Source: Roseateles sp. (GTDB lineage: Bacteria; Pseudomonadota; Gammaproteobacteria; Burkholderiales; Burkholderiaceae_C). From it: 64,000 nt of DNA. Position 1 is the first letter of the stretch. Each line of letters opens with the position of its first letter. The DNA is taken from assembly GCA_052436255.1 (NCBI GenBank), contig JBQVNP010000011.1, positions 3,572 through 67,571 on the forward strand, written 5' to 3'. Made by a program: the position numbers and the translations under genes. This document shows positions 1-64,000 of this stretch, in pieces. The notes under the pieces are model-generated. The model was not told where the DNA came from and searched no databases. It saw only the letters and a list, made by a program, of their open reading frames with translations.

Positions 1-582
1 GCCGTAGCCACCAGCGCGCATCGCGGCCAGGATTTCCTCGACGGTCGCCTCCGGCGTCCAGCCGATGACGATCTCAAAGGGCACGCTCTCCCTGCCGAAG
101 CCGCCGTGGCTCTCGCGCACCCGAACCACGGCGCGGCCCTCGCCGTCAAACCTGAAGCCCCCGAAGCGGTACAGGTACTCGTCGCCCTCGGCGAACGCCT
201 CCAACACCTTCTCGTACACGCGGCGCTCGTCCCGCACCAGCAGGGCCGTAGGGTCCATGCCAACAATCGGCACGAACTCCTCGTTGCCGTAGTCGCAGGG
301 CTGGCCGGTGTTGATGTCGCGGATGACGTGCAGGCCCATGGACGGGTCTTTGTGCTCCTCGTAGAAACCCACCTTCCATTGGTCGATGCGGCCGGTCTTG
401 CCGATGACCAGATCGCCCTTGACGGGCTTACGGTAGTAGGCGAAGTGGACGTAGTGGCCGCCGTAGCCGTCGCTGAAGGAATCGGCGTCATGCACGCGGC
501 CGTTGGGGCGTAGGAGCATCGTCGTGCTCAGGCGGTCCACCAGGGTTGTCAGGATGCGTTCGCGGTCGGAGAGTTGTGTCAT
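1..582 (-). CDS. Phage hypothetical protein (runs off window edge)
   Basis: ATG at 582, open to base 1 with no stop (MTQLSDRERILTTLVDRLS...); absent from the ORF track because incomplete. Confidence 0.7.
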   Translation of the reverse strand, partial: MTQLSDRERILTTLVDRLSTTMLLRPNGRVHDADSFSDGYGGHYVHFAYYRKPVKGDLVIGKTGRIDQWKVGFYEEHKDPSMGLHVIRDINTGQPCDYGNEEFVPIVGMDPTALLVRDERRVYEKVLEAFAEGDEYLYRFGGFRFDGEGRAVVRVRESHGGFGRESVPFEIVIGWTPEATVEEILAAMRAGGYG

Positions 583-610
583 GGCAATGTCCGGCAATGA
601 AGTATTGAAA

Positions 611-937
611 TCAGGCTGCGCGCTTGATGGTGAACATCAGCGTGCCGTTCTTGAACGACTGGGAGCTGTCGAGCTTGGAGCCTGCGGGCAGCATCAAGCG
701 GGCCGACTCGTTCCACCAATCGACTCGCCAGGCGGTGCCGTTCTTCGGCTCCCGCAAGTCGTCGGCCGACATGCTGGCAAGGGTCTTCTCGGCAGCCACG
801 CGGCGCACGCGCTCAGCGACAGCAGCCTGCTGCCAGGTCTCGTAGCCGTCTGGCCCTTGCACAGCGGCGCGCAGCCGATGAATCTCGGCCCACAGGGCGC
901 CAGCGTCTTCCTCGTTCGGATCCAGGTCAGTCGCCAT
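611..937 (-). CDS. Phage hypothetical protein
   Basis: ORF MATDLDPNEEDAG..., co-oriented with the early left operon. Confidence 0.7.
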   Translation of the reverse strand: MATDLDPNEEDAGALWAEIHRLRAAVQGPDGYETWQQAAVAERVRRVAAEKTLASMSADDLREPKNGTAWRVDWWNESARLMLPAGSKLDSSQSFKNGTLMFTIKRAA

Positions 938-1052
938 TGAATTCACCCCATTCCTTCCAGGTCAGCCAGCGGCCGGCCATGTGGCAGTTGAAGAGGTAGC
1001 CGCCAGCGGCCACCAGTGCGGTCACGATCAGCAGAACCAGTTCGGTTTTCAT
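927..1052 (-). CDS. Small membrane protein (41 aa)
   Basis: Hand translation MKTELVLLIVTALVAAGGYLFNCHMAGRWLTWKEWGEFNGD; fills gap in operon. Confidence 0.5.
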   Translation of the reverse strand: MKTELVLLIVTALVAAGGYLFNCHMAGRWLTWKEWGEFNGD

Positions 1053-1073
1053 GTGCGACCGGCGAACCTTGGA

Positions 1074-1277
1074 TCAGGGGATCGTGCGGCTGGCCGGGAT
1101 GACAGCGGCGCAGATGAAATCGGCGCGCTTGGTGCCGGTGCCGAACTTGGCGACAGCGGCGCGGCCAGCGGCTTCGCATGCAGCTTGGTCCTTGAAGCCG
1201 ACAACATTCGTCAGCGCCATGGAATCCTTGTCCGAAATCGCGCCGATGGTCACAAACAGGATCAGGGTGTAGAGCAT
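1074..1277 (-). CDS. Small exported/hypothetical protein
   Basis: MLYTLILFVTIGAISDK..., hydrophobic N-terminus. Confidence 0.55.
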   Translation of the reverse strand: MLYTLILFVTIGAISDKDSMALTNVVGFKDQAACEAAGRAAVAKFGTGTKRADFICAAVIPASRTIP

Positions 1278-1323
1278 GGTCAGTCCTTGGTGGTGGGCGT
1301 TGTGCCCTGTGAGGGGATTGAAA

Positions 1324-1467
1324 TCATTCGATTTCAGACCGCGTGGACTCCACCAGCGCTTCCGCGTAGTCGAGGACTTCTTGCAAGTCGCGCAAGGTTT
1401 CGTGTATTGGCCGCTTGTCATTGGTGAAGAACGCGTCAATGACCCGCTTCAGCTCTTCTTTGCTCAT
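1324..1467 (-). CDS. Small hypothetical protein (47 aa)
   Basis: MSKEELKRVIDAFF...; ATGA overlap with upstream gene. Confidence 0.55.
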   Translation of the reverse strand: MSKEELKRVIDAFFTNDKRPIHETLRDLQEVLDYAEALVESTRSEIE

Positions 1468-1802
1468 GCCGAACTCCGTTCGATCAGGCTGCGCAGTTCG
1501 GGGCAGATGGCGAGGGCCAGACGCTGGCGGTCGCATTCGTCCATCAGGATCGGCTCGCGGCCGTCCATCGCCTTTCCGGTGATGCAGTCAAGGCACGCGT
1601 TCCAGCCTTGGGACCAATCGCGCATCACATGGCCAGTCGGGTACGTCGGCTGATAGGGCAGGGCACCCAGAGGCACGACAGGAGGTTGCTTCAGCTTCTC
1701 CAGCGCGGCATCGACGGCATCGCTCTGGACGAGTTCGGGCGCATTGCTGCCGGCCGTCATGCCCCATGCGCGTAGGTTCTTCTGAACGTTCTCGTAGCTC
1801 AT
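1464..1802 (-). CDS. Phage hypothetical protein
   Basis: MSYENVQKNLRAWG...; GGAG RBS upstream. Confidence 0.65.
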   Translation of the reverse strand: MSYENVQKNLRAWGMTAGSNAPELVQSDAVDAALEKLKQPPVVPLGALPYQPTYPTGHVMRDWSQGWNACLDCITGKAMDGREPILMDECDRQRLALAICPELRSLIERSSA

Positions 1803-1829
1803 CTCGCTCTCCAGGTTGTGCGTTGAGGT

Positions 1830-1897
1830 GCATTTATTGTTAAACATTAAATGCGCAACTGCAAGCTGTTTTTGTTAAACATCAAATGCGCTAGACT
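1830..1897. promoter_or_regulatory. Divergent promoter with two 20-bp direct repeats (putative operator)
   Basis: TTGTTAAACATTAAATGCGC (1837-1856) and TTGTTAAACATCAAATGCGC (1872-1891); AT-rich island; -10-like TAGACT at 1892-1897. Confidence 0.65.
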
Positions 1898-1903
1898 CTC
1901 GCC

Positions 1904-2077
1904 ATGGAAGAGAAGCCGAAGCGCCCTCGCGGCAGACCGCCCGCTCCGCCAGAGTCCGCCCTGACCGCGTTCCTTGGCATGCGCGTCAGCCCGGCCTTGA
2001 AAGACAAGGTGGACCACCTGGGCCACGCCTGGGCGCGGGCCGTGCTGGAGAAGGCCAAGCCGCCGAAGGACGGATAG
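1904..2077 (+). CDS. 57-aa putative DNA-binding micro-protein (GRP/AT-hook-like plus RHH-like)
   Basis: Hand translation MEEKPKRPRGRPPAPPESALTAFLGMRVSPALKDKVDHLGHAWARAVLEKAKPPKDG; similar to the ORF at 35372-35548. Confidence 0.7.
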   Translation: MEEKPKRPRGRPPAPPESALTAFLGMRVSPALKDKVDHLGHAWARAVLEKAKPPKDG

Positions 2078-2078
2078 C

Positions 2079-2906
2079 TCACGGCGCCGTACCTTGTACC
2101 GGCACATGGGAAACAGGCCGCGCGCCGTTGAACACGACCGCCTCGCGGTTGCTGACCGAGCCGAAGGGCGGCATGTCCAGCACGGCGACGACCGACCGCT
2201 CAACGACAAGCGCAGGGTTCGTGCGCGCGAAGTGCTTCGGCGGCAGCGCGTCTATCTCTTCGGCCGTGAATGGCGCCGTGGTTTGCCGGCGCTGGACATA
2301 GGCGCCACGCTTGAACAGCGCAGGGTAGTCGTTCCAGTTGACGCCCTTGGCGTGCAGCATGTCGTGCTTGTCCCGGCCGTTGCGCCCCTGCAGCTCCCGG
2401 TGGCTGTAATAGGCCGAGGCCGCCATCGTGATGCTGTTCTTGGTGGCGTCCCACTCGCGCCACAGGAAGCAGTTCGCCCCCTCGGTGCGGTTGGGCACAG
2501 ACCAGACGCGGGCGTCGAAGGTCGGCAGTCGGTCAGCGTACTGAGGCATGCGCTCCAGCACCAGCCGATAGAAGATCAGCGTCGCCTGGGCAGCGAGCTG
2601 GCTGGTCATCTTCGCCACGCGGCCGTCGAACCAGACCTGGCTCTGCATCGTCTCGCTGTGCCAGGCCAGCGTGATTTCGTCGCTCTGCGTGTAGCCCAGG
2701 CAGGCGCCGGTGTGGCGCACCAGCTCGACGGTCGTGTCCAGCATGCAGGCCGAGAACGTTGGATCAAACGGGCGATCCATGCCACGCGTGAACGAGTGGA
2801 AAGCCCGGCCGTCGATGCGCGCCAGGATGGGCAGCAGTGGCATGAGGCGCCGGCCGGCTTCCGCCGACTCGTACAGCTTCATGCGGTCGCCAAGATCGTC
2901 ATTCAT
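2079..2906 (-). CDS. Thg1-like protein (tRNA-His guanylyltransferase family, 3'-5' polymerase)
   Basis: MNDDLGDRMKLYE...ARIDGRAFHSFT...GYTQSDEI...FDARV...WRE.DA.KNSI; catalytic Asp and Asp-Glu motifs of the Thg1 family. Confidence 0.9.
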   Translation of the reverse strand: MNDDLGDRMKLYESAEAGRRLMPLLPILARIDGRAFHSFTRGMDRPFDPTFSACMLDTTVELVRHTGACLGYTQSDEITLAWHSETMQSQVWFDGRVAKMTSQLAAQATLIFYRLVLERMPQYADRLPTFDARVWSVPNRTEGANCFLWREWDATKNSITMAASAYYSHRELQGRNGRDKHDMLHAKGVNWNDYPALFKRGAYVQRRQTTAPFTAEEIDALPPKHFARTNPALVVERSVVAVLDMPPFGSVSNREAVVFNGARPVSHVPVQGTAP

Positions 2907-4345
2907 GGGTGATCCTTTACTGCGGGGGCTTGGACGGCAGCCTCGAATCGGCCCCATGCCTTGTCCACCATCGGCTGGAGCAGCGACGACATCCGCTCCC
3001 GCACCTCGGCCATCGCGTCGGCATGGCCGTAGTTGCTCGTCCACTCGTGGCGGTCGGTGCCCAGCACCTCGTCAAGCAGGGCGTCGATGTAGTCGCTGGC
3101 GGCGTCACGCTCTTCCAGGACCTGCATCAGCGCCTTGTCGTCAGGTGCAGGCGCGGGGGCTTGGGCGGCGGCCTCGGCCACGCGGGCGGCGAAGTAGCGG
3201 TCGAGCCACTTCTTGAGCCGATCCATCATGCGCTGCGGGCCGAAGGCTACGTCTTCCGGGTAGCCGGGCTCCCACTCCAGGCGCAGCGGCGTCCAGTCAG
3301 CCGGGATCGCGGTCTTGCCGTCCTCCAGCAGCTTGTAGCCGTCAGGCGCGGCGGCTTGGGAGTCGCCGCTGTTTCTGACCTTGAGCACGTCTTCGAGGGA
3401 TTCGGCCAGCGAGAACAGCGGCGCCACGAAGCCGGTTCCGTACTCGCAGATTTCGTTCACGAAAGCCGCGCGCTCGTCGGGCGTCAGGCCGCGCCATTCG
3501 GGGGCCGTCCCCTTGGGCTGGGGATGGGCAGCGTCGGCAGGTTGGCGAACCGATGGCAGCGGGCCGCAGCCAGGCAGCGTCAGGCCGCCCGGCAGGACAT
3601 GCACCTCGGTGCGGATGCGTTCGGCGATTTCCTCGCAGGCGAGCTGGTAGCCCGCATGCAGCGGCGTCGGCATGTCCACGTCAGCGCCGCCGATAGGCAG
3701 CGCGGCGACATCGGCAACGATCCGCAGCGCGCGGTGCACCTCCAGCGCCGAGGCGAACTCGATGGCCTGCTCATCGGTCAGCGAATCCCCCTCTGCTGGG
3801 GCTCGCATCTCTTCGTCCAGCCGGGTCAGGTCGGCCAGGCCGGCGCGGCGGGGATCGGGCTGGGCGGCAAGGGCGGCGCGGACCTTCCCCAAGTCGTCGC
3901 TGTGGGCGTAGATCGTGGCCGTCGAGTCGCTGTCGAGCTGGATGTCGGCGACCATCATGCCGGCGCCCCATTCGACAAAGCGCGGGGCGGCAGTCCAGGT
4001 CAGCTCTGCACCCTCAGGGGCTTGGATCGCGCGCAACCGGGCAATCTCGGCCAGGACCGCCTTCGGCGACATGACCTGCAGGCCCAGGGCGTCGGTGACG
4101 TTGGAGCCGAACGTCACCCACTCGCTGACGCAGCCTTTCGACGACGCCAAGTCGCGAGACAGCGCACCGGCGCGGCCCTCGGTCTCGAACAGTTGACGGC
4201 CCGTGATTTGCAGCTGCTCGGCAGCTTCATCCAGCAGCTGGGCGATGTCGTCGGCCGTCTCGGCTCGGCACAGGTCGGCCTCATCGCGCAGGCGCTGGAC
4301 CAGCGACTGTGCAGGCTGGGGGGATTGGATTTGTTCGGTGGTCAT
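2903..4345 (-). CDS. Mosaic phage hypothetical protein (480 aa)
   Basis: Long ORF, ATGA-coupled to the Thg1-like gene. Confidence 0.75.
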   Translation of the reverse strand: MTTEQIQSPQPAQSLVQRLRDEADLCRAETADDIAQLLDEAAEQLQITGRQLFETEGRAGALSRDLASSKGCVSEWVTFGSNVTDALGLQVMSPKAVLAEIARLRAIQAPEGAELTWTAAPRFVEWGAGMMVADIQLDSDSTATIYAHSDDLGKVRAALAAQPDPRRAGLADLTRLDEEMRAPAEGDSLTDEQAIEFASALEVHRALRIVADVAALPIGGADVDMPTPLHAGYQLACEEIAERIRTEVHVLPGGLTLPGCGPLPSVRQPADAAHPQPKGTAPEWRGLTPDERAAFVNEICEYGTGFVAPLFSLAESLEDVLKVRNSGDSQAAAPDGYKLLEDGKTAIPADWTPLRLEWEPGYPEDVAFGPQRMMDRLKKWLDRYFAARVAEAAAQAPAPAPDDKALMQVLEERDAASDYIDALLDEVLGTDRHEWTSNYGHADAMAEVRERMSSLLQPMVDKAWGRFEAAVQAPAVKDHP

Positions 4346-4350
4346 CGCAG

Positions 4351-5037
4351 TCAGTCTTCCTTCGCCTCGCAGGCGCTCTCAACCTCGTCCTCATCCATGT
4401 CCACATCCAGGGTGGTTCGGCCGCAGTACATCGCCAGCAGCAAGCCGTCGAAGTCGCCCACGACGGCCGGAGTGGACTTCGGGGTGATGTCGTGGCCGCT
4501 CAGCTTGAGGGCGTAGATCGCCCCGTCGCCCGTGAAAGCGAGGCGTATGTCGGCGTGGTAGGTGTCCCGCGTGTTGGGATCCGAGTCCAGATACAAATGC
4601 CCGCCGCCGCTGCTGTACTGGGACGGCTCGAAGCGTGCGTAGAACCGCTCGTGGTCGTCTTTGTGGAGGCCGCCTCGGGCCTGCTCCAGCAGCTCCGACA
4701 GCTTGATGCGAGCAGGCACCTCCGGCATCACCGACTGTGCGACCCGCTCCAGCGCGGTCTTCAGGGCCGCCGCGTTGGCGCCATCGACAGCATTGCTGAC
4801 CGCGATGTTCAGCATGTGCTGGAACTTCGCCACGTCGTGCACGCGCAGGCCGTGCGGCAGCGCTTCGGAGAGCTGCTGCGTCAGAAGCTTGCGGAACTCG
4901 CTGCGGTAGCCGGTGGCCTCCTCCAGGGAGTCCTTTAGGGCCTTGGTGATGGCGCCATCCAGCAGCGGCTGGATGCGCTCGGGCGCCACGGCCGCAGCCA
5001 CGATGCCCTCGATGTCGATCTGGAAGTTGAAGTTCAT
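4351..5037 (-). CDS. Phage hypothetical protein
   Basis: MNFNFQIDIEGIV...; AAGGA RBS upstream. Confidence 0.75.
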   Translation of the reverse strand: MNFNFQIDIEGIVAAAVAPERIQPLLDGAITKALKDSLEEATGYRSEFRKLLTQQLSEALPHGLRVHDVAKFQHMLNIAVSNAVDGANAAALKTALERVAQSVMPEVPARIKLSELLEQARGGLHKDDHERFYARFEPSQYSSGGGHLYLDSDPNTRDTYHADIRLAFTGDGAIYALKLSGHDITPKSTPAVVGDFDGLLLAMYCGRTTLDVDMDEDEVESACEAKED

Positions 5038-5071
5038 GTCAGTTTCCTTGTGCTCGCGGAGGGGATGGGTT

Positions 5072-5863
5072 TCAGGCCTCTGCCGGCTCTGCATCGGCGT
5101 TGACGCGGCTGATCGCGGTGCCGGCCAGGTCGTCAGCCTTCGCCTCGTTGTCCTTCTGAGCGGCTGCTTCAGCAGCGGCGCGTTCGCGCTCCACGGCGCC
5201 ACGTAGCATGAGCGGAACCGGCGCTGATGCCATGCTCGTGTCCTGATCGCGCAGCGACATCGTCACGGCCATCAACTCCGACTCCGCGGCGAAGCGAGTG
5301 ATGAGCATCCCGTCCGGCGTGGTCCAGTGGAAGAGCGGCGCCGTCGTCCGGCTGCTCAGGTCCGCGCCCAGCTTGTCCAGCACGCCCAGGTACTTCGGGT
5401 TGAACGGGCCTTGGCAGCCGGGGCGCAACTCGCCGAGGGCCGGTGCCAGCACGCGCAGCACCTTCGGGTATTCGACCGCTTCGATGGTCGGAGGGCCTGG
5501 CTGTACATGCATCTCTTCCAGCAGCGCCGACAGCACGCGGATGCGGCCGTCCTGAATGACGACGCGGGAGTCCGGGCGGTTGCGGCAGTCGCGCGCAGAC
5601 GCCGCGAGCTTGGAACTGCAGGTCAGCGTCTGCGGGCCCGGCGTGCGGCCGTTGGCATCAAACGCCACGCCGAGCTGATGGCCGTTCGTGGCGACGATCA
5701 GAACGCCAGAACCACACGGGTGCGGCATCAAGTGCACGCCGTTGAGATACCAGCGGATGTCCTGCTTGGCACGGAAGACGGCGACGGCACCGAACAGGCG
5801 CGCGTCCACCGCCGTGGTGATGTCTTCGGGCAAGTCGATGGCGGGAGTGGTGGTCTTGGTCAT
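5072..5863 (-). CDS. DNA polymerase III beta-clamp-like protein
   Basis: AKQDIRWYLNGVHL...LIVATNGHQL resembles DnaN 'D.R.YLNGV...VATDGHRL'. Confidence 0.65.
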   Translation of the reverse strand: MTKTTTPAIDLPEDITTAVDARLFGAVAVFRAKQDIRWYLNGVHLMPHPCGSGVLIVATNGHQLGVAFDANGRTPGPQTLTCSSKLAASARDCRNRPDSRVVIQDGRIRVLSALLEEMHVQPGPPTIEAVEYPKVLRVLAPALGELRPGCQGPFNPKYLGVLDKLGADLSSRTTAPLFHWTTPDGMLITRFAAESELMAVTMSLRDQDTSMASAPVPLMLRGAVERERAAAEAAAQKDNEAKADDLAGTAISRVNADAEPAEA

Positions 5864-6001
5864 TGCGTTTGCTTCGCGGGTTGAGGTTGCTGCTCGCGCT
5901 TGGCGAGGTCTGCGGCCAGGGCATCCCAGGGGATGGCCGGCGTTTCTTGATCGGGTTTTGATTGCCAGGGCCGGGCCTGGGCGCGCTGGCGAAGGCGACG
6001 G

Positions 6002-6385
6002 CTAGCCATGGACGGGCTCCGTCTTCGCCTCTGCCGCCTTGCTGCGGACCGCCTTGGCGTACTCACGAGCGTTGGCCCCGATGTTGTTGAGGCTGCTGCG
6101 CCGGCCGTTGGTCAGCGTCACGGAATCGAAGGCGCGGGCGAGTGCGTCGGCGCGGGTTTCAAGGCAGTGCTCAACCGTGCCCTCGAAGGACCGGCCGAAG
6201 CGCTCGGTGAACCATGCGTCATGGCCGCCGAAGATGAAAACCGGAACGCCGTTGGCACGGTCAGCGCCCAGCGGATCGGCGCCGTACTTGCCGGCCCCCA
6301 GCACGCAGACCATGACTGCCGCGATCTCAAGGTCATCGGCCTCGAAGTGGTAGGCGTCGCTCGGGTTGATGAGGTTGAACTTCAT
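6002..6385 (-). CDS. Phage hypothetical protein
   Basis: 127-aa ORF in operon. Confidence 0.7.
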   Translation of the reverse strand: MKFNLINPSDAYHFEADDLEIAAVMVCVLGAGKYGADPLGADRANGVPVFIFGGHDAWFTERFGRSFEGTVEHCLETRADALARAFDSVTLTNGRRSSLNNIGANAREYAKAVRSKAAEAKTEPVHG

Positions 6386-6633
6386 GGCGCGTTTCCTTCC
6401 ACCGGCTTCGCAGCGTTGAGCAGGCCCTGACGCTCCAGTAACGCCATCAGGTAGGCGATGTGGTCGCGACCCTTCACGACGAAGATGGCGCGCTCGGTGT
6501 CCGCGGCGCTGCTGCCGTCCATGAAGACGCTCACGGCGTCGGTGTCCTTCTCGGCGGCGTCCAGCAGGTTGACCACGCGGGCGCGGTTGTTGTGGATGGA
6601 TGTGGCCTTGTTGCGGGCGGTGTCGGTGCTCAT
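6382..6633 (-). CDS. Phage hypothetical protein
   Basis: 83-aa ORF, ATGA coupling. Confidence 0.65.
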   Translation of the reverse strand: MSTDTARNKATSIHNNRARVVNLLDAAEKDTDAVSVFMDGSSAADTERAIFVVKGRDHIAYLMALLERQGLLNAAKPVEGNAP

Positions 6634-6634
6634 G

Positions 6635-8482
6635 TCAGGCTGCCTGCTGCAGCTCTTCAGCCTTCGCCGCGAAGTGCTTGCTGGCCTTGATGCAGAGGGC
6701 GCGGGCGTCCGACTGGCGGTAGAACTTCATGCCGCGCTCGACGCGGAACTGGAAGCCCTCCTGGGCGATGCCTTCGGCGGTGATCGTGTAGGGCGCAATC
6801 AGCGCCTGGATCTCGCCGAGGCGGACGGTGTAGGGCTCGGCCATGGTGGTCGCGACAGTGCGGCGGAAGGCGCGCACCTCGGGGGCTGGTGCCACAGAAG
6901 GGGCCGCGTCGGCGGCTTGCCCAGCGCCCATAGAGCCGACGCTCGGGCTGGTGATGACAGGAGCATCCCGGTCGGTAGCGTCGGGCGTGCTTGCCTCTGC
7001 CTTCAAAACCTGTTGGGAGTCCTGCGCTGCGATGTTCTTGGCGGCCAGGTCGGCGGAGGCTTGGCGCTCCAGGCGGGCGGCCTCGTCGGCGCGGGCCTGT
7101 GCCTCGACCGCCTCGCGCTGGCGCTGCGCTGCGGCCTCGCGCTCCAGCCGCGCCACTTCCTCGGCCCGGATGCGCTCGCGCTCTGCCTCGATGCGCTGCC
7201 GTGCGACGGCCCGGCGGCTGGTCACGAGGTTGGCGAAGTCCTCGGCCGGCTTGGTGCACACCGCTGGGAAGTCGGGAAAGAGCCCGGCCGCGTCAGCATC
7301 GTTCATCGCCTTGCGGTTGGCGTCGATCAGGTCGGCGACGCGGTTCAGCTCGATCTTGACCCGCGCCAGTTCGGTGCTGATCGCGTCTTCCATGCTGGCC
7401 AGGCTGCGCTTGTTCTTGATGGCACCCGGGAAGTCAGACGGAACGGAGAAGGACACGCCGACGCGGGCATGCAAGGCGGCGTAATGCTGCTGGGCCGCCT
7501 TCTGGCCGTCCGACACGATCTCGGCCTTGCGGCGCTCCTTCTCGCTGGCCAGCAGCTTCTCTGCCATCAGACGGTTTGTGCGGACCAGCGCGGCCAGCAT
7601 GTCCTTCGTCTTCTTGGCGGTGTCGACGGTCTGGATCTGCGCCAGCATCTGCGTCTCGGCGGCGTCCAGCGCGGCCTCGGCGCCCTTCATGGCCTTGATC
7701 TGCAGGTCCAGGTCAGCGAAGTCCTGATCGGTCTTCGGCTCACGGATAAGGCGGTGCTCCAGGAAGTCGCGCAGCGCGGTCTCGAACGCGCCGAAGTTCG
7801 CCGTGATGGCGATCTCGCCGGTGACCTTGACCAGCACGGCGGGCAGGGCCTGCACCGGCTCGGCGACCACGGCAGGCACGACCTCGGCGGGCTGGTAGGC
7901 GGCTACGTCGGCCTCGAACTGGGCCCAGCCGGCCACGATGCGGGCGCGCAGCTCCAGGTTCGGCGTGTACCAGCAGTGGCGCTCTTCGACGAGGTTGCCC
8001 TCGTCGTCGAACTGGGCCGCGACGAACAGTGTCCTCTCGCACGTATCGTTCACGGCGTGCTGCTGTTCCATCTGGACCTGATAGTCAAGCGGCAGGTCAG
8101 CGCCGGTGCAGCCTGGCACCATCGCTTCACGCAGGCGCTTGTTCAGGCGCTTGCACTCGAAGCTCTGGTCATAGAGGAACGTCAGGCCGTCGAAGCTGGC
8201 CGACAACGGGCCGTTGGTCCCAACGACGGGCGACAGGTCCTCGCCGATGATCTCTTCGGCGATGGGACGGGCCAGCGCTTCGGTACGGTGGCCGTCGTCA
8301 AACAGCCGCTGTGTCTGCGCGTCGACCTCCTCGGTGAGGCCGGTCGCGACTTCCTTGAGCAGCTGCGCGCGGGTCTTGTACGGCGAGCAGCCCATCATGG
8401 CCGGCGCGTCGCTGGCGTTGAAGTGGTTCAAGCGGTGGGCATGCCATTCGGGCGTGCCCTGGGTCAGCTGGACGATGTTCAT
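6635..8482 (-). CDS. YqaJ-like/lambda-exonuclease family recombinase with long coiled-coil C-terminus
   Basis: MNIVQLTQGTPEWHAHR...FNASDAPAMMG...GH..E...ASFDG...ECK...Y.VQ..QQ. Confidence 0.9.
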   Translation of the reverse strand: MNIVQLTQGTPEWHAHRLNHFNASDAPAMMGCSPYKTRAQLLKEVATGLTEEVDAQTQRLFDDGHRTEALARPIAEEIIGEDLSPVVGTNGPLSASFDGLTFLYDQSFECKRLNKRLREAMVPGCTGADLPLDYQVQMEQQHAVNDTCERTLFVAAQFDDEGNLVEERHCWYTPNLELRARIVAGWAQFEADVAAYQPAEVVPAVVAEPVQALPAVLVKVTGEIAITANFGAFETALRDFLEHRLIREPKTDQDFADLDLQIKAMKGAEAALDAAETQMLAQIQTVDTAKKTKDMLAALVRTNRLMAEKLLASEKERRKAEIVSDGQKAAQQHYAALHARVGVSFSVPSDFPGAIKNKRSLASMEDAISTELARVKIELNRVADLIDANRKAMNDADAAGLFPDFPAVCTKPAEDFANLVTSRRAVARQRIEAERERIRAEEVARLEREAAAQRQREAVEAQARADEAARLERQASADLAAKNIAAQDSQQVLKAEASTPDATDRDAPVITSPSVGSMGAGQAADAAPSVAPAPEVRAFRRTVATTMAEPYTVRLGEIQALIAPYTITAEGIAQEGFQFRVERGMKFYRQSDARALCIKASKHFAAKAEELQQAA

Positions 8483-9336
8483 TCGGCGGCCTCGGTGGCT
8501 TCGGTGGCGGGGGACTCCTCGCGCTTGAGCGCGTTGATCTGGGCTGTCTGCTCGGGCGTCAGGGCGCCGCGCGCCAGCGCCCAGCCCAGGATGTCGTTCG
8601 TGGTCTTGATGCCCTCGGCGACAGCGCGGGTCCAGCGGGGCATTTGCTCGGCGAACTTGTCGTCGGGCCAGGTCGCGGGCGGCGGGGGCGGGGGTGGCGA
8701 TCCAACAACCTCTGCCGCTCCCATGTGCTTCGGCTCGGCCTGCGCGTCCAGCGCCTTCCCTTCCATCTCTTCGGCCGTGGGCGTAGAGCCGACCTCGGGG
8801 AACGCCTTGCGCAGGGCCTGGGCTTCGGCGCACTTGGCCAGCTGGCCGCGCGGGCGCTTCGACCACATGGCATTGGGCGCGATGCTCTTTTCCTTGCCGC
8901 CCTTGATCGCGTAGTTCTCCGTCCAGTACTCGACGGCCGTGAACGTGGCGACCTGGCCGCTGGGCAGCAGGCGCTTGACGGTGACCTTGCACCAGTCGGG
9001 ATACGTGACGGTCTGGCCGCCGATCTCTTCCGTCAGCATCGGCCCGAACTCGGGCTCGCTGATGCCGGCCATCTGGTTGGAGCGGCTGGCCTGCGTGCGG
9101 TAGAGGCCGACGCCGGGCATGACCACATCACGCATCTGCCCGGCCTTGCTGTCCCACATGGGGACGATGTGGACCGGCTTCTGCATGGGGTCCAGGCCGG
9201 CCGCCTTGCAGTAGCCTAGGACCATGCGGATGCTGCCGTGGTTCGCACCGGGGTAGAGGCTGCTGCTGAGCACGTCCAGCAGCTCGGGCTCGGACAGCGC
9301 GAGCGCGCCGCCTTCTTGTCGGGTGATTGCGTTCAT
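8479..9336 (-). CDS. bet: Phage recombination protein Bet (single-strand annealing)
   Basis: CKAAGLDPMQKPVHIVPMWD...PNAMWSKRPRGQLAKCAEAQALRKAFPE; adjacent to the exonuclease. Confidence 0.9.
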   Translation of the reverse strand: MNAITRQEGGALALSEPELLDVLSSSLYPGANHGSIRMVLGYCKAAGLDPMQKPVHIVPMWDSKAGQMRDVVMPGVGLYRTQASRSNQMAGISEPEFGPMLTEEIGGQTVTYPDWCKVTVKRLLPSGQVATFTAVEYWTENYAIKGGKEKSIAPNAMWSKRPRGQLAKCAEAQALRKAFPEVGSTPTAEEMEGKALDAQAEPKHMGAAEVVGSPPPPPPPATWPDDKFAEQMPRWTRAVAEGIKTTNDILGWALARGALTPEQTAQINALKREESPATEATEAAE

Positions 9337-9440
9337 GTGGTTGTCCAGTTAGGAAAAGACGCCGACCTGCCACAGGAAGGCGGTCAGTGCGGCAATGGCG
9401 ATGACGGCGAAGTCAGCGAGTCGCCCGTGGTTGTGCGGAC

Positions 9441-9731
9441 TCATCGCGCTGCCGCCTTCAACGCATCCGCGATCAGGCACAAAGCCCAGGTCGCAATGCA
9501 GGTGGACAGCAGGTAGATGACCGTCAGCAGGTAGGCCTCGGCCGGCGACAGGTCGTCGGGCCGGTCGTCATCGGCGCCAAGCTCAGTGCATGCCTCGGCC
9601 GGCGCGGGCTGGACCTCGGGCGAGCAGCGGCGGGCCGGCCAGCCTTGCTCGGGGCGGCCTTGCGGCGCGATCCAGGGCCGGTCAGGCGGCAGCGGCAGGG
9701 CGCGGTGGGCGGTCATGCGGCGGGCGTTCAC
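9441..9731 (-). CDS. Phage hypothetical membrane protein
   Basis: GTG start overlapping the upstream stop; C-terminal hydrophobic helix. Confidence 0.5.
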   Translation of the reverse strand: MNARRMTAHRALPLPPDRPWIAPQGRPEQGWPARRCSPEVQPAPAEACTELGADDDRPDDLSPAEAYLLTVIYLLSTCIATWALCLIADALKAAAR

Positions 9732-9907
9732 GACAGCCTCCAAGCAATGACACCGGCATGGACCGCGCAGGCCGCAGCCGCAAGCCATGCAACGCGCGTG
9801 ACGGCCCCGGAATGCTTGCCGTACAGGTTCCGGCCGGCCCAGCGAGCCACGAAGCAGGAGGCCACAGCAGCCAGCGTGGCGAGGATGAGGTAGACGGCGG
9901 GGCTCAT
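9728..9907 (-). CDS. Small two-helix membrane protein (59 aa)
   Basis: Hand translation MSPAVYLILATLAAVASCFVARWAG...; coupled overlaps at both ends. Confidence 0.55.
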   Translation of the reverse strand: MSPAVYLILATLAAVASCFVARWAGRNLYGKHSGAVTRVAWLAAAACAVHAGVIAWRLS

Positions 9908-10164
9908 GCGGCACCTCGCGCGGCGTCGACAGCAGCCTGCAGCCGGTCGCGCAGGCCCTGGTCGCGGAAGCTGACGGCGAAGCTGGCCAGCGTCTCCACA
10001 ACCAAGTCCCGCAGCTCGCCGGCTTCCGCCTTGGCCCGCGCGTGGCCGAGCTTGTAGGCCTCGTCCTGGATGCGGATGACCGCGTCGCCAACCGTGTCGG
10101 TGAACCGGTTGTGCTCGTGGACCATGGCTTCGTGGTCCGCGACGTTGTGCCGGAGGCCGCTCAT
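9904..10164 (-). CDS. Phage hypothetical protein
   Basis: MSGLRHNVADHEAM...; ATGA overlaps. Confidence 0.65.
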   Translation of the reverse strand: MSGLRHNVADHEAMVHEHNRFTDTVGDAVIRIQDEAYKLGHARAKAEAGELRDLVVETLASFAVSFRDQGLRDRLQAAVDAARGAA

Positions 10165-10538
10165 GCCGCTGCTCCCGCGTAGTTGTGCGTGTCGTCCTGC
10201 CCGGCGACCCATTCGGATTCCAGGACCACCGGGGCGACGGCCTGGGCGGGGCCGCTCTGCAGCTGCGATTCGAGGTTGCGCACGCGCAGCTTGGCGGCGG
10301 CGACGTCGGGGTCCATCAGGAACGCGTCGAGGCGCAGGCTCGCGGCCCTGCAGTTGTGCCGGGCGGTGTGGCGCCCAGGCTCGCAGGCCAGTGCGCGCTC
10401 CACATCCGCCTGGCGAAGCAAGCCGCCACGGCGCTCCAGCAGTTCCGCCAAGTCGCGACGGGCGTCCTGAAGGTGCAGCTCAATGACTGCCCGGCCGCCG
10501 AGGGTCTGGCCGCTGCGGGCCGCGCTCTGTGCTTGCAT
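10161..10538 (-). CDS. First gene of the pL operon, hypothetical
   Basis: MQAQSAARSG...; AGGGA RBS, downstream of pL. Confidence 0.6.
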   Translation of the reverse strand: MQAQSAARSGQTLGGRAVIELHLQDARRDLAELLERRGGLLRQADVERALACEPGRHTARHNCRAASLRLDAFLMDPDVAAAKLRVRNLESQLQSGPAQAVAPVVLESEWVAGQDDTHNYAGAAA

Positions 10539-10588
10539 TCCCTGCCTCGCTGCCCCCGCCGTTTGGCGTTGTCTTGGGGCTTGGCTGC

Positions 10589-10632
10589 ATATTAGGCGAC
10601 GCCTTATCAATGCGTCAATAGGCGTAGCCTTA
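10589..10632 (-). promoter_or_regulatory. pL promoter with operators OL1/OL2
   Basis: Minus-strand TTGACG (10613-10618) and TAATAT (10589-10594); 15-bp palindromes TTAGGCGACGCCTTA (10592-10606) and ATAGGCGTAGCCTTA (10618-10632). Confidence 0.8.
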
Positions 10633-10650
10633 TTTTTGTGAGGCAGATGC

Positions 10651-10676
10651 AAAAAAGCCCGCACTGGGCGGGCTTG
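10651..10676 (-). terminator. Intrinsic terminator of the cI operon
   Basis: AAAAAAGCCCGC-ACTGG-GCGGGCTT; T-run on minus strand. Confidence 0.8.
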
Positions 10677-10694
10677 ACAGGGGGCAGGGGGCGG

Positions 10695-11249
10695 TTACAG
10701 CGGCTTCCGCGCTTTGGCCCGATCCTCGGCAGCTCGTTTCACTTCATCGGCAGCAGCGCGGGACCGGAATTCGACTGAGCAGTTCTCATTTTGCAGCGGC
10801 CCGCAAGCCAGCCGAATTTCCAGGTCGGCTGTGTTCCACGTCGCGCCCGTGGCGACACCAATAGCTGGCAGGTTAGTCCACTCTGGAAGCCCAAAGCGGC
10901 CTGTCACCGACTGTGCGATAGCGTGCTTCTCCGTGTTTGGGATCATGAAGACTTCCAACGATTCCACCGTGCGGCGACTGCTTAGGATCAGCTTAATCCC
11001 TCCCTGCGATGCCCATTCCGGCAATTCGTCCGCGCCGGGCAACCCGACCTTCACGACAGACCCGCCGCTCTTGACCACGAAAGGCTTTTCATGCGTGCAC
11101 ATGCGCTTCACAGTCCGCAAATCACGCGGACACGAGGACAATTGCGGAAGCGGGCGCCCGGCAATCTCTACCCCTAGCACTGTCACTGGGGCTGCTTGGC
11201 CGGATGTGGCGAACACGGCAAGCAACACGGTTGCGGCAGCCTTCATCAT
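10695..11249 (-). CDS. Secreted/periplasmic hypothetical protein (cargo in cI operon)
   Basis: Signal peptide MMKAAATVLLAVFATSGQAA; GGAGG RBS; ATGA coupling. Confidence 0.75.
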   Translation of the reverse strand: MMKAAATVLLAVFATSGQAAPVTVLGVEIAGRPLPQLSSCPRDLRTVKRMCTHEKPFVVKSGGSVVKVGLPGADELPEWASQGGIKLILSSRRTVESLEVFMIPNTEKHAIAQSVTGRFGLPEWTNLPAIGVATGATWNTADLEIRLACGPLQNENCSVEFRSRAAADEVKRAAEDRAKARKPL

Positions 11250-11500
11250 TCCTCCCCAAAAACACGTTTCAAAGTCCCATGGAACAGCGTGGCCGCCATG
11301 GCTGTAGCCCAGGCTGGATTGCGATGGGCCTCCCCGCAAGAGCTGTAGAAGAACTCGCGGTTTGCGGCCATGACGGTGTAGCTGATGCCGATGATCTTCC
11401 CCGCCTCAGCCTGGCTTAGCAGCTCGCGCAGGCACTCGACGGTTTCGTGGCTGACGCTCTGCCGAAGGTGCAAGAGCCGGAACGGTCTGGCGCGCTTCAT
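11246..11500 (-). CDS. Hypothetical protein (84 aa) coupled to cI
   Basis: MKRARPFRLL...; ATGA overlap with the cI stop. Confidence 0.7.
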   Translation of the reverse strand: MKRARPFRLLHLRQSVSHETVECLRELLSQAEAGKIIGISYTVMAANREFFYSSCGEAHRNPAWATAMAATLFHGTLKRVFGEE

Positions 11501-12129
11501 TGGTCCGTCCCCTCCGTCCCCGTCCCCGCTTCGCCCTGTTTGCGGTCCAACGGCGATCTGTTCGTCCGCTGCGGGTCTGTGCGCCTGTCGTTGCTGATCC
11601 ATCCTGATCCCTCCCTTTTGCCTCCCCCTAGACCTTGGGGGCTGGTCGAATCATCAGGGGCGGGGTGGCTCATAGGCTGATCCAGCGCAGAACCGGCAGG
11701 GCGTAACTTTTCACCGACTTCGGCCCCTAACAGGCGCGCCAACTCGCGCTGATTTCTGGTGTCACCGCGCCGCATTGCCATCTTGTGGAGCAGGTCGGCA
11801 ACGTCCTGGCGCACCTCGGGCGGCATGTCCGCGGCCAGGGCGTCGCCGAGAGCTGCAAGGGCTGCTTCAACCGCGATGACGGCGGCCGCAGGCTGTTCAG
11901 GCGGCGGCTCTGAGGCGAAGGACGCAAGGCCCCAATGGCTCGGGCCGGCTACATCGGCGAAGTAGGCCCACAGCTTTGGCAGCTTCGCCTTGTCGATGGT
12001 GCCTTTGTTCACCCAGTCCTGCACGGATGGCGCCTTCACCCCGAAGTCTTCCGCCAGCTTTGCCTTGGAGATCTTCTTGAGCACGCGCGCAGCCTCGATG
12101 GCTGCTCCAAGGTCTTTGCCTGTAAGCAT
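11497..12129 (-). CDS. cI: CI-like repressor, N-terminal HTH, no S24 peptidase domain
   Basis: MLTGKDLGAAIEAARVLKKISKAKLAEDFGVKAPSVQDW; divergent from cro across operators. Confidence 0.8.
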   Translation of the reverse strand: MLTGKDLGAAIEAARVLKKISKAKLAEDFGVKAPSVQDWVNKGTIDKAKLPKLWAYFADVAGPSHWGLASFASEPPPEQPAAAVIAVEAALAALGDALAADMPPEVRQDVADLLHKMAMRRGDTRNQRELARLLGAEVGEKLRPAGSALDQPMSHPAPDDSTSPQGLGGGKREGSGWISNDRRTDPQRTNRSPLDRKQGEAGTGTEGTDQ

Positions 12130-12198
12130 TGCCTTATGTTCGGTTGACGGCGCCTCATTAGGCAATTCCGTTGACAAAGTAAGGCGGCGCCTTATACT
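12122..12198 (+). promoter_or_regulatory. pR promoter and OR operators
   Basis: TTGACA (12171-12176), TATACT (12193-12198); TAAGGCGGCGCCTTA (12180-12194) and GTAAGCATTGCCTTA (12122-12136) match the OL sites. Confidence 0.85.
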
Positions 12199-12204
12199 GG
12201 CCGC

Positions 12205-12489
12205 ATGGACACCCCGAACACACCTATCGCCCGAGCATGCAAGCACCTCGGTGGCCAGGGGGCAGTGGCCCGACTGCTGGGCTTGAAGCCCCCGACCGTC
12301 AACGAGTGGTGTACCGGCAAGCGGAAGGTTCCAGCCGAGCGCTGCATTCAGATCGAACAACTCACCGATGGTGCCGTGCGCTGCGAGGAGTTGCTGCCGG
12401 ATTTCCCTTGGGCCGCGTTTCGCAACCAGCGCATCGCCGCGAAGCCCGTCAAGCCCGCTCGCCGCGTTGCGGCAGGGCAGGGGGCATAG
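12205..12489 (+). CDS. cro: Cro/YdaS-like HTH regulator
   Basis: ACKHLGGQGAVARLLGLKPPTVNEW...VPAERCIQIEQLTDGAVRCEELLPD. Confidence 0.85.
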   Translation: MDTPNTPIARACKHLGGQGAVARLLGLKPPTVNEWCTGKRKVPAERCIQIEQLTDGAVRCEELLPDFPWAAFRNQRIAAKPVKPARRVAAGQGA

Positions 12490-12492
12490 GCC

Positions 12493-13185
12493 ATGGAACT
12501 CGTCACCCAAGCCCCGACGATGACCAGCCGCGAGATCGCGGAGTTGGTCAAGACCTCGCACGACAGCGTGCTGAAGACCGTGCGCGCCCTGATCGAGCGG
12601 GGTGTCGTTTCTGGAAACGAGACCCCCTACACGCATCCTCAGAACGGCCAGACGTACAGCGAGTTCCGGCTGAACTACCGCGACACGATGGTTGTGGCCT
12701 CGGGGTACAGCGTCGAGCTGCGCGCCAAGGTGATTGACCGCTGGCAGGAACTCGAAGCCCAGGGCGCGCCCACCTTCCAAGTCCCTACATCCCTGGCCGG
12801 CGCGCTGCGCCTCGCTGCCGAGCAGGCCGAACGCATTGAGCAGCAGCAAGCCCAAATCGAAGCCGCCGCGCCGGCCGTGGCCTTTGTCGACCGCTTTGTT
12901 CAAGCTGATGGCCTGAAGGGCTTCCGCGAGACCTGCAAGCTGCTGAAGGCCAACGAGGCTCGGTTTACCGAGTTCGTGCTGGCCAAGAAGATCATGTATC
13001 GGCTGGCGGGCAAGCTGACTGCGCACCAGCAGCACATTGACGCCGGCCGGTTTGTGGTTCGGGCTGGCGTGGCAACCGCCACCGAGCATGCCTTCACGAC
13101 CACCAAGTTCACGGCCAAGGGTGTGAACTGGATTGCTGGCGAGTGGGCGAAGCATTGCCTCGCGGCTGAAGCTGTGGAGGCCTGA
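12493..13185 (+). CDS. Rha-family/antirepressor with C-terminal ANT (KilAC) domain
   Basis: MTSREIAELV...H..VL.; APAVAFVDRFV...TTKFTAKGVNWI. Confidence 0.85.
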   Translation: MELVTQAPTMTSREIAELVKTSHDSVLKTVRALIERGVVSGNETPYTHPQNGQTYSEFRLNYRDTMVVASGYSVELRAKVIDRWQELEAQGAPTFQVPTSLAGALRLAAEQAERIEQQQAQIEAAAPAVAFVDRFVQADGLKGFRETCKLLKANEARFTEFVLAKKIMYRLAGKLTAHQQHIDAGRFVVRAGVATATEHAFTTTKFTAKGVNWIAGEWAKHCLAAEAVEA

Positions 13186-13235
13186 GATGCAGACCCAAGC
13201 ACTCCACCCGGAAAACCGTGCGCTGGCCGCGCAGA

Positions 13236-13472
13236 TCAGCGCTTTAGCTGCTGCCGAAGCATCACCAGCTTTTCCGCCAGCACCTTCTGCCTTGCGTCGA
13301 AGCTGGCTCGTGACTGCTCTGGCAAGCCTTCGCGCTTGGTTGGTGACATCGCGATGAAGCGGTCGTGCACGCCATTGAACGTGGCTGGCGCGTGCATGCG
13401 CAGAGCCAACAGCAGCGCGTCGAGCATCAAGTCGTCTGCGATGTCGCGTCCGAATCGTTCCAGGTCTTCCAT
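13236..13472 (-). CDS. Hypothetical protein antisense to the early right operon
   Basis: MEDLERFGRDIADD...; AGGAGG RBS. Confidence 0.55.
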   Translation of the reverse strand: MEDLERFGRDIADDLMLDALLLALRMHAPATFNGVHDRFIAMSPTKREGLPEQSRASFDARQKVLAEKLVMLRQQLKR

Positions 13473-13637
13473 GGGCGCCCTCCTTGGGCTCGTAGTCGTA
13501 GGGACCGCGAGCGTAAACCGGGGCAGGGCGCCCACCCTTCTCCCTGTATCCATCACGACCGGGCTGGCCGCAACCAGCGCGACCGGCGTGATGGCCTGTC
13601 CCTCGGGCCTGACCGCCCGGGGGATTTCTTTGGCTGG

Positions 13638-13844
13638 TCACTTCGCGCACAGCCCCGCCTTCCTTGCCTGCTCGCGCAGCTTGCCGGCGAGGTCCACCTG
13701 GGCCCGTCCTTCGACCTTCATGCAAGGCAAGGCCATGTGTGCCCGGCCGCCGCGTTCGAGGTCGTCGATCAGGTCGTTGACGCAGCGGGACAGGACGGCG
13801 CGCAGGGAGCGCTTGGCCAGTTTGTGCGGGTCGTTCTTCGGCAT
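13638..13844 (-). CDS. Hypothetical protein antisense to the early right operon
   Basis: MPKNDPHKLAKRS...; GAGGAAG RBS-like. Confidence 0.45.
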   Translation of the reverse strand: MPKNDPHKLAKRSLRAVLSRCVNDLIDDLERGGRAHMALPCMKVEGRAQVDLAGKLREQARKAGLCAK

Positions 13845-13974
13845 CAGTTCTTCCTCAGCGTTTTCTGGTGGGCGCCTGCCCGTAGGCCCTGCGAAGGCCG
13901 ACTCCCCCGTCAAGGGGCAAGCGGATACGGGCGCCCACCTGAGTGCGTTTTCTTCAACTGCGATGGGAGTCGCT

Positions 13975-14415
13975 ATGCAAACCATGGATCGAAGTTTTGT
14001 CCGCAGCCAATGGAAAGATCGAGACAGACCTGGAAAGGATTCGACAGATCAGGGTGATCTCGCCCTCATCGGCGAGGTTCCTTCCTGCGCGCCGGTGGCG
14101 GCCGACCTGTCGTTCATCAGCGTCACGACCAGCGTGGGCGCCATGCGCTACGCCGTGCAGCGCAGCGGCAGCGATGACTTCGAAGTCGCCGACTACGTGG
14201 GCATCTCGCACAGCTACATGTGCAAGGTGTTGAAGGGGACGGCCGGCCTGCATGGCCCGCGCCTCGTCAAGTTCATGCGCGGCACCAAGAGCCTCGCGCC
14301 GCTGCAGTGGCTGGCAGAGCAGATGGGGTGCGACGTGGTGCTGCGCGACCGCCGGGCGGCCGAGGTCGCCGAGTTGACCCAGCGCCTGCGTGAGCTTCAG
14401 GGCCGAGCGGCCTGA
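13975..14415 (+). CDS. CII-like HTH transcriptional regulator
   Basis: EVADYVGISHSYMCKVLKG...PLQWLAEQMGCDVV; position after cro/antirepressor. Confidence 0.7.
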   Translation: MQTMDRSFVRSQWKDRDRPGKDSTDQGDLALIGEVPSCAPVAADLSFISVTTSVGAMRYAVQRSGSDDFEVADYVGISHSYMCKVLKGTAGLHGPRLVKFMRGTKSLAPLQWLAEQMGCDVVLRDRRAAEVAELTQRLRELQGRAA

Positions 14416-14484
14416 AAGAGCGAAGACCCAAGCGCGCGGGAACGTGCTGGGCCTTCTGAGCAAGTCAAAACCTAGGGGATCGAA

Positions 14485-14670
14485 ATGCCTGAACTGATTG
14501 TCTCAAGAAACACCGTCGCCACCCTCTACGCAGACGCCAGCAAGGAGATGACCCACGACGACGCAGTCCTTCACGTCGCCGGCATCACCGGCCAGACGCC
14601 GGAAACAGTGGAAGGCGTCATCTGGGCGCGCGAATCGAATCACACGGCGGCGATGGAGTGCGGAGCGTGA
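14485..14670 (+). CDS. Small hypothetical protein
   Basis: 61-aa ORF with RBS, coupled to next gene. Confidence 0.55.
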   Translation: MPELIVSRNTVATLYADASKEMTHDDAVLHVAGITGQTPETVEGVIWARESNHTAAMECGA

Positions 14671-17204
14671 GCGACTACACGGCGTTCCTCCGCCAGAAGA
14701 TCAAGCTCGCCCAGTTCAAGGGCTTCGAGGTCGACCCGGCCGAGCTGAACCCCAAGCTGAAGCCGCACACGGCCGACATCGTGCGCTGGGCGCTGTTGGG
14801 CGGCCAACGCGCCATCTTCGCCAGCTTCGGCCTGCACAAGACCGTGACGGCGCTGGAGATCATGCGGCTGATCGGCAAGCGCCGCGCCGGCGTACGCGCC
14901 ATCGTCTGCCCGCTGGGCGTGCGCCGCGAGTTCATCGACCAGGCCGCGCAGCACTTCACCGGCGAGTTCGCGCTGGACGTGCGCTTCGTGAACCGCGACA
15001 GCCAGATAGACGACGACCGCACGATCTACCTGACGAACTACGAAGCGGTGCGCGAGGGCAACGTCAACCCGTCGCGCTGGCTGGCCAGCAACCTGGACGA
15101 AGCGAGCGTCTTGCGCAGCTACGGCAGCAAGACCTATCAGGAGTTCCTGCCCGCCTTCCAGCCGGTCGAGTTCAAGTTCGTGGCCACGGCCACGCCGAGC
15201 CCGAACCGCTTCAAGGAGCTGATTCACTACGCGGGTTACCTCGGCGTGATGGACACGGGCCAGGCGCTGACGCGGTTCTTCCAGCGCGACAGCGAGAAGG
15301 CCGGCAACCTGACCCTCTATCCGCACAAGGAGCAGGAGTTCTGGTTGTGGGTCGCGAGCTGGGCCGTCTTCATCCAGCGCCCGAGCGACCTGGGCCACAG
15401 CGATGACGGATATGTCCTGCCCGAGCTCGATGTCCGGTACCACGAGGTGCCGAGCGACTACAGCAAGGCCGGCGAGGAGCGCGACGGCCAGGCTCTGATG
15501 TTCACAGACCCGGCCCTAGGCCTGAGCGCCGCGGCGGCCGAGAAGCGCGACAGCATGCCGGCGCGCGTCGCCAAGGTGGCCGAGATCCTGGCCGCTGATC
15601 CTGCTGACCACTTCGTTGTGTGGCACGACCTGGAGGCCGAGCGCCACGCCCTGCAGGCGGCTATCCCCGAGGCCGTCAGCGTGTGGGGCAACCAGGACCT
15701 GACCGAGCGCGAGGACCGTATTGCCGACTTCGGCGACGGCAAGTTCCGCGTCCTGTCCACCAAGCCGGTCATCGCCGGCAGCGGCTGCAACTTCCAGCGC
15801 CATTGCCACCGCGAGGTCTTCGCCGGCATCGGCTTCAAGTTCAACGACTTCATTCAGTCCGTGCACCGGGTCCAGCGCTTCGGCCAGGCCCACCCGGTAC
15901 GCATCGACATCGTCCACACCGAGGCAGAGCGCGAAGTCCTGCGCGAGCTGCTGGCGAAGTGGGCTCAACACGACGAGACCCAGACGACCATGACCGAGAT
16001 CATCCGCAAGTTCGGGCTGAGCCAGCTGGCCATGCAGGAGACGCTGGCGCGCAGCCTGGGCGTCGAGCGCGTCGTCGTCAGCGGCGACCGCTTCACCGTG
16101 GCGAACAACGACTGCGTCGAGGAGGCCAAGGCCCAGCCCGACAACTCGGTCGACCTGATCGTCACGAGCATCCCGTTCGCCAACCATTACGAGTACAGCC
16201 CCAGCTACAACGACTTCGGCCACACCGAGGACAACGCGCAGTTCTGGGCGCAGATGGACTTCCTCACGCCCGAGCTGCTGCGCATCCTGAAGCCCGGCCG
16301 CATCGCTGCGATCCACGTCAAGGACCGCATCGACTTCGGCAACGTGACCGGCAAGGGCCTGCCCACCGTCAGCCCGTTTCACGCCGAGACGCTGGCGCAC
16401 TACGCCGGCATTCGCTCGATGGGCTTGCCCGGCCATGGCTTCGATTACCTCGGGATGATCACCGTCGTCACGGACGTGGTGCGCGAGAACAACCAGACCT
16501 ACCGCCTCGGCTACACGGAGATGCGCAAGGACGGCTCCAAGATGGGCTGCGGCTCGCCTGAGTACATCCTGCTGTTCCACAAGCCGCAGACCGACCGCTC
16601 CAAGGGCTACGCCGACAGCCGAATCAGCAAGCGCATCGAGGACTACAGCCTCGCACGCTGGCAGGTCGATGCGCATGCCTACTGGCGTTCCAGCGGCAAC
16701 CGCCTGCTGACCGTCGACGAGCTGGCCAGCCTCGGCCCGGACAAGCTGGCGAAGCTGTTCACGGACTACAGCCTGACCAAGGTCTACGACTTCGAGGCCC
16801 ATGTCCAGATCGGGCACGCGCTGGAGCTGCGCGGCGCGCTGCCGTCGACCTTCATGAGCCTGGCCCCGGGGTCGTGGCACCCGGACGTGTGGCATGACGT
16901 GACGCGCATGCTGACGCTCAACAGTGAGCAGAGCCGGCGCGCAGTCGAGAAGCACGTCTGCCCGCTCCAGTTCGACATCGTCGACCGGCTCATCGAGCGC
17001 TACAGCAACAAGGGCGAGCGCGTCTATGACCCATTCTGCGGCCTTGGCACCGTGCCCTACCGGGCAATCCTGAAGGGCCGCACCGGCGGCGGCAGCGAGC
17101 TCAACCCGAACTACTTCACCGACCAGGTGCATTACCTGCGTGCGGCCGAGCGCGAGATCTCGATGCCCAGCCTGTTCGACGCTTTCGAGCTGGAGGCGGC
17201 CTGA
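14667..17204 (+). CDS. SF2/SNF2-like helicase fused to an amino-(N4/N6) DNA methyltransferase
   Basis: GLHKT, LDEAS, ATATPSPN, QSVHRVQRFGQ, then TSIPF and DPFCGLGT methylase motifs; GTG start. Confidence 0.88.
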   Translation: MSDYTAFLRQKIKLAQFKGFEVDPAELNPKLKPHTADIVRWALLGGQRAIFASFGLHKTVTALEIMRLIGKRRAGVRAIVCPLGVRREFIDQAAQHFTGEFALDVRFVNRDSQIDDDRTIYLTNYEAVREGNVNPSRWLASNLDEASVLRSYGSKTYQEFLPAFQPVEFKFVATATPSPNRFKELIHYAGYLGVMDTGQALTRFFQRDSEKAGNLTLYPHKEQEFWLWVASWAVFIQRPSDLGHSDDGYVLPELDVRYHEVPSDYSKAGEERDGQALMFTDPALGLSAAAAEKRDSMPARVAKVAEILAADPADHFVVWHDLEAERHALQAAIPEAVSVWGNQDLTEREDRIADFGDGKFRVLSTKPVIAGSGCNFQRHCHREVFAGIGFKFNDFIQSVHRVQRFGQAHPVRIDIVHTEAEREVLRELLAKWAQHDETQTTMTEIIRKFGLSQLAMQETLARSLGVERVVVSGDRFTVANNDCVEEAKAQPDNSVDLIVTSIPFANHYEYSPSYNDFGHTEDNAQFWAQMDFLTPELLRILKPGRIAAIHVKDRIDFGNVTGKGLPTVSPFHAETLAHYAGIRSMGLPGHGFDYLGMITVVTDVVRENNQTYRLGYTEMRKDGSKMGCGSPEYILLFHKPQTDRSKGYADSRISKRIEDYSLARWQVDAHAYWRSSGNRLLTVDELASLGPDKLAKLFTDYSLTKVYDFEAHVQIGHALELRGALPSTFMSLAPGSWHPDVWHDVTRMLTLNSEQSRRAVEKHVCPLQFDIVDRLIERYSNKGERVYDPFCGLGTVPYRAILKGRTGGGSELNPNYFTDQVHYLRAAEREISMPSLFDAFELEAA

Positions 17205-17407
17205 TGCGCGCGCCCACCGAGCCCACCGACGCGCCGCTGGTCATCCCGGCACGGCCGGCACCTGCGCCGGTACCGGCACCGGCAACACCTGACCCAGCGC
17301 GTCACTTCGAACTGGGCAACTGGGGCGCGACGCTGCCTGAGGGTCTGGCTGAGAAGCCCGCCGCGCCGGCGCCGGCTGACGACCTCGGCCCTCCCATCAT
17401 CTTCTGA
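17204..17407 (+). CDS. Pro-rich hypothetical protein
   Basis: 67-aa ORF, TGATG coupling. Confidence 0.5.
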   Translation: MRAPTEPTDAPLVIPARPAPAPVPAPATPDPARHFELGNWGATLPEGLAEKPAAPAPADDLGPPIIF

Positions 17408-17414
17408 GGCTGGC

Positions 17415-17759
17415 ATGGAACAGAGCACCCTAGACCTCCGCCCGCCGGACCTCGCCACCGCTAAGGCCGTGGGTCATGTGGCTCAGCAGCTGGCCACCGC
17501 GCGCGCCGAGCGCGACGTCACCGACTTCCGCTCGCGTGCCGAGGCGGCCGTCCTGGAGCGCTTGCAGGCGGGCAAGGCCAGCGCGGAGGACCTGACCGAC
17601 TACGTCCGGTCCTGTGGCATCCCGTTCAAGGACGGTCGCGCCATGGGGAACGTCTACAAGACGATGAAGGACCGCGGGCTGATCCGCATCGCCGGTGCCT
17701 GCTTGCGCAAGCACGGGAACGGGACCAGCGGCGGGCACATCTGGGAGCGCTGCTCTTGA
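17415..17759 (+). CDS. Hypothetical, possibly winged-helix protein
   Basis: 114-aa ORF in operon. Confidence 0.65.
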   Translation: MEQSTLDLRPPDLATAKAVGHVAQQLATARAERDVTDFRSRAEAAVLERLQAGKASAEDLTDYVRSCGIPFKDGRAMGNVYKTMKDRGLIRIAGACLRKHGNGTSGGHIWERCS

Positions 17760-18769
17760 CCGAGCCATTGACTCCTGCCAACTGCGACCTGACGGACTTC
17801 GCCTTCATGCCGCTGGACGTGGCGCGCCTGCGCGACTCCGAGTTGGCCTCGAACGAGACGCCCGAGGCCTGCTGGGCAGCCGTGTTGCTGTGGGCGGCCT
17901 CATGGCACCAGGTGCCAGCCGCTTCGATGCCGAAGGATGACAAGTGGATTGCCAAGACCGCCGGCTACGCGCTGCGGGGCAAGATCGACAAGGCCTGGAC
18001 CGGCGTGCGCCCAGGCGCCATGCGAGGCTGGATCGAATGCGCCGATGGCCGCCTGTATCACCCTGTCGTGGCCGAGAAGGCTCGCGAGGCGTGGCAGGCG
18101 AAGCTGAAGCAGCGCTGGGGCACCGAGTGCGCGCGTATCAAGAAGCACAACGACCGCCACGAGGGAGCAAACGTTCACAAGCCCACCTTTGAAGAGTGGT
18201 TTGCCGCAGGCTGTCCCCAAGGACAACCGCTCTTTGTCCCTGGGGACAAAACGGACCCGAGCAAGGGACAAGGCGGGGAAACGAACTCCAAGAGACAGGG
18301 AGAGGGACAGGGACAGGGAGATAAAGATTCCGTTCCTACCGGAACGGGCGGCGAGCCGCCTGTGGACAAGTCCCCGTCTGAACTCACGAAGGCTGAGCTT
18401 TGGCGTGCCGGCAAGTCGCTGCTCGCTGAGCAGGGCCTGCCGGTGGCGCAGTGCGGGTCATTCGTCGGGAAGCTGGTCACCGACTACGGGGACGACATCG
18501 TCATCGCCGCAGTGCGGGCAGCCGTCACGGCGACACCGGCCGACGCCAAGGAATACCTCAAGGCCACCTGCCAGCGCCTGAAGGGCGAGCGCAAGGACGC
18601 CCCGCCACCGGTCACCGTAGCGAGCAATGCCGCCGACATCACCAAGGCCCAGCAGGCAGCCGAAGCGGCCCGACTCGCTGACCCCGTGGCCAAAGCCGCA
18701 GCCGACCTTGCCCGCATCGAGGCAATGAAGAAGCTGGGCCGTCCCGTCAACGAAGGAGCAACTGCATGA
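17756..18769 (+). CDS. Replication initiator (DUF1376/YdaU-like)
   Basis: DFAFMPLDVARLRDSE...LLWAASWHQVPAAS...GRLYHPVVAEKA; internal repeats. Confidence 0.8.
   Translation: MTEPLTPANCDLTDFAFMPLDVARLRDSELASNETPEACWAAVLLWAASWHQVPAASMPKDDKWIAKTAGYALRGKIDKAWTGVRPGAMRGWIECADGRLYHPVVAEKAREAWQAKLKQRWGTECARIKKHNDRHEGANVHKPTFEEWFAAGCPQGQPLFVPGDKTDPSKGQGGETNSKRQGEGQGQGDKDSVPTGTGGEPPVDKSPSELTKAELWRAGKSLLAEQGLPVAQCGSFVGKLVTDYGDDIVIAAVRAAVTATPADAKEYLKATCQRLKGERKDAPPPVTVASNAADITKAQQAAEAARLADPVAKAAADLARIEAMKKLGRPVNEGATA
18212..18320. repeat. Putative replication origin repeats within the initiator gene
   Basis: Cluster of TGTCCC/GGGACA(A/G) direct and inverted repeats. Confidence 0.55.
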
Positions 18770-19680
18770 CGAACACCGCATGCATGGGCGGCTGGTGCGA
18801 GAAGCGCGACCGCTGCGGTCACTTCCACGCAGCGAGCCCAGATCAACAACCCAAAGAGCGCCTGTGCCCTCGCGGCCGCGATGGCGCTGCGCAGATGGAG
18901 TCAGCCGATATGACACGCGTTCGTTTTTCCATTGCTGCCCGCGTCGAGCAAGTCCGGGCCGTACTGCGGCCGCACGGCATCACGCAGGCTGAGATCGGCG
19001 CTGCGCTGGCCGTCAACGCTACTTCGCGCATGGTCAAGATCCTGCATGCCGCGGTGGCCGCTGGTGCTGCCTTCTCGACGCGCGCTCGGGTGTCGTCGGT
19101 CATCAAGGTCCCCGAAATGGTCTTCTTTCCGACCGCTGCTGACCGCGACGCTTTCCGGGCCGTGTACGACGTTGAGATGGCCGCGCGCAAGAAGGCGCGG
19201 GATGTCGAGCGGGCTCAGAAGAAGTACCTGCGCAATCGCAGCGCCGAGGTGGCCAAGCGCTCAGCGGCGCGCGCGGAAGCCAGGGAGCAGCGCGAAGCCA
19301 ACGCGATTGCAGCGGCCATTGCACGCCGAGACAAGCTCTGTCTTGCGCTGGCCGAAGCTGAGCAGCGCCAGCAGCGCGCTCGGTTGAACCAGGAGGCTCG
19401 GGAGGCCAAGAAGGACCGCGCCAAGGTCGAGGTGAACAAGACTGTTCGCCGCCTGAAGGTCGAAACGAAGGCAGTGGCCGAGACGCCGATGAAGAAGGGG
19501 ACGACGGTCGCGGCAGGGCCGAATAGCCGCGGCCCGGCGCACCTGGACGGCGAGCTCGACCTAAGCCAAGCCAAGATCACGCGCGCCCCGACGCCGCCTG
19601 GTCGGTACGACGTCGATAACGCGCCCCGCGTGGTGTCATCCGGTGGCTGCCGCAAGTGGGCAGAGGCGGTGGCGGCATGA
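18766..19680 (+). CDS. Hypothetical protein with N-terminal Cys-rich motif
   Basis: CMGGWCEKRDRC...RLC; coupled ORF. Confidence 0.7.
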   Translation: MTNTACMGGWCEKRDRCGHFHAASPDQQPKERLCPRGRDGAAQMESADMTRVRFSIAARVEQVRAVLRPHGITQAEIGAALAVNATSRMVKILHAAVAAGAAFSTRARVSSVIKVPEMVFFPTAADRDAFRAVYDVEMAARKKARDVERAQKKYLRNRSAEVAKRSAARAEAREQREANAIAAAIARRDKLCLALAEAEQRQQRARLNQEAREAKKDRAKVEVNKTVRRLKVETKAVAETPMKKGTTVAAGPNSRGPAHLDGELDLSQAKITRAPTPPGRYDVDNAPRVVSSGGCRKWAEAVAA

Positions 19681-20207
19681 GCACACCAGAGACCATCGCC
19701 CTCAACCGCGCCCAGCGCCGCGCGATGGAGAAGGCCTCGCGCCGGCCGCCGAAGCCGAAGCGCGCCGACAGTGTGGACGCTGTGGGCTTTGCGATCAGAA
19801 GGGCCCAGCGCGCAATCCAGCCGGTCTCAGCCGACCAGGCGCGCGACCTGGCCATCGCGTATCACGGCGCCCTGAACGCCATATCCCAGGGCACCGGCAA
19901 TGCCGAGGACGCCAACACCCTAGCCCTGGCCGCCAACATCGCGCTGATGCTGGTCGAGGCGGGCCTGGGCATTGACCAGCTGCCGACCGTCCACGCCGCC
20001 CAGGACGCCATCATCAACATGATGCGTCGCGAGCAGCGGACCGGGCGCTTCGGCTTGACCGGGCCCGAACTGCGGCACCTGCAGGACCTGCTCGACCTTC
20101 ATGACGCGCAGATCGCCGACCCGGATTGCACCGAGGCCGTCATGTGCGCCGCGCTGGACGAGTGCAAGCGCCGCAGGGACGCTGGCCGAGTGCTGGGGCT
20201 GTCATGA
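19677..20207 (+). CDS. Phage hypothetical protein
   Basis: MSTPETIALNRA...; ATGA overlaps. Confidence 0.7.
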   Translation: MSTPETIALNRAQRRAMEKASRRPPKPKRADSVDAVGFAIRRAQRAIQPVSADQARDLAIAYHGALNAISQGTGNAEDANTLALAANIALMLVEAGLGIDQLPTVHAAQDAIINMMRREQRTGRFGLTGPELRHLQDLLDLHDAQIADPDCTEAVMCAALDECKRRRDAGRVLGLS

Positions 20208-20425
20208 CCTGCCCCGATTGCACCGCTGCGGCCCAGGGCCCGCATTACGTCTACCGAGCCAACTGCGCCGCGTGCCAAGCGCGCGACATCGCGGGCGGCC
20301 CGCTGTTCTTTCGGTGCCGCCAGGCCGGCAAGCAGGACAAGGAATACCGCGCGCTGCTGAAGCTGCGCGGCGTCACTCACGAGGCTGTCGTGCGCGCCAG
20401 CGAGGCGGAAAGGACACCAGCATGA
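20204..20425 (+). CDS. Small Cys-rich protein
   Basis: MTCPDC...CAAC. Confidence 0.6.
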   Translation: MTCPDCTAAAQGPHYVYRANCAACQARDIAGGPLFFRCRQAGKQDKEYRALLKLRGVTHEAVVRASEAERTPA

Positions 20426-20982
20426 ACGCGCTCATGGAACGCACCGCCAGCACGCCTGAGTCCTGGCGCGCTGCGGCAACTGCGATTTTCCGGGCCGGTG
20501 AGGCCATGCTCGAAGCTGGCCAGCGGCCTCACGTCGTGCTTGACGAAGAGGCCGACACGCTGACCCTGCGGCAAATGCGCTTCATCCACGGGCCGATCCT
20601 GCAGCAGATCAGCGAACAGGTTCGGGTCAACGGCGTTCAGTACACCCGCGAGATGTGGAAGATCCACCTGAAGGACTTGTTCATGCCCGACAAGTTCGAG
20701 ATGGTGCAGGCGCCCTTTGTGCGCGACAGGAAGACAGGCGCCTGGCGGCCGTCGAAGCGCGAGGTGCCCCGCAAGCTGCCAAAGAGCCTCAAGGACCTGA
20801 CCGGCAAGAGCCGATCCGAGTTCATAGACGCTGTGCTCGCCCACGCCGCCACCGCGTGGGGTGTCGAGTTCGTCTTCATCTTTGACGAACGCGAAGCGGT
20901 TCGGTACCGGCCGCCACAGCGCAAGACCAAGCCGGCCCAGCTGCCGGCGCCGGTGGCGCGTGGAGAGGCGGTGACAGCGTGA
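20422..20982 (+). CDS. NinB-like recombination protein
   Basis: TLRQMRFIHGPILQQISEQV...EMWKIHLKDLF...FIDAVLAHA; nin-region position. Confidence 0.65.
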   Translation: MNALMERTASTPESWRAAATAIFRAGEAMLEAGQRPHVVLDEEADTLTLRQMRFIHGPILQQISEQVRVNGVQYTREMWKIHLKDLFMPDKFEMVQAPFVRDRKTGAWRPSKREVPRKLPKSLKDLTGKSRSEFIDAVLAHAATAWGVEFVFIFDEREAVRYRPPQRKTKPAQLPAPVARGEAVTA

Positions 20983-21055
20983 CGCGCGCAGAGCACCGCC
21001 TGGAGATCGCCCGCGGCCTGCTGGGTGTAGAAGCCTACGACAACGCGGCGGCGGA

Positions 21056-21751
21056 ATGCTGACGCGCTCCAAGCCTATGCCCCGCGGCAAGTGCTTCACC
21101 CAGAAGCCCCGCGCTCCCATGTCCCGCTCCCCGCTGCGCGCCACGGCGCCGGCCAAGGCCGAGGTGCCGCTGCTCAAGATGCGGAAGTGCCCAGTCAAGA
21201 AGGGCGGCTGCGGCGCCAGCTTCCGCCCGCTGCGCCACGGCCAGCTCGCCTGCCTGGACTGCGCCGTGCCGGTCGGCAAGTGGCTGGCCACCAGCAAGGC
21301 CAAGGCTGCCCACAAGGAAGACATCAAGCAGACCAAGGCAGCGCTGGAGAAGCTCAAGCGCGTGCCCGAGCTGAAGAAAGAGGCGCAGAAGGCCTTCAAT
21401 GACTGGGTCCGCGCCCGCGATGCCGGCAAGGCCTGCTTTGTCTGCGGCCGCACGCTGGTGCTGGGCGGCGTTGGCGGTGGCTTCGATGCTGGCCACATCC
21501 GCTCGCGCAGCAACGCCGACAACCTCCGCTTCGACGAGCGCAACGTCCACGGCCAGTGCAAGCCATGCAACGCCGTCGGCGCCACGAAGGACTGGCAGAT
21601 GCGCGAGGCCGCCGACCGCCTACTTGGCCCCGAGGTGGCCGCGGAGCTCTACGCCGACAACAAGCCCATCAAGTGGCAGCGCGACCAGCTCCGCCAGATC
21701 CGCGACGAGAGCCGCGCCAAGCTGGCCGCGCTGAAGAAGTCCAGCCGTTGA
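21056..21751 (+). CDS. ninG: NinG (Rap) family endonuclease
   Basis: EAQKAFNDWVRARD...CFVCG...DAGHIRSR...LRFDERNVHGQCKPCN. Confidence 0.9.
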   Translation: MLTRSKPMPRGKCFTQKPRAPMSRSPLRATAPAKAEVPLLKMRKCPVKKGGCGASFRPLRHGQLACLDCAVPVGKWLATSKAKAAHKEDIKQTKAALEKLKRVPELKKEAQKAFNDWVRARDAGKACFVCGRTLVLGGVGGGFDAGHIRSRSNADNLRFDERNVHGQCKPCNAVGATKDWQMREAADRLLGPEVAAELYADNKPIKWQRDQLRQIRDESRAKLAALKKSSR

Positions 21752-21781
21752 CCACCCAAACACCCCAACCGGAGACATGCA

Positions 21782-21982
21782 ATGGCCCCTGACGACCAGC
21801 AAGAAAAGAGCCGCGTGCTTGTGGCCGCGCACCTGCGAGCCATGCGCGAGAACTGGCCCATGCAGCTCGACATCCTGGCCTTCAAAGCCAAGATGGCCCG
21901 CGCGCGTTATCTCGCTCTGCGCCAGGAGGGCTTCGCCTTCGACGAGGCGCTGCGGCTTTGCCTGGAGGACGTGAAGCTGTGA
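21782..21982 (+). CDS. Phage hypothetical protein
   Basis: 66-aa ORF. Confidence 0.6.
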   Translation: MAPDDQQEKSRVLVAAHLRAMRENWPMQLDILAFKAKMARARYLALRQEGFAFDEALRLCLEDVKL

Positions 21983-22662
21983 GCAAGGTCGAAGAGAAGT
22001 ACCACCGCGCCGCGCAGTCCAGCCACCTGGAAATGCGCCGCACCGACGAAGGCCAGGGCGACGTCGAGACGATCATTGCCGCCGGCCTGGCCGAGACGAT
22101 GGGGATTCTGCTGACCCGGCTGCGCGGGGAGTGGGACGCGGCCGCTGGCGAGGTGGCGCTCACCCAGCGCAACGCCAAGCGCCTGCAGGAGGCCCGCGCC
22201 GCCGCGGTGAAGGCCGCCACGCCGAGCAAGCCCTTCGACGCCGCCGCCTTCGACCGGGACGCCAGCGCCGAGCTGCTGACGGCCCGCCTGCTGATCCTCA
22301 CCGGCCTCCGCAGCCTTGAGCCCGCCAAGCAGGCCCTGTTCCTCTTCGCCCACCGACAGGCGCCGCACAAGGCCTGCGAGTCCAACGAGGCCGCCCTCGG
22401 CAAGCTGGTCGGCCAGGTGCTGGACGTGTGGCTCGACAAGGTCTGCCACCACTGCAACGGCGTGGGCTTTACCGGCGGCTACGGCAGCCCACGCCTGATG
22501 TGCATGGGCAAGGGCAAGTGTGGCGGCTCTGGCAGCCGGCGCGATGGGCGGCTGGGCGCCAACGAAGCGGAGCGGCTGTTCGGCCTGTTCTTGCTCAACG
22601 TCATGGACAGCCGCTGCGCCGGCTCCATGAAGACTGTTCAACGGAAGACGAGGCAAGGATGA
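21979..22662 (+). CDS. Q-like late antiterminator (zinc-finger type)
   Basis: CHHCNGVG...CMGKGKCGGSG; follows ninG; GTG start. Confidence 0.65.
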   Translation: MSKVEEKYHRAAQSSHLEMRRTDEGQGDVETIIAAGLAETMGILLTRLRGEWDAAAGEVALTQRNAKRLQEARAAAVKAATPSKPFDAAAFDRDASAELLTARLLILTGLRSLEPAKQALFLFAHRQAPHKACESNEAALGKLVGQVLDVWLDKVCHHCNGVGFTGGYGSPRLMCMGKGKCGGSGSRRDGRLGANEAERLFGLFLLNVMDSRCAGSMKTVQRKTRQG

Positions 22663-22886
22663 GCGAAGCAAAGCTGGTCAACAACGGCGAGGCGTCCTAC
22701 TTCGAGTTCGAGGCCGATGGGCGCAAGGAGCGCCGCGAGGTCGAGATGCGCGAGCTTCGGTACAAGTTCTTTGAGTCGGATCAGGAATACGCCGTGATGG
22801 CGCCGCACCCGGTGCTGGACTCTGACGAGATCCTGGTGACCGACGTCGCTGGCCGCATGCACGTCTTCAAGGGGCCGCAAGGATGA
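22659..22886 (+). CDS. Hypothetical protein
   Basis: MSEAKLVNNG...; ATGA overlaps. Confidence 0.6.
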   Translation: MSEAKLVNNGEASYFEFEADGRKERREVEMRELRYKFFESDQEYAVMAPHPVLDSDEILVTDVAGRMHVFKGPQG

Positions 22887-23476
22887 GACCCACCCAACAC
22901 CCCAGCAACAAGCGAACCCTGCTTTTTCTCGATGACTTTCAGGCGTCCCCCGGCAACGGGGCAGGCAAGGGCAGTGCTGCCCTGACGTGGCAGCCAACCG
23001 CCGAGCAGCTCGCGAAGATGAACGCAGGAGGATCGGTGACGATCTTCCTTCCTGGATCGTGGACTCGATGGAGCGGCCCGACGGGCGAGTCGCCAGCAAA
23101 CGCGGAAGACATCATTGACTTCGTGTGCTGGGATGGCGAGGTGGTGCGCAACGTCACTGCGGGCAGCTGCGGCTGGCCTCATGTCGGCTCAAGCGGCGAC
23201 ATCGTGGGTTATCGAGTGGTGCGGCCGGCGGCGCTGGAGTTCGTGGACGCCGAGGTCCGCCGCGTCGACGTTCGCACGATGAACCTCTACTTCGCCCGCT
23301 GGAAAACGGCTGGCGGCTTCGGCCTCACCGCAACCGTTGCCGCGAACACCGAATCGGAAGCGCTGGCCGAGCTGGCGCTGAGCGATTCCGAGACCCTGGA
23401 ACTCATCGAGGCCGTGGGCACCATGCGCGGGGAACGGTACACGCGGCCGACGACCATCAGCAGGGATTCCCTGTGA
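22883..23476 (+). CDS. Phage hypothetical protein
   Basis: 197-aa ORF. Confidence 0.6.
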   Translation: MRPTQHPSNKRTLLFLDDFQASPGNGAGKGSAALTWQPTAEQLAKMNAGGSVTIFLPGSWTRWSGPTGESPANAEDIIDFVCWDGEVVRNVTAGSCGWPHVGSSGDIVGYRVVRPAALEFVDAEVRRVDVRTMNLYFARWKTAGGFGLTATVAANTESEALAELALSDSETLELIEAVGTMRGERYTRPTTISRDSL

Positions 23477-23518
23477 CCCATCACCAACCGCGCCAAGAGG
23501 GCGAACGAAAGGAAGACC

Positions 23519-23827
23519 ATGAGTGAAGGAATGAAGGCCGTCTACGCGACGCTCGGGCTGATCGCCGCGGCCGTCATCGGCTACATCTGGGGCGGCTACG
23601 TCTTCAGCATCTTGTGGGCATGGTTCATCGTCACGGCCTTCGCTTTGCCGGCGCTGAGCGTGGCCCAGGCCATCGGCTTGACGCTTGCGGGTCGCTTCCT
23701 CTTGGCTCGCTGGAAGCCCGTGAAGGAAGAAGACAGCAGCCCTGGTGCCGCGATGGCGTCCTCATTCGTTGTGCCACTACTGTTCCTGGCCATCGGCTGG
23801 GTCGTGAAGCAGTGGTTGCCGGCGTGA
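23519..23827 (+). CDS. Membrane protein
   Basis: Several hydrophobic helices, AGGAAG RBS. Confidence 0.7.
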   Translation: MSEGMKAVYATLGLIAAAVIGYIWGGYVFSILWAWFIVTAFALPALSVAQAIGLTLAGRFLLARWKPVKEEDSSPGAAMASSFVVPLLFLAIGWVVKQWLPA

Positions 23828-23837
23828 GAATGTCGCC

Positions 23838-24245
23838 ATGACAAAGCACAAGGTATCCGAACTGACCGGCACGCTGCTGGATGCGGCTGTGGCCCACTCA
23901 AACGGCTGGCCGTATCGCTTGCGCGATGGCAGTTGCGAGGTCGTCGCATCAGTGCCCTTGTACAGCGATCCACCGCCTTCTTTCGGGGAGAGTGGCGGTG
24001 AAATGGACGTGTTCGTTTCGTTCTGTCCATCAACAAGATGGTCGCAGGGAGGCCCGCTCATTGAGCGCGAGCGCATCACCCTGCATGTAGCGGCTGGACG
24101 AACCATTGCCTACGTCGGTGCGGAGTTCATGTCCGACGAGGTGACCTCGTATGTAGCGTCCGGTGACGGCGAGACGCCCCTAATCGCCGCCATGCGCGCC
24201 TTCGTCACCGCCAAGCTGGGCGAAGAGGTGGAACTCCCGGCTTGA
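23838..24245 (+). CDS. NinX/DUF2591-like protein
   Basis: KVSELTGTLLDAAVA...PSTRWSQGGPLIERERI...GETPLIAAMRAFVTAKLGEEVELP. Confidence 0.8.
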   Translation: MTKHKVSELTGTLLDAAVAHSNGWPYRLRDGSCEVVASVPLYSDPPPSFGESGGEMDVFVSFCPSTRWSQGGPLIERERITLHVAAGRTIAYVGAEFMSDEVTSYVASGDGETPLIAAMRAFVTAKLGEEVELPA

Positions 24246-24269
24246 CGCAACCCCTAGCAGCGGTATGAT
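24242..24269 (+). promoter_or_regulatory. pR'-like late promoter
   Basis: TTGACG-16 nt-TATGAT overlapping the upstream stop codon. Confidence 0.7.
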
Positions 24270-24403
24270 CCGCGCCGCAACCACCGCGAGACGACGACCG
24301 CCGCCACACGGCACGATCTTCTGAGCCTCGGCTCTCCATCCGGCGCAATCCGCCTAAGCAGGCTAGCCCTGCGACAAGTCGATGGAAACGCTCGCCCCTA
24401 CCG

Positions 24404-24434
24404 AACCCGCCCACTGAGGCGGGTTTGTCGTTTC
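24404..24434 (+). terminator. tR'-like terminator
   Basis: AACCCGCC-CACTGA-GGCGGGTT followed by TGTCGTTTC. Confidence 0.6.
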
Positions 24435-25075
24435 AGAGTCCACCCAGAGCGTTCGCGCCGCTGGGTTTGAAGTCCTCGGCTCACTGCTGAGGCTGCCCGG
24501 GTTTATCGCCGGGCGTTGGAACTGAGCCGCTGCTGACCTGCGGGCGCGGCCAGGATGATCGGCAGGACCGGACACCTAGGGATCAAGGCGGGCGCTCACC
24601 GGGCGCGCCTGAACGCCTCCCGCCATACCGTGCCAAGTAGCCTCAGAGCGTCATAGCTTGGGCCAAGCCCTGCCGAAATGGCCCCGCACAGAGTAAGCGG
24701 GTGGCAGCCGGGGAAGACCGGCAAGAACAACTGCGGTGTAGCGCATCGGTAGCGCGACGGGCTCATAACCCGAAGGTAGGTGGTTCGATTCCACCCTCCG
24801 CAACCAGGGCAGACTCGGAATCTGGTGGAAAGGGCAGGGGGCGGGAAACCGTGTGACCCCATGCGCGCCGAGTGGAGAAGAACCCAGATTGACGGCCGGG
24901 AAAGACCGGCGCCCCCATGCATGGCGCTTGACTGGTGGGGGTTCCCGCCGGTGGCCAACAGGCGCCATGCATGGGGGTGAACTCCCTGCACCGCTGATGG
25001 TGAAACATGAGACCGGCCCCGATTGCTGTGCGTCCAAGGGTCGGCACTGAACAGCACCGCATAGCAACACCCTCT
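24435..25075 (+). ncRNA. Candidate large structured ncRNA region embedding a tRNA
   Basis: No convincing ORF; many long stems (24477-24483/24523-24529, 24912-24927/24962-24977, 25023-25032/25058-25067), GAAA loops, a repeated motif. Confidence 0.5.
24732..24806 (+). tRNA. tRNA-Met(CAT), initiator-like, phage-encoded
   Basis: Cloverleaf; GGGCTCATAACCC anticodon arm with three G-C pairs; GGTGG-TTCGATT-CCACC T arm; encoded CCA. Confidence 0.9.
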
Positions 25076-25090
25076 TCAACACTGGCCGCC

Positions 25091-25330
25091 ATGCTCTACG
25101 ACTACCGCAACGTCCAGCCGGGCGCCACGGTTTGCAACCTGGACACCAGGGAGCGGATTAACAAGGTGGTCGCCATTGACACCGAGGCCGGCGAAGTAGA
25201 GGTCACTGTCGAACCGCTGCGCATCGTTGATGACAGCTTCGTCACCCAGCGCCTGCGCTTCGTCGCCGTCTGGCCGATCCTGGACCTCGGCATTCCGTGC
25301 GCCTTTCACTGCCACGGTCGCCTGAACTGA
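25091..25330 (+). CDS. Hypothetical protein (79 aa)
   Basis: MLYDYRNVQPGATV... Confidence 0.6.
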   Translation: MLYDYRNVQPGATVCNLDTRERINKVVAIDTEAGEVEVTVEPLRIVDDSFVTQRLRFVAVWPILDLGIPCAFHCHGRLN

Positions 25331-25472
25331 TCACAGCGCCTGTTCATTCCCCTCAGCCAAAAGGGGCCGCCCTGGGCGCCAATACGGGGCGGTAACTCCG
25401 GCGCTGCGCTGCCCGGCGCTCAAGAAACTGGCGGGGCAGCACCGGCAGGCTCCAGCCCTCCGGGGTAGACCG

Positions 25473-25838
25473 ATGGAGCCGCAACCCGTGAAGCTCAAGA
25501 AGCTATCCCCTCGCATCCAGCCGCTGCACAAGTCCAGCTCAGGCTGGGCCAGCGAGGCTCGCCAGAGCAGCGCCGCCCGCGGCTACGACTGGGCATGGAA
25601 CAAGCGCCGCCTGCGCATCCTCGCCAGGGACGCTGGCCTGTGCCAGCCCTGCCTCCGCCGCGGCCACATCACCCCCGACTGCAGGACGGTTGACCACATC
25701 GTCAACAAAGCCAGGGGCGGCAGCGACCACGACTCCAACCTGCAGACCATCTGCGATGGACCAGGGTCGTGCCACAGCGCCAAGACGGCGGCCGAGTCGC
25801 GCGGGCTGGTGTGGGACGAGGCGATGCCTGATCGTTGA
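25473..25838 (+). CDS. Terminase-associated HNH endonuclease
   Basis: RDAGLCQPC...VDHIVNKARGGSD..SNLQTIC...CHSAKT; directly before terS. Confidence 0.9.
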   Translation: MEPQPVKLKKLSPRIQPLHKSSSGWASEARQSSAARGYDWAWNKRRLRILARDAGLCQPCLRRGHITPDCRTVDHIVNKARGGSDHDSNLQTICDGPGSCHSAKTAAESRGLVWDEAMPDR

Positions 25839-25884
25839 GCCTGGCGCGTCCTGGTGCGGCGGCGGGGCGTCCTGGCGCGGCCCG

Positions 25885-25965
25885 ATGGGTAGGGGGGGGT
25901 GCAAGACCTGGGTTGGCCGGCTTGCCCGACCACTCAGTCCCTCACGTACAGAAAATATCGCCCGA
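25885..25965. other. Putative cos/packaging region
   Basis: G-tract GGGTAGGGGGGGGTG and CCCTCACGTACAGAAAAT between HNH and terS, the usual position in HK97-like cos phages. Confidence 0.45.
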
Positions 25966-26010
25966 TTGAATAGCCTCGGGCGGGTTTGAGTTATTCAAAG
26001 GAATTCAATC

Positions 26011-26418
26011 ATGCCCAGAGGTGGAGCCCGGCCCGGGGCTGGCCGGAAGCCAAAAGCCCCGGGCGCCGCAGCGAAGAAGGCCGCGCCAAAGAAGGCGGCC
26101 GGCTACTCGCCAGACGGCAAGAAATCGGCCGACGCGCCGGCATCCTGGCCGTTCGGGACTGCCGAGCAGCCGCAGCAGCCTGCTGAAGATCTGTCGGAGC
26201 TGACGCCGCTGGCGTACCTGCTTACCGTGGTCCGGAATCCTCTTGCGGAAGAGAAGACCCGCATTCAGGCAGCCAGCATCGCGGCGCCCTACTGCCACGC
26301 CAAGAAGGGCGAGGCCGGCAAGAAAGAGGCTGCGGCCGAGGTTGCGCGCAAGGGCTCGCCTCGGTTCGCCCAGGCTGCCCCGCCTAGGCTGGCTGCGGCC
26401 GGCGGCAAGAAGGTCTGA
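26011..26418 (+). CDS. Terminase small subunit
   Basis: MPRGGARPGAGRKPK...PLAYLLTVVRNP...AAPYCHAK. Confidence 0.85.
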   Translation: MPRGGARPGAGRKPKAPGAAAKKAAPKKAAGYSPDGKKSADAPASWPFGTAEQPQQPAEDLSELTPLAYLLTVVRNPLAEEKTRIQAASIAAPYCHAKKGEAGKKEAAAEVARKGSPRFAQAAPPRLAAAGGKKV

Positions 26419-26420
26419 CC

Positions 26421-28130
26421 ATGGAATGGAGCACAGCCTGCCTCGACTGGGAGCGCAGGCTGATTGATCGAGAGTCGATCATCCCGCCGCCGATCTTCCC
26501 GGACCAAGCTGAGGCGGCGCTGGCCATCTTCAGGCAGCTCCGGGTGGTTGACCTGCCCGGAAAGCCGACATTCGGCGAGTGCAGCGAGCAATGGGTCTTT
26601 GACTTCGTCGCGGCCATCTTTGGCGCCTACGAGGGCGAGACCGGAAAGCAGCTGATCCGCGAGTATTTCCTGCTGATCAGCAAGAAGAACACGAAGTCGA
26701 CCATCGCGGCCGGGATCATGCTGACCGCGCTGGTCATGTGCTGGCGCGAGGAAGAAGAGCACCTGATCCTGGCGCCGACCAAGGAAGTCGCCGACAACTC
26801 GTTCAAGCCTGCCGCTGCCATGGTGCGCGCCGACGACGAGCTGCTGGCCATGTTCCACATTCAGGACCACATCCGCACGATCACCCACCGTGTCACGCGG
26901 TCGTCGCTCAAGGTGGTGGCCGCAGACACGGACACGGTTTCAGGCAAGAAGGCCGGTCGCGTGCTGGTCGACGAGCACTGGCTGTTCGGCAAGCGCGCCA
27001 ACGCCGAGGCGATGTTCATGGAGGCCCTGGGCGGCCAGGTGTCGCGCGAAGAGGGCTGGGTCATCTACCTGTCCACCCAAAGCGACGAGCCGCCGGCCGG
27101 GGTGTTCAAGGAGAAGCTGGGCTATTACCGCGATGTGCGGGACGGCAAGATCGAGGACCGCAAGTCGCTGGGCATCCTGTATGAGTACCCCGCGGCGATG
27201 ATCGCCTCGAAGGCCTACGAGAACCCGGCGAACTTCTACGTCACGAACCCGAATGTGGGGCGGTCGGTCAGCTCAGAGTGGCTGGAAGACCAGCTCAAGA
27301 AGAACCGGGCCAAGCTAGACGGCGCGTTTCAGCAGTTTCTGGCCAAGCATCTCAACGTCGAGATCGGCCTGGGCCTGCGTGCCGGGCGCTGGGCTGGTGC
27401 CGATTTCTGGATGCAGCAGGCGCTTCCGTGCCTGACGCTTGAAGAGCTGATCGCTCGCAGCGAACTGGCCACCATCGGCATTGACGGCGGCGGCCTTGAA
27501 GACCTTTTCGGGCTGTGCGTGCTCGGCCGCGAGACAGAAACCGGCCGCTGGCTGGCGTGGACGAAGGCCTGGGCGCATCCCTCCGTGCTGGAGCGGCGCC
27601 AAAGCGAGGCGTCCAAGTTCCGCGACTTCGAGAAAGACGGCGACATGGTCATCGTGTCGCGCGTGCGGGACGACATCGAGCAGGTCGCCGACATCGTCGC
27701 CATGGTGAACGAGTCCGGCTTGCTGGACCGTGAAGAAGGCAAGAAGGCCTGCATCGGGGTTGACCCTTCAGGCCTGGGCGACACGCTGGATGCGCTGATG
27801 GAAGTCGGAATCCAGGAAGACCAGATCGTCAGCATCAGCCAAGGCTGGCGCTTGATGACCGCGATCCAGACCACCGAGCGGCGCCTGGCCGGCGGCGAGC
27901 TGTGGCACGGCGGGCAGCCGCTGATGGCCTATTGCGTCGGCAACGCCAAGACGACACCGAAGGGAAACGCCGTGATGATCGAAAAAGCAGTCTCCGGTCG
28001 CGGCAAGATCGACCCGCTGATGGCGTTGTTCAACGCTGTCGAGCTGATGAGCCGCAACCCGCAGGCGAACACCGGCTCCGTTTACGACGACATCGCCCGC
28101 CAGCGCGAGCTCGCCGCCCAACCGGCATGA
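26421..28130 (+). CDS. Terminase large subunit
   Basis: ISKKNTKST Walker A, VLVDEHW Walker B, KIDPLMAL nuclease motif. Confidence 0.95.
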   Translation: MEWSTACLDWERRLIDRESIIPPPIFPDQAEAALAIFRQLRVVDLPGKPTFGECSEQWVFDFVAAIFGAYEGETGKQLIREYFLLISKKNTKSTIAAGIMLTALVMCWREEEEHLILAPTKEVADNSFKPAAAMVRADDELLAMFHIQDHIRTITHRVTRSSLKVVAADTDTVSGKKAGRVLVDEHWLFGKRANAEAMFMEALGGQVSREEGWVIYLSTQSDEPPAGVFKEKLGYYRDVRDGKIEDRKSLGILYEYPAAMIASKAYENPANFYVTNPNVGRSVSSEWLEDQLKKNRAKLDGAFQQFLAKHLNVEIGLGLRAGRWAGADFWMQQALPCLTLEELIARSELATIGIDGGGLEDLFGLCVLGRETETGRWLAWTKAWAHPSVLERRQSEASKFRDFEKDGDMVIVSRVRDDIEQVADIVAMVNESGLLDREEGKKACIGVDPSGLGDTLDALMEVGIQEDQIVSISQGWRLMTAIQTTERRLAGGELWHGGQPLMAYCVGNAKTTPKGNAVMIEKAVSGRGKIDPLMALFNAVELMSRNPQANTGSVYDDIARQRELAAQPA

Positions 28131-29413
28131 ACTTCCTGTCCCGACTCAAGGCCTGGGTGATGCCGGGCCGGCAGAGCTATGGCCACGGCACGGACGTGGT
28201 GCGAGTGCACCAGTCGCCAATGACCGTGGCCGGCGAGGTCATCACCCACGACACCGCGCTGAAGAACGCCACCGTCTGGGCCTGCATCAACTACCTGAGC
28301 CGCACCGTGGGGCAATTGCCCTGGCGCGTCATGCAGGAGACCGAGACCGGCGCCAAGCGCGCGCCCATGCATCCGGTCGAGTACCTGATCAAGACGCGCC
28401 CGAATCGCGAGATGAGCTCGTTCGCGTTCCGTGAGACGCTGGTCGGATGGGCCGCCCGTTATGGCAATGGCGTCGCCGAGATTCAGCGCGACCGCCGCGG
28501 CGTGCCTGTTGCCCTGTGGCCCATCCACCCGTCCCGCGTCACTTTCGAGCGCGACGAGGCTGGCGATCTGGTCTACGGCGTGGCCGGCAGCGACGGCGAG
28601 AAGAGCTTTCTGCGTGCCGAGGATGTTTACCACGTCCGCGGCTTTGGTGAGGGCGCCGTCGGCCTGGACGTCATCACCTACGCGGCCGAGTCCATCGGCT
28701 GGGCCAACGCCACCGAGTTGTTTGGCGCCTCATTCTTCGGCAACGGCGCCAACATCAGCGGCTTCCTTTCCGTGCCCGGCAAGATGTCCCTCGGCGGCAA
28801 GGAAGCGCTCGACGCTGAGCTGAAGGAAAAGCATGGCGGCCCTCGCAAGGGCAACAAGACCATGATCGTCGACGCCGGCATGAAGTACGAGAAGTCTGGC
28901 GTCGCCCCGGACGACGCCCAGTTCACCGAGACCATGCAGCACCAGGTCGAGCAGATCTGCCGCTGGTTCGGCGTGCCGCCGCACAAGGTCATGCACATGC
29001 TGCGCGCGACCTTCAGCAACATCGAGCATCAGAGCATCGAGGTCGTCGTCGATTCCATTGCGCCCTGGTGCAAGCGCTTCGAAGACGAGGCCGACTACAA
29101 GTTCTTCGGCCAGAACCGTCAAGCCTTCTATACCAAGATGGACCTCAAGGGCTTGCTGCGCGGCGACTTCAAGAGCCGTCAGGAAGGCCTGCAGGTCATG
29201 CGCCGCAACGGCGTCATCAACGCCAACGAGTGGCGCCGGCTTGAGGACATGGACGAGATCGGCCAGGACGGCGACAAGTACATCGTCGAGGGAAACATGA
29301 CCACCCTCAAGGCAGTTGGGCTGCAGCAAGCAGCAGGACCGGCGCCCGAGCCGGAAGACGAATCACCCGTGCAGCGCGCCCGCCGTCAGGCTCAGCGCGC
29401 GCTGCTGCATTGA
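28127..29413 (+). CDS. HK97-family portal protein
   Basis: RPNREMSSFAF...PIHPSRV...QICRWFGVPPH...ATFSNIEHQ. Confidence 0.95.
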   Translation: MNFLSRLKAWVMPGRQSYGHGTDVVRVHQSPMTVAGEVITHDTALKNATVWACINYLSRTVGQLPWRVMQETETGAKRAPMHPVEYLIKTRPNREMSSFAFRETLVGWAARYGNGVAEIQRDRRGVPVALWPIHPSRVTFERDEAGDLVYGVAGSDGEKSFLRAEDVYHVRGFGEGAVGLDVITYAAESIGWANATELFGASFFGNGANISGFLSVPGKMSLGGKEALDAELKEKHGGPRKGNKTMIVDAGMKYEKSGVAPDDAQFTETMQHQVEQICRWFGVPPHKVMHMLRATFSNIEHQSIEVVVDSIAPWCKRFEDEADYKFFGQNRQAFYTKMDLKGLLRGDFKSRQEGLQVMRRNGVINANEWRRLEDMDEIGQDGDKYIVEGNMTTLKAVGLQQAAGPAPEPEDESPVQRARRQAQRALLH

Positions 29414-29424
29414 AGGAAACTCTC

Positions 29425-29916
29425 ATGAAGCTCGCTGATTGCGAAGTCTCGCACCGCCACGTCCGCGGCCACAACGTGGCCTTCCTGTTCGGCCCTCGTG
29501 CGCTGTCCGGCGCCGAGTGCGCGGCTCTGCTGGCCGAGTGGCACCAGGCCTACGGCCCCGACGCTTCGCCGGCCTATGCAAGCCCGGTCGGCTGGCAGTC
29601 GCTCGCCCAGGCCAGCGCGCTCGGCCCCCTCGCATCGCTGCTGCGCGTTGACGAAGACCGCGAGGTCGTCGAGTTCGATGGCGTGAAGTTCAGCGCCGAG
29701 ATGCTGCGCACCTTCGTGACGCCGACGCCCGAAGGCTTCGCTTTCCGCATCATCGAAGTCGACGGCGTCGCGACCGTGAGCCGCTTGGAACTGCCTGCCG
29801 TGCAGGTCGACGCGGAGCCTGCGCCCGCCAAGGATGCTGACGCTTCGGCCCCGGCCCCGGCCTCCGCGCCTGCGCCTGCCCGCAAGACTGCCGCCAACAA
29901 GAAGGCAGGCGACTGA
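29425..29916 (+). CDS. Hypothetical protein between portal and protease
   Basis: AAGGA RBS; Ala/Pro-rich tail. Confidence 0.6.
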   Translation: MKLADCEVSHRHVRGHNVAFLFGPRALSGAECAALLAEWHQAYGPDASPAYASPVGWQSLAQASALGPLASLLRVDEDREVVEFDGVKFSAEMLRTFVTPTPEGFAFRIIEVDGVATVSRLELPAVQVDAEPAPAKDADASAPAPASAPAPARKTAANKKAGD

Positions 29917-29917
29917 G

Positions 29918-30640
29918 ATGGGTGCCGGCTTCAGCATCAAGGCCAAGGCCAACAAGACCGCCGAGATCCTGATCTATGAGGATGTCGGCGAGGGCTGGTT
30001 CGGCGGCGTCAGCGCCAAGCAGTTCGCCTTGGAGCTGAAGGCGCTCGGCGACGTCACGACCATCGACGTGCGCATCAACAGCTACGGCGGTGACGTTTTC
30101 GAAGGCCTGGCCATCTACAACCAGCTGGTCCGCCACAAGGCCAAGATCATCACGCACGTCGACGGCATCGCGGCGTCCATCGCCTCGGTGATCGCCATGG
30201 CTGGCAACGAGATCCGCATCGGCGAATCTGGCTGGCTCATGATCCACAACGCCTGGAGCATGGCGGCCGGCGACTACCACGCCATGGACGAAATGAGCGC
30301 GCGCCTGCGCGCCACCAGCAAGACCCTGGCCGACATCTACGTCGCCCGCACCGGGGCCGACCTGGCGAAGGTCAAGGCCTGGATGGACGAAGAGACCTGG
30401 TTCGATGCAAGCCAGGCCACCGCCGAGAAGTTCGCCGACTCGGTGACCGAGAACCTGCGCATGGCCGCGCGCCTCGTGCCGGATCGCTTTGCCTTCCGCC
30501 ACGTTCCGGCCGCTATCCAGCAGGCCGCCATGACCCGAGCCGACGCTGAGCCGCACCCGGCAAACGCCGACATCCGCGCCCAGCTCGCCGCGCTGACCGA
30601 GCGCGCCCGCGCCCGCCACATCACCCCCCCCACACCCTGA
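29918..30640 (+). CDS. ClpP-like (S14) prohead protease
   Basis: RINSYGGDVF...DGIAASIASVIAMAG...MIHNAW...ETWFDA. Confidence 0.93.
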   Translation: MGAGFSIKAKANKTAEILIYEDVGEGWFGGVSAKQFALELKALGDVTTIDVRINSYGGDVFEGLAIYNQLVRHKAKIITHVDGIAASIASVIAMAGNEIRIGESGWLMIHNAWSMAAGDYHAMDEMSARLRATSKTLADIYVARTGADLAKVKAWMDEETWFDASQATAEKFADSVTENLRMAARLVPDRFAFRHVPAAIQQAAMTRADAEPHPANADIRAQLAALTERARARHITPPTP

Positions 30641-30701
30641 CCTCGCGGGTTGGGGCGCCTCGCCCTGCCGCGTTCTCCGAGCCGCGAGGCTCTTCCAAAT
30701 C

Positions 30702-30725
30702 GGCCCATTTCGGTGGGCCTTTTTC
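30702..30725 (+). terminator. Intrinsic terminator
   Basis: GGCCCAT-TTCG-GTGGGCC-TTTTT. Confidence 0.75.
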
Positions 30726-30746
30726 ATTTCTGAAAGGCAAAACGCT

Positions 30747-32231
30747 ATGCGTAGCATCAACCACCACCGTCATGTGTGGAATTCGCGGCGGGCGGCTGTG
30801 CTCGCCATGGTCGCATCGGTCGGCATGCGTGCTGACGACGAAGACCCGATCACCGTCGGCTACCGGACGCGTCAGGAAGACCTGATCCAGCGTTCGAACG
30901 CCATCTTGGCCCAGGCCGACACCGAGGGCCGCGAACTCAGCCAGCAGGAGCGCGGCGAGATCGGCGACAACACCGCGGCCGTCGAGCAGTTGGAGACCGA
31001 CATCCAGTTGCGCGCCAGCGTGGCACGTCAGGAGGCGCGCCAGCGCCAGCCGCAGGCCCGCGTGACCCCCGCCAACTCCGGCGAGCCGGCCCCACAAGAC
31101 GAGCAGCGCCCGCAGGCCGGCGCCCGTCAGCCGGTCATCCAGACCACGCACCTCAACACTCCCGCCACGCGCGCCGCAGCCCGCGGCAACGGCGGTTTCC
31201 AGACCATGGGCCACTGGGCCATGGCCGTGCGTGCCGCCTCGCTGAATCCCACCAGCATGGACGGCCGCCTGCAGGCTGCGCTGACGACCTACGGCTCGGA
31301 AGGCGCCGGCTCCGATGGCGGCTTCGCTGTCCCGACGGACTACCGCAACGAAGTCATCCGCCTGGGCATGCTCAGCGAAGACTCGCTGTTCAACCGCTGC
31401 GATACCACGCCGACCAACAGCAACAGCGTGACGCTGGTGAAGGACGAAACCACGCCCTGGTCCACCAGCGGCGTGCGCGTCTACACCCGCACCGAAGCGC
31501 AGGCGATGACGCAGTCCAAGCCGGTGCTGGGCGACATGACGGTCAAGCTGCACGAGACCTATGCGTTCGTGCCGATGACCGACGAGCTGCTGGCCGACGC
31601 GCCCATGCTGTCGTCCTACCTGACGACCAAGGCAGGCGAGGCGTTCCAGTTCAAGCTGAACGACTACATCGTCAACGGCACCGGTGCCGGCCAGATCCTG
31701 GGCATCCTGAACAGCCCGGCCCTGATCACCGTCGGCAAGGAAACCTCGCAGACGGCTGACACCGTGCACGCCGACAACATCGTCAAGATGTGGTCTCGCA
31801 TGCCGGCCGCCGCGCGCAGCCGCTCGGTGTGGCTGGTCAACCAGGATGTCGAGCCCCAGCTGATGCAGCTCGGCTCCGTGGTCAAGACGGCCACCGGCAC
31901 CGCGGTTGGCGGCATGCCTTCCTACCTGCCGCCTGGCGGCCTGTCGGCAAGCCCCTACGGCACCCTGCTGGGCCGCCCGGTGGTGGTCACCGAGGCCTGC
32001 CAAGCCCTGGGCGACAAGGGCGACATCATCCTCGCCTACCTGCCTGGCTTCTTCGCTCCGTACAAGGGCGGCCTGAAGTCGGACGTGTCGATGCACCTGT
32101 TCTTCGACCAGGGCGTCACGGCATTCCGTTGGACCCTGCGCGCCGGCGGCCAGCCGTGGCTTTCGGCCCCCATCGCACGCAAGAACGGCGGCAACACGCT
32201 GTCCCACTTCGTGACGCTGGAAGCGCGCTGA
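30747..32231 (+). CDS. Major capsid protein (HK97 fold)
   Basis: Coiled-coil leader, GSDGGFAVP, GTGAGQILGIL, PYGTLLGRPVVVTE. Confidence 0.95.
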   Translation: MRSINHHRHVWNSRRAAVLAMVASVGMRADDEDPITVGYRTRQEDLIQRSNAILAQADTEGRELSQQERGEIGDNTAAVEQLETDIQLRASVARQEARQRQPQARVTPANSGEPAPQDEQRPQAGARQPVIQTTHLNTPATRAAARGNGGFQTMGHWAMAVRAASLNPTSMDGRLQAALTTYGSEGAGSDGGFAVPTDYRNEVIRLGMLSEDSLFNRCDTTPTNSNSVTLVKDETTPWSTSGVRVYTRTEAQAMTQSKPVLGDMTVKLHETYAFVPMTDELLADAPMLSSYLTTKAGEAFQFKLNDYIVNGTGAGQILGILNSPALITVGKETSQTADTVHADNIVKMWSRMPAAARSRSVWLVNQDVEPQLMQLGSVVKTATGTAVGGMPSYLPPGGLSASPYGTLLGRPVVVTEACQALGDKGDIILAYLPGFFAPYKGGLKSDVSMHLFFDQGVTAFRWTLRAGGQPWLSAPIARKNGGNTLSHFVTLEAR

Positions 32232-32298
32232 TCTGACTGAGACGGGCCCGGCCTGCGGTCGGCCCACTCGCAACCCATCTTGAAGAAAGGACTCCATC

Positions 32299-32790
32299 AT
32301 GTCCCTCACCCTGAACGCGCGGCTGTCTGAGCAGGCCGCATTCATCCAGGCCACCGCCATCGGCGCGCTGGCCACGACGGTCGGCGACGGCGCCTATGTG
32401 TCGCTCAAGAACTACGCCAAGGTCTGCGTCGTCATCGACGTGACGAACGCCACCACTGTGACCGGCGGCGTCGTGACGCTCAAGCAGGCCACCGCGGTTG
32501 CTGGCACCGGCGAGAAGGCACTGGCATTCACGCGCATGCTCGCGAACATCGACGTTGCCGCAAGCCAGACCATGGTCGAAACGGCGGTCTCGAACAACAC
32601 GTTCACGACCGACACGACCAACAGCAAGCGCCTGCGCTACATCATCGAGATCGACACCGACCAGCTCGATGTCGACGGCAACTTCGACTGCTTCCGCGTC
32701 GACGTCGCCTCGATGGCTGCCGCTACCGGCACCGTCAGCTACATCCTCTGGGGTGCTCGCTACAGCGGCGCAGCAGCGGCAACCGACTGA
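32299..32790 (+). CDS. Probable head decoration/cement protein
   Basis: 163-aa beta-rich ORF directly after capsid with strong RBS. Confidence 0.6.
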   Translation: MSLTLNARLSEQAAFIQATAIGALATTVGDGAYVSLKNYAKVCVVIDVTNATTVTGGVVTLKQATAVAGTGEKALAFTRMLANIDVAASQTMVETAVSNNTFTTDTTNSKRLRYIIEIDTDQLDVDGNFDCFRVDVASMAAATGTVSYILWGARYSGAAAATD

Positions 32791-32812
32791 TCTCCGACAT
32801 CAACAGGCACAT

Positions 32813-32847
32813 GCGGGCCGGCTCTTTGGAGCCGGCCCGCCTTCTTT
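32813..32847 (+). terminator. Intrinsic terminator
   Basis: GCGGGCCGGCTC-TTTG-GAGCCGGCCCGC-CTTCTTT. Confidence 0.75.
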
Positions 32848-32862
32848 GACACGGAGAATGCG

Positions 32863-35340
32863 ATGACGACAACCGTAACCTTGCTGAGGAATGTTCGCGC
32901 TGGGACGGGCGGCGGCACATGGAGGGCTGGTGACACGCATGTTGCAAGCGACGACTACGCCGACTTTCTGATCGGGCGCGGTGACGCTTATGACGCGAAC
33001 GGCGTAATCAAGGACGTTGATCGATCCTTGGTGTCAGGGGGTGGGATCACCGACACATCCGCCACAGCGAGCGCAATTTCGTCGGCACTCCAGTCGTCTG
33101 GCGCTGCCAGCGTTGCCGCAATCACCGGCTCCATCCCAGAGACCATCCTGCTGGGCTCCAACACCAATCTGACGCTGCAGCCCGGGACGGTGCTCCGCGC
33201 CACCGGAACGCGGCAACACACGTTGATCCGCACCGGCAATGCGGAATTTCTGGCTGACGACGGCGCGCTGCCTGGAGTGTCGATCTACTGCCACGACGAG
33301 GTGACTGCAGCAGGCACCGGGACTCTGCGCTACACGCACGCCACCACGTCGCTGGCCTGGCTGGCTCCGGGCGAGTCGAGCTACGGCGCCGAGGTCAACA
33401 TTGGCGCCGTCGTCAACGCCAGCACCGTCGCCATCTTCACGCTGCCGGGCGCCTCGGCTGGCAAGCAGCTCTATGTCTACGTCGCGCCGACCCTGACCGG
33501 CACCGTGAGAACCGGCGTGATGACGCGTCGCGTCCGCGTCGAGCCCGTGACCGGCGCGAAGTCGATGACCTGGACCCGCGCGAGCAACGTCCGAGCCATC
33601 AACCAAGCCGACCACGGCCGCCGGATCGGCGATTTCGTCATCTGCTTCGGGCCGTCTGGCAACGTGCGGCACGATTTCATCACTGCTGTCACTGCCAACA
33701 GCTACACCATCCCCGACCCTGGCGCCGACCAACCTGTCGCACAGACCGGCCGCGCCTACGGCGTGCGCAACATCGTCATCAATGGCACTGGGGCAACTCT
33801 GGATTACCGCAAAGGTGCGCTCACGACTGCTGCGATGAGCAACCTTCACGCGGTGATCCTCAACGCATGCTCGGACGTGGAGTTGATCAACCTCGAAGTC
33901 AGCAACACGACCAAGTACGCCCTGCTGCTGTCGGGCTACAAAAATGTCAAGGTCAGCGGCTTCCGCACCTTCCGCGACGACTCGTCCAACGTTGCAGGAA
34001 ACAGCGACGTGGTGCATCCCCTCGGCCCCGGCCGGGGCCTCGTCGTAGAACGCACACGCGCCCAGGGTGGCGACAACCTGATCGGCGTCGGCTGCTCGGA
34101 TTTCTTCGACTACGTGCTCAACCTGCCGGCCTACGGCGACCTGTCGCTGATCGGCGGTCGGGTGACCGACTCGTGGGGCGAGAACACGCACCAGCAGCCC
34201 GTTCGGTTCTACAACGGCAACGGAACCAACGCCATCCGCGATTGGACCGTGGATGGCATCTATGGCACCTATGACACCAACGTCGATGCGGCGGTGGCGG
34301 TCATCATGGACACGATGTCCAACATCGACGGAAACGGCATTGTCGGCATGGTTGACTCTGGCGCCACCAACATCGACGGGCTGACTCTGCGCAACATCAG
34401 CGCGACGCGCGTGGACGGTCAGCCGAGTTGCGCCTTCATTTCGCGCGGCGCCGGCACCCGGCGCGGCCTCAAGATCGACCGCCTGCGGCCCCGCACGTTT
34501 TCCGTCAGCACCAGCGCCACGGTGCACATTGAAGATTCGACGTGGGAGGGCGTTGAGGCCGAGGTGTTCGGTGCAGGCTCCTTTGCGGGCGCCATCATCG
34601 GCCTGTTTGGCACAGGCACTATTCGTGACCTGCGCGTGGACGCAACGCAGCTCGTCTGGGACAACGCCCTGGGCAGCGGCGCACGCGGCGCCGTCGTGCT
34701 GCTCAACAACGCCAACGCCGTCATCACGAACCTGCGCGTTCGCGTGTTGGGCAGCGACAGCAGCGCCTCGGGCAACAAGGCCAATGTCGTCTGGATCAAC
34801 AACGGCACCGTCACCCGCTACTACGTCACCGGCCACTTCGGCGCCGGGACAGATGCCATCTTGCGGGTGTCGAATGGCTCCTGCACGTACTTCACTGCCA
34901 ACGACCTGGAGCACGAGGGTAGCTTCGTCGCCGTGGCTGACGCTCCTGTGAACCACATCAACCTCAACGAGGTGTATCACTGGAACGGCGCCAGTTCGTG
35001 CATCGCCTACAACGTGGCTGCCGGTGGCACTGTCCGCGTCCGTGCCCGCCAAGTTCGGTGCAGCAACCGATTCATTCGCAACACGGCGGGCAGCACAGCC
35101 TTTTTGCTCGAAGCCCAGTCTACTGAGCTGACGAGCAGCGTGTTCGTGGTCGATGCCGGCACGCCGGCCCTGCGCCTGCAGGGGCCAACGGACATCAGCA
35201 TGGACGGCGCGCTGCTGGACGCCACCGTGGGCAACCACGCGCCCGGCGCGAGCTTCTACAACACCAACGCCGCTTTCGGAGCCCCCGGCGTCGGCGCTTA
35301 CGTGCGCGGCGCGACGACGTGGACCCGAGTGGCCGCCTGA
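32863..35340 (+). CDS. 825-aa virion protein, probable right-handed beta-helix (pectin-lyase-like) fibre/depolymerase
   Basis: Repetitive beta-helix-like segments (NLHAVILN, NSDVVHPLG, GGDNLIGV); G/A/T/N-rich; short N-terminal domain. Confidence 0.65.
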   Translation: MTTTVTLLRNVRAGTGGGTWRAGDTHVASDDYADFLIGRGDAYDANGVIKDVDRSLVSGGGITDTSATASAISSALQSSGAASVAAITGSIPETILLGSNTNLTLQPGTVLRATGTRQHTLIRTGNAEFLADDGALPGVSIYCHDEVTAAGTGTLRYTHATTSLAWLAPGESSYGAEVNIGAVVNASTVAIFTLPGASAGKQLYVYVAPTLTGTVRTGVMTRRVRVEPVTGAKSMTWTRASNVRAINQADHGRRIGDFVICFGPSGNVRHDFITAVTANSYTIPDPGADQPVAQTGRAYGVRNIVINGTGATLDYRKGALTTAAMSNLHAVILNACSDVELINLEVSNTTKYALLLSGYKNVKVSGFRTFRDDSSNVAGNSDVVHPLGPGRGLVVERTRAQGGDNLIGVGCSDFFDYVLNLPAYGDLSLIGGRVTDSWGENTHQQPVRFYNGNGTNAIRDWTVDGIYGTYDTNVDAAVAVIMDTMSNIDGNGIVGMVDSGATNIDGLTLRNISATRVDGQPSCAFISRGAGTRRGLKIDRLRPRTFSVSTSATVHIEDSTWEGVEAEVFGAGSFAGAIIGLFGTGTIRDLRVDATQLVWDNALGSGARGAVVLLNNANAVITNLRVRVLGSDSSASGNKANVVWINNGTVTRYYVTGHFGAGTDAILRVSNGSCTYFTANDLEHEGSFVAVADAPVNHINLNEVYHWNGASSCIAYNVAAGGTVRVRARQVRCSNRFIRNTAGSTAFLLEAQSTELTSSVFVVDAGTPALRLQGPTDISMDGALLDATVGNHAPGASFYNTNAAFGAPGVGAYVRGATTWTRVAA

Positions 35341-35364
35341 TCCCAGCCCCTGCCGGTGATGACA

Positions 35365-35390
35365 GGCCCGCCTATTTGGCGGGTTTTTTC
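35365..35390 (+). terminator. Intrinsic terminator
   Basis: CCCGCC-TATTT-GGCGGG-TTTTTT. Confidence 0.85.
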
Positions 35391-35548
35391 GTCTCAGCCT
35401 GCTCGACGAGCTGGCGTAACCAGGCCTGGCCGCCGTTGGCATCGACCTTTGCCCACTGAGCGGGCGTTAACCGCACGGAGCGCTGCTCAAGGCGTTCATC
35501 GGCGGGCTTGAAAGGGCGTCCGCCCTTGTTCTTGGGTTCGGTGGTCAT
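35372..35548 (-). CDS. 58-aa putative DNA-binding micro-protein (GRP/AT-hook-like plus RHH-like)
   Basis: Hand translation MTTEPKNKGGRPFKPADERLEQRSVRLTPAQWAKVDANGGQAWLRQLVEQAETKKPAK; divergent from the recombinase. Confidence 0.75.
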   Translation of the reverse strand: MTTEPKNKGGRPFKPADERLEQRSVRLTPAQWAKVDANGGQAWLRQLVEQAETKKPAK

Positions 35549-35632
35549 GCCGGATTCTCAATCACGCAAACCGGGGGTGCCTACACCTAGGTTGTCGTGA
35601 TTGAATAACCGTATGACTAAACGGTTAGCACC

Positions 35633-36739
35633 ATGACGGCCGAGGCCCTTGCAGGCGTCCTAGAGTCAATCGCCGTGGCGATCCGCGCGCTGCCTGCCGG
35701 GCCCGTGCAGATCGCACCGGCAGTGCAGCCGGCGCCAGCTCCGCCGCCTCCGCCGCCGGCTGCTCCGCTTCCACCGCCGCCGCCGCCACCGCCGGCACCG
35801 ACTGTCGAGCCGGCGCAACCCGCGCCCGAGACACCGGCCGGCATGACCATTGCGACCTGGCTGCCCACCTACCGTCAGATCATCAAGGACCGCGGCTACA
35901 ACCCGCAGACGATCCGCAACCGAGGCGCGGTGATCAAGTTCATCGAGACCAGCCTGGGGCCTCGCCCGCTGGCCGCGATCAAGCCGCACGAGATCACCAC
36001 GCTCCTGAAGACCTGCTCGCCGCACAAGGCCGTTCGAGTGCTGGGCGAGCTGCGCGACGTCTTCACGGAGGCCATCGCAAACAACGAGGCCGAGGGCAAC
36101 CCGGCCAGCCTGGTCAAGCCGCCGCGGGCGCCGGGCATCCGCAAGCGGCTCACGCTCGAGATTTGGCAGGACATGCTGCTGATGGCGTCGCTCGGCCAGC
36201 AGCGCTGGGTGATCGCAATGCTGTTGCTCGGTCTGCACACTGGCCAGCGCCGCGCCGACCTGGCCAAGATGCGGTTCGACGATGTCGTCGACGGCCGCCT
36301 CAGAGTGGAACAGCAAAAGAAGGCCGGCAAGCCCACGGGCGCTCGGCTGGCCATCCCGCTGTCTATCCGGCTGGAATGCACGGGCATGACCCTTGGCGAG
36401 GTCATCGAGTTCTGCGAGCGGATCGCCAAGCGGGGCGACACGCTGCTGCGGCAGGCGAGCGGCAAGCCCATCGAGATGTCCAGCCTGTCGGCGCGGTTCC
36501 ACGAGCTCATCGTCGCCGTGTGTGGCGAGGGCGCCTATCAGCAGTACGAATGGCCGTCGCTCCACGAGGTGCGGTCGCTGGCGGCCCGGACCTACATGCA
36601 CGAAGGCATGCCAGCCGAGACGGTGCAGACCCTGCTGGGGCACAAGGCGGCCGAGATGACTGCGATCTACCTGGACGACCGCGGCCTGTCGGCGAAGGAA
36701 TGGAAAACCGTCGAGGTGGCAGCGCCTGAAGCTGCCTAA
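35633..36739 (+). CDS. Lambda-Int-like tyrosine recombinase lacking the arm-binding domain
   Basis: TGQRRADL, EQQKK, SLHEVRSLAAR, LLGHK, AIYLDDRG match lambda Int R-K-HxxR-H-Y; N-terminus is a short helix plus poly-Pro. Confidence 0.92.
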   Translation: MTAEALAGVLESIAVAIRALPAGPVQIAPAVQPAPAPPPPPPAAPLPPPPPPPPAPTVEPAQPAPETPAGMTIATWLPTYRQIIKDRGYNPQTIRNRGAVIKFIETSLGPRPLAAIKPHEITTLLKTCSPHKAVRVLGELRDVFTEAIANNEAEGNPASLVKPPRAPGIRKRLTLEIWQDMLLMASLGQQRWVIAMLLLGLHTGQRRADLAKMRFDDVVDGRLRVEQQKKAGKPTGARLAIPLSIRLECTGMTLGEVIEFCERIAKRGDTLLRQASGKPIEMSSLSARFHELIVAVCGEGAYQQYEWPSLHEVRSLAARTYMHEGMPAETVQTLLGHKAAEMTAIYLDDRGLSAKEWKTVEVAAPEAA

Positions 36740-36754
36740 CTCTGAAGCACACAC

Positions 36755-37330
36755 ATGACCATCAAAACCATCACTCCCCCGTCGGAAGAACCGGTGACGG
36801 TGGCAGAGATGCGCGCGCAGTGCCGCATTGACGAGACAGCTGAGGACGATCTGCTGTCCGCCTACATCACGGCAGCGCGACTGATGTGCGAGCAGTTGAC
36901 CGGTCGCGTGCTGGTCACGCAGACCGTCGAACAGCCGCTTGACGCATTCCCGGCCGATGGCATCAAGCTGCTCGCACCGCCGGCGCAGTCCATCACCAGC
37001 GTCAAGTACGTCGATAGTTCAGGCGCTGAGCAGACGCTGGCGCCAGCGGGCTACGTCTTTGAGGCCGACTCCTATCCGGGTGGCTTGGTCATGCCGGCCG
37101 ATGCCGGGTGGCCGGATACCTACGACAAGGTCAACGCCGTGCGCGTGCGCTTCGTCGCCGGCTATGGAGATGCCGAAGCCGTCCCGGCGGCGCTCAAGGT
37201 CTGGATCATGGTCACGGCCAGCACGCTCTACGCCAACCGCGAGGCGGTAGATATGACCGGTCGCGTGCAGGCCCTGCCTGAGCGATTCATCGACCGCCTG
37301 CTCGATGCCTACAGGGTGTTCGGATCGTGA
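36755..37330 (+). CDS. Head-tail connector protein
   Basis: PPSEEPVTVAEMRAQCRID...YITAARLMCEQLTGR...VPAALKVWIM. Confidence 0.9.
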   Translation: MTIKTITPPSEEPVTVAEMRAQCRIDETAEDDLLSAYITAARLMCEQLTGRVLVTQTVEQPLDAFPADGIKLLAPPAQSITSVKYVDSSGAEQTLAPAGYVFEADSYPGGLVMPADAGWPDTYDKVNAVRVRFVAGYGDAEAVPAALKVWIMVTASTLYANREAVDMTGRVQALPERFIDRLLDAYRVFGS

Positions 37331-37644
37331 GCGCAGGCGCCTACAACCGTCGCGTCTCGCTGCAGCAGCCCGTGTCCACGCAGGACGCGCTTGGCCAGCC
37401 GGTGCCTGGGTGGACGGAAGTCGCCCCGCTGTGGGCAAGCATCCGCCACCTCAACGGCATGGAGTCCATCAAGGCCGACGCCAATATCAGCACCGTGCGC
37501 GCGAGCGTCCGCCTGCGTTACCGGACCGGTGTCACTGCCGGAATGCGCATCGTCCACGGCAGCACCGTCTACCTGGTGCGCGCCGTGCTGCCGGACGAGG
37601 CGACCCGTCAATGGGTCGACCTCGCCTGCGAGGTCGTCTCGTGA
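37327..37644 (+). CDS. Head closure/head-tail adaptor
   Basis: MSAGAYNRRVSLQQP...QDALGQP...LWASI. Confidence 0.9.
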   Translation: MSAGAYNRRVSLQQPVSTQDALGQPVPGWTEVAPLWASIRHLNGMESIKADANISTVRASVRLRYRTGVTAGMRIVHGSTVYLVRAVLPDEATRQWVDLACEVVS

Positions 37645-38183
37645 GCGGCTTCAGCATCGCCCTCACCACCGCCGACCTCGGGCTCGACGCGCTGGGCGTC
37701 GAGAGCCTGGCGGCCGTGCGGCCGGCTGCGCAGGCCGGATCGCAGGTGCTCTATGACGCGGTCAAGGCCAACGTTGCCCGCCTGCGCCGCAAGACCGGCA
37801 ATCTGGACAACTCGATCTACCAAGCCTACGCCGACACCGAGAGCAGCGCCAACCGGGCCGTCTACCGCATCAGCTGGAACAAGCGCAAAGCGCCCCACGG
37901 CCACCTGGTGGAGTTCGGCTACTTCCAGCGCTACGAGATCGCACGCGACGCGCGGGGCCGCATGTTCCCGATGGTGCGCCCGGAGATGCGCGACCAGCCC
38001 AAGCCGAAGAAGAGCGCGCCGCAATCCGTGAAAGACGCGTACTACGTCCTGCGCTCCGGCGGCCCGAAGCAGATCCCGGCCAAAGCCTTTGTGCGCGGCG
38101 CAGCGTCGAAGGCCGGCCTGGCGCAAGACGCCATGCGCGACAGATTCTTCGCCGAGTTGAAGGCCAAGGGCCTCATCAAATGA
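37641..38183 (+). CDS. HK97 gp10-like tail completion protein
   Basis: RKTGNLDNSI...APHGHLVEFG...PAKAFVR; GTG start. Confidence 0.85.
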   Translation: MSGFSIALTTADLGLDALGVESLAAVRPAAQAGSQVLYDAVKANVARLRRKTGNLDNSIYQAYADTESSANRAVYRISWNKRKAPHGHLVEFGYFQRYEIARDARGRMFPMVRPEMRDQPKPKKSAPQSVKDAYYVLRSGGPKQIPAKAFVRGAASKAGLAQDAMRDRFFAELKAKGLIK

Positions 38184-38533
38184 CCATGGAAGCCGCCCTC
38201 ACCACGCTGCTGGCCGCCGTGTGCCCGCGCGTCTATCCCGACGTCGCCCCGCCCGGCGCAGCGGCGCCCTACATCACCTACCAGCACATCGGCGGCACGC
38301 CGTTGCGCTACGTCGAAGGCTCGGCCTCAAACCTGCGGCACAGCATGGTCCAGATCAACAGCTGGGCCGCCACGCGCGCCGAGGCACTGGCCATCGCGCG
38401 CGGCGTTGAGGACGCGCTCAGCACCGCGGGGACGCTGACCGCGCGCCCTGACTCCGAGCCCATTGGCGACGTCGACGACACCACCGACCGCCGCAGCTGC
38501 TTGCAGGACTTCTCCATCTGGAGCGCCCGCTGA
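38180..38533 (+). CDS. Tail terminator (DUF3168-like)
   Basis: VYPDVAP...PYITYQHIGG...VQINSWA. Confidence 0.85.
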   Translation: MTMEAALTTLLAAVCPRVYPDVAPPGAAAPYITYQHIGGTPLRYVEGSASNLRHSMVQINSWAATRAEALAIARGVEDALSTAGTLTARPDSEPIGDVDDTTDRRSCLQDFSIWSAR

Positions 38534-38572
38534 CCGATTGACGCCTGGCCCACCAAGGGCCGCGCCACCCAA

Positions 38573-38651
38573 CACCCGCCCGGGTCAAACCGAGGCGGGT
38601 TTTTTGCGCCCGATGAGGGCACCAACCCGGCCCGCAGTAGCGGGCCTTTTT
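38573..38651 (+). terminator. Two tandem intrinsic terminators
   Basis: ACCCGCC...GGCGGGTTTTTT and GGCCCGC-AGTA-GCGGGCCTTTTT. Confidence 0.7.
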
Positions 38652-38671
38652 GCATCTGAAAGGCCCTCACC

Positions 38672-39325
38672 ATGGCTAGCGTACCTACCGGCACCACCTT
38701 CCACATCGCCTCGGCGTTTGGCTCTGCACTGACCACCAGTGCTGCCAGCAATGCCGCCGAGTGCGTCCTCAGCATGGCCAGCACCACCGGTCTGGCCAAC
38801 GGCGACTTCGTCGAGGTCACCAGCGGCTGGGGGCGCCTGAACAAGCGCGCTGCGCGCATCAAGTCGGTTGTGCTGAACACGTCGATCACCCTCGAAGGGA
38901 TCGACACCTCCAGCACCACCTACTTCACCGCCGGCGCCGGCACCGGCAGCGTTCGCAAGGTGACGACGTTCACGCAGATCACCCAGGTGACTGCCGTGTC
39001 CAGCAGCGGTGGTGATCCCGTCACGGTCGACTACAAGTACATCGAGAGCGATGTCAGGTATTCGATCAACGACGGCTTCAACGCCACCAGCTACACGCTC
39101 ACGCTGGACGCCGACTCCATCGCCACCGCTGGCTACATCGCGCTGAAGGCGCTGACCGATGTCCAGACCGACACCATCCTGCGCATCAACAAGCGCAGCG
39201 GCGCGATCAACCTGGTGCCTTGCACTTGCGCGCTGAACGAGTCGGACTCCATGAACGACGGCCAGATCACCACGGTGACGGCTTCGTTCAACGGCAACAA
39301 CCGAGCCACTAAGTACAGCGCCTGA
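38672..39325 (+). CDS. Major tail tube protein
   Basis: MASVPTGTTFHIAS...GDFVEVTSGWGRLN...; position after terminator protein. Confidence 0.88.
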   Translation: MASVPTGTTFHIASAFGSALTTSAASNAAECVLSMASTTGLANGDFVEVTSGWGRLNKRAARIKSVVLNTSITLEGIDTSSTTYFTAGAGTGSVRKVTTFTQITQVTAVSSSGGDPVTVDYKYIESDVRYSINDGFNATSYTLTLDADSIATAGYIALKALTDVQTDTILRINKRSGAINLVPCTCALNESDSMNDGQITTVTASFNGNNRATKYSA

Positions 39326-39437
39326 TCGCAGCGCCTGCTGGCGCTCAACCCTTGCACCGACCCGGTCCTGGTTCTTCTCCTTCGCGGGGGAAGGCCAGGC
39401 CGGGCACGGGCTTTTCTTCACCCCGCGAAAGAACCCC

Positions 39438-39809
39438 ATGTCCAAGATCACCCTCGGCAAGCCGCCCAAGACCTTCGCCCCCGTCAACGTCAAGTTCGAA
39501 CTGCCGTCTGGCGGCGAGGGCGTCATCGAGTGCGTCTTCAAGTACCGCAGTCGCAAGGCTTTCGGCGAGTTCCTCGTCGGCACATTCAACGTCGACGAGT
39601 CGGCCGGCACGCTGGACCTGGCGCAAGTCATGGCCGCGGCCGTCGACAAGAGCGGCTCATACCTAGCCGACGTGCTCGACAGCTGGAGCCTCGACGAGAA
39701 GCTGACCGAAGAGACCGCCGCCCAGCTGGCCGACGAAGTGCCCGCCGCAGCGCGCGCCATCATGGAGGCGTACAGCCGCGCTGTCACCGAAGGCCGCTTG
39801 GGAAACTGA
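39438..39809 (+). CDS. Tail assembly chaperone (gpG-like)
   Basis: Between tube and tape-measure genes; ends in GGGAAAC-TGA. Confidence 0.85.
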   Translation: MSKITLGKPPKTFAPVNVKFELPSGGEGVIECVFKYRSRKAFGEFLVGTFNVDESAGTLDLAQVMAAAVDKSGSYLADVLDSWSLDEKLTEETAAQLADEVPAAARAIMEAYSRAVTEGRLGN

Positions 39810-40123
39810 CCCAGGCCGCCCGCGCGGTCTACCTGCGCGAGAAGCCGGGCGGCATGGTCGGCGAGTTGTTCGACGCCGCCGACTACGGCTTGGACCACGT
39901 TGAACTGTGGCCAGAGAACTGGCTGCCCTGGCGCCTCTTCTGCGATATGGGCACCCAGTGGCGGATCAGCATGAACGGCCCCACGGGGCTCGACTACCTG
40001 CCGCTGTTCCGCCTGCTCGACCAAGAGCAGCTGAGCGCCGACGACTGGCGCGACACCTTCGACTGCGTGCGGGCCCTGGAGGGCGCCGCGCTCGATCAGA
40101 TGCGCCTCAACGGCGCTGAGTGA
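39800..40123 (+). CDS. Tail chaperone -1 frameshift extension (gpT-like, DUF1799-like)
   Basis: Slippery G GGA AAC at 39800-39806; -1 frame reads ...WPENWLPWRLFCDMGTQWR...GLDY. Confidence 0.8.
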   Translation, partial: GKLTQAARAVYLREKPGGMVGELFDAADYGLDHVELWPENWLPWRLFCDMGTQWRISMNGPTGLDYLPLFRLLDQEQLSADDWRDTFDCVRALEGAALDQMRLNGAE

Positions 40124-40135
40124 AAGCCCCCACCC

Positions 40136-43100
40136 ATGACCGAAAACACCCGTGAGGTAGAGCTCAAGGCCACCATGGACGCCACTGGCGTTCGTGCCGG
40201 CGTTGAGCAGGCCAAGACGGCGCTGGGTGACCTCGGCCGGACAGCAGAGCGCGAAGGGACCAAGGCCGGCGCCGGCGTGGAGAAGGCTGGCGACGGCGCC
40301 GGCAAGGCCGCGACCAAGATCGAGCGCGAAACCCGATCAATGATCGCGAGCATTGAGCGGGCCACGGCTGCGTTCAAGGCCGGCGAGAAGGGAGGCGCCA
40401 GCTACTTCGAAGCCCTGGCCGCCCAGCGCGGCGTCAGTGGCGACGCGCTCAAGCCCTACCTGGAGCAGTTGCGCCAAGCCGAGGCCGCCCAGAAGGCCGC
40501 CACCAAGGGCCTGGGCACGATGGAGATCAGTGCCAAGCAGACCGCGGCCGCGCTGCGGGGCGTGCCGGCGCAGTTCACCGACATCATCACCAGCCTGCAA
40601 GGCGGCCAGGCCCCGCTCACGGTGTTCCTGCAGCAGGGCGGCCAGCTCAAAGACATGTTCGGCGGCGCAGGCAACGCGGCGCGCGCTCTGGGCGGCTTCG
40701 TCGCCGGCCTGGTGACCCCTTTCACTCTTGCAGCAGCCGCCGTCGGCGGGCTTGCCGTTGCCTACTTCAAGGGTGCGAAGGAAGGTGAGGCCTTCAACCG
40801 CACGCTGATCCTGACCGGCAACGCTGCTGGCGTCACGGCGATGCAGTTGAGTGGCATCGCGGCCAGCATCTCGAGCTTCGGCGTCACGCAAGGTGCGGCT
40901 GCTGCGGCGCTTAACCAGCTGGCCGAGACCGGCAAGGTGGGCGCCGACAACCTGGGCCGGTTCGCCGCAGCTGCAGTGCAACTGGAGCGCGTCGGCGGCC
41001 CGGCCGTTGAAGAGACGGTGAAGGCTTTCGCCGAACTGGGCAAAGCGCCCCTGCAGGCTGCGCTCAAGCTGAACGACACCACCAACTTCCTGACGGTGTC
41101 GCTGTACCAGCAGATCAAGGCGCTGGAAGAGCAAGGCCGGGCCACGGAGGCGGCGAAGGTCGCCCAAGAGGCCTTTGCAGCCGTCATCGAAGATCGCTTC
41201 CCTAAGCTGGAAGCGAACCTCGGGTTAATCGAGCGCCGCTGGCTCGCCATCAAAGATGCGATCAAGGGCGCGGCCGACCAAGCGCTAAACATCGGCCGGC
41301 CTGAAACGCTTGACGAGCTGCAGCGCAAGCTGTTCGATCTTCAGACGTCGCGCAGCGAAGCCAGCGGCAACGGCTTCTTCACTGGCACTCGCCGGACCAG
41401 TGTCGTGCTGGCCGAGTTGGATCGCGAGATCGCGGCCGTGAGCAAGAAGACGGCCGAGATGCTGAAGCAGCAGGGCATCGGCGACGTGCTGGCCCAGCAG
41501 CAGGCCGACACCCTCAAGTCTGTTCAGGCAGGCAACGAGTTCGCCAAGATAGCCGAGCAGAGCCTGGACAAGCAGGCCAAACTCGCGCTGGAAATCTCCC
41601 GCATCGAGAACATCGGCTTGGCCGCCGGAAAGAGCCGGGCTGAGATCGAGACACAGATCGCCGCTGCCCGGTCCAAGGCTGCCGACAAGGGCGATGCCAC
41701 CGCGGCCGCCCGCGCGCTGGAGCAACAGGCCGCGCTGCTGGAGCGACTGGCCGGCTTGAGCGGCACCTACGCGCAAGACCTGCAACGGCTGCAAGCCGTG
41801 AGGCAGCGGACCAACCAGAGCGACGCGGATTACGTCGCCCTCGTCACCGAGTTGATCGCCAAGCAACCGTTCGCCGTCGCGCTGGCCAAGCAGCAAGCCG
41901 AGGCCTTCAAGCAAGTCGCCGACGCCGAAGACCGCGGCCTGGACATCCGGGAGAAGTACCTCGCGTCGCTCAACCAAAGCGCCGCCTCCGTCGGTAAGCA
42001 GGTCCAGGCGCTGAAGGATGAGGCCGAGGCCGCGCTGATTGCAGCGGCAGGCCAGGTCAGCCTTGCCCAGGCGATGGAGCAGGTTGCCATCGCTCGCCTG
42101 CAGGAGCGGCAGCGCGCCGCGAAGGGGGACGACAGCGCAATCGCGGCGCTGCAGCGCGAGATCGACAAGCGGCGGGAACTGGTCGGCCTCATTGGCGGCA
42201 AGGAAGCCCGCAAGGCCGCCGAGGACGCCAGCAAAGAACTGGACAAGTACCTGGATCCGTCGCGCGCGGAGAGCTTCGGCGAAGCGCTGACCCGAGCCTT
42301 CGACGGTGCCGGCAACAGCCTGGCACGGCTCAGCAATTCGCTGCAGCTCTACTCCCGTCAGCAGGTCGACATCGGGAAGCAGCAGGCCTTGGTCAACGCT
42401 TCGAATGACCCTGCCAAGAAGCTACGCGCGCAGATCAAGATCAACGAGGACGCCCAGAAGTCGACCATCGGCCTCTACGCCGGCATGGCCGGCGCGGCCA
42501 AGGGCTTCTTCAGTGAGGGCACCAAGGGCTATAAGGCGCTGGAGGCTGCTGAGACGGCCTTCCGCGCCTACCAGCTGGCCAGCGACCTGGTGAAGGGCGC
42601 CAGCGCCGCGGCGGTGGCCATTGCGAGCCAGGGTCAGGGCGACCCTTACACCGCGTTCCCGCGCATGGCGGCGATGGCTGCCGCGATGGCGGCGCTGGGC
42701 TTCGCGGTCACCGGCGGATTCGCCAGCGGCCCTTCTGGCGGCGGCGACGGTGCGCCGGTGGCCACTGGCAAGGGCACGGTCTTCGGCGATGCCAACGCGC
42801 TCAGCGAAAGCATCTCCCGCTCGACCGACCGCCTGTCGGAGACGGCAAGCCTGCAGCTATCCACCCAGAGCGGCATGCTGGCCAGCCTGCGCAGCATCGA
42901 GAACAACATCGGCGGCATCACCGGCCTGGTGCTGCGCGGCCAAGAATCGCAAGGCTCAGCCGGCGAGCGCTTCGGCATCAACGAGGGCACGCGCACAAGC
43001 GGCATAGGCAGCGTTTTCGGCTCGGTCACTCCCATCGGCTTGGTGGACAAGTTGCTGTTTGGCGGCCGCATCACCAACGCCCTGTTCGGCAAGAAGACGA

Positions 43101-45760
43101 CCATCACCGGCAACGGCCTGTTCGCAGACCAGCAGTCGCTGCAAAGCATCATCGGCGGCGGGCTCAACCTGCAGGACTACGTCGACGTCAACAGCACGAA
43201 GAAGTTCTTCGGTATCAAGGTCAGCAACAAGAACAGCACCCAGTATTCGCCGGCAGATGCCCAGCTGCAGCAGCAGTTCGGCCAGGTGTTCAAGGACATC
43301 TACTCGACCATCCTGCAGGCCTCCGATCCGCTCGACCTCGCCTTCGACCAGGTCAAGGCCAAGCTTGACGCCTTCGTGGTCGACATCGGCAAGATCGACC
43401 TCAAGGGCCTGACCGGCGAGCAGATCTCCGAGAAGCTCGCCGCGGTGCTGGGTGCGGCCAGCGACAACATCGCCACCGCGGCCATTCCCGGCCTGCAGGC
43501 CTTCCAGAACGTGGGCGAGGGCTACTTCGAGACGGTCATCCGCGTGGCCTCTGGCATCGAGACGGCCGAGGCTGCGCTCGAACTGCTCGGCGTCAGCGCC
43601 ATCAAGTTCAACGACATCGCGCTCAAGCAGGGCGATGTGGCCGCCGAGATCGTGCGCGGCTCCATCGCCAAGGCTGAGACGGTGGCCGGCCAGGTCATCA
43701 CGCTGTTGGGCCGCGAGATCACCCTGCCCAAGCTCTCTTCGGTCGGCCAGATCATCTCCAACCTCGACGGCAGCGCCGAGGAGCTGGCCTCGGCCTACAG
43801 CTCGCTGGTCGACGTGCGCGATGTGCTGATCTCCATCGGCGCCAGCGGCGAGAGCCTGACCACGGCCATGATCCGCGGCGCCGGCGGCCTGGACCAGCTG
43901 CAGACGGGGCTGTCCGACTACCTCGACAACTTCTTCACCGAGGCCGAGCGCACCGCCGCCGGCCGCACGCGTCTGCAGGGCCAGTTCGACCGCCTGGGCC
44001 TGGGCGAGCTGCCGCAAACCCGCGAGGCCTTCCGCGAACTCGTCACCGGCATCAACACCAGCACCGAGTCGGGCCAGAAGCTGTTCGCGCAGCTGGTGGG
44101 CCTGTCGGGCGCCTTCGCCGAGCTGGTGCCGGCCGTCGAGTCGGTCGCTGACACCACGGCCGAGACGATGCGGCGCCTAACGCAGAGCTACGGTGACAGC
44201 CGCGCGCAGTTGGAGATCGAGCTGCAGCGCGCGCTTGGCGACGAAACCGGGGCCCGCGCCCGCGAGCGTGCCCTGCAGCTGGCGCGTGACTCGGTCGGTC
44301 TGTCGCCGGCAGACGCCGAGGCTCTGGCCGGCCTCTACGACTACAACCGCGCGCTGCGCGACCAGATCGACGCCGCGCGCGCCGCGGTGGAAGCTCAGAA
44401 GGCCATCGAGGCAGCGCAGAAGAGCGCCGCCGAGGCCGCCATGCGCGCAGCCGAAGCGCTGCAGCGCACCTTTGACGATTTGGCAGGCACCCGCTTTGAC
44501 CTAGAGAACGAGTTGCTGACCCAGCAGGGCCGGCCCGAGGACGTGCTGCGCCGCACCCGCGAGCGAGACCTTGGACAGCTCACAGGCGGCCTCACGCCCG
44601 AGGACGCGGCGCGAGTCGCAGCGGCCTACGATTTCAACGCCGCGTTGCGCCAGCAGATCGATGCGATGGTCGCGGCCAAGACTGCGGCGGAGCAGGCCGC
44701 GCAGGCAGAGGCACAGCGTGCCGCCGATGAGCAGCAGCGGCTAGCCGGCGTCGCGCAGCAGCGCGAGGGGCTTGAAGGCCGGCTGCTGCAGCTGCAGGGC
44801 GATACGGCCGCGCTGCGCGCACGCGAACTGCTCGGAATCGATGAATCGAACCGTGCCATTCTGGAGCGCATCTTCGCGCTTGAGGATGAACAGGCCGCCG
44901 CGAGCCTTGCAGCGCAGGCGGCCCGGGATCTTGAGGCGGCAACCAAGGCCGCAGCCGACGCCGAATCTGAGCGCTTGCGTGGCATCGCCAGCGAGCGCGA
45001 CAACCTCGTCGGCCGGCTGCTGCAGGCCCAGGGCAACACGGCGGCGATTCGTGAGCGTGAGCTGGCCGCGCTCGACGCCAGCAACCGATTCATCCTGGAG
45101 CAGATCTTCGCGCTTGAGGATCAGCGCGCCGCCAATGAAGCCGCTACCCAGGCCGCCCAAGAAGCGGCCCGCGCCGCAGAGCAGCTGCGCAGCGCCTGGC
45201 AGTCGGTTACCGACACCATCTTCGACGAGGTCAAACGCATTCGCGACCTCATGGGCGGCGACTCGGCGCAGAGCCTGGCCAGCGCTCAAGCGCAGTTCGC
45301 CATCACGACCGCACAGGCGCGCGCAGGCGACCAAGAGGCCGCGAAGCTGCTGCCCAGCCTGAGCCAGACGCTGTTGCAGTTGGCCGAGCAAAGCGCCACC
45401 AGCCTGCTGGACGTCGAGCGCATTCGCGCACAGGTGGCGGCGAGCCTGGAGCAGACCGGCGGCAGTCTCGTCGCCCGGTTCGGTCTCTCCGCGCCGCGCT
45501 TGTCCACCGGCACCAACTACGTGCCGCAGGACATGCTGGCTGTCATCCACAAAGGCGAAGCCGTGGTGCCGCGGCAGTTCAACCCGGCGGCATCCGGTGC
45601 AGCGGGCGGCAAAGACCGTGCGGCCGCCTCCATCGACGCAATGCGTGAAGAGAACAAGGCGCAAGCCCTTGCCATCGTGAAGCTCCAAACCGAGATCGCC
45701 AAGCTGCTGCGCAAGTGGGACGGCGAAGGCGTCCCAGAAGAAAGGTCGGTCGCGGCATGA
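40136..45760 (+). CDS. Tape measure protein (1874 aa)
   Basis: QFTDIITSLQGGQAPLTVFLQQGGQLKDMFG lambda-type N-terminus; long Ala-rich helices; GTNYVP..MLA.IHKGEAVVP C-terminus. Confidence 0.95.
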   Translation: MTENTREVELKATMDATGVRAGVEQAKTALGDLGRTAEREGTKAGAGVEKAGDGAGKAATKIERETRSMIASIERATAAFKAGEKGGASYFEALAAQRGVSGDALKPYLEQLRQAEAAQKAATKGLGTMEISAKQTAAALRGVPAQFTDIITSLQGGQAPLTVFLQQGGQLKDMFGGAGNAARALGGFVAGLVTPFTLAAAAVGGLAVAYFKGAKEGEAFNRTLILTGNAAGVTAMQLSGIAASISSFGVTQGAAAAALNQLAETGKVGADNLGRFAAAAVQLERVGGPAVEETVKAFAELGKAPLQAALKLNDTTNFLTVSLYQQIKALEEQGRATEAAKVAQEAFAAVIEDRFPKLEANLGLIERRWLAIKDAIKGAADQALNIGRPETLDELQRKLFDLQTSRSEASGNGFFTGTRRTSVVLAELDREIAAVSKKTAEMLKQQGIGDVLAQQQADTLKSVQAGNEFAKIAEQSLDKQAKLALEISRIENIGLAAGKSRAEIETQIAAARSKAADKGDATAAARALEQQAALLERLAGLSGTYAQDLQRLQAVRQRTNQSDADYVALVTELIAKQPFAVALAKQQAEAFKQVADAEDRGLDIREKYLASLNQSAASVGKQVQALKDEAEAALIAAAGQVSLAQAMEQVAIARLQERQRAAKGDDSAIAALQREIDKRRELVGLIGGKEARKAAEDASKELDKYLDPSRAESFGEALTRAFDGAGNSLARLSNSLQLYSRQQVDIGKQQALVNASNDPAKKLRAQIKINEDAQKSTIGLYAGMAGAAKGFFSEGTKGYKALEAAETAFRAYQLASDLVKGASAAAVAIASQGQGDPYTAFPRMAAMAAAMAALGFAVTGGFASGPSGGGDGAPVATGKGTVFGDANALSESISRSTDRLSETASLQLSTQSGMLASLRSIENNIGGITGLVLRGQESQGSAGERFGINEGTRTSGIGSVFGSVTPIGLVDKLLFGGRITNALFGKKTTITGNGLFADQQSLQSIIGGGLNLQDYVDVNSTKKFFGIKVSNKNSTQYSPADAQLQQQFGQVFKDIYSTILQASDPLDLAFDQVKAKLDAFVVDIGKIDLKGLTGEQISEKLAAVLGAASDNIATAAIPGLQAFQNVGEGYFETVIRVASGIETAEAALELLGVSAIKFNDIALKQGDVAAEIVRGSIAKAETVAGQVITLLGREITLPKLSSVGQIISNLDGSAEELASAYSSLVDVRDVLISIGASGESLTTAMIRGAGGLDQLQTGLSDYLDNFFTEAERTAAGRTRLQGQFDRLGLGELPQTREAFRELVTGINTSTESGQKLFAQLVGLSGAFAELVPAVESVADTTAETMRRLTQSYGDSRAQLEIELQRALGDETGARARERALQLARDSVGLSPADAEALAGLYDYNRALRDQIDAARAAVEAQKAIEAAQKSAAEAAMRAAEALQRTFDDLAGTRFDLENELLTQQGRPEDVLRRTRERDLGQLTGGLTPEDAARVAAAYDFNAALRQQIDAMVAAKTAAEQAAQAEAQRAADEQQRLAGVAQQREGLEGRLLQLQGDTAALRARELLGIDESNRAILERIFALEDEQAAASLAAQAARDLEAATKAAADAESERLRGIASERDNLVGRLLQAQGNTAAIRERELAALDASNRFILEQIFALEDQRAANEAATQAAQEAARAAEQLRSAWQSVTDTIFDEVKRIRDLMGGDSAQSLASAQAQFAITTAQARAGDQEAAKLLPSLSQTLLQLAEQSATSLLDVERIRAQVAASLEQTGGSLVARFGLSAPRLSTGTNYVPQDMLAVIHKGEAVVPRQFNPAASGAAGGKDRAAASIDAMREENKAQALAIVKLQTEIAKLLRKWDGEGVPEERSVAA

Positions 45761-46656
45761 CGACACCATTGCGAATCGTCAACCCGCTGCCCGTCACGGA
45801 TAGCGTGCTGGTGGCAACCGACGTCCCCGAGGACTCCACTTCGGCGTGGAGCGGCGCCACGACCTACAACGTTGGCGACCGCGTGCACCTGGTCGGCACG
45901 CACAAGGTCTATGAGAGCGTCGCGGCAAGCAACCTCAACAACAACCCTGCCACCGAGCCAGAGTGGGTAGAGGTCGGCCCCACCAATCGCTGGGCGATGT
46001 TCGACCGAAGCAACAGCACGCAGACCGCGCAGAGCACGAGCTTCTACTACCGCCTGCAGCCGACGGCCGCCTACAACGTGGTCGCGCTGCTCGGGCTCAC
46101 CGGCGCGCTGACGCTGCGCGTGCGCGTGACGCACGGCTCGCTGGGCTTGCTCTACGACCAGACCATCGACCTGACCAGCCTGCCTGCCCAGTCAGGCTGG
46201 TGGGAATGGTTCTACGGCGAGCGCCGCGGCCCGACCCTGGCCCTGGTCGACGTGCCCGGAATCATCGGCGCCGAGCTGCGCGTCGACGTCACCGGCACGA
46301 CCCAGTTGGCGGCCGGCGTGCTGCTCTTCGGCCAGGCCAAAGACATCGGCATCTTGGTCCAGCAGGGCGCGCGGGTCGGCATCCAGGACTACAGCCGCAA
46401 AGAGACCAACGACTTCGGCGATGTCGTCCTCGTGCAGCGCGCTTTCGCCAAGCGCGCGAGCTACGACCTACCCATCCGCGCAGAGCTGGTGGACGAAGCG
46501 GTCAGCTTCCTCGCCAGCATCCGAGCAACCCCCTGCCTATTCATCGCGCCAAAGTACGAGAGCGCGGTTGTGTACGGCTTCTACAAGGAGTTCGACGTGA
46601 ACATCGCCTATCACTCCGTCAGCGAATGCTCGCTGCAGGTGGAGGGTCTGACGTGA
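45757..46656 (+). CDS. Tail tip protein with CBM5/12-like module
   Basis: AWSGATTYNVGDRV...KVYES...P...EWVEVG. Confidence 0.7.
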   Translation: MTTPLRIVNPLPVTDSVLVATDVPEDSTSAWSGATTYNVGDRVHLVGTHKVYESVAASNLNNNPATEPEWVEVGPTNRWAMFDRSNSTQTAQSTSFYYRLQPTAAYNVVALLGLTGALTLRVRVTHGSLGLLYDQTIDLTSLPAQSGWWEWFYGERRGPTLALVDVPGIIGAELRVDVTGTTQLAAGVLLFGQAKDIGILVQQGARVGIQDYSRKETNDFGDVVLVQRAFAKRASYDLPIRAELVDEAVSFLASIRATPCLFIAPKYESAVVYGFYKEFDVNIAYHSVSECSLQVEGLT

Positions 46657-47339
46657 CCACCATCTCTGATCTCCCGCCGGCCCCGCAGCCGACCGACGAC
46701 ACCGCGACCTTCAACACCAAGGCGTTCGCGATCCTGGCTGCATGGCAGACCATGATTGACGAACAGAACGCGCAGGCCGGAGAGAACAACACGGCGGCAG
46801 CGACCGCCACAACTGGCGCCGCCACCGCGACGACGAAGGCGGCCGAGGCCTCGGCCCACGAGCTCGCCTCGGCCGCCAACGCCACTGCGGCTGCATCCAG
46901 CGCCGGCGCCATAGCCTGGGTCAGCGGCACGACCTATGCCGTTGACGACGCCAGGAAGTCGCCCATCGACCACCGCGTCTATTCGCGCCTCACAAATGGC
47001 GCTGGAACGACCGACCCAAGCGCGGACCCGACGAACTGGGAGCCCATCGCGCCGAACGGCCTCCAACTGGTCATTGAAGCCGGTACCAGCGCGGCCATCG
47101 CAGCCAACACCGACACGGCGTTCACGAACGCTGCGGCATGCGCTGCGACGGTGCCGGCAATCTCGGTTGGCGCGAGCTTCGTCGCTCGCTTCGATAACGG
47201 GCGGCTCGACAACACCGTCGACCTCGGCGCGCGCTCGATGATCGGTCCGAATGGGCAGATCCGCGGCGGCGTCATCACTCTCAACACCGCACCTTTGATC
47301 AGCCTGCGCTGGTGGGGTGACTACTACCGGAGCAACTGA
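46653..47339 (+). CDS. Short tail fibre-like protein with CBM5/12-like module
   Basis: Ala/Thr-rich stalk then AWVSGTTYAVDD...DPSADPTNW; GTG start. Confidence 0.65.
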   Translation: MTTISDLPPAPQPTDDTATFNTKAFAILAAWQTMIDEQNAQAGENNTAAATATTGAATATTKAAEASAHELASAANATAAASSAGAIAWVSGTTYAVDDARKSPIDHRVYSRLTNGAGTTDPSADPTNWEPIAPNGLQLVIEAGTSAAIAANTDTAFTNAAACAATVPAISVGASFVARFDNGRLDNTVDLGARSMIGPNGQIRGGVITLNTAPLISLRWWGDYYRSN

Positions 47340-47791
47340 TGAGCGGCACCCTTTCTGAAATGGGCTTTGGCGGCGGCAGCCGCGTCACATCACTGCCTTG
47401 CGGCTTCAGCGCCGCATCCGGAATCTTGAGCCTCGGTCCGGCGATCACCACGCTCTCAGGCGCAACGCTGGCCGGCACATCCAACCTGAAAACCCTGCTC
47501 AACGTCACCGGCAGCCGGGTGCGGCTGAACGCTCTGAAGTTTCAGGCGGCTGATGCGACAGCACGCAACGTGCGCGTCGTCATCACCATCGATGGCGTTG
47601 TGGTTTTCGACAACACAGCCGCCTGCGCCGACACGAACCATCGGGCCGCGGTGGGGGTCGTGAAGTCGGACACCAACTCCTCGCTGCTGTTCCAGCCTGT
47701 GGACGCGCTCAACTCGGTCAAGATCGAGTTCGGGTGCAGCCTGGCCGAGACTGACAAGCTCTCTTTCTCGTACAACTACGAGGTGCGGTGA
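47339..47791 (+). CDS. Tail-associated hypothetical protein
   Basis: 150-aa beta-rich ORF, TGATG coupling. Confidence 0.6.
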   Translation: MSGTLSEMGFGGGSRVTSLPCGFSAASGILSLGPAITTLSGATLAGTSNLKTLLNVTGSRVRLNALKFQAADATARNVRVVITIDGVVVFDNTAACADTNHRAAVGVVKSDTNSSLLFQPVDALNSVKIEFGCSLAETDKLSFSYNYEVR

Positions 47792-48111
47792 TGAGTGAAG
47801 ACAGCTACGTCACACGCCAGTCTGGCGGCGCCACAGTGATCCAACTGAGCAGGCCCGCGCCGGTGGATTCGGTTGTCGTCGTGACGATGGAGCAGGCCCG
47901 CCGGGCCCTGCTGCAGGCGGGCCTGCTCGGGGCCGTCGAAGCTTCCATAGCCGCGCTGCCCGAGCCGGACCGCAGCCAAGCGCAGATCACCTGGGAATTC
48001 AAAACCCAAGTCTCCCGGACCGGCCCGCTGGTGCTGCTGATCGCCGGGCAGTTGGGCCTCACCGAAGCCCAGATCGACGCGCTCTTCGCTGCCGCAGCCA
48101 CGATCACCTGA
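47788..48111 (+). CDS. Probable tail fibre assembly chaperone
   Basis: VTMEQARRALLQAGLL...WEF...R...L...LGLTEAQIDALFAAA. Confidence 0.6.
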   Translation: MMSEDSYVTRQSGGATVIQLSRPAPVDSVVVVTMEQARRALLQAGLLGAVEASIAALPEPDRSQAQITWEFKTQVSRTGPLVLLIAGQLGLTEAQIDALFAAAATIT

Positions 48112-48127
48112 CGCCAAGAACCTTAGC

Positions 48128-48157
48128 CCACCAGCCCGCCGCGTGCGGGCTTTTTTA
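48128..48157 (+). terminator. Intrinsic terminator
   Basis: AGCCCGC-CGCGT-GCGGGCT-TTTTT. Confidence 0.8.
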
Positions 48158-48171
48158 CGTCTGGACATCCC

Positions 48172-48531
48172 ATGCGCAAGATCCTGCTCGCCGCGGCCCT
48201 GGTGGTCGCCTGCTCCTTTGCCAGCGCCATCGAGCGCAAGTGCCGCACCGATGACCTCTGGCGCGGCCCCGACAAGACCAAGCACATGCTCGGCGGCGCC
48301 GCCATTGCGTCAGCTGTCACGCTGGCCACCAAAGAGCCTCACTGGGGCTTCGCTGCTGGCCTCGCCGTCGGCGCTGCCAAAGAGATCTGGGACCGGCGCG
48401 GCAGCGGGACCTGCAGCTTCCAGGATTTCGCTGTCACCGCCGGCGGCGCTGCAGCCGGCGCTTACGGAACGGCCTGGCTGATCCTGCCGCAGCGGCGGGG
48501 CGTCGCGGTCGCCTATGTGAAGGCGTTCTGA
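48172..48531 (+). CDS. YfiM/DUF2279-like exported membrane protein
   Basis: Signal peptide; DKTKHM...GAAKEIWD...SFQDFAVT. Confidence 0.7.
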   Translation: MRKILLAAALVVACSFASAIERKCRTDDLWRGPDKTKHMLGGAAIASAVTLATKEPHWGFAAGLAVGAAKEIWDRRGSGTCSFQDFAVTAGGAAAGAYGTAWLILPQRRGVAVAYVKAF

Positions 48532-48857
48532 TGCAGTACCGCGAAACCGACCGCATGGGGCTCGACCCCGTCCCCAGCCGATGGAGCATTGACAGAAAGG
48601 TTCCCGTGTGGGGATTGCTGATGATGGCGAGCGCCATCGCAGGGCAGGCCATCCTGCTGTGGAACGGCCAGCAGTTGCAGGCCCAGCGCCTGGACGACTA
48701 CGGGACCAAGATCGTCGCTCTCACGGTCGAGGTCAAGGAGCTGAACGCCCAGCTCAGCGCCAAGGCCAGCAAGGACAACGAGCAGGACCTGCGCCTCAAT
48801 GAGTACAGCCGTCGGCTGCTGCTGCTTGAGGGCGACCGGTACGGGGGGCGGCGATGA
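48531..48857 (+). CDS. Lysis-region membrane protein (one TM plus coiled coil)
   Basis: VPVWGLLMMASAIAGQAILLW then heptad repeats. Confidence 0.65.
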   Translation: MQYRETDRMGLDPVPSRWSIDRKVPVWGLLMMASAIAGQAILLWNGQQLQAQRLDDYGTKIVALTVEVKELNAQLSAKASKDNEQDLRLNEYSRRLLLLEGDRYGGRR

Positions 48858-49075
48858 AGCTGATCGACGACGCCGGCAAGGTCTGGCACAAGTTGTGGTC
48901 GGTGCGGCTGGCGCTGCTGGGCGCGCTGTTCTCGGCGGCCGAGTTCGCTGTGTCTCTGGCGCCTGATGCTGTGGCCGATGTGGTCGGGCAGGGGCGCTTT
49001 GCCGCCGTCGCCTTCGTCGTCGGCATCGGCGCTGCCATCGCGCGCCTGGTGCAGCAGCTGAGGCTCAAGGAATGA
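48854..49075 (+). CDS. Holin
   Basis: MKLIDDAGKVWHKLWSVRLALL; two TM helices; precedes endolysin. Confidence 0.75.
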   Translation: MKLIDDAGKVWHKLWSVRLALLGALFSAAEFAVSLAPDAVADVVGQGRFAAVAFVVGIGAAIARLVQQLRLKE

Positions 49076-49650
49076 GCGCCCGCAAGCCCATCGGCAAGCG
49101 CACCAAGGCTGGTGTTCTGGTCGGCGCCGTGGCTGGCGGGCTCATGCTGGCCAGCCCTCAACTGCTCGACTTCCTGGGCGACTGGGAAGGGCGCGGCCGC
49201 ACGGTCTACGCCGACAAGCTGGCGGGCGGCCTGCCCACGGCGTGCGGCGGGTTGACGAACCACACCAGCTCCAAGCCGGTGATCGTCGGCGAGGTTTGGA
49301 CCGAGGAGGAGTGCGCGGCCGGCATGAGCGAGGTTGTGACGGCCGGACAGCTCAAGCTGGCCGACTGCTTCACGCGCCAGCCGCCGCAGCACGTCTTCAA
49401 TGCCTTCAGCAGCCATGAGCACAACTTCGGCGTGGCCGCGACTTGCGGGAGCCAGGCCATGGCCGCCTTCAATGCAGGCGACACCGCAGCGGCCTGCCGG
49501 TTGATCGCCTACACCCCGGACGGAAAGCCGAACTGGTCTTCCGTCAAGACGGGCCGCACGCTGCCGAACGGCAAGCCCGAGCTGCGCTTCGTGCAGGGCT
49601 TACAGAACCGGCGCCTGGCCGAGATGGCGATGTGTGAGGGGCGGAAGTGA
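49072..49650 (+). CDS. GH24 lysozyme, probable SAR endolysin
   Basis: Gly/Ala-rich N-terminal anchor; WEG...YAD...PTACGG catalytic E-D-T; GLQNRRLAE. Confidence 0.88.
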   Translation: MSARKPIGKRTKAGVLVGAVAGGLMLASPQLLDFLGDWEGRGRTVYADKLAGGLPTACGGLTNHTSSKPVIVGEVWTEEECAAGMSEVVTAGQLKLADCFTRQPPQHVFNAFSSHEHNFGVAATCGSQAMAAFNAGDTAAACRLIAYTPDGKPNWSSVKTGRTLPNGKPELRFVQGLQNRRLAEMAMCEGRK

Positions 49651-50192
49651 TCACCGCGCTCGCCATCCTCCGCCGCGTGCCGGTGCTGGGCTGGGTCGTG
49701 CTGGCCCTGGGGCTGCTGCTGGGCGCGCAGACCCTGCGCCTCAGCGCCTCGCAGGCCGACGTGGCGCGGGCGAAGGCCGAGACATCCAAGGTGCGCGCCG
49801 AGTTCGGGGCCTACCGCGAAACCCAAGAGCGCAACGCCCGCCAAGCGCTCGAATCCTTCGCGCGCGACGCCGCGCTCACCGCCAAGAAACGCCAAGAGGC
49901 CGCTGATGCCGAACACCTCGCCCGCCAAGCCGCTGAGGCTGATGCTGCTCGCCTGCGCCGCACTGCTGGCCAGCTGCAGCGCTACTCCGCCGATCTCGCC
50001 ACCTCCCTCGGTGATCGTGCGCGAGATACCGCCACTGCCAGCAGCTGCGAGACAGCAGACGCGCGCATCGTCCGGCTCTCCCTCGTGGTCGGCGCGCTTG
50101 ACGACTTTGCGGCAGAGGCAGCAGGAGCTGCTGACAGCGCCATTCGCGCCGGCCAGCTCTGCGTCGCAAGCTACGACGCGCTGACGCCGTAG
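49647..50192 (+). CDS. Rz-like i-spanin
   Basis: N-terminal TM plus coiled coil after endolysin. Confidence 0.8.
   Translation: MITALAILRRVPVLGWVVLALGLLLGAQTLRLSASQADVARAKAETSKVRAEFGAYRETQERNARQALESFARDAALTAKKRQEAADAEHLARQAAEADAARLRRTAGQLQRYSADLATSLGDRARDTATASSCETADARIVRLSLVVGALDDFAAEAAGAADSAIRAGQLCVASYDALTP
49942..50184 (+). CDS. Rz1-like o-spanin (embedded lipoprotein)
   Basis: MLLACAALLASC lipobox, Pro-rich, nested out of frame in Rz. Confidence 0.75.
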   Translation: MLLACAALLASCSATPPISPPPSVIVREIPPLPAAARQQTRASSGSPSWSARLTTLRQRQQELLTAPFAPASSASQATTR

Positions 50193-50205
50193 CGATGAGA
50201 CGGCC

Positions 50206-50505
50206 ATGCCCTGGCACCTTCAGCCCACCCGCCTGACAGCCCGCCTGTTCTCGGCGAGCCGCAGCTTCGAGCAGCGCGACCCGCCCGACGTCATTGCCCA
50301 GGTAGACCTGACTGCCGACGGCGCGGCCTACATCCACGCCACCATGAGCCGAGCAGATGGCGCCACGCCCCCGGGCGTCTGGCGCGAGCTGATCCGCAAG
50401 CTCCGTGACTTCGGTGTCACGTCCGTGAGCTGGGACCACAAGGGCAAGACCGGCGGCGGCGACACGGGCAGGGCCTGGCAGGACACGGTGGCGGTGGAGC
50501 GCTAG
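50206..50505 (+). CDS. Hypothetical protein
   Basis: 99-aa ORF after lysis cassette. Confidence 0.55.
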   Translation: MPWHLQPTRLTARLFSASRSFEQRDPPDVIAQVDLTADGAAYIHATMSRADGATPPGVWRELIRKLRDFGVTSVSWDHKGKTGGGDTGRAWQDTVAVER

Positions 50506-50520
50506 GGCAGCTTGCCACGC

Positions 50521-50748
50521 TCAGGGCCCCTTGGTCCCGTCGTGCCCGCGCAGATGCTGATTCGTCGGCGCCAGCGCGTAGTTCTCGTCAACGTTCTCCG
50601 GGCAGCTTCGGACCTCGCACGACCCTTCGATGCGGGTAGCGGTCGGATCGTGCTTCAGCGCCTCGCCCTCAGCGAATCTGCACGCGCTCTTGCGGCGACG
50701 GCCCCACTGATCGGTCATCATCCAAAACCAGAACTCAACGTCTTTCAT
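50521..50748 (-). CDS. Small LexA-boxed (SOS-inducible) hypothetical protein
   Basis: MKDVEFWFWMMTDQWGRRRKS...; LexA box 2 bp upstream. Confidence 0.7.
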   Translation of the reverse strand: MKDVEFWFWMMTDQWGRRRKSACRFAEGEALKHDPTATRIEGSCEVRSCPENVDENYALAPTNQHLRGHDGTKGP

Positions 50749-50749
50749 G

Positions 50750-50765
50750 CTGTATTTTTATACAG
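50750..50765. promoter_or_regulatory. LexA (SOS) box
   Basis: CTGTATTTTTATACAG = CTGT-N8-ACAG. Confidence 0.85.
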
Positions 50766-50840
50766 TCAAGCGAGTTAGCGAGTCGTGCAAAATACTATCG
50801 TTGCTGGGTCATCTCATTGCGGTTTGGTTGGTCGGTTCTC

Positions 50841-50853
50841 TAAGTTATTGATG
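50841..50853. promoter_or_regulatory. Putative IHF site in the att arm
   Basis: Reverse complement CATCAATAACTTA, one mismatch to WATCAANNNNTTR. Confidence 0.5.
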
Positions 50854-50865
50854 GGTATGGAGAAT

Positions 50866-50917
50866 CACCTCCCTTACACGGAGATTGTCGGCGGTTCGAG
50901 CCCGTCAGCGCCCACCA
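50866..50917 (+). pseudogene. attR: 3' fragment of tRNA-Val(TAC)
   Basis: CTCC-CTTACAC-GGAG anticodon arm, GGCGG-TTCGAGC-CCGTC T arm, AGCGCCC-A-CCA end; no 5' acceptor strand or D arm. Confidence 0.88.
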
Positions 50918-51034
50918 CCCGCCCCGGGACGGCATTGCCGTCTCGCACTTAGAATGCGGCTCTCCTCGAAGGCGAACCCCGGTTCGCCTTCGTCGCGTTT
51001 GATTCCTAGCGCTTGATCGTCAAGGCTTTCCGAG

Positions 51035-52948
51035 ATGTTTGAATTCGTCCGCCAACACAACCGCCTGTTCCAGTTCATCCTGCTGATCCTGATCCTGCCG
51101 TCCTTCGCCTTCGTCGGCATGCAGGGCTATACCAGCATGATGGACGGCGCCAACGCCAGCGTGGCCACCGTCGATGGCCGCAAGATCACGCAAGCCGAAT
51201 GGGACTTTGCCCAGCGCGAGCAGGCTGATCGCATCCGCCGCCAGAGCCCCGGCGTCGACGCCAAGCTGCTGGACACGCCCGAAGTCAAGCGCCAGGCCCT
51301 CGAAGGCCTCGTCAACGAGCGCACGCTCAAGGCGGCCGCGGAAGACCAGCACTTCACGCCCAGCGCCGAGGCCGTCAACGCCAGGTTCTGGAACGATCCT
51401 CAGTTCGCCTTCCTGCGCAACCCAGACGGCACGGTCAACAAGGCCATGCTGGCCGCGCAGGGCATGACCCCCTCGATCTTTCTCGAGCGCCTGCGCCAGG
51501 ACTACGCGATCCGCCAGGTCACGGCGCCCATCGAAACTTCGGCCACTGTCGGCACTGCTGCGCCGAAGCTGGCCTTTGATGCGCTGCTCCAGCAGCGTGA
51601 GGTGCAATTGCAGCGTTTCGACGTCGCGGGCTTTGCTGCCAAGCTCAACCCGAGCGACGCCGAGATCGAAGCCTTCTACAAGGAGCCGGCCAACGCTGCC
51701 AAGTTGCAACTGCCCGAAACGGCTCAGATCCAGTACGTCGTGCTGGATTTGGAGGCCCTGAAGCAGGACGTCAAGTTCACCGAAGACGACCTGCTGACCT
51801 ACTACAAGGAAAACGCGGCTCGCTACGGCGTGCCCGAAGAGCGCCGCGCCAGCCACATCCTGATCAAGGCGGAGCGCGGCGCGTCGGCCGACGAGCGTGC
51901 CAAAGCCAAGACCAGGGCCGAAGACATCCTGGCGCAGGTGCGCAAGAACCCGGCCGAGTTCGCTGCCTTGGCAAAGAAGAACTCCCAGGACGAAGGCTCT
52001 GCGGCCAATGGCGGCGACCTCGACTTCTTCAGCCGCGGCGCCATGGTCAAGGAGTTCGATGCCGCCGTTTACGCCATGAAGCAGGGCGAAATCAGCAACC
52101 TCGTCGAGACTGATTTCGGCTACCACATCATCCAGCTGACCGGCACCCGCGGTGGCGAGAAAAAGCCCTTCGAAGCCGTGCGCGCCGAAATCGAGGGCGA
52201 AGTGCGCAAGCAGCTCGCTCAGCGTCGTTATGCGGAAGCCGCCGAGCAGTTCGGCAATCTCGTCTACGAGCAGGCCGACAGCCTGCAACCCGCTGTCGAT
52301 AAGCTCAAGCTGCAGATCCAGACCGCCACCGTCCAACGCCAGCCTCAAGCCGGCGCGACGGGCGTGCTGGCTTCACCCAAGCTGCTTGACGCAGTCTTCG
52401 GCGCGGAGGCGCTGCGCAACAAACGCAATACCGAAGCCGTCGAAACCGGTGCCAGCCAGATGGTGTCGGCCCGGGTTGTCCAGCACAGCCCGGCCCGCGT
52501 GCCGCCGCTCGCCGACGTGAAGGACAAGGTGCGGCAGCAACTCGTCCAGAAGCTGGCGTCGGAGCAGGCCAAGAAGGCCGGCGAGGCGCGATTGGCCGCG
52601 CTGAAGGCCAACCCCGCCGACACCACCGGACTGGATGCGGCCGTCACGGTGTCGCGTGCCAAGCCGCAAGCCTTGAGCCGTGAGCAGCTCGAGGCGGTGC
52701 TGGGTGCCGATGCCTCCAAGCTGCCCGCCGTGGTGGGCTTTGCGGCGGATGAGGGAGGCTATGTTGTCGCGCGCATCAACCAACTGCAGCCGCGCGATGC
52801 CGCTGTCATCGACGACACGCGAGCCGCGCAGCAATACGCGGCCGCCTGGGCCAGGGCCGAAGGACAAGCCTTCATGGCAGCACTGAAGTCTCGATACAAG
52901 GCCGTCATCAATGTCGCCGCGCCGGCGTCCGCAGCCAGCGCGCCCTGA
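51035..52948 (+). CDS. ppiD: Periplasmic chaperone/peptidyl-prolyl isomerase PpiD
   Basis: N-terminal TM, SurA-like N domain, parvulin motifs RRASHILI and SQDEGSAANGGDLDFF...TDFGYHIIQL. Confidence 0.92.
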   Translation: MFEFVRQHNRLFQFILLILILPSFAFVGMQGYTSMMDGANASVATVDGRKITQAEWDFAQREQADRIRRQSPGVDAKLLDTPEVKRQALEGLVNERTLKAAAEDQHFTPSAEAVNARFWNDPQFAFLRNPDGTVNKAMLAAQGMTPSIFLERLRQDYAIRQVTAPIETSATVGTAAPKLAFDALLQQREVQLQRFDVAGFAAKLNPSDAEIEAFYKEPANAAKLQLPETAQIQYVVLDLEALKQDVKFTEDDLLTYYKENAARYGVPEERRASHILIKAERGASADERAKAKTRAEDILAQVRKNPAEFAALAKKNSQDEGSAANGGDLDFFSRGAMVKEFDAAVYAMKQGEISNLVETDFGYHIIQLTGTRGGEKKPFEAVRAEIEGEVRKQLAQRRYAEAAEQFGNLVYEQADSLQPAVDKLKLQIQTATVQRQPQAGATGVLASPKLLDAVFGAEALRNKRNTEAVETGASQMVSARVVQHSPARVPPLADVKDKVRQQLVQKLASEQAKKAGEARLAALKANPADTTGLDAAVTVSRAKPQALSREQLEAVLGADASKLPAVVGFAADEGGYVVARINQLQPRDAAVIDDTRAAQQYAAAWARAEGQAFMAALKSRYKAVINVAAPASAASAP

Positions 52949-52974
52949 CTTTCCGCTATACTCTTTGGCTCTGC

Positions 52975-53051
52975 GGTGGCTGTAGCTCAGTTGGTAGAGT
53001 CCAGGATTGTGATTCCTGTTGTCGCGGGTTCGAGTCCCGTCAGCCACCCCA
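52975..53051 (+). tRNA. tRNA-His(GTG) with encoded G-1
   Basis: G-GTGGCTG...CCAGG-ATTGTGATT-CCTG...CAGCCAC-C-CCA. Confidence 0.97.
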
Positions 53052-53063
53052 AGATCTCCAAGT

Positions 53064-53098
53064 AAAAAAGGCACCACCGGGTGCCTTTTTGCTTTTTC
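53064..53098. terminator. Bidirectional terminator
   Basis: AAAAAAGGCACC-ACC-GGGTGCCTTTTT. Confidence 0.85.
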
Positions 53099-53144
53099 GG
53101 GGCCGGCAGGGATCGACCCAGCGCGGCCCGGTCCACTTTGCAGG

Positions 53145-53708
53145 TCAGTGCGGCTCGGCCAGGTCGCCGAGCAACTGCGTCTTGCGTGCGGCGAGTTCTT
53201 CGCCCATCACATCGAGGTCGAGATCGGACTTGCGGATCTTGGGGAACATCTCGCCTTCTTCTTCCTTGACGTGGTGGTCGATGTATTCGCCCAGCACCTT
53301 CACCTTGGCGTCGAAGTGGGGATCGTCGGGCGTGGCGGCTTCGATCTGCGCGATCAGGTCCTTGGCGCTGGCATGCTCGACGTCGGCTTCGTCGACAAGG
53401 TCTTCGTCCTCGCCGAGCACTTCGCGGGCGGCCGGATAGAAGAGCTCTTCCTCTACGGTGGCGTGCGCCGTCAGCATGGCGCAGATCTGCAGGGCAAGGG
53501 CCTGCTTCTCCTCGACGTCGCCGTCGGCTTTGGCCAGCTTGTCGTACTCCTTGAAGAGTGCCTTCACGTCCTTGTGGTCCTGCGTCAGCATGTCGACGGC
53601 GTCAGGCGCCGACTTGCTCTTGGCGCTGCCCGAAGTCTTCTTCGCTGCTGATTTGGTGGCGGCGCCCTTGGACGCCTTGGCTGAGGTCTTCGTTGCGGTG
53701 GTTGGCAT
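53145..53708 (-). CDS. Hemerythrin (HHE) domain protein
   Basis: QDHKDVK...AHATVEEELFYP...EHASAK...HHVKEEEGEMFP. Confidence 0.88.
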   Translation of the reverse strand: MPTTATKTSAKASKGAATKSAAKKTSGSAKSKSAPDAVDMLTQDHKDVKALFKEYDKLAKADGDVEEKQALALQICAMLTAHATVEEELFYPAAREVLGEDEDLVDEADVEHASAKDLIAQIEAATPDDPHFDAKVKVLGEYIDHHVKEEEGEMFPKIRKSDLDLDVMGEELAARKTQLLGDLAEPH

Positions 53709-53861
53709 GTGATGTCCTACTGGCTGGTGGCAAAGAAGCGCTTCGCGACGGGATGTCGCTGGCGCGCGAGCCACCGGCATGGGCAAGCCACGTGCCGCGT
53801 GCAGCTGGCGCGCTGCCGCGCTGTTTCGCGGCAGCGCCGCGTGGCGTTTTGACGGCAGGGT

Positions 53862-54443
53862 TTACACGCCGGGGCGTTTGAGCCGCTGCGAGGGCCTGAT
53901 GTCGGCTTTGAGCACGCGCGCCATTTGCGTCAGCGCCATGTCGCGCGCCTCATGCGCCTCTGCGGCGACGCAGTCGGGTGGCACCCAGACCGAATAGCCT
54001 CTGAGGTAGGCATCCATCGCGCTGAACAGCACGCAGCTGTCGGCCGCGATGCCGGTCACGATCAAGCGCTTGCAGCGCAGCTGTCCAAGCAGGATGTTCA
54101 ACGGCGTGCCGTAGAAGGCCGAGTGCCTGGCCTTGAGCAGCGTGAAGTCCTCGCGCGTCGGCGCCAGCAGCTTGGCCATCTGGCCCGGCACGCCACGCAG
54201 GGCGGCGCAATGCTTCCAAAGCTCCTTGAAATCCGACGTCCACCGCTCGTAGTTGTCGTTGGCATAGACGGTGCGCACGCCCTGCCGGGCGAGCCGGCGG
54301 CGCAATGCGGCGGTCTGCCGGGCCGCCTCCAACGCCGAGGCCGCAATCTCTTGCGCGCCGTCGAAGTCCAACGGATTGATGAAGTCCACCAGCAGCAGGA
54401 CGGTCTTGCTGGGTTCGAGTTTCTCGGTGCTGATCTTGCTCAT
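53862..54443 (-). CDS. Isochorismatase-family cysteine hydrolase
   Basis: LLLVDFIN...KARHSAFYGT...GIAADSCV. Confidence 0.9.
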   Translation of the reverse strand: MSKISTEKLEPSKTVLLLVDFINPLDFDGAQEIAASALEAARQTAALRRRLARQGVRTVYANDNYERWTSDFKELWKHCAALRGVPGQMAKLLAPTREDFTLLKARHSAFYGTPLNILLGQLRCKRLIVTGIAADSCVLFSAMDAYLRGYSVWVPPDCVAAEAHEARDMALTQMARVLKADIRPSQRLKRPGV

Positions 54444-54521
54444 GGCGATTGCGGTTGCGATGGCAAACCGCATGCCACAACGGCATGCCGTGCGCTCGAG
54501 TGCAGGCCTAACATTCGACCG

Positions 54522-56768
54522 ATGGAAATCTATCTCGACGCGAACGCCACCACGCCCGTGCTGCCCCAGGCCCGCGAGGCGGCGATGGCAGCGATGGCCG
54601 AAGACTTCGGCAACCCCAGCAGCATCCACAGCACCGGCCTGAAGGCGCGCGCGCTGATGGACGCCGTGCGTGCCCGGGCGCGGCGCGTGCTGGGCGCGGG
54701 CTGCGGCCGGCTGCTGTTCCTGAGCGGCGCGACCGAAGGCATCCAGACCGCCGTGCTGTCGGCGCTCGGCGCGCTTCGCGAAGCCGCAGTGAAGCCCGAA
54801 CTGCTGCTCTACGGCGCCACCGAGCACAAGGCCGTGCCCGAGGCCATCAGGCACTGGAACGCACTGCTCGGCCTGAACCTGCCGGCCCTGGCCATTCCAG
54901 TCGGCCGCGATGGCCGCCATGACCTGACCTGGCTGCGCGAGCACGCGCCGCGCGCCGGCCTCGTCTGCACCATGGCCGCGAACAACGAGACCGGCGTCAT
55001 CAGCGACCTCGACGGCATCGAGGCCGCGCTGGCCGGCAGCGCCGCGCTGTGGATGGTGGACGGCGTGCAGGCCCTGGGCAAGCTGCCGCTGCGGCTGGCC
55101 GAGCGCCGTATCGACTACGCACCGTTCTCCGGCCACAAGCTCTATGCGCCCAAGGGCATCGGCCTGCTCTATGTGCGCGACGGTGCGCCGTTCACGCCGC
55201 TGCTGGCCGGCGGTGGCCAGGAGGGCGCCCTGCGCTCGGGTACCGAGAACATGTCGGGCATCGCCGCCCTCGGCGCCGTGCTGGCAGCGCTGGAGGACGG
55301 CAGGTCATTTCGTGACTACGCGACGCTGCTCGCCTACCGCGACCGCCTGACCGAAGCGCTGCAGCAGGCCTTCCCCGGCCTCGTCTTCAATGCACCCCCT
55401 GAGCATTGCCTGCCAACGACGTTGAACTTTGCCGTGCCGGGCATCACCTCCAAGCTGCTGCTGGACCTGTTCGACGCCGCCGAGCTGCGCGTCAGCGGCG
55501 GTTCGGCCTGCAGCGCGGCCAAGGCGCAGCCCAGCTATGTGCTCGAAGCCATGGGCCTGCCCGCCTGGCAGACCGCCTCGGCGGTGCGACTTTCCTTTGG
55601 CCCGGTCGACGACGCTGCCTTCGTCGCCGAGGCCTGCGCGCGTATCCGCATCTGCGGCGAGTCGCTGCGCGAAAGCTGCCTGGACCCCAAGGCCCCAGGG
55701 CAGGCGCTGCCGGCCGACGGGTTGACCCGCTTCGTCATCGACGGTGCCTGCTGTTATCTGCTGGCCGACGCCGCCAGCCGGCGCGCCGTCGTCATCGACC
55801 CGTTGCCCGAGCTGACGCAGCGACTGGCCCAATGGATGAGCTGCCAGGGCTACGCACTCTCTGCCGTGCTGGACACCCACAGCCATGGTGACCACGCCTC
55901 GTCCGCGCCCGAACTGCTGGCCGCCGTGCAGCAGCCGCGCGGCGATGTCGATGCGCTGGGCTGGCCGCGCGGCGCGGAAGCGATCACGCTGGGTGCCTCG
56001 CGCTTGACCCGCCTGGCCGTCCCCGGCCATACCGAGGACTCGACCACCTATCTGCTGCGCGACGCAGGCGAGCTGCGCCTGGCCTTTGTCGGCGACACCG
56101 TCATGCCCGGCGCCCTGGGGCGCAGCGACTTCGAGCAGAGCGCGCCGCTGCAGTACGGCGCGTCGCTGGCCCGCCTGGAGCAGGCCGTCGGCCCGCACAC
56201 GCTGCTGCTGCCTGGCCATGACTACGACGACCGTTTTGCCAGCACCCTGGCGGTCGAATGTGCCGCCCAGCCGCTGCTGGCCGACGTGCTCAGCGGTCGC
56301 ATTGATGCAGCCGGTTTTGCCGCGGCCAAGGCGCAGCTGGAACAGGGCCTAGCCTTGACGCCGTACCAGACCGTGGCCTGCGGCGCGCGGGTCGACAGCG
56401 GCTGCGCGCTGATGTCGACCGAAGTCAGCCTGGACGACCTGCAAGCATCGCTGGCCCGCCACCCCGGCTTGCTGCTGGTGGACGTGCGCGAACCCTATGA
56501 GCAGCGACTTGGGCAGGCGCCCGAACTTGGCACCGCCGTCCAGCGCGAGGCCGTGCCACTGTCCGGCCTGCCCAATGCGTTGACGCGCTGGCTGGCCTTG
56601 CCGGCTGAGACACCCGTCGTCTTCTTCTGCCGCAGCGGCAACCGCAGCGTCCAGGCCGCGCGGGCATTGCGCCGGCTCGGCCATGAGCAGGCCTGGAGCC
56701 TCGGCGGCGGCCTGGCGCTCTGGCCGCGGGCTCTGGTCGGCACGGCCGATGCAGCCTTGGCGATCTAA
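54522..56768 (+). CDS. Cysteine desulfurase-MBL (persulfide dioxygenase-like)-rhodanese fusion
   Basis: [26 protein letters not shown]; HSHGDH...GHT...GD...GHDY; FFCRSGNRS. Confidence 0.9.
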
Positions 56769-57847
56769 AGGCTGTCGGCGACCCGTTCGGCCAGAGCCAG
56801 CGAGGCGGTCAGCCCGGGCGACTCGATGCCGAACAGGTTGACCAGCCCCGGTGTGGCGCAGTCGATGCGGAAGTCCGCCGCCGCCTCGCCCGGGCCGCTC
56901 AGCTTGGGCCGGATGCCGCTGTAGGCCGGCTGCAGTGCACCGGCGGGCAGCCCCGGCCAGTAGCCGCGCACCTCGGCCTCGAAAGCAGCACCAAGGGCCG
57001 GATCGACGGCATAGTCGAGCGCCGCCGGGTCGGTGTCTGGCAGCCATTGCACGTCCGGCCCGAAGCGCGCCTGACCGCCGAGGTCCAGCGTCAGGTGCAC
57101 GCCCAGGCCGCCGTCCACGGGCAGCGGATAGATCAGGCGCTTGAACGGCGCCCGGCCGGCCAGTGAGAAATAGTGGCCGCGCGCGAAGCACAGCCGCGGT
57201 GCCGGCGTGCCGAGCGACGCTGCCACACGCACGGCAAACAATCCGGCCGCGTTGACGACGCAGCGCGCACCCAGCTCAAAGTCCGCACCGACGCGCAGCC
57301 GCCAGCCGTTGCCGTCTCGCGCGCCGCCGGTGACCGGGCTGGCCAGTGCCAGCACCGCGCCGGCGGCCTCGGCATCGCCCAGCAGCGCCGTCAGCAGCCC
57401 ATGGCTGTCGACGATGCCGCTGGACGGCGACAACAAGGCGCCGACGGCCTGCAGCGCGGGCTCCAGCGCCAGCGCCTCGGCCCGGCTCAACAGGCGCAGG
57501 TCATCGACACCATGGGCCGCGCCGGCGGCCGCCAGCTGCGCCAGTCGCGGCAGGTCCTCGCTGCGCGTCGCCACGACGAGCTTGCCGCAGCGACGATGCG
57601 CAATGCCGCGCGCGGCGCAGTAGTCGTAGAGCAGCGCCTTGCCGCGCACGCACAGCTGCGCCTTCAGGCTGCCTGTCGGGTAGTAGAGCCCGGCGTGGAT
57701 GACCTCGCTGTTGCGCGAGGAGATGCCGGTACCGATGGCGCTGCCGGCCTCGATGATGACGACCTCACGGCCGCGCAAGGCCAGCTCGCGCGCGACGGCA
57801 AGGCCGACGACGCCGGCACCGATGACTGCGGTATCCACATGGTCCAT
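56765..57847 (-). CDS. FAD-dependent oxidoreductase (LhgO-like)
   Basis: [35 protein letters not shown]. Confidence 0.88.
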
Positions 57848-58002
57848 CACGAGAGTTTGCCTGCCTAAAATGCGCACGCGCCACGGGCTGTTGCCGCGGC
57901 GCCGTTCCTGCCGAGGGGTGCTGCGACGGAGGCCACGATGCCTCCGCCACGCTGGGTGGTGACGACCGGACAAGGGCGCCCTCTGTGAAGAAGAGGCTCC
58001 CC

Positions 58003-59199
58003 ATGCCGTCGCCGTCCCCATCGATACGCACCATCCTGCCCTTGGCCATCGTCACGGGCGTCAGCATGGCCGCGCTGGATCTCTATCTGCCCGCCGTGCC
58101 GGCCCTGCAATCGGGCCTGGGCATCAGCGTGCCCATGGCGCAGGCGACCGTGGCCGTCTACCTCGCCGGCCTGGCCGCTGCCCAGCTGCTGTGGGGCGAG
58201 CTGCTGAACCGCCTGGGCCCACGCCGCTGTATGGAGGTGGGCCTGGCGCTGCTTGCCATCACCAGCCTGGGCTGTGCGCTGGCGCCCAATATCGAGACGC
58301 TGCTGGTGCTGCGCCTGCTGCAGGGCGTGGCGGCCGGGGCGGCCACCATCGTGTCGCCCAGCGTCGTGCGCGCCACGCTGGCGGATGTCGACGTGGTGCG
58401 CGGTATCGCGGCCATCTCCATGGTTGAAGCCATCGTGCCGGCAGCTGCACCGGTGCTCGGCGCGCTGCTGCTGCGTGTGACGGACTGGCGTGGCACCTTC
58501 TGGGTGTTGATGGGCCTGTCGCTGCTCGTGCTGCCCTGGGTCGTCAAAATCGCGCCGCGCCGGCTGCCGGGGCTGGACATGGCCCACCACGCCAGCTATT
58601 TGGACATTGCGCGCAACCCACGCTTCCTGCGCCTGGCGCTGTCGCATGCGCTGTGCATCGGGGCGCTGCTCACCTTCCTGGCCAGCTCGCCGCAGCTGCT
58701 TCAGCACACGTTGGGCCTGGGCTCCGAGTCCTTTGCGATGCAGCAGGTCGTCGGCGTCGGCGCCTTCATGTTGTTCGCCACGCAGTCGGGCCGGCTGGCC
58801 GCCAAGCTGGGCCATGCCCGCCTGGTGTGGCTGGGCAATGCCGTGCAGTTGGCGGCGTGTTCGCTCGCCCTGGTCGCCGCGCTGGTGTGGGGCGCTCTGC
58901 CCTATGCGGCGCTGCTGGCCTACTGGTTCTGCTTCTGCGGCGCACTGGCCATTCGCGGGCCGGCGACCTTCGGCGACGCGCTGGCCGTGCCGCCCGCGCA
59001 GATGGGCCGGGCCACGGCCATGCTGGTCCTGGCGCTGCTGGCCGCGGGCGCTGTGGGTACGCAGGTCGTTGCACCTTTCATGGGCCGGGCCGACAGCACC
59101 GTGCCGCTTTTTTGCAGCGTGCTGTTGATGCTGCTGGCCAGCGCGGCGCTGGTGTGCCGCTATCCGGTGGCGCCGCCCGCTGCCGTGGCTGCCGGCTGA
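58003..59199 (+). CDS. Bcr/CflA-family MFS transporter
   Basis: [10 protein letters not shown]...[11 protein letters not shown]; about 12 hydrophobic helices. Confidence 0.88.
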
Positions 59200-59214
59200 C
59201 GCCGAGGCCGCCGT

Positions 59215-61032
59215 TCAGGCGGTGATCGGTTCGGTGCGCGCCAGCAGCCAGGCCAGCGCCGGGCCACTCACCAGCGGCTGCAGCCGCTCGCGCACCGTCG
59301 CGTGATAGCCGTTCAGCCACCCGATCTCGTCGGCGCGCATCAGGCCCAGGTCGATGCAGCGGGTGTCGATGGGGCAAAGCGTCAGCGTCTCGAACGCCAG
59401 CATCTCGCCGAAGGCATTGTTCTCCGGCGTGGCGACGGCCACGTTCATGACAAGGTTCTCGATGCGCACGCCCCACTGCCCCGGCCGGTACAGGCCGGGC
59501 TCGATGGAGGTGATCATGCCGGGCTCCATGGCCATCTGCGGCTCGGGGATGGCCTTGCTGATGCTCTGCGGGCCTTCGTGCACGTTCAGGAAGTAGCCCA
59601 CGCCGTGGCCGGTGCCGTGGCCGTAGTCCAGGCCGTGCTCCCACAGCGGCGCGCGGGCGATGGCATCCAGCATGGGGCTGAGCGTGCCGCGCGGGAAGCG
59701 GGTGCGCGACAGCGCCAGCGTGCCCTTGAGCACCAGCGTGTAGTCGCGCTTTTGCGCGGCGCTGACGGTGCCGATCGGCCAGACCCGCGTGATGTCGGTC
59801 GTGCCGCCGAGGTACTGGCCGCCGGAGTCGATCAGCAGCAGGCCGTCGCCCTCGATCTGCGCGAAGGATTCGGGCGTGGCGTGGTAATGGGGCAGGGCGC
59901 CATTGGCCATCCAGCCGGCGATTGTTGAAAAGCTCGGCCCGATGAAGTTCTTGCGCTTCCTGCGCGCGGCACTGAGCTGGGTGTCCACATCCAGCTCGCT
60001 CCAGCGCTCGCCGCGCGCCAGCGACGCCTCGAACTCTGCGTAGAACTCGCACATGGCCGCGCCGTCCTCGGCCATCGCCTCGCGGATGAAGACCGCTTCG
60101 GCGGCGGTCTTGCGGCTCTTCAGCAGCGTGCTCGGGTTGATCTGCTCGACGACGGCCACGCCCGCCGGCACGGCCTCACGCAGGCCCAGCGTCACGCGGC
60201 GCGGGTCGACCAGCAGCTTGGCGCTGGCAGGCAGCGTGGCCAGCGCCTCGGCGGCCTGGTCATAGCGCGCGAGCTGGATGCCATCGGCCGCCAGCCGCGC
60301 CGCCACGTCGGCGGGCACCTTGTCGTCGCCGATGAAGAGGCGGCCACCCACCGCATCCAGCAGCAGGTGGGCGATGAAGACGGGGTTGCACACCACGTCG
60401 GCACCGCGCAGGTTCAGCAGCCAGGCCACATCGTCCACGGTGGACACGAGGTGGTGGGTCGCGCTGATCATGGCCATCGCCGCACGCACGCGGGCCAGCT
60501 TGGCGGCGCGGCTGACGGCGGCCTGCGGCGGCAGGTGCTCGTAGACGGCGTCCGTCGGCAGGCCCGGGCGGTCGTCCCAGGCGGACTGGATCAGGTCGAC
60601 GTCGGTACGCAGCGTGATGCCCTTGCGGCCCAGGCCAGCGCGCAGTGCATTGGCCAGCGCCAGCCCAAGCACCTGGCCGTCCACCGCCAGCACCTGGCCG
60701 GGCTGCAGTTCATTGGCGATCCAGTCGATGTACTGCGTGGACGCGCCGGAGCTCATCTTCTCCAGCGCGATGCCGCTGCCGGCGAGCTGGGTCTCGGCCT
60801 GGGCCCAGTAGCGGGCGTCGGCGAACAGTGCGGCGCGGTCGCGCGTGATGACGAGGTTGCCGACCGAGCCGGTGAAGCCCGACAGCCACTGCCGGCCCTG
60901 CCAGCGCTCGGGCAGGTACTCGGACAGATGCGGGTCGGCGGAGGGCACCAGCACGGCGTGTGCGCCGTTGGCGTTCAGCGCGTCGCGGATGCGTTCGATG
61001 CGCAGACGGGTTTCATGGGTGCGGGCGTCCAT
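59215..61032 (-). CDS. Aminopeptidase P family (M24B)
   Basis: DPHLSEY, DSGGQYLGGTTDITR, HGTGHGVG..LNVHEGP, EPGLY...GVRIEN. Confidence 0.93.
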   Translation of the reverse strand: MDARTHETRLRIERIRDALNANGAHAVLVPSADPHLSEYLPERWQGRQWLSGFTGSVGNLVITRDRAALFADARYWAQAETQLAGSGIALEKMSSGASTQYIDWIANELQPGQVLAVDGQVLGLALANALRAGLGRKGITLRTDVDLIQSAWDDRPGLPTDAVYEHLPPQAAVSRAAKLARVRAAMAMISATHHLVSTVDDVAWLLNLRGADVVCNPVFIAHLLLDAVGGRLFIGDDKVPADVAARLAADGIQLARYDQAAEALATLPASAKLLVDPRRVTLGLREAVPAGVAVVEQINPSTLLKSRKTAAEAVFIREAMAEDGAAMCEFYAEFEASLARGERWSELDVDTQLSAARRKRKNFIGPSFSTIAGWMANGALPHYHATPESFAQIEGDGLLLIDSGGQYLGGTTDITRVWPIGTVSAAQKRDYTLVLKGTLALSRTRFPRGTLSPMLDAIARAPLWEHGLDYGHGTGHGVGYFLNVHEGPQSISKAIPEPQMAMEPGMITSIEPGLYRPGQWGVRIENLVMNVAVATPENNAFGEMLAFETLTLCPIDTRCIDLGLMRADEIGWLNGYHATVRERLQPLVSGPALAWLLARTEPITA

Positions 61033-61143
61033 GACGTTCCTTGTGGGAAGTGAGTGGAGAGGGGTGGGACCGGTGCTTCAATCTTAGGCGCCTGCCCAAG
61101 GCATCGCGCTGCGGTTCCGGTCAGTTCTTCGCGGCGTCGGGAA

Positions 61144-61974
61144 CTACAGCTCCGTCCGCAGCGTCCACAGCTCCGGGAACAGCACCACGTCGAGCATCTT
61201 GCGCAGATAGCTGACGCCGCCCGTGCCGCCCGTGCCGCGCTTGAAGCCGATGACGCGCTCCACGGTGGTCACGTGCCGGAAGCGCCAGAGGCGGAAGGCG
61301 TCCTCCAGGTCGACCAGCTCCTCGCCCATCTGGTAGAGGTCCCAGTGCGCTTGCGGCGCGCGGTAGACGGTCAGCCAGGCTTCCTTGACGCCCTCGTCGG
61401 CGGCATGGGGCTGGGTCCAGTCGCGCGCCAGGTTGGCCGCCGGCACGGGGATGCCGCGCCGCGCCAGCAGCTTCAGCGCCTCGTCGTAGAGCGACGGCGC
61501 CTCGTAGGCTTGCTTCACCTGCGCGAGCAGGTCGGGCCGGTGCTCGTGGGGCTTCAGCATCGCCGCGTTCTTGTTGCCCAGCATGAACTCGATGCGCCGG
61601 TACTGCGCGCTCTGGAAGCCGCTGCTCTTGGCCAGATAGGGCCGCACCGCGCTGTACTCGGGCGGCGTCATCGTGGCCAGCACATCCCAGGCGTGGACCA
61701 GCTGCTCCATGATGCGCGACACCCGCGCCAGCATCTTGAAGGCCTCGGGCAGGCGGTCGGCGGCCACATTGGCGATGGCCGCGTGCAGCTCATGCAGCAT
61801 CAGCTTCATCCACAGCTCCGAGGTCTGGTGCTGCACGATGAAGAGCATCTCGTTGTGGTCGGGCGAGAGCGGCTTCTGGGCGCTCAGGATGGCGTCGAGC
61901 TGCAGGTAGTCGCCGTAGCTCATGTCCTTGGAGAAATCGAGCTGGGCGCCGTGGTGTTGGATGGGCTCGCTCAA
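61144..61974 (-). CDS. kynA: Tryptophan 2,3-dioxygenase
   Basis: YGDYLQLD...HQTSELW...SGFQS.QYR...[11 protein letters not shown]. Confidence 0.95.
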
Positions 61975-61976
61975 GG

Positions 61977-63230
61977 TCAGGTCACCTTCGATCGGCTGGT
62001 GAATTGCGGCGCATCCCAGGAGCGCGAGTCGAGGATCTGGCCCAGCACGTCTACCGCCCGCGCCACATCGGCAAAGCCGTTGTACAGCGGCGCAAAGCCG
62101 AAGCGCAGCAACTCCGGGTCGCCGGCACGGAAGTCGCCGATGACGCCGTGGTGGATCAGCGCCTGCATCACCGCATAGCCATCAATGCCCTGCGGCAGCG
62201 AGAACGACACCTGCGAGCCGCGCAGCGCCGAGTCGCGCGGCGTCGCGATGACGGCGCCCGGCGCGCGCTCCTCCACGCCGCCGATGAAGGCCTCGGTCAG
62301 CGCCAGCGACTTGTTGCGCAGCGCCTTGATGCCGCCCAGCTTCTGCGCCGCGTCGAACACGTCCAGCGCCGTGTCCAGCCCGGTCATTGCCAACACCGCC
62401 GGCGTGCCGCACTGGTATTGCTGGATGCCCGGCGCGGGCTGGTATTCGCTGTCGAAATCGAAGGGGTTGGCGTGGCCCAGCCACCCCGTCAGCGGCTGCC
62501 ACACCTGGCCCTCGTGGCGCGGGTGCATCCACACGAAGGACGGCGCGCCCGGGCCGCCGTTGAGGTATTTGTAACCGCAGCCGATGGCAAAGTCCGCCGC
62601 GCTGCCGAGCACGTCGATGGGCACCGCGCCGGCGCTGTGCGCCAGGTCCCACACGGCCAGCGCGCCGGCCTGCTGGGCCCAGCGCGTCAACAGGCCCATG
62701 TCGTGCATGCGCCCCGTGCGGTAGTTCACATGCGTCAGCATCAGCACGGCGCAGCGTTCGTCCAGCAGCGGCGGGATGTCCTCCGGCGTCTCGGCCAGGA
62801 TCAGCTCGCCGCCGTGGGCGCGGGCCACGCTCTGGGCGATGTAGTTGTCGGTCGGGAAATTGCTGCGCTCGCTGACGATGACGCGGCGCTGGCCCTGCTG
62901 CAGTTGCAGCGCGGCGTGCAGCACCTTGTAGAGATTGACGGAGGTCGAGTCCGCCACCAGCACCTCGCCGGCCCGCGCGCCCAGCCACGGCGCCAGCCGG
63001 TCGCCCAGGCGGCGCGGCAGGTCGATCCAGCCGGCGGTGTTCCAGCTCTTGATCAGGCCCTGGCCCCACTCCTGCTCCACCGCGCGCTGGATGCGCTCGG
63101 GGGTTGCCTTGGGCAACGCGCCGAGGGAGTTGCCGTCCAGGTAGGTGATGCCGTCCGGCAGCGTGAACAGGTCGCGCAGGCTGCGCAGCGGGTCGGCGGC
63201 ATCGAGCCGTTGGGCGTCTTCAAGATTCAT
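61977..63230 (-). CDS. kynU: Kynureninase
   Basis: YLDGNSLG...WDLAHSAGA...[11 protein letters not shown]. Confidence 0.95.
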
Positions 63231-63880
63231 GGCAGTTCCCTCAGGATGGCGCGCACCGGGCTGGCACAGGCGCCTTGTAGTTTGAGTGGCAGGGCGATCA
63301 GCTCGTAGTCGCCCTCGGGGACGTCGTCGAGCACCAGGTTCTCCAGCACGCGCAGGTCGTGGCGGCGCAGCAGCTGGTGGCTGTCCAGCATCTTGGAGTC
63401 GGCCGGGTCCACGCTCGGCGTGTCGATGCCGATGAGGCGCACGCCACGCGCGGCCAGCCAATCGACGGCCTCGGGCGCATAGGCGGTGAAGGCGGGGTTC
63501 CACGCGGTGTCGGCCCTCTCGCAGCAGCGCACCAGCACGCGCGGCGGCAGGTCGGCTTCAGCGTGCTGCAGGTGCTCGACCGTGATCAGCGGTGCCGCGC
63601 CGATGGCGTGGATGACGCGGCAGCGGCCCAGGTAGGTGTCCAGCGGCACCTCCGCAATGGCTGGCGCGTCGTTGGCGTAGTGCAGCGGCGCATCGGCATG
63701 CGCGCCCACATGCGGGCTCATCGTGATGGCGCTGAGGTTGACCGGGCAGCCGGGCGACAGCTGGGCGGTCCAGCGCAGGCGGTAGGGCTCGTCACCCGGG
63801 AAGATGGGTGCGTCGGGGGCGACCGTGGGGGAGATGTCCCACAGCCGGAGCTGGGTGCGGGGAAAGAGGTTGGAGCTCAT
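63227..63880 (-). CDS. kynB: Kynurenine formamidase
   Basis: HVGAHADAPLHY...GIDTPSVD...LENL...ASPVRA; in operon with kynU and kynA. Confidence 0.93.
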   Translation of the reverse strand: MSSNLFPRTQLRLWDISPTVAPDAPIFPGDEPYRLRWTAQLSPGCPVNLSAITMSPHVGAHADAPLHYANDAPAIAEVPLDTYLGRCRVIHAIGAAPLITVEHLQHAEADLPPRVLVRCCERADTAWNPAFTAYAPEAVDWLAARGVRLIGIDTPSVDPADSKMLDSHQLLRRHDLRVLENLVLDDVPEGDYELIALPLKLQGACASPVRAILRELP

Positions 63881-64000
63881 GGCGGCGGCACCATAGCGTC
63901 GCGGGGGATGGCGTGGTGTCGGTTAAATCCAACTCCCTGTCAACCCGACGCGCCGCCGTCCGGGCCGTCACGCCGGCGTCGCGCCGATCCTCAGCGGCGG

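What the first reader, a model, noticed from the sequence alone, without database searches (positions are those of the whole stretch)
35372..36739. Second, arm-less lambda-Int-like recombinase cassette inserted in the head-neck operon
Seen: between the 825-aa head-module gene and the head-tail connector sit a terminator, a 58-aa antisense regulator and a 368-aa tyrosine recombinase. All lambda-Int catalytic positions are present (R in GQRR, K in QQKK, HEVR, LGHK, Y in AIYLDDRG). Established: lambda Int needs its N-terminal arm-binding domain for directional att recombination. Here that region is replaced by a ~20-aa helix and a poly-Pro linker. Position far from attR suggests it is not the prophage integrase. 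Inference: an autonomously regulated core-site-only recombinase, for example genome dimer resolution, swapping or inversion of the neighbouring fibre gene, or a minimal mobile cassette riding in phage.
Basis: partly seen in the sequence, partly recalled or inferred. Interest (0 to 1): 0.75.

Follow-up and report, generated by a model that had tools for sequence, protein, structure and literature searches.

The report
Tailspike-linked arm-less phage recombinase module
A second recombinase inside this prophage lacks the usual arm-binding domain and is docked at one of two conserved DNA sites that bracket the swappable host-recognition part of a tailspike gene, so it most likely helps phages exchange host-range cassettes, although its activity is untested.

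Summary
Window 35633-36739 encodes an intact lambda-Int-family recombinase. All catalytic residues are present, but the arm-binding domain is replaced by a conserved ~22-aa helix and a Pro-rich linker. A divergent 58-aa RHH-like gene and a terminator lie upstream. It is not the prophage integrase: a canonical integrase sits at attL just left of the window, and 52-bp att repeats end at window 50866-50917.

The 825-aa neighbour is a beta-helix tailspike/depolymerase, not a head protein. Its variable part is bracketed by two conserved sites whose ~13-nt arm forms inward-facing inverted repeats with different 7-nt spacers. Site L (33019-49, spacer GGTGTCA) lies in frame at the anchor/variable junction. 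Site R (35338-66, spacer TGCCGGT) follows the stop codon.

Homologous recombinases sit in unrelated phage backbones. Seventeen of about 24 (outside one subfamily) have site L upstream. Two phages that are 99% identical differ only between the two sites. The site pair is far commoner than the recombinase, which was present in 3 of 25 site-bearing loci.

Best reading (about 0.4): a Rin/Rci-like core-site recombinase that promotes tailspike-cassette exchange between phages. Main rival: an element that merely docks at site R. No flipped cassette was found. This is a new variant of a known kind.

The parts
32863..35340 (+). Tailspike/depolymerase gene (825 aa). It has an N-terminal anchor (aa 1-~56), a junction SLVSGGGITD, and a beta-helix receptor-binding/enzymatic part (aa ~61-825).
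   Evidence: AF2 model pLDDT 86.8, with residues 1-60 disordered and the rest all-beta. Foldseek top hits are Klebsiella phage depolymerases 7vul and 7w1c and LKA1 tailspike 4ru4 (E 4e-8 to 2e-4). An 86%-identical domain sits after the adaptor of a SU10-like podovirus.
33019..33049 (.). Site L: backbone-side arm GATCGATCCTT (degenerate), 7-nt spacer GGTGTCA (33030-33036), cassette-side arm GGGGGTGGGATCA. It lies in frame and encodes L-V-S-G-G-G-I.
   Evidence: G GTG TCA GGG G is invariant in 17 of 17 recombinase loci despite rare codons (TCA 8%, GGG 15%). The 10-mer occurs 9 times in the 5.7-Mb genome but lies upstream of the recombinase, always on the opposite strand, in 16 loci. It is present in frame in 70 of 80 viral loci with GC 0.44-0.70. 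Coordinates.
35338..35366 (.). Site R: the tailspike stop codon TGA, cassette-side arm TCCCAGCCCC, 7-nt spacer TGCCGGT (35351-35357), then a degenerate arm GATGACAGG.
   Evidence: It sits at a fixed offset from the recombinase in about 22 loci. In 48 non-redundant copies downstream of site L the consensus is cTGAtTCCCATCCCC-TGCCGGT. It marks the left edge of the DNA shared between modules in unrelated backbones.
35364..35392 (+). Rho-independent terminator for rightward (late-operon) transcription. On the other strand it encodes the C-terminal KKPAK* of the small protein.
   Evidence: Terminator scan. It is conserved in all module copies and encodes KKPAK*. A similar hairpin follows site R in the recombinase-less L093.
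35372..35548 (-). A 58-aa divergent small protein, with a basic N-terminal arm (GGRPFKP) followed by a strand and two helices. It is an RHH-like putative repressor.
   Evidence: Conserved next to the recombinase in 9 loci. AF2 gives beta-alpha-alpha, pLDDT 73. No Pfam, PHROG, NCBIfam or PADLOC hit. Paralogue at window 1904-2077.
35549..35632 (.). Divergent control region: outer inverted repeat TCAATCACG (35558-66) / CGTGATTGA (35596-604), inner dyad AAACCGGGGGTG..CCTAGGTT (35568-93), and a 7-codon uORF MTKRLAP* (35613-36) overlapping the recombinase ATG by ATGA.
   Evidence: The outer arms differ between module subtypes in step with the small-protein subtype. The uORF is present in 8 of 9 copies. 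Coordinates. No sigma-70 consensus promoter found. No Rfam family.
35633..36739 (+). Arm-less lambda-Int-family tyrosine recombinase (368 aa): N-terminal helix aa 1-22, Pro-rich linker aa 23-70, core-binding domain aa 71-~170, catalytic domain aa ~171-362.
50866..50917 (.). attR of the prophage: a 52-bp copy of the 3' end of the tRNA gene at attL. attL and the canonical integrase lie left of the window, at C11:1573-1624 and C11:1797-2924.
   Evidence: A perfect 52-bp direct repeat. Integrase hit at C11:2439-2891. It shows no similarity to the second recombinase.

Best explanation
The gene encodes a core-site-only tyrosine recombinase of the Rin/Rci kind, dedicated to the receptor-binding cassette of the adjacent tailspike gene. 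The cassette is the depolymerase part of the tailspike. It is bounded by two asymmetric sites that share one ~13-nt arm (TTCCCAnCCCC) as inward-facing inverted repeats but have different 7-nt spacers: GGTGTCA at site L, inside the gene at the anchor/variable junction, and TGCCGGT at site R, just after the stop codon and next to the recombinase. L and R differ from each other within a genome, yet each keeps the same spacer across many phages. Flipping the segment would give only a truncated protein. So the favoured reaction is L-with-L and R-with-R recombination between two co-resident phage genomes. That is a natural recombinase-mediated cassette exchange, which moves a receptor-binding domain onto another phage's anchor. 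Only one partner would need to encode the enzyme. The conserved N-terminal helix may replace the arm domain by helping a second monomer load on the non-conserved arm, as proposed for the extra domain of Rci. In the window's form, expression is insulated from the late operon by a terminator. It is probably repressed by the divergent RHH-like protein and coupled to a 7-codon uORF. Shown: the anatomy, the site conservation, the association and the natural cassette replacement. Inferred: that this enzyme cuts these sites, where the crossover lies, the exchange reaction itself, and the roles of the helix, the RHH protein and the uORF.
For: 1. The enzyme is intact and arm-less, and a separate canonical integrase sits at attL.
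2. Homologues lie inside unrelated backbones: upstream of portal, protease, TerL or adaptor, and in SU10-like podoviruses. They are nevertheless almost always directly downstream of a modular tailspike-type gene.
3. Site L lies 1-3.2 kb upstream, always on the opposite strand, in 17 of about 24 loci outside the MKKRK subfamily (16 in the census plus L030). About 0.04 would be expected by chance. Site R sits at a fixed offset from the recombinase.
4. Site L is conserved at the DNA level against codon usage and across phages with GC 0.44-0.70.
5. L and R share the arm in inverted orientation. Their spacers differ from each other but are each invariant across phages.
6. L063 and L064 are 99.8% and 99.2% identical on either side of unrelated 1334-bp and 1858-bp segments whose edges are sites L and R. 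An SNP falls in the cassette-side arm of R.
7. The window's cassette recurs at 82% DNA identity in a podovirus, with homology running through site R and the hairpin. The same domain family sits on at least 11 unrelated anchors.
8. The site geometry matches sfx, with a 7-bp core and one conserved arm. The locus layout matches Rin.
Against: The site pair is much commoner than the recombinase, which was present in only 3 of 25 site-bearing viral loci, so the sites persist without it in cis. The arm motif also occurs as a generic intergenic linker and in 33 of 41 genomes of the genus, most of which lack the recombinase. The same palindrome sits inside an IS66-like element. The edges of a non-homologous block coincide with the sites whatever the crossover mechanism, so the L063/L064 pair does not prove site-specific exchange. 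The spacer assignment is itself inferred: a different register (conserved outer arm plus nTGGGAA core) cannot be excluded. One recombinase subfamily (N-terminus MKKRK...) sits in early regions without site L.
Confidence: 0.42

Rival explanations
1. The recombinase, with or without its small regulator, is a selfish site-specific element. It uses the widely conserved post-tailspike site R as its landing site in phage genomes and has no role in tailspike exchange.
For: The module is a discrete ~1.4-kb unit whose left edge is site R. It is patchy, present at about 12% of site-bearing cassettes. It has its own terminator, repressor-like gene and control region. L093 looks like an unoccupied site, with the same cassette, an R-like site and a hairpin but no recombinase. 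Homology ends about 25 nt before the recombinase stop codon and the C-terminal tails vary, as if the right end lay inside the gene.
Against: No direct repeat and no second copy of the TGCCGGT spacer flanks the module. In the window's form the module begins after the hairpin, not at the spacer of site R. No circular or empty/occupied isogenic pair was found. This reading does not explain why L and R share an arm in inverted orientation.
Confidence: 0.22
2. Sites L and R are short conserved linkers used by general homologous recombination for domain swapping, in the way the His-box motifs of T-even fibre genes are thought to work (recalled, not checked). The recombinase is an unrelated accessory gene that sits in the same hotspot and acts on an unknown substrate.
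For: Most cassettes with the sites lack the recombinase. The arm is a generic intergenic linker in these phages, also in early operons. The interval after capsid or adaptor genes is a variable hotspot in related phages. The small regulator type also accompanies an unrelated gene.
Against: The adjacency of the recombinase to the tailspike 3' end holds wherever that gene sits in the genome. That is hard to get by chance among the several dozen genes of a phage of this size. Homologous-recombination linkers have no need to be inverted copies of one another, or to have the arm-7-nt-arm geometry seen in L063, L010 and the IS copies.
Confidence: 0.14
3. It is an alternative integrase. Site L acts as attP and recombines with the identical palindrome found in the host, for example inside IS66-like elements. 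Integration would split the tailspike gene in the prophage state.
For: A perfect 13-7-13 palindrome with the site-L spacer lies about 60 nt inside the end of an IS66-like element in five genomes of the genus and as a remnant at G000 C105:14135. In L035 the recombinase lies at the edge of a phage-like region next to tRNA-Arg.
Against: In every locus with enough sequence the recombinase is internal, with phage genes on both sides. No prophage was found split at site L. The genomes that carry the IS palindrome lack the recombinase.
Confidence: 0.07
4. It is an ON/OFF inversion switch. The recombinase flips the segment between the inverted arms of L and R, switching the tailspike off.
For: L and R share 13-17 nt in inverted orientation. 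Known relatives in function, Rin and Rci, are invertases.
Against: There is no alternative C-terminus: the inverted reading is open for only 8-51 codons in 12 of 13 loci. In 16 of 17 recombinase loci and 70 of 80 viral loci the long ORF runs through site L. In-silico inversion of the exceptions restores nothing. The 7-nt spacers differ between L and R.
Confidence: 0.05
5. It resolves phage genome dimers or circularises the genome, in the way Cre/lox or Xer do.
For: It is an arm-less tyrosine recombinase with a nearby palindromic region.
Against: The prophage is integrated and has its own integrase. Xer family models score far below their cut-offs. The tight link to tailspike cassettes is left unexplained.
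Confidence: 0.03

Closest known systems
Rin shufflon of Bifidobacterium prophages (Mavrich et al. 2018, PMC6109161)
   Same: The order is the same: constant RBP N-terminus, short asymmetric crossover site at the junction, variable C-terminal part, arm-less tyrosine recombinase. A canonical arm-bearing Int is encoded elsewhere in the same prophage. The rix 11-mer TTCCCTAACCC resembles the arm here, TTCCCAnCCCC.
   Different: Rin has several stored alternative C-termini, and inversions were observed. Here there is a single cassette, two sites with different spacers, and no flipped state in about 90 loci. The enzyme is lambda-Int-like in its CB and catalytic domains and has a conserved N-terminal helix and Pro linker. 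The hosts are Burkholderiales (Roseateles/Paucibacter/Pelomonas).
R64 shufflon: Rci recombinase and sfx sites (PMC11852207 and references therein)
   Same: A lambda-Int-family enzyme without an arm domain. Asymmetric sites with a 7-bp core and one conserved arm, the other arm variable. The site lies in frame at a constant/variable protein junction, and the recombinase gene is next to the variable DNA.
   Different: Rci carries an extra C-terminal domain, whereas this protein ends like lambda Int and has an extra N-terminal helix. sfx cores are identical within the shufflon and drive inversions among stored segments. Here L and R cores differ. It is phage tailspike rather than plasmid pilus adhesin.
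Lambda integrase (PDB 1z19, 1p7d, 1z1b)
   Same: About 32% identity over the core-binding and catalytic domains, all catalytic residues, and even the C-terminal EWxxxE tail.
   Different: No arm-binding domain. It is not next to the prophage att sites. No sign of arm-type sites.
Cre/lox and Flp/FRT cassette exchange with heterospecific sites (laboratory RMCE; from general knowledge)
   Same: A cassette flanked by two sites that share arms but differ in spacer, so that only like sites recombine and the cassette is exchanged rather than deleted or inverted.
   Different: That is an engineered design. Here the arrangement is natural, the sites are asymmetric, and the reaction has not been shown.
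Tyrosine recombinases inside structural modules with unknown role (Tyrovirus gp50, phage Perkons, lactococcal 949 group; PMC9703825)
   Same: An additional tyrosine recombinase encoded among virion genes and judged unlikely to be the integrase.
   Different: There it lies between the neck and tape-measure genes, with an 11-6-11 palindrome downstream. No link to an RBP cassette was reported.

Membership tests
Tyrosine recombinase / phage integrase superfamily (PF00589) | Catalytic domain with the R-K-H-R-H-Y residues | tested here: met
   PF00589 at 58.9 bits against a cut-off of 27.1. R206, K229, H311, R314, H337 and Y346 align with lambda Int.
Lambda-type integrases | Core-binding domain (PF22022) followed by the catalytic domain | tested here: met
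   PF22022 at 27.6 bits against a cut-off of 27. End-to-end alignment with Int 74-355, E 1e-33.
Lambda-type integrases | [quoted passage not shown] | tested here: not met
   Residues 1-70 match no Pfam, PHROG or PDB entry. They form a conserved helix and a Pro-rich linker.
Lambda-type integrases | Gene adjacent to the prophage att site and used for integration | tested here: not met
   The att repeats are at C11:1573-1624 and window 50866-50917, with another integrase at attL. Homologues are internal to phage genomes.
Rin-type phage RBP shufflon | Arm-less tyrosine recombinase next to an RBP gene with a constant N-terminus and a crossover site at the junction | tested here: met
Rin-type phage RBP shufflon | Several alternative C-terminal cassettes in the locus, and inversions seen among relatives | tested here: not met
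   There is a single cassette. The inverted reading gives 8-51 nonsense codons. No flipped state was found.
Rci/sfx shufflon | Asymmetric site with a 7-bp core and one conserved arm | tested here: inconclusive
   The sequence conservation fits and sfx is described this way. The cleavage positions are unknown.
Rci/sfx shufflon | Rci-specific C-terminal domain | tested here: not met
   The protein ends at the lambda-like tail. No NCBIfam model scores above weak Xer-like matches.
XerC/XerD and integron integrases | Score above the curated family cut-off | tested here: not met
   XerA/integron 27 bits against 220, XerC 25 against 335, XerD 22 against 330.
Known anti-phage defence systems (PADLOC) | Match to a defence-system protein model | tested here: not met
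   No hit for the recombinase, the small protein, the tailspike or the 163-aa protein.
Phage tailspike/depolymerase (right-handed beta-helix), for the 825-aa neighbour | Beta-helix fold similar to solved tailspikes, with a modular N-terminal anchor | tested here: met
   Foldseek probability is 1.0, but the TM-scores are low (0.2-0.39), as is usual for long helices of different length.

The most novel reading that the evidence does not exclude
Sites L and R form a population-wide exchange standard. A shared pair of heterospecific recombination sites brackets the receptor-binding domains of tailspikes in siphoviruses and podoviruses with GC content from 0.44 to 0.70. Phages that carry this arm-less recombinase act as active swappers. 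They capture ready-made host-range cassettes from any co-resident phage or prophage that bears the sites, which would be natural recombinase-mediated cassette exchange. The related intergenic linkers could extend the same grammar to other modules.
Probability: 0.3. Interest if true: 0.85.

Novelty: new variant of a known kind. Interest (0 to 1): 0.68.

Why it matters
Swapping of receptor-binding proteins is the main route by which phages change host range. It is usually put down to chance homologous recombination. Invertible fibre segments and the Rin shufflon are the known programmed cases, and they choose among alternatives stored within one genome. If this enzyme exchanges a single cassette between genomes at two conserved heterospecific sites, it would be a programmed, portable mechanism of host-range exchange across virion types. 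It would also explain why some recombinases sit inside structural operons. In practice it could supply a compact recombinase and site pair for engineering phage tailspikes. The conserved, rare-codon site at the anchor/variable junction is also a practical marker for finding tailspike domain boundaries in metagenomes.

Tried and rejected
1. Integron-like cassette array. The repeated TGA-TTCCCAyCCCC elements in L012 and the gene inserted between site R and the hairpin in L063 suggested one. I dropped it as the main reading once the arm proved to be a generic intergenic linker. It is also present in the early operon of this prophage and in 33 of 41 genomes of the genus.
2. Partner sites or direct repeats flanking the module. 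None were found.
3. Isogenic empty site for the window's own backbone. The closest adaptor relatives are only 53-59% identical and too diverged. L093 serves as an unoccupied cassette end instead.
4. Productive or ON/OFF inversion. No alternative frame and no flipped copies. The 802-aa antisense ORF (33034-35442) is an Arg-rich shadow frame of a kind seen antisense to the other genes of this 66% GC region.
5. Defence or anti-defence role. No PADLOC hit.
6. Known RNA in the control region. No Rfam match. No sigma-70 promoter consensus.
7. Pfam, PHROG and NCBIfam identity for the small protein. None, even at E 10.
9. A virion-packaged recombinase, with the N-terminal helix as a capsid-targeting signal. 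I considered this because of the head-module position. I set it aside because the position follows the tailspike gene rather than the head genes.
Full report
**Observation**

The three ORFs are present as described. The 368-aa product (35633-36739) is a tyrosine recombinase. It hits PF00589 at 6.9e-16 and PF22022, and PHROG integrase families. Residues 71-362 align end to end with lambda Int 74-355 in solved structures (E 1e-33). R206, K229, H311, R314, H337 and Y346 occupy the catalytic positions, and the C-terminal tail is lambda-like.

Residues 1-70 match nothing, but they are genuine coding sequence. The helix MTAEALAGVLESIAxAIRALP and a Pro/Ala linker of variable length recur in more than 50 homologues, and more distant relatives have other short N-terminal helices. 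A + strand terminator lies at 35364-35386. The flanking genes are a major capsid protein, a head-tail adaptor and a head-closure protein.

**It is not the prophage integrase**

The window is C11:3572-67571 of a 5.7-Mb assembly. A 375-aa integrase lies just left of the window (C11:1797-2924). It sits next to a tRNA gene whose last 52 nt are repeated perfectly at window 50866-50917. These repeats are attL and attR of a ~52.9-kb prophage. The two recombinases share no detectable similarity. The second one is ~37.6 kb from attL and ~14 kb from attR.

**A discrete module in unrelated phages**

Close homologues (60-85% identity) are common in Roseateles/Paucibacter/Pelomonas genomes and in metagenomes. 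DNA similarity between the window and loci from other genomes is confined to window 35335-36715. That interval covers the terminator, the small antisense ORF, the control region and the recombinase.

The surrounding phages are unrelated. The module or its homologue lies:
- upstream of a portal (L008), a head protease (L007, L010, L028), a large terminase (L023) or a head-tail adaptor (window, L030);
- in SU10/P22-like podoviruses (L012, L037, L063);
- next to a 3011-aa polyvalent protein (L036) or next to other integrases.

The small ORF is a conserved ~60-aa protein whose C-terminal KKPAK* is encoded by the terminator hairpin. It folds as a strand plus two helices, an RHH-like topology (pLDDT 73), and matches no known family. 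The outer inverted repeat of the 84-bp control region changes with the small-protein subtype. A 7-codon uORF overlaps the recombinase start codon in 8 of 9 copies. A paralogue of the small protein sits at window 1904-2077, so this regulator type is not specific to the recombinase.

**The neighbour is a modular tailspike**

The 825-aa protein has no family hit. Modelled with 31 homologues, it gives a confident all-beta structure from residue ~61 (pLDDT 86.8). Its best structural matches are phage capsule depolymerases and tailspikes (7vul, 7w1c, 4ru4).

The genes upstream of the recombinase in other loci are mutually non-homologous over most of their length. They do share N-terminal features and a junction motif xVSG(A/G/D)G. 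Some carry GDSL-type or GQSNE-type esterase domains.

In the SU10-like group the backbone homology runs 12-70 codons into this gene and resumes at the recombinase module. The window's depolymerase domain recurs at 86% protein identity directly after the adaptor of a SU10-like podovirus. Across its homologues the domain sits on at least 11 unrelated anchors.

**Two conserved sites bracket the variable part**

Site L is at window 33019-33049 and encodes the junction. On the coding strand it reads: backbone-side arm, GGTGTCA, GGGGnTGGGAAT. In all 17 recombinase loci examined the 12 nt G GTG TCA GGG G are invariant, although TCA and GGG are rare codons in these genes (8% and 15%) and the flanks differ.

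Site R is at window 35338-35366. It starts at the tailspike stop codon and reads TGA-T(T)CCCAnCCCC-TGCCGGT. It is followed either by the hairpin and module or, in more distant relatives, directly by the recombinase ATG.

L and R therefore share a ~13-nt arm as inward-facing inverted repeats, but they have different 7-nt spacers. A few copies are full 11-to-13 / 7 / 11-to-13 palindromes (L063, L010).

The site-L 10-mer occurs 9 times in the whole genome. In 16 non-redundant recombinase loci it lies 1-3.2 kb upstream, always on the opposite strand. L030 adds a seventeenth.

This layout, a 7-bp core with one conserved arm and one variable arm, is that of Rci sfx sites. The order of elements at the locus is that of the Rin shufflon.

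**Natural replacement**

Two viral contigs, L063 and L064, are 99.8% identical up to site L and 99.2% identical from site R onward. Between the sites they carry unrelated segments of 1334 bp and 1858 bp.

At nucleotide level the sequences are identical through ...ATCCCC-GGTGTCA-GGGG and then diverge. On the right, the cassette-side arm of R carries one SNP, and everything from TGCCGGT onward is identical.

This is what crossovers in the two spacers would produce. It is not proof, because the edges of a non-homologous block mark the end of similarity whatever the mechanism.

The window's cassette is 82% identical in DNA to that of podovirus L093, from shortly after site L through site R and the hairpin. 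L093 has no recombinase.

**What limits the claim**

- The arm is also a generic intergenic linker in these phages. Copies occur in the early operon of this prophage and in 33 of 41 genomes of the genus, most of which lack the recombinase.
- Searching from the site outward, GGTGTCAGGGGNTGGGA occurs in at least 120 viral contigs. In 70 of the 80 returned it is in frame near the start of a long ORF, in phages with GC 0.44-0.70. That is strong DNA-level conservation. Yet only 3 of the 25 loci with enough downstream sequence carry the recombinase, while 13 have site R.
- The association is therefore strong from recombinase to sites and weak from sites to recombinase.
- The same perfect palindrome also lies about 60 nt inside the end of an IS66-like element in five related genomes and as a remnant at G000 C105:14135. 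I cannot explain this.
- A recombinase subfamily with N-terminus MKKRK... sits in early regions without site L.
- No read-level test was possible.

**Interpretation**

Flipping the segment would fuse the anchor to 8-51 nonsense codons. No locus looks flipped, and in-silico inversion rescues none of the short-ORF cases. So a Rin- or Rci-style inversion is not supported.

L and R differ from each other within each genome, while each keeps its own spacer across very different phages. That is the reverse of what an intragenomic inversion system needs. It is what exchange between genomes would select for.

I therefore favour (0.42) a core-site recombinase that promotes L-with-L and R-with-R exchange of the tailspike receptor-binding cassette between co-resident phages, acting also on recombinase-less partners.

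The main rival (0.22) is that the recombinase module is an element that simply docks at the conserved site R. Both readings make site R its substrate. Lesser rivals are:
- homologous-recombination linkers with an unrelated recombinase (0.14);
- alternative integration at IS-borne palindromes (0.07);
- an ON/OFF inversion switch (0.05);
- dimer resolution (0.03).

**Novelty**

Arm-less tyrosine recombinases next to phage RBP genes are known (Rin, 2018). Recombinases of unknown role inside structural modules have been noted before. What is new here is the combination:
- a single cassette;
- two heterospecific asymmetric sites;
- population-wide conservation of those sites across virion types;
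- a lambda-Int-like enzyme with an N-terminal helix in place of the arm domain;
- the RHH and uORF control module.

This is a new variant of a known kind, and the exchange mechanism is still to be shown.

Noticed in passing
G000 C105:14121-14155; loci L085, L086, L088, L090, L091: A perfect palindrome GATTCCCATCCCC-GGTGTCA-GGGGCTGGGAAT, identical to site L, lies about 60 nt inside the GCTTAC end of an element whose last gene ends ...RIDELLPHRWSP*. I recall that as an IS66-type TnpC C-terminus but did not test it. The element is found in five genomes of the genus that lack the recombinase. C105 holds a 59-nt remnant upstream of an ABC-transporter operon. The 15-mer is found in 8 of 36 genus genomes and 0 of 24 other genera.
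   Followed up: partly
window 1326 (-), 5074 (-); C11:3259 (-); many loci: A generic intergenic linker, TGA-T(T)CCCAyCCCC-N-GCACA..ATG, joins consecutive genes in early and late operons of these phages. The 14-mer, with up to 1 mismatch, gives 86 hits in 33 of 41 genus genomes, against 2 for the reversed control. It may mark module boundaries or act in translational coupling.
   Followed up: partly
window 35613-35636: A 7-codon uORF (MTKRLAP*) overlaps the recombinase start codon by ATGA. It is conserved as MT(K/E/D/T)R(L/N/I/F)xx* in 8 of 9 module copies. No Shine-Dalgarno sequence precedes the recombinase ATG.
   Followed up: partly
window 1904-2077 (+): A 57-aa paralogue of the small RHH-like protein (38% identity, E 5e-8) lies antisense within the early-left operon, beside the gene at 2079-3044.
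   Followed up: partly
L014-L019, L034, L066-L069: A recombinase subfamily with N-terminus MKKRKLKKLLKQAL... is 66-72% identical in the CB and catalytic domains. It sits in early regions, next to RecT, a serine integrase or another tyrosine integrase. It is preceded by an R-like linker (CCCCTGCCGAC) but has no site L.
   Followed up: no
L035:6688-9089: An 81%-identical recombinase lacks the small ORF and site R. It lies next to tRNA-Arg(TCT), which is itself abutted by another integrase. This may be a tandem-element junction or a case where the enzyme sits at an element end.
   Followed up: partly
L063:3536-4600 and L012:8798-9700: Extra genes sit between the tailspike stop/linker and the recombinase module: a 310-aa gene in L063/L064 and three small ORFs, each followed by a linker copy, in L012. 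These look like secondary insertions at the same junction.
   Followed up: partly
PMC6109161 versus window 35341-35350: The Bifidobacterium Rin crossover site rix (TTCCCTAACCC) matches the arm found here (TTCCCAnCCCC) at 8 of 11 positions. This could be coincidence or shared recognition by related enzymes.
   Followed up: no
window 45715-50500: By ORF size alone, no other large fibre or tailspike-sized gene follows the 1874-aa tape-measure gene before the lysis region and attR. The 825-aa protein encoded in the head-neck interval may therefore be this phage's main receptor-binding protein.
   Followed up: no
L036:1784-9518: In one metagenomic contig the module abuts a 3011-aa polyvalent protein (LPD5, LPD1, ART-PolyVal, LPD38) on the opposite strand.
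   Followed up: no
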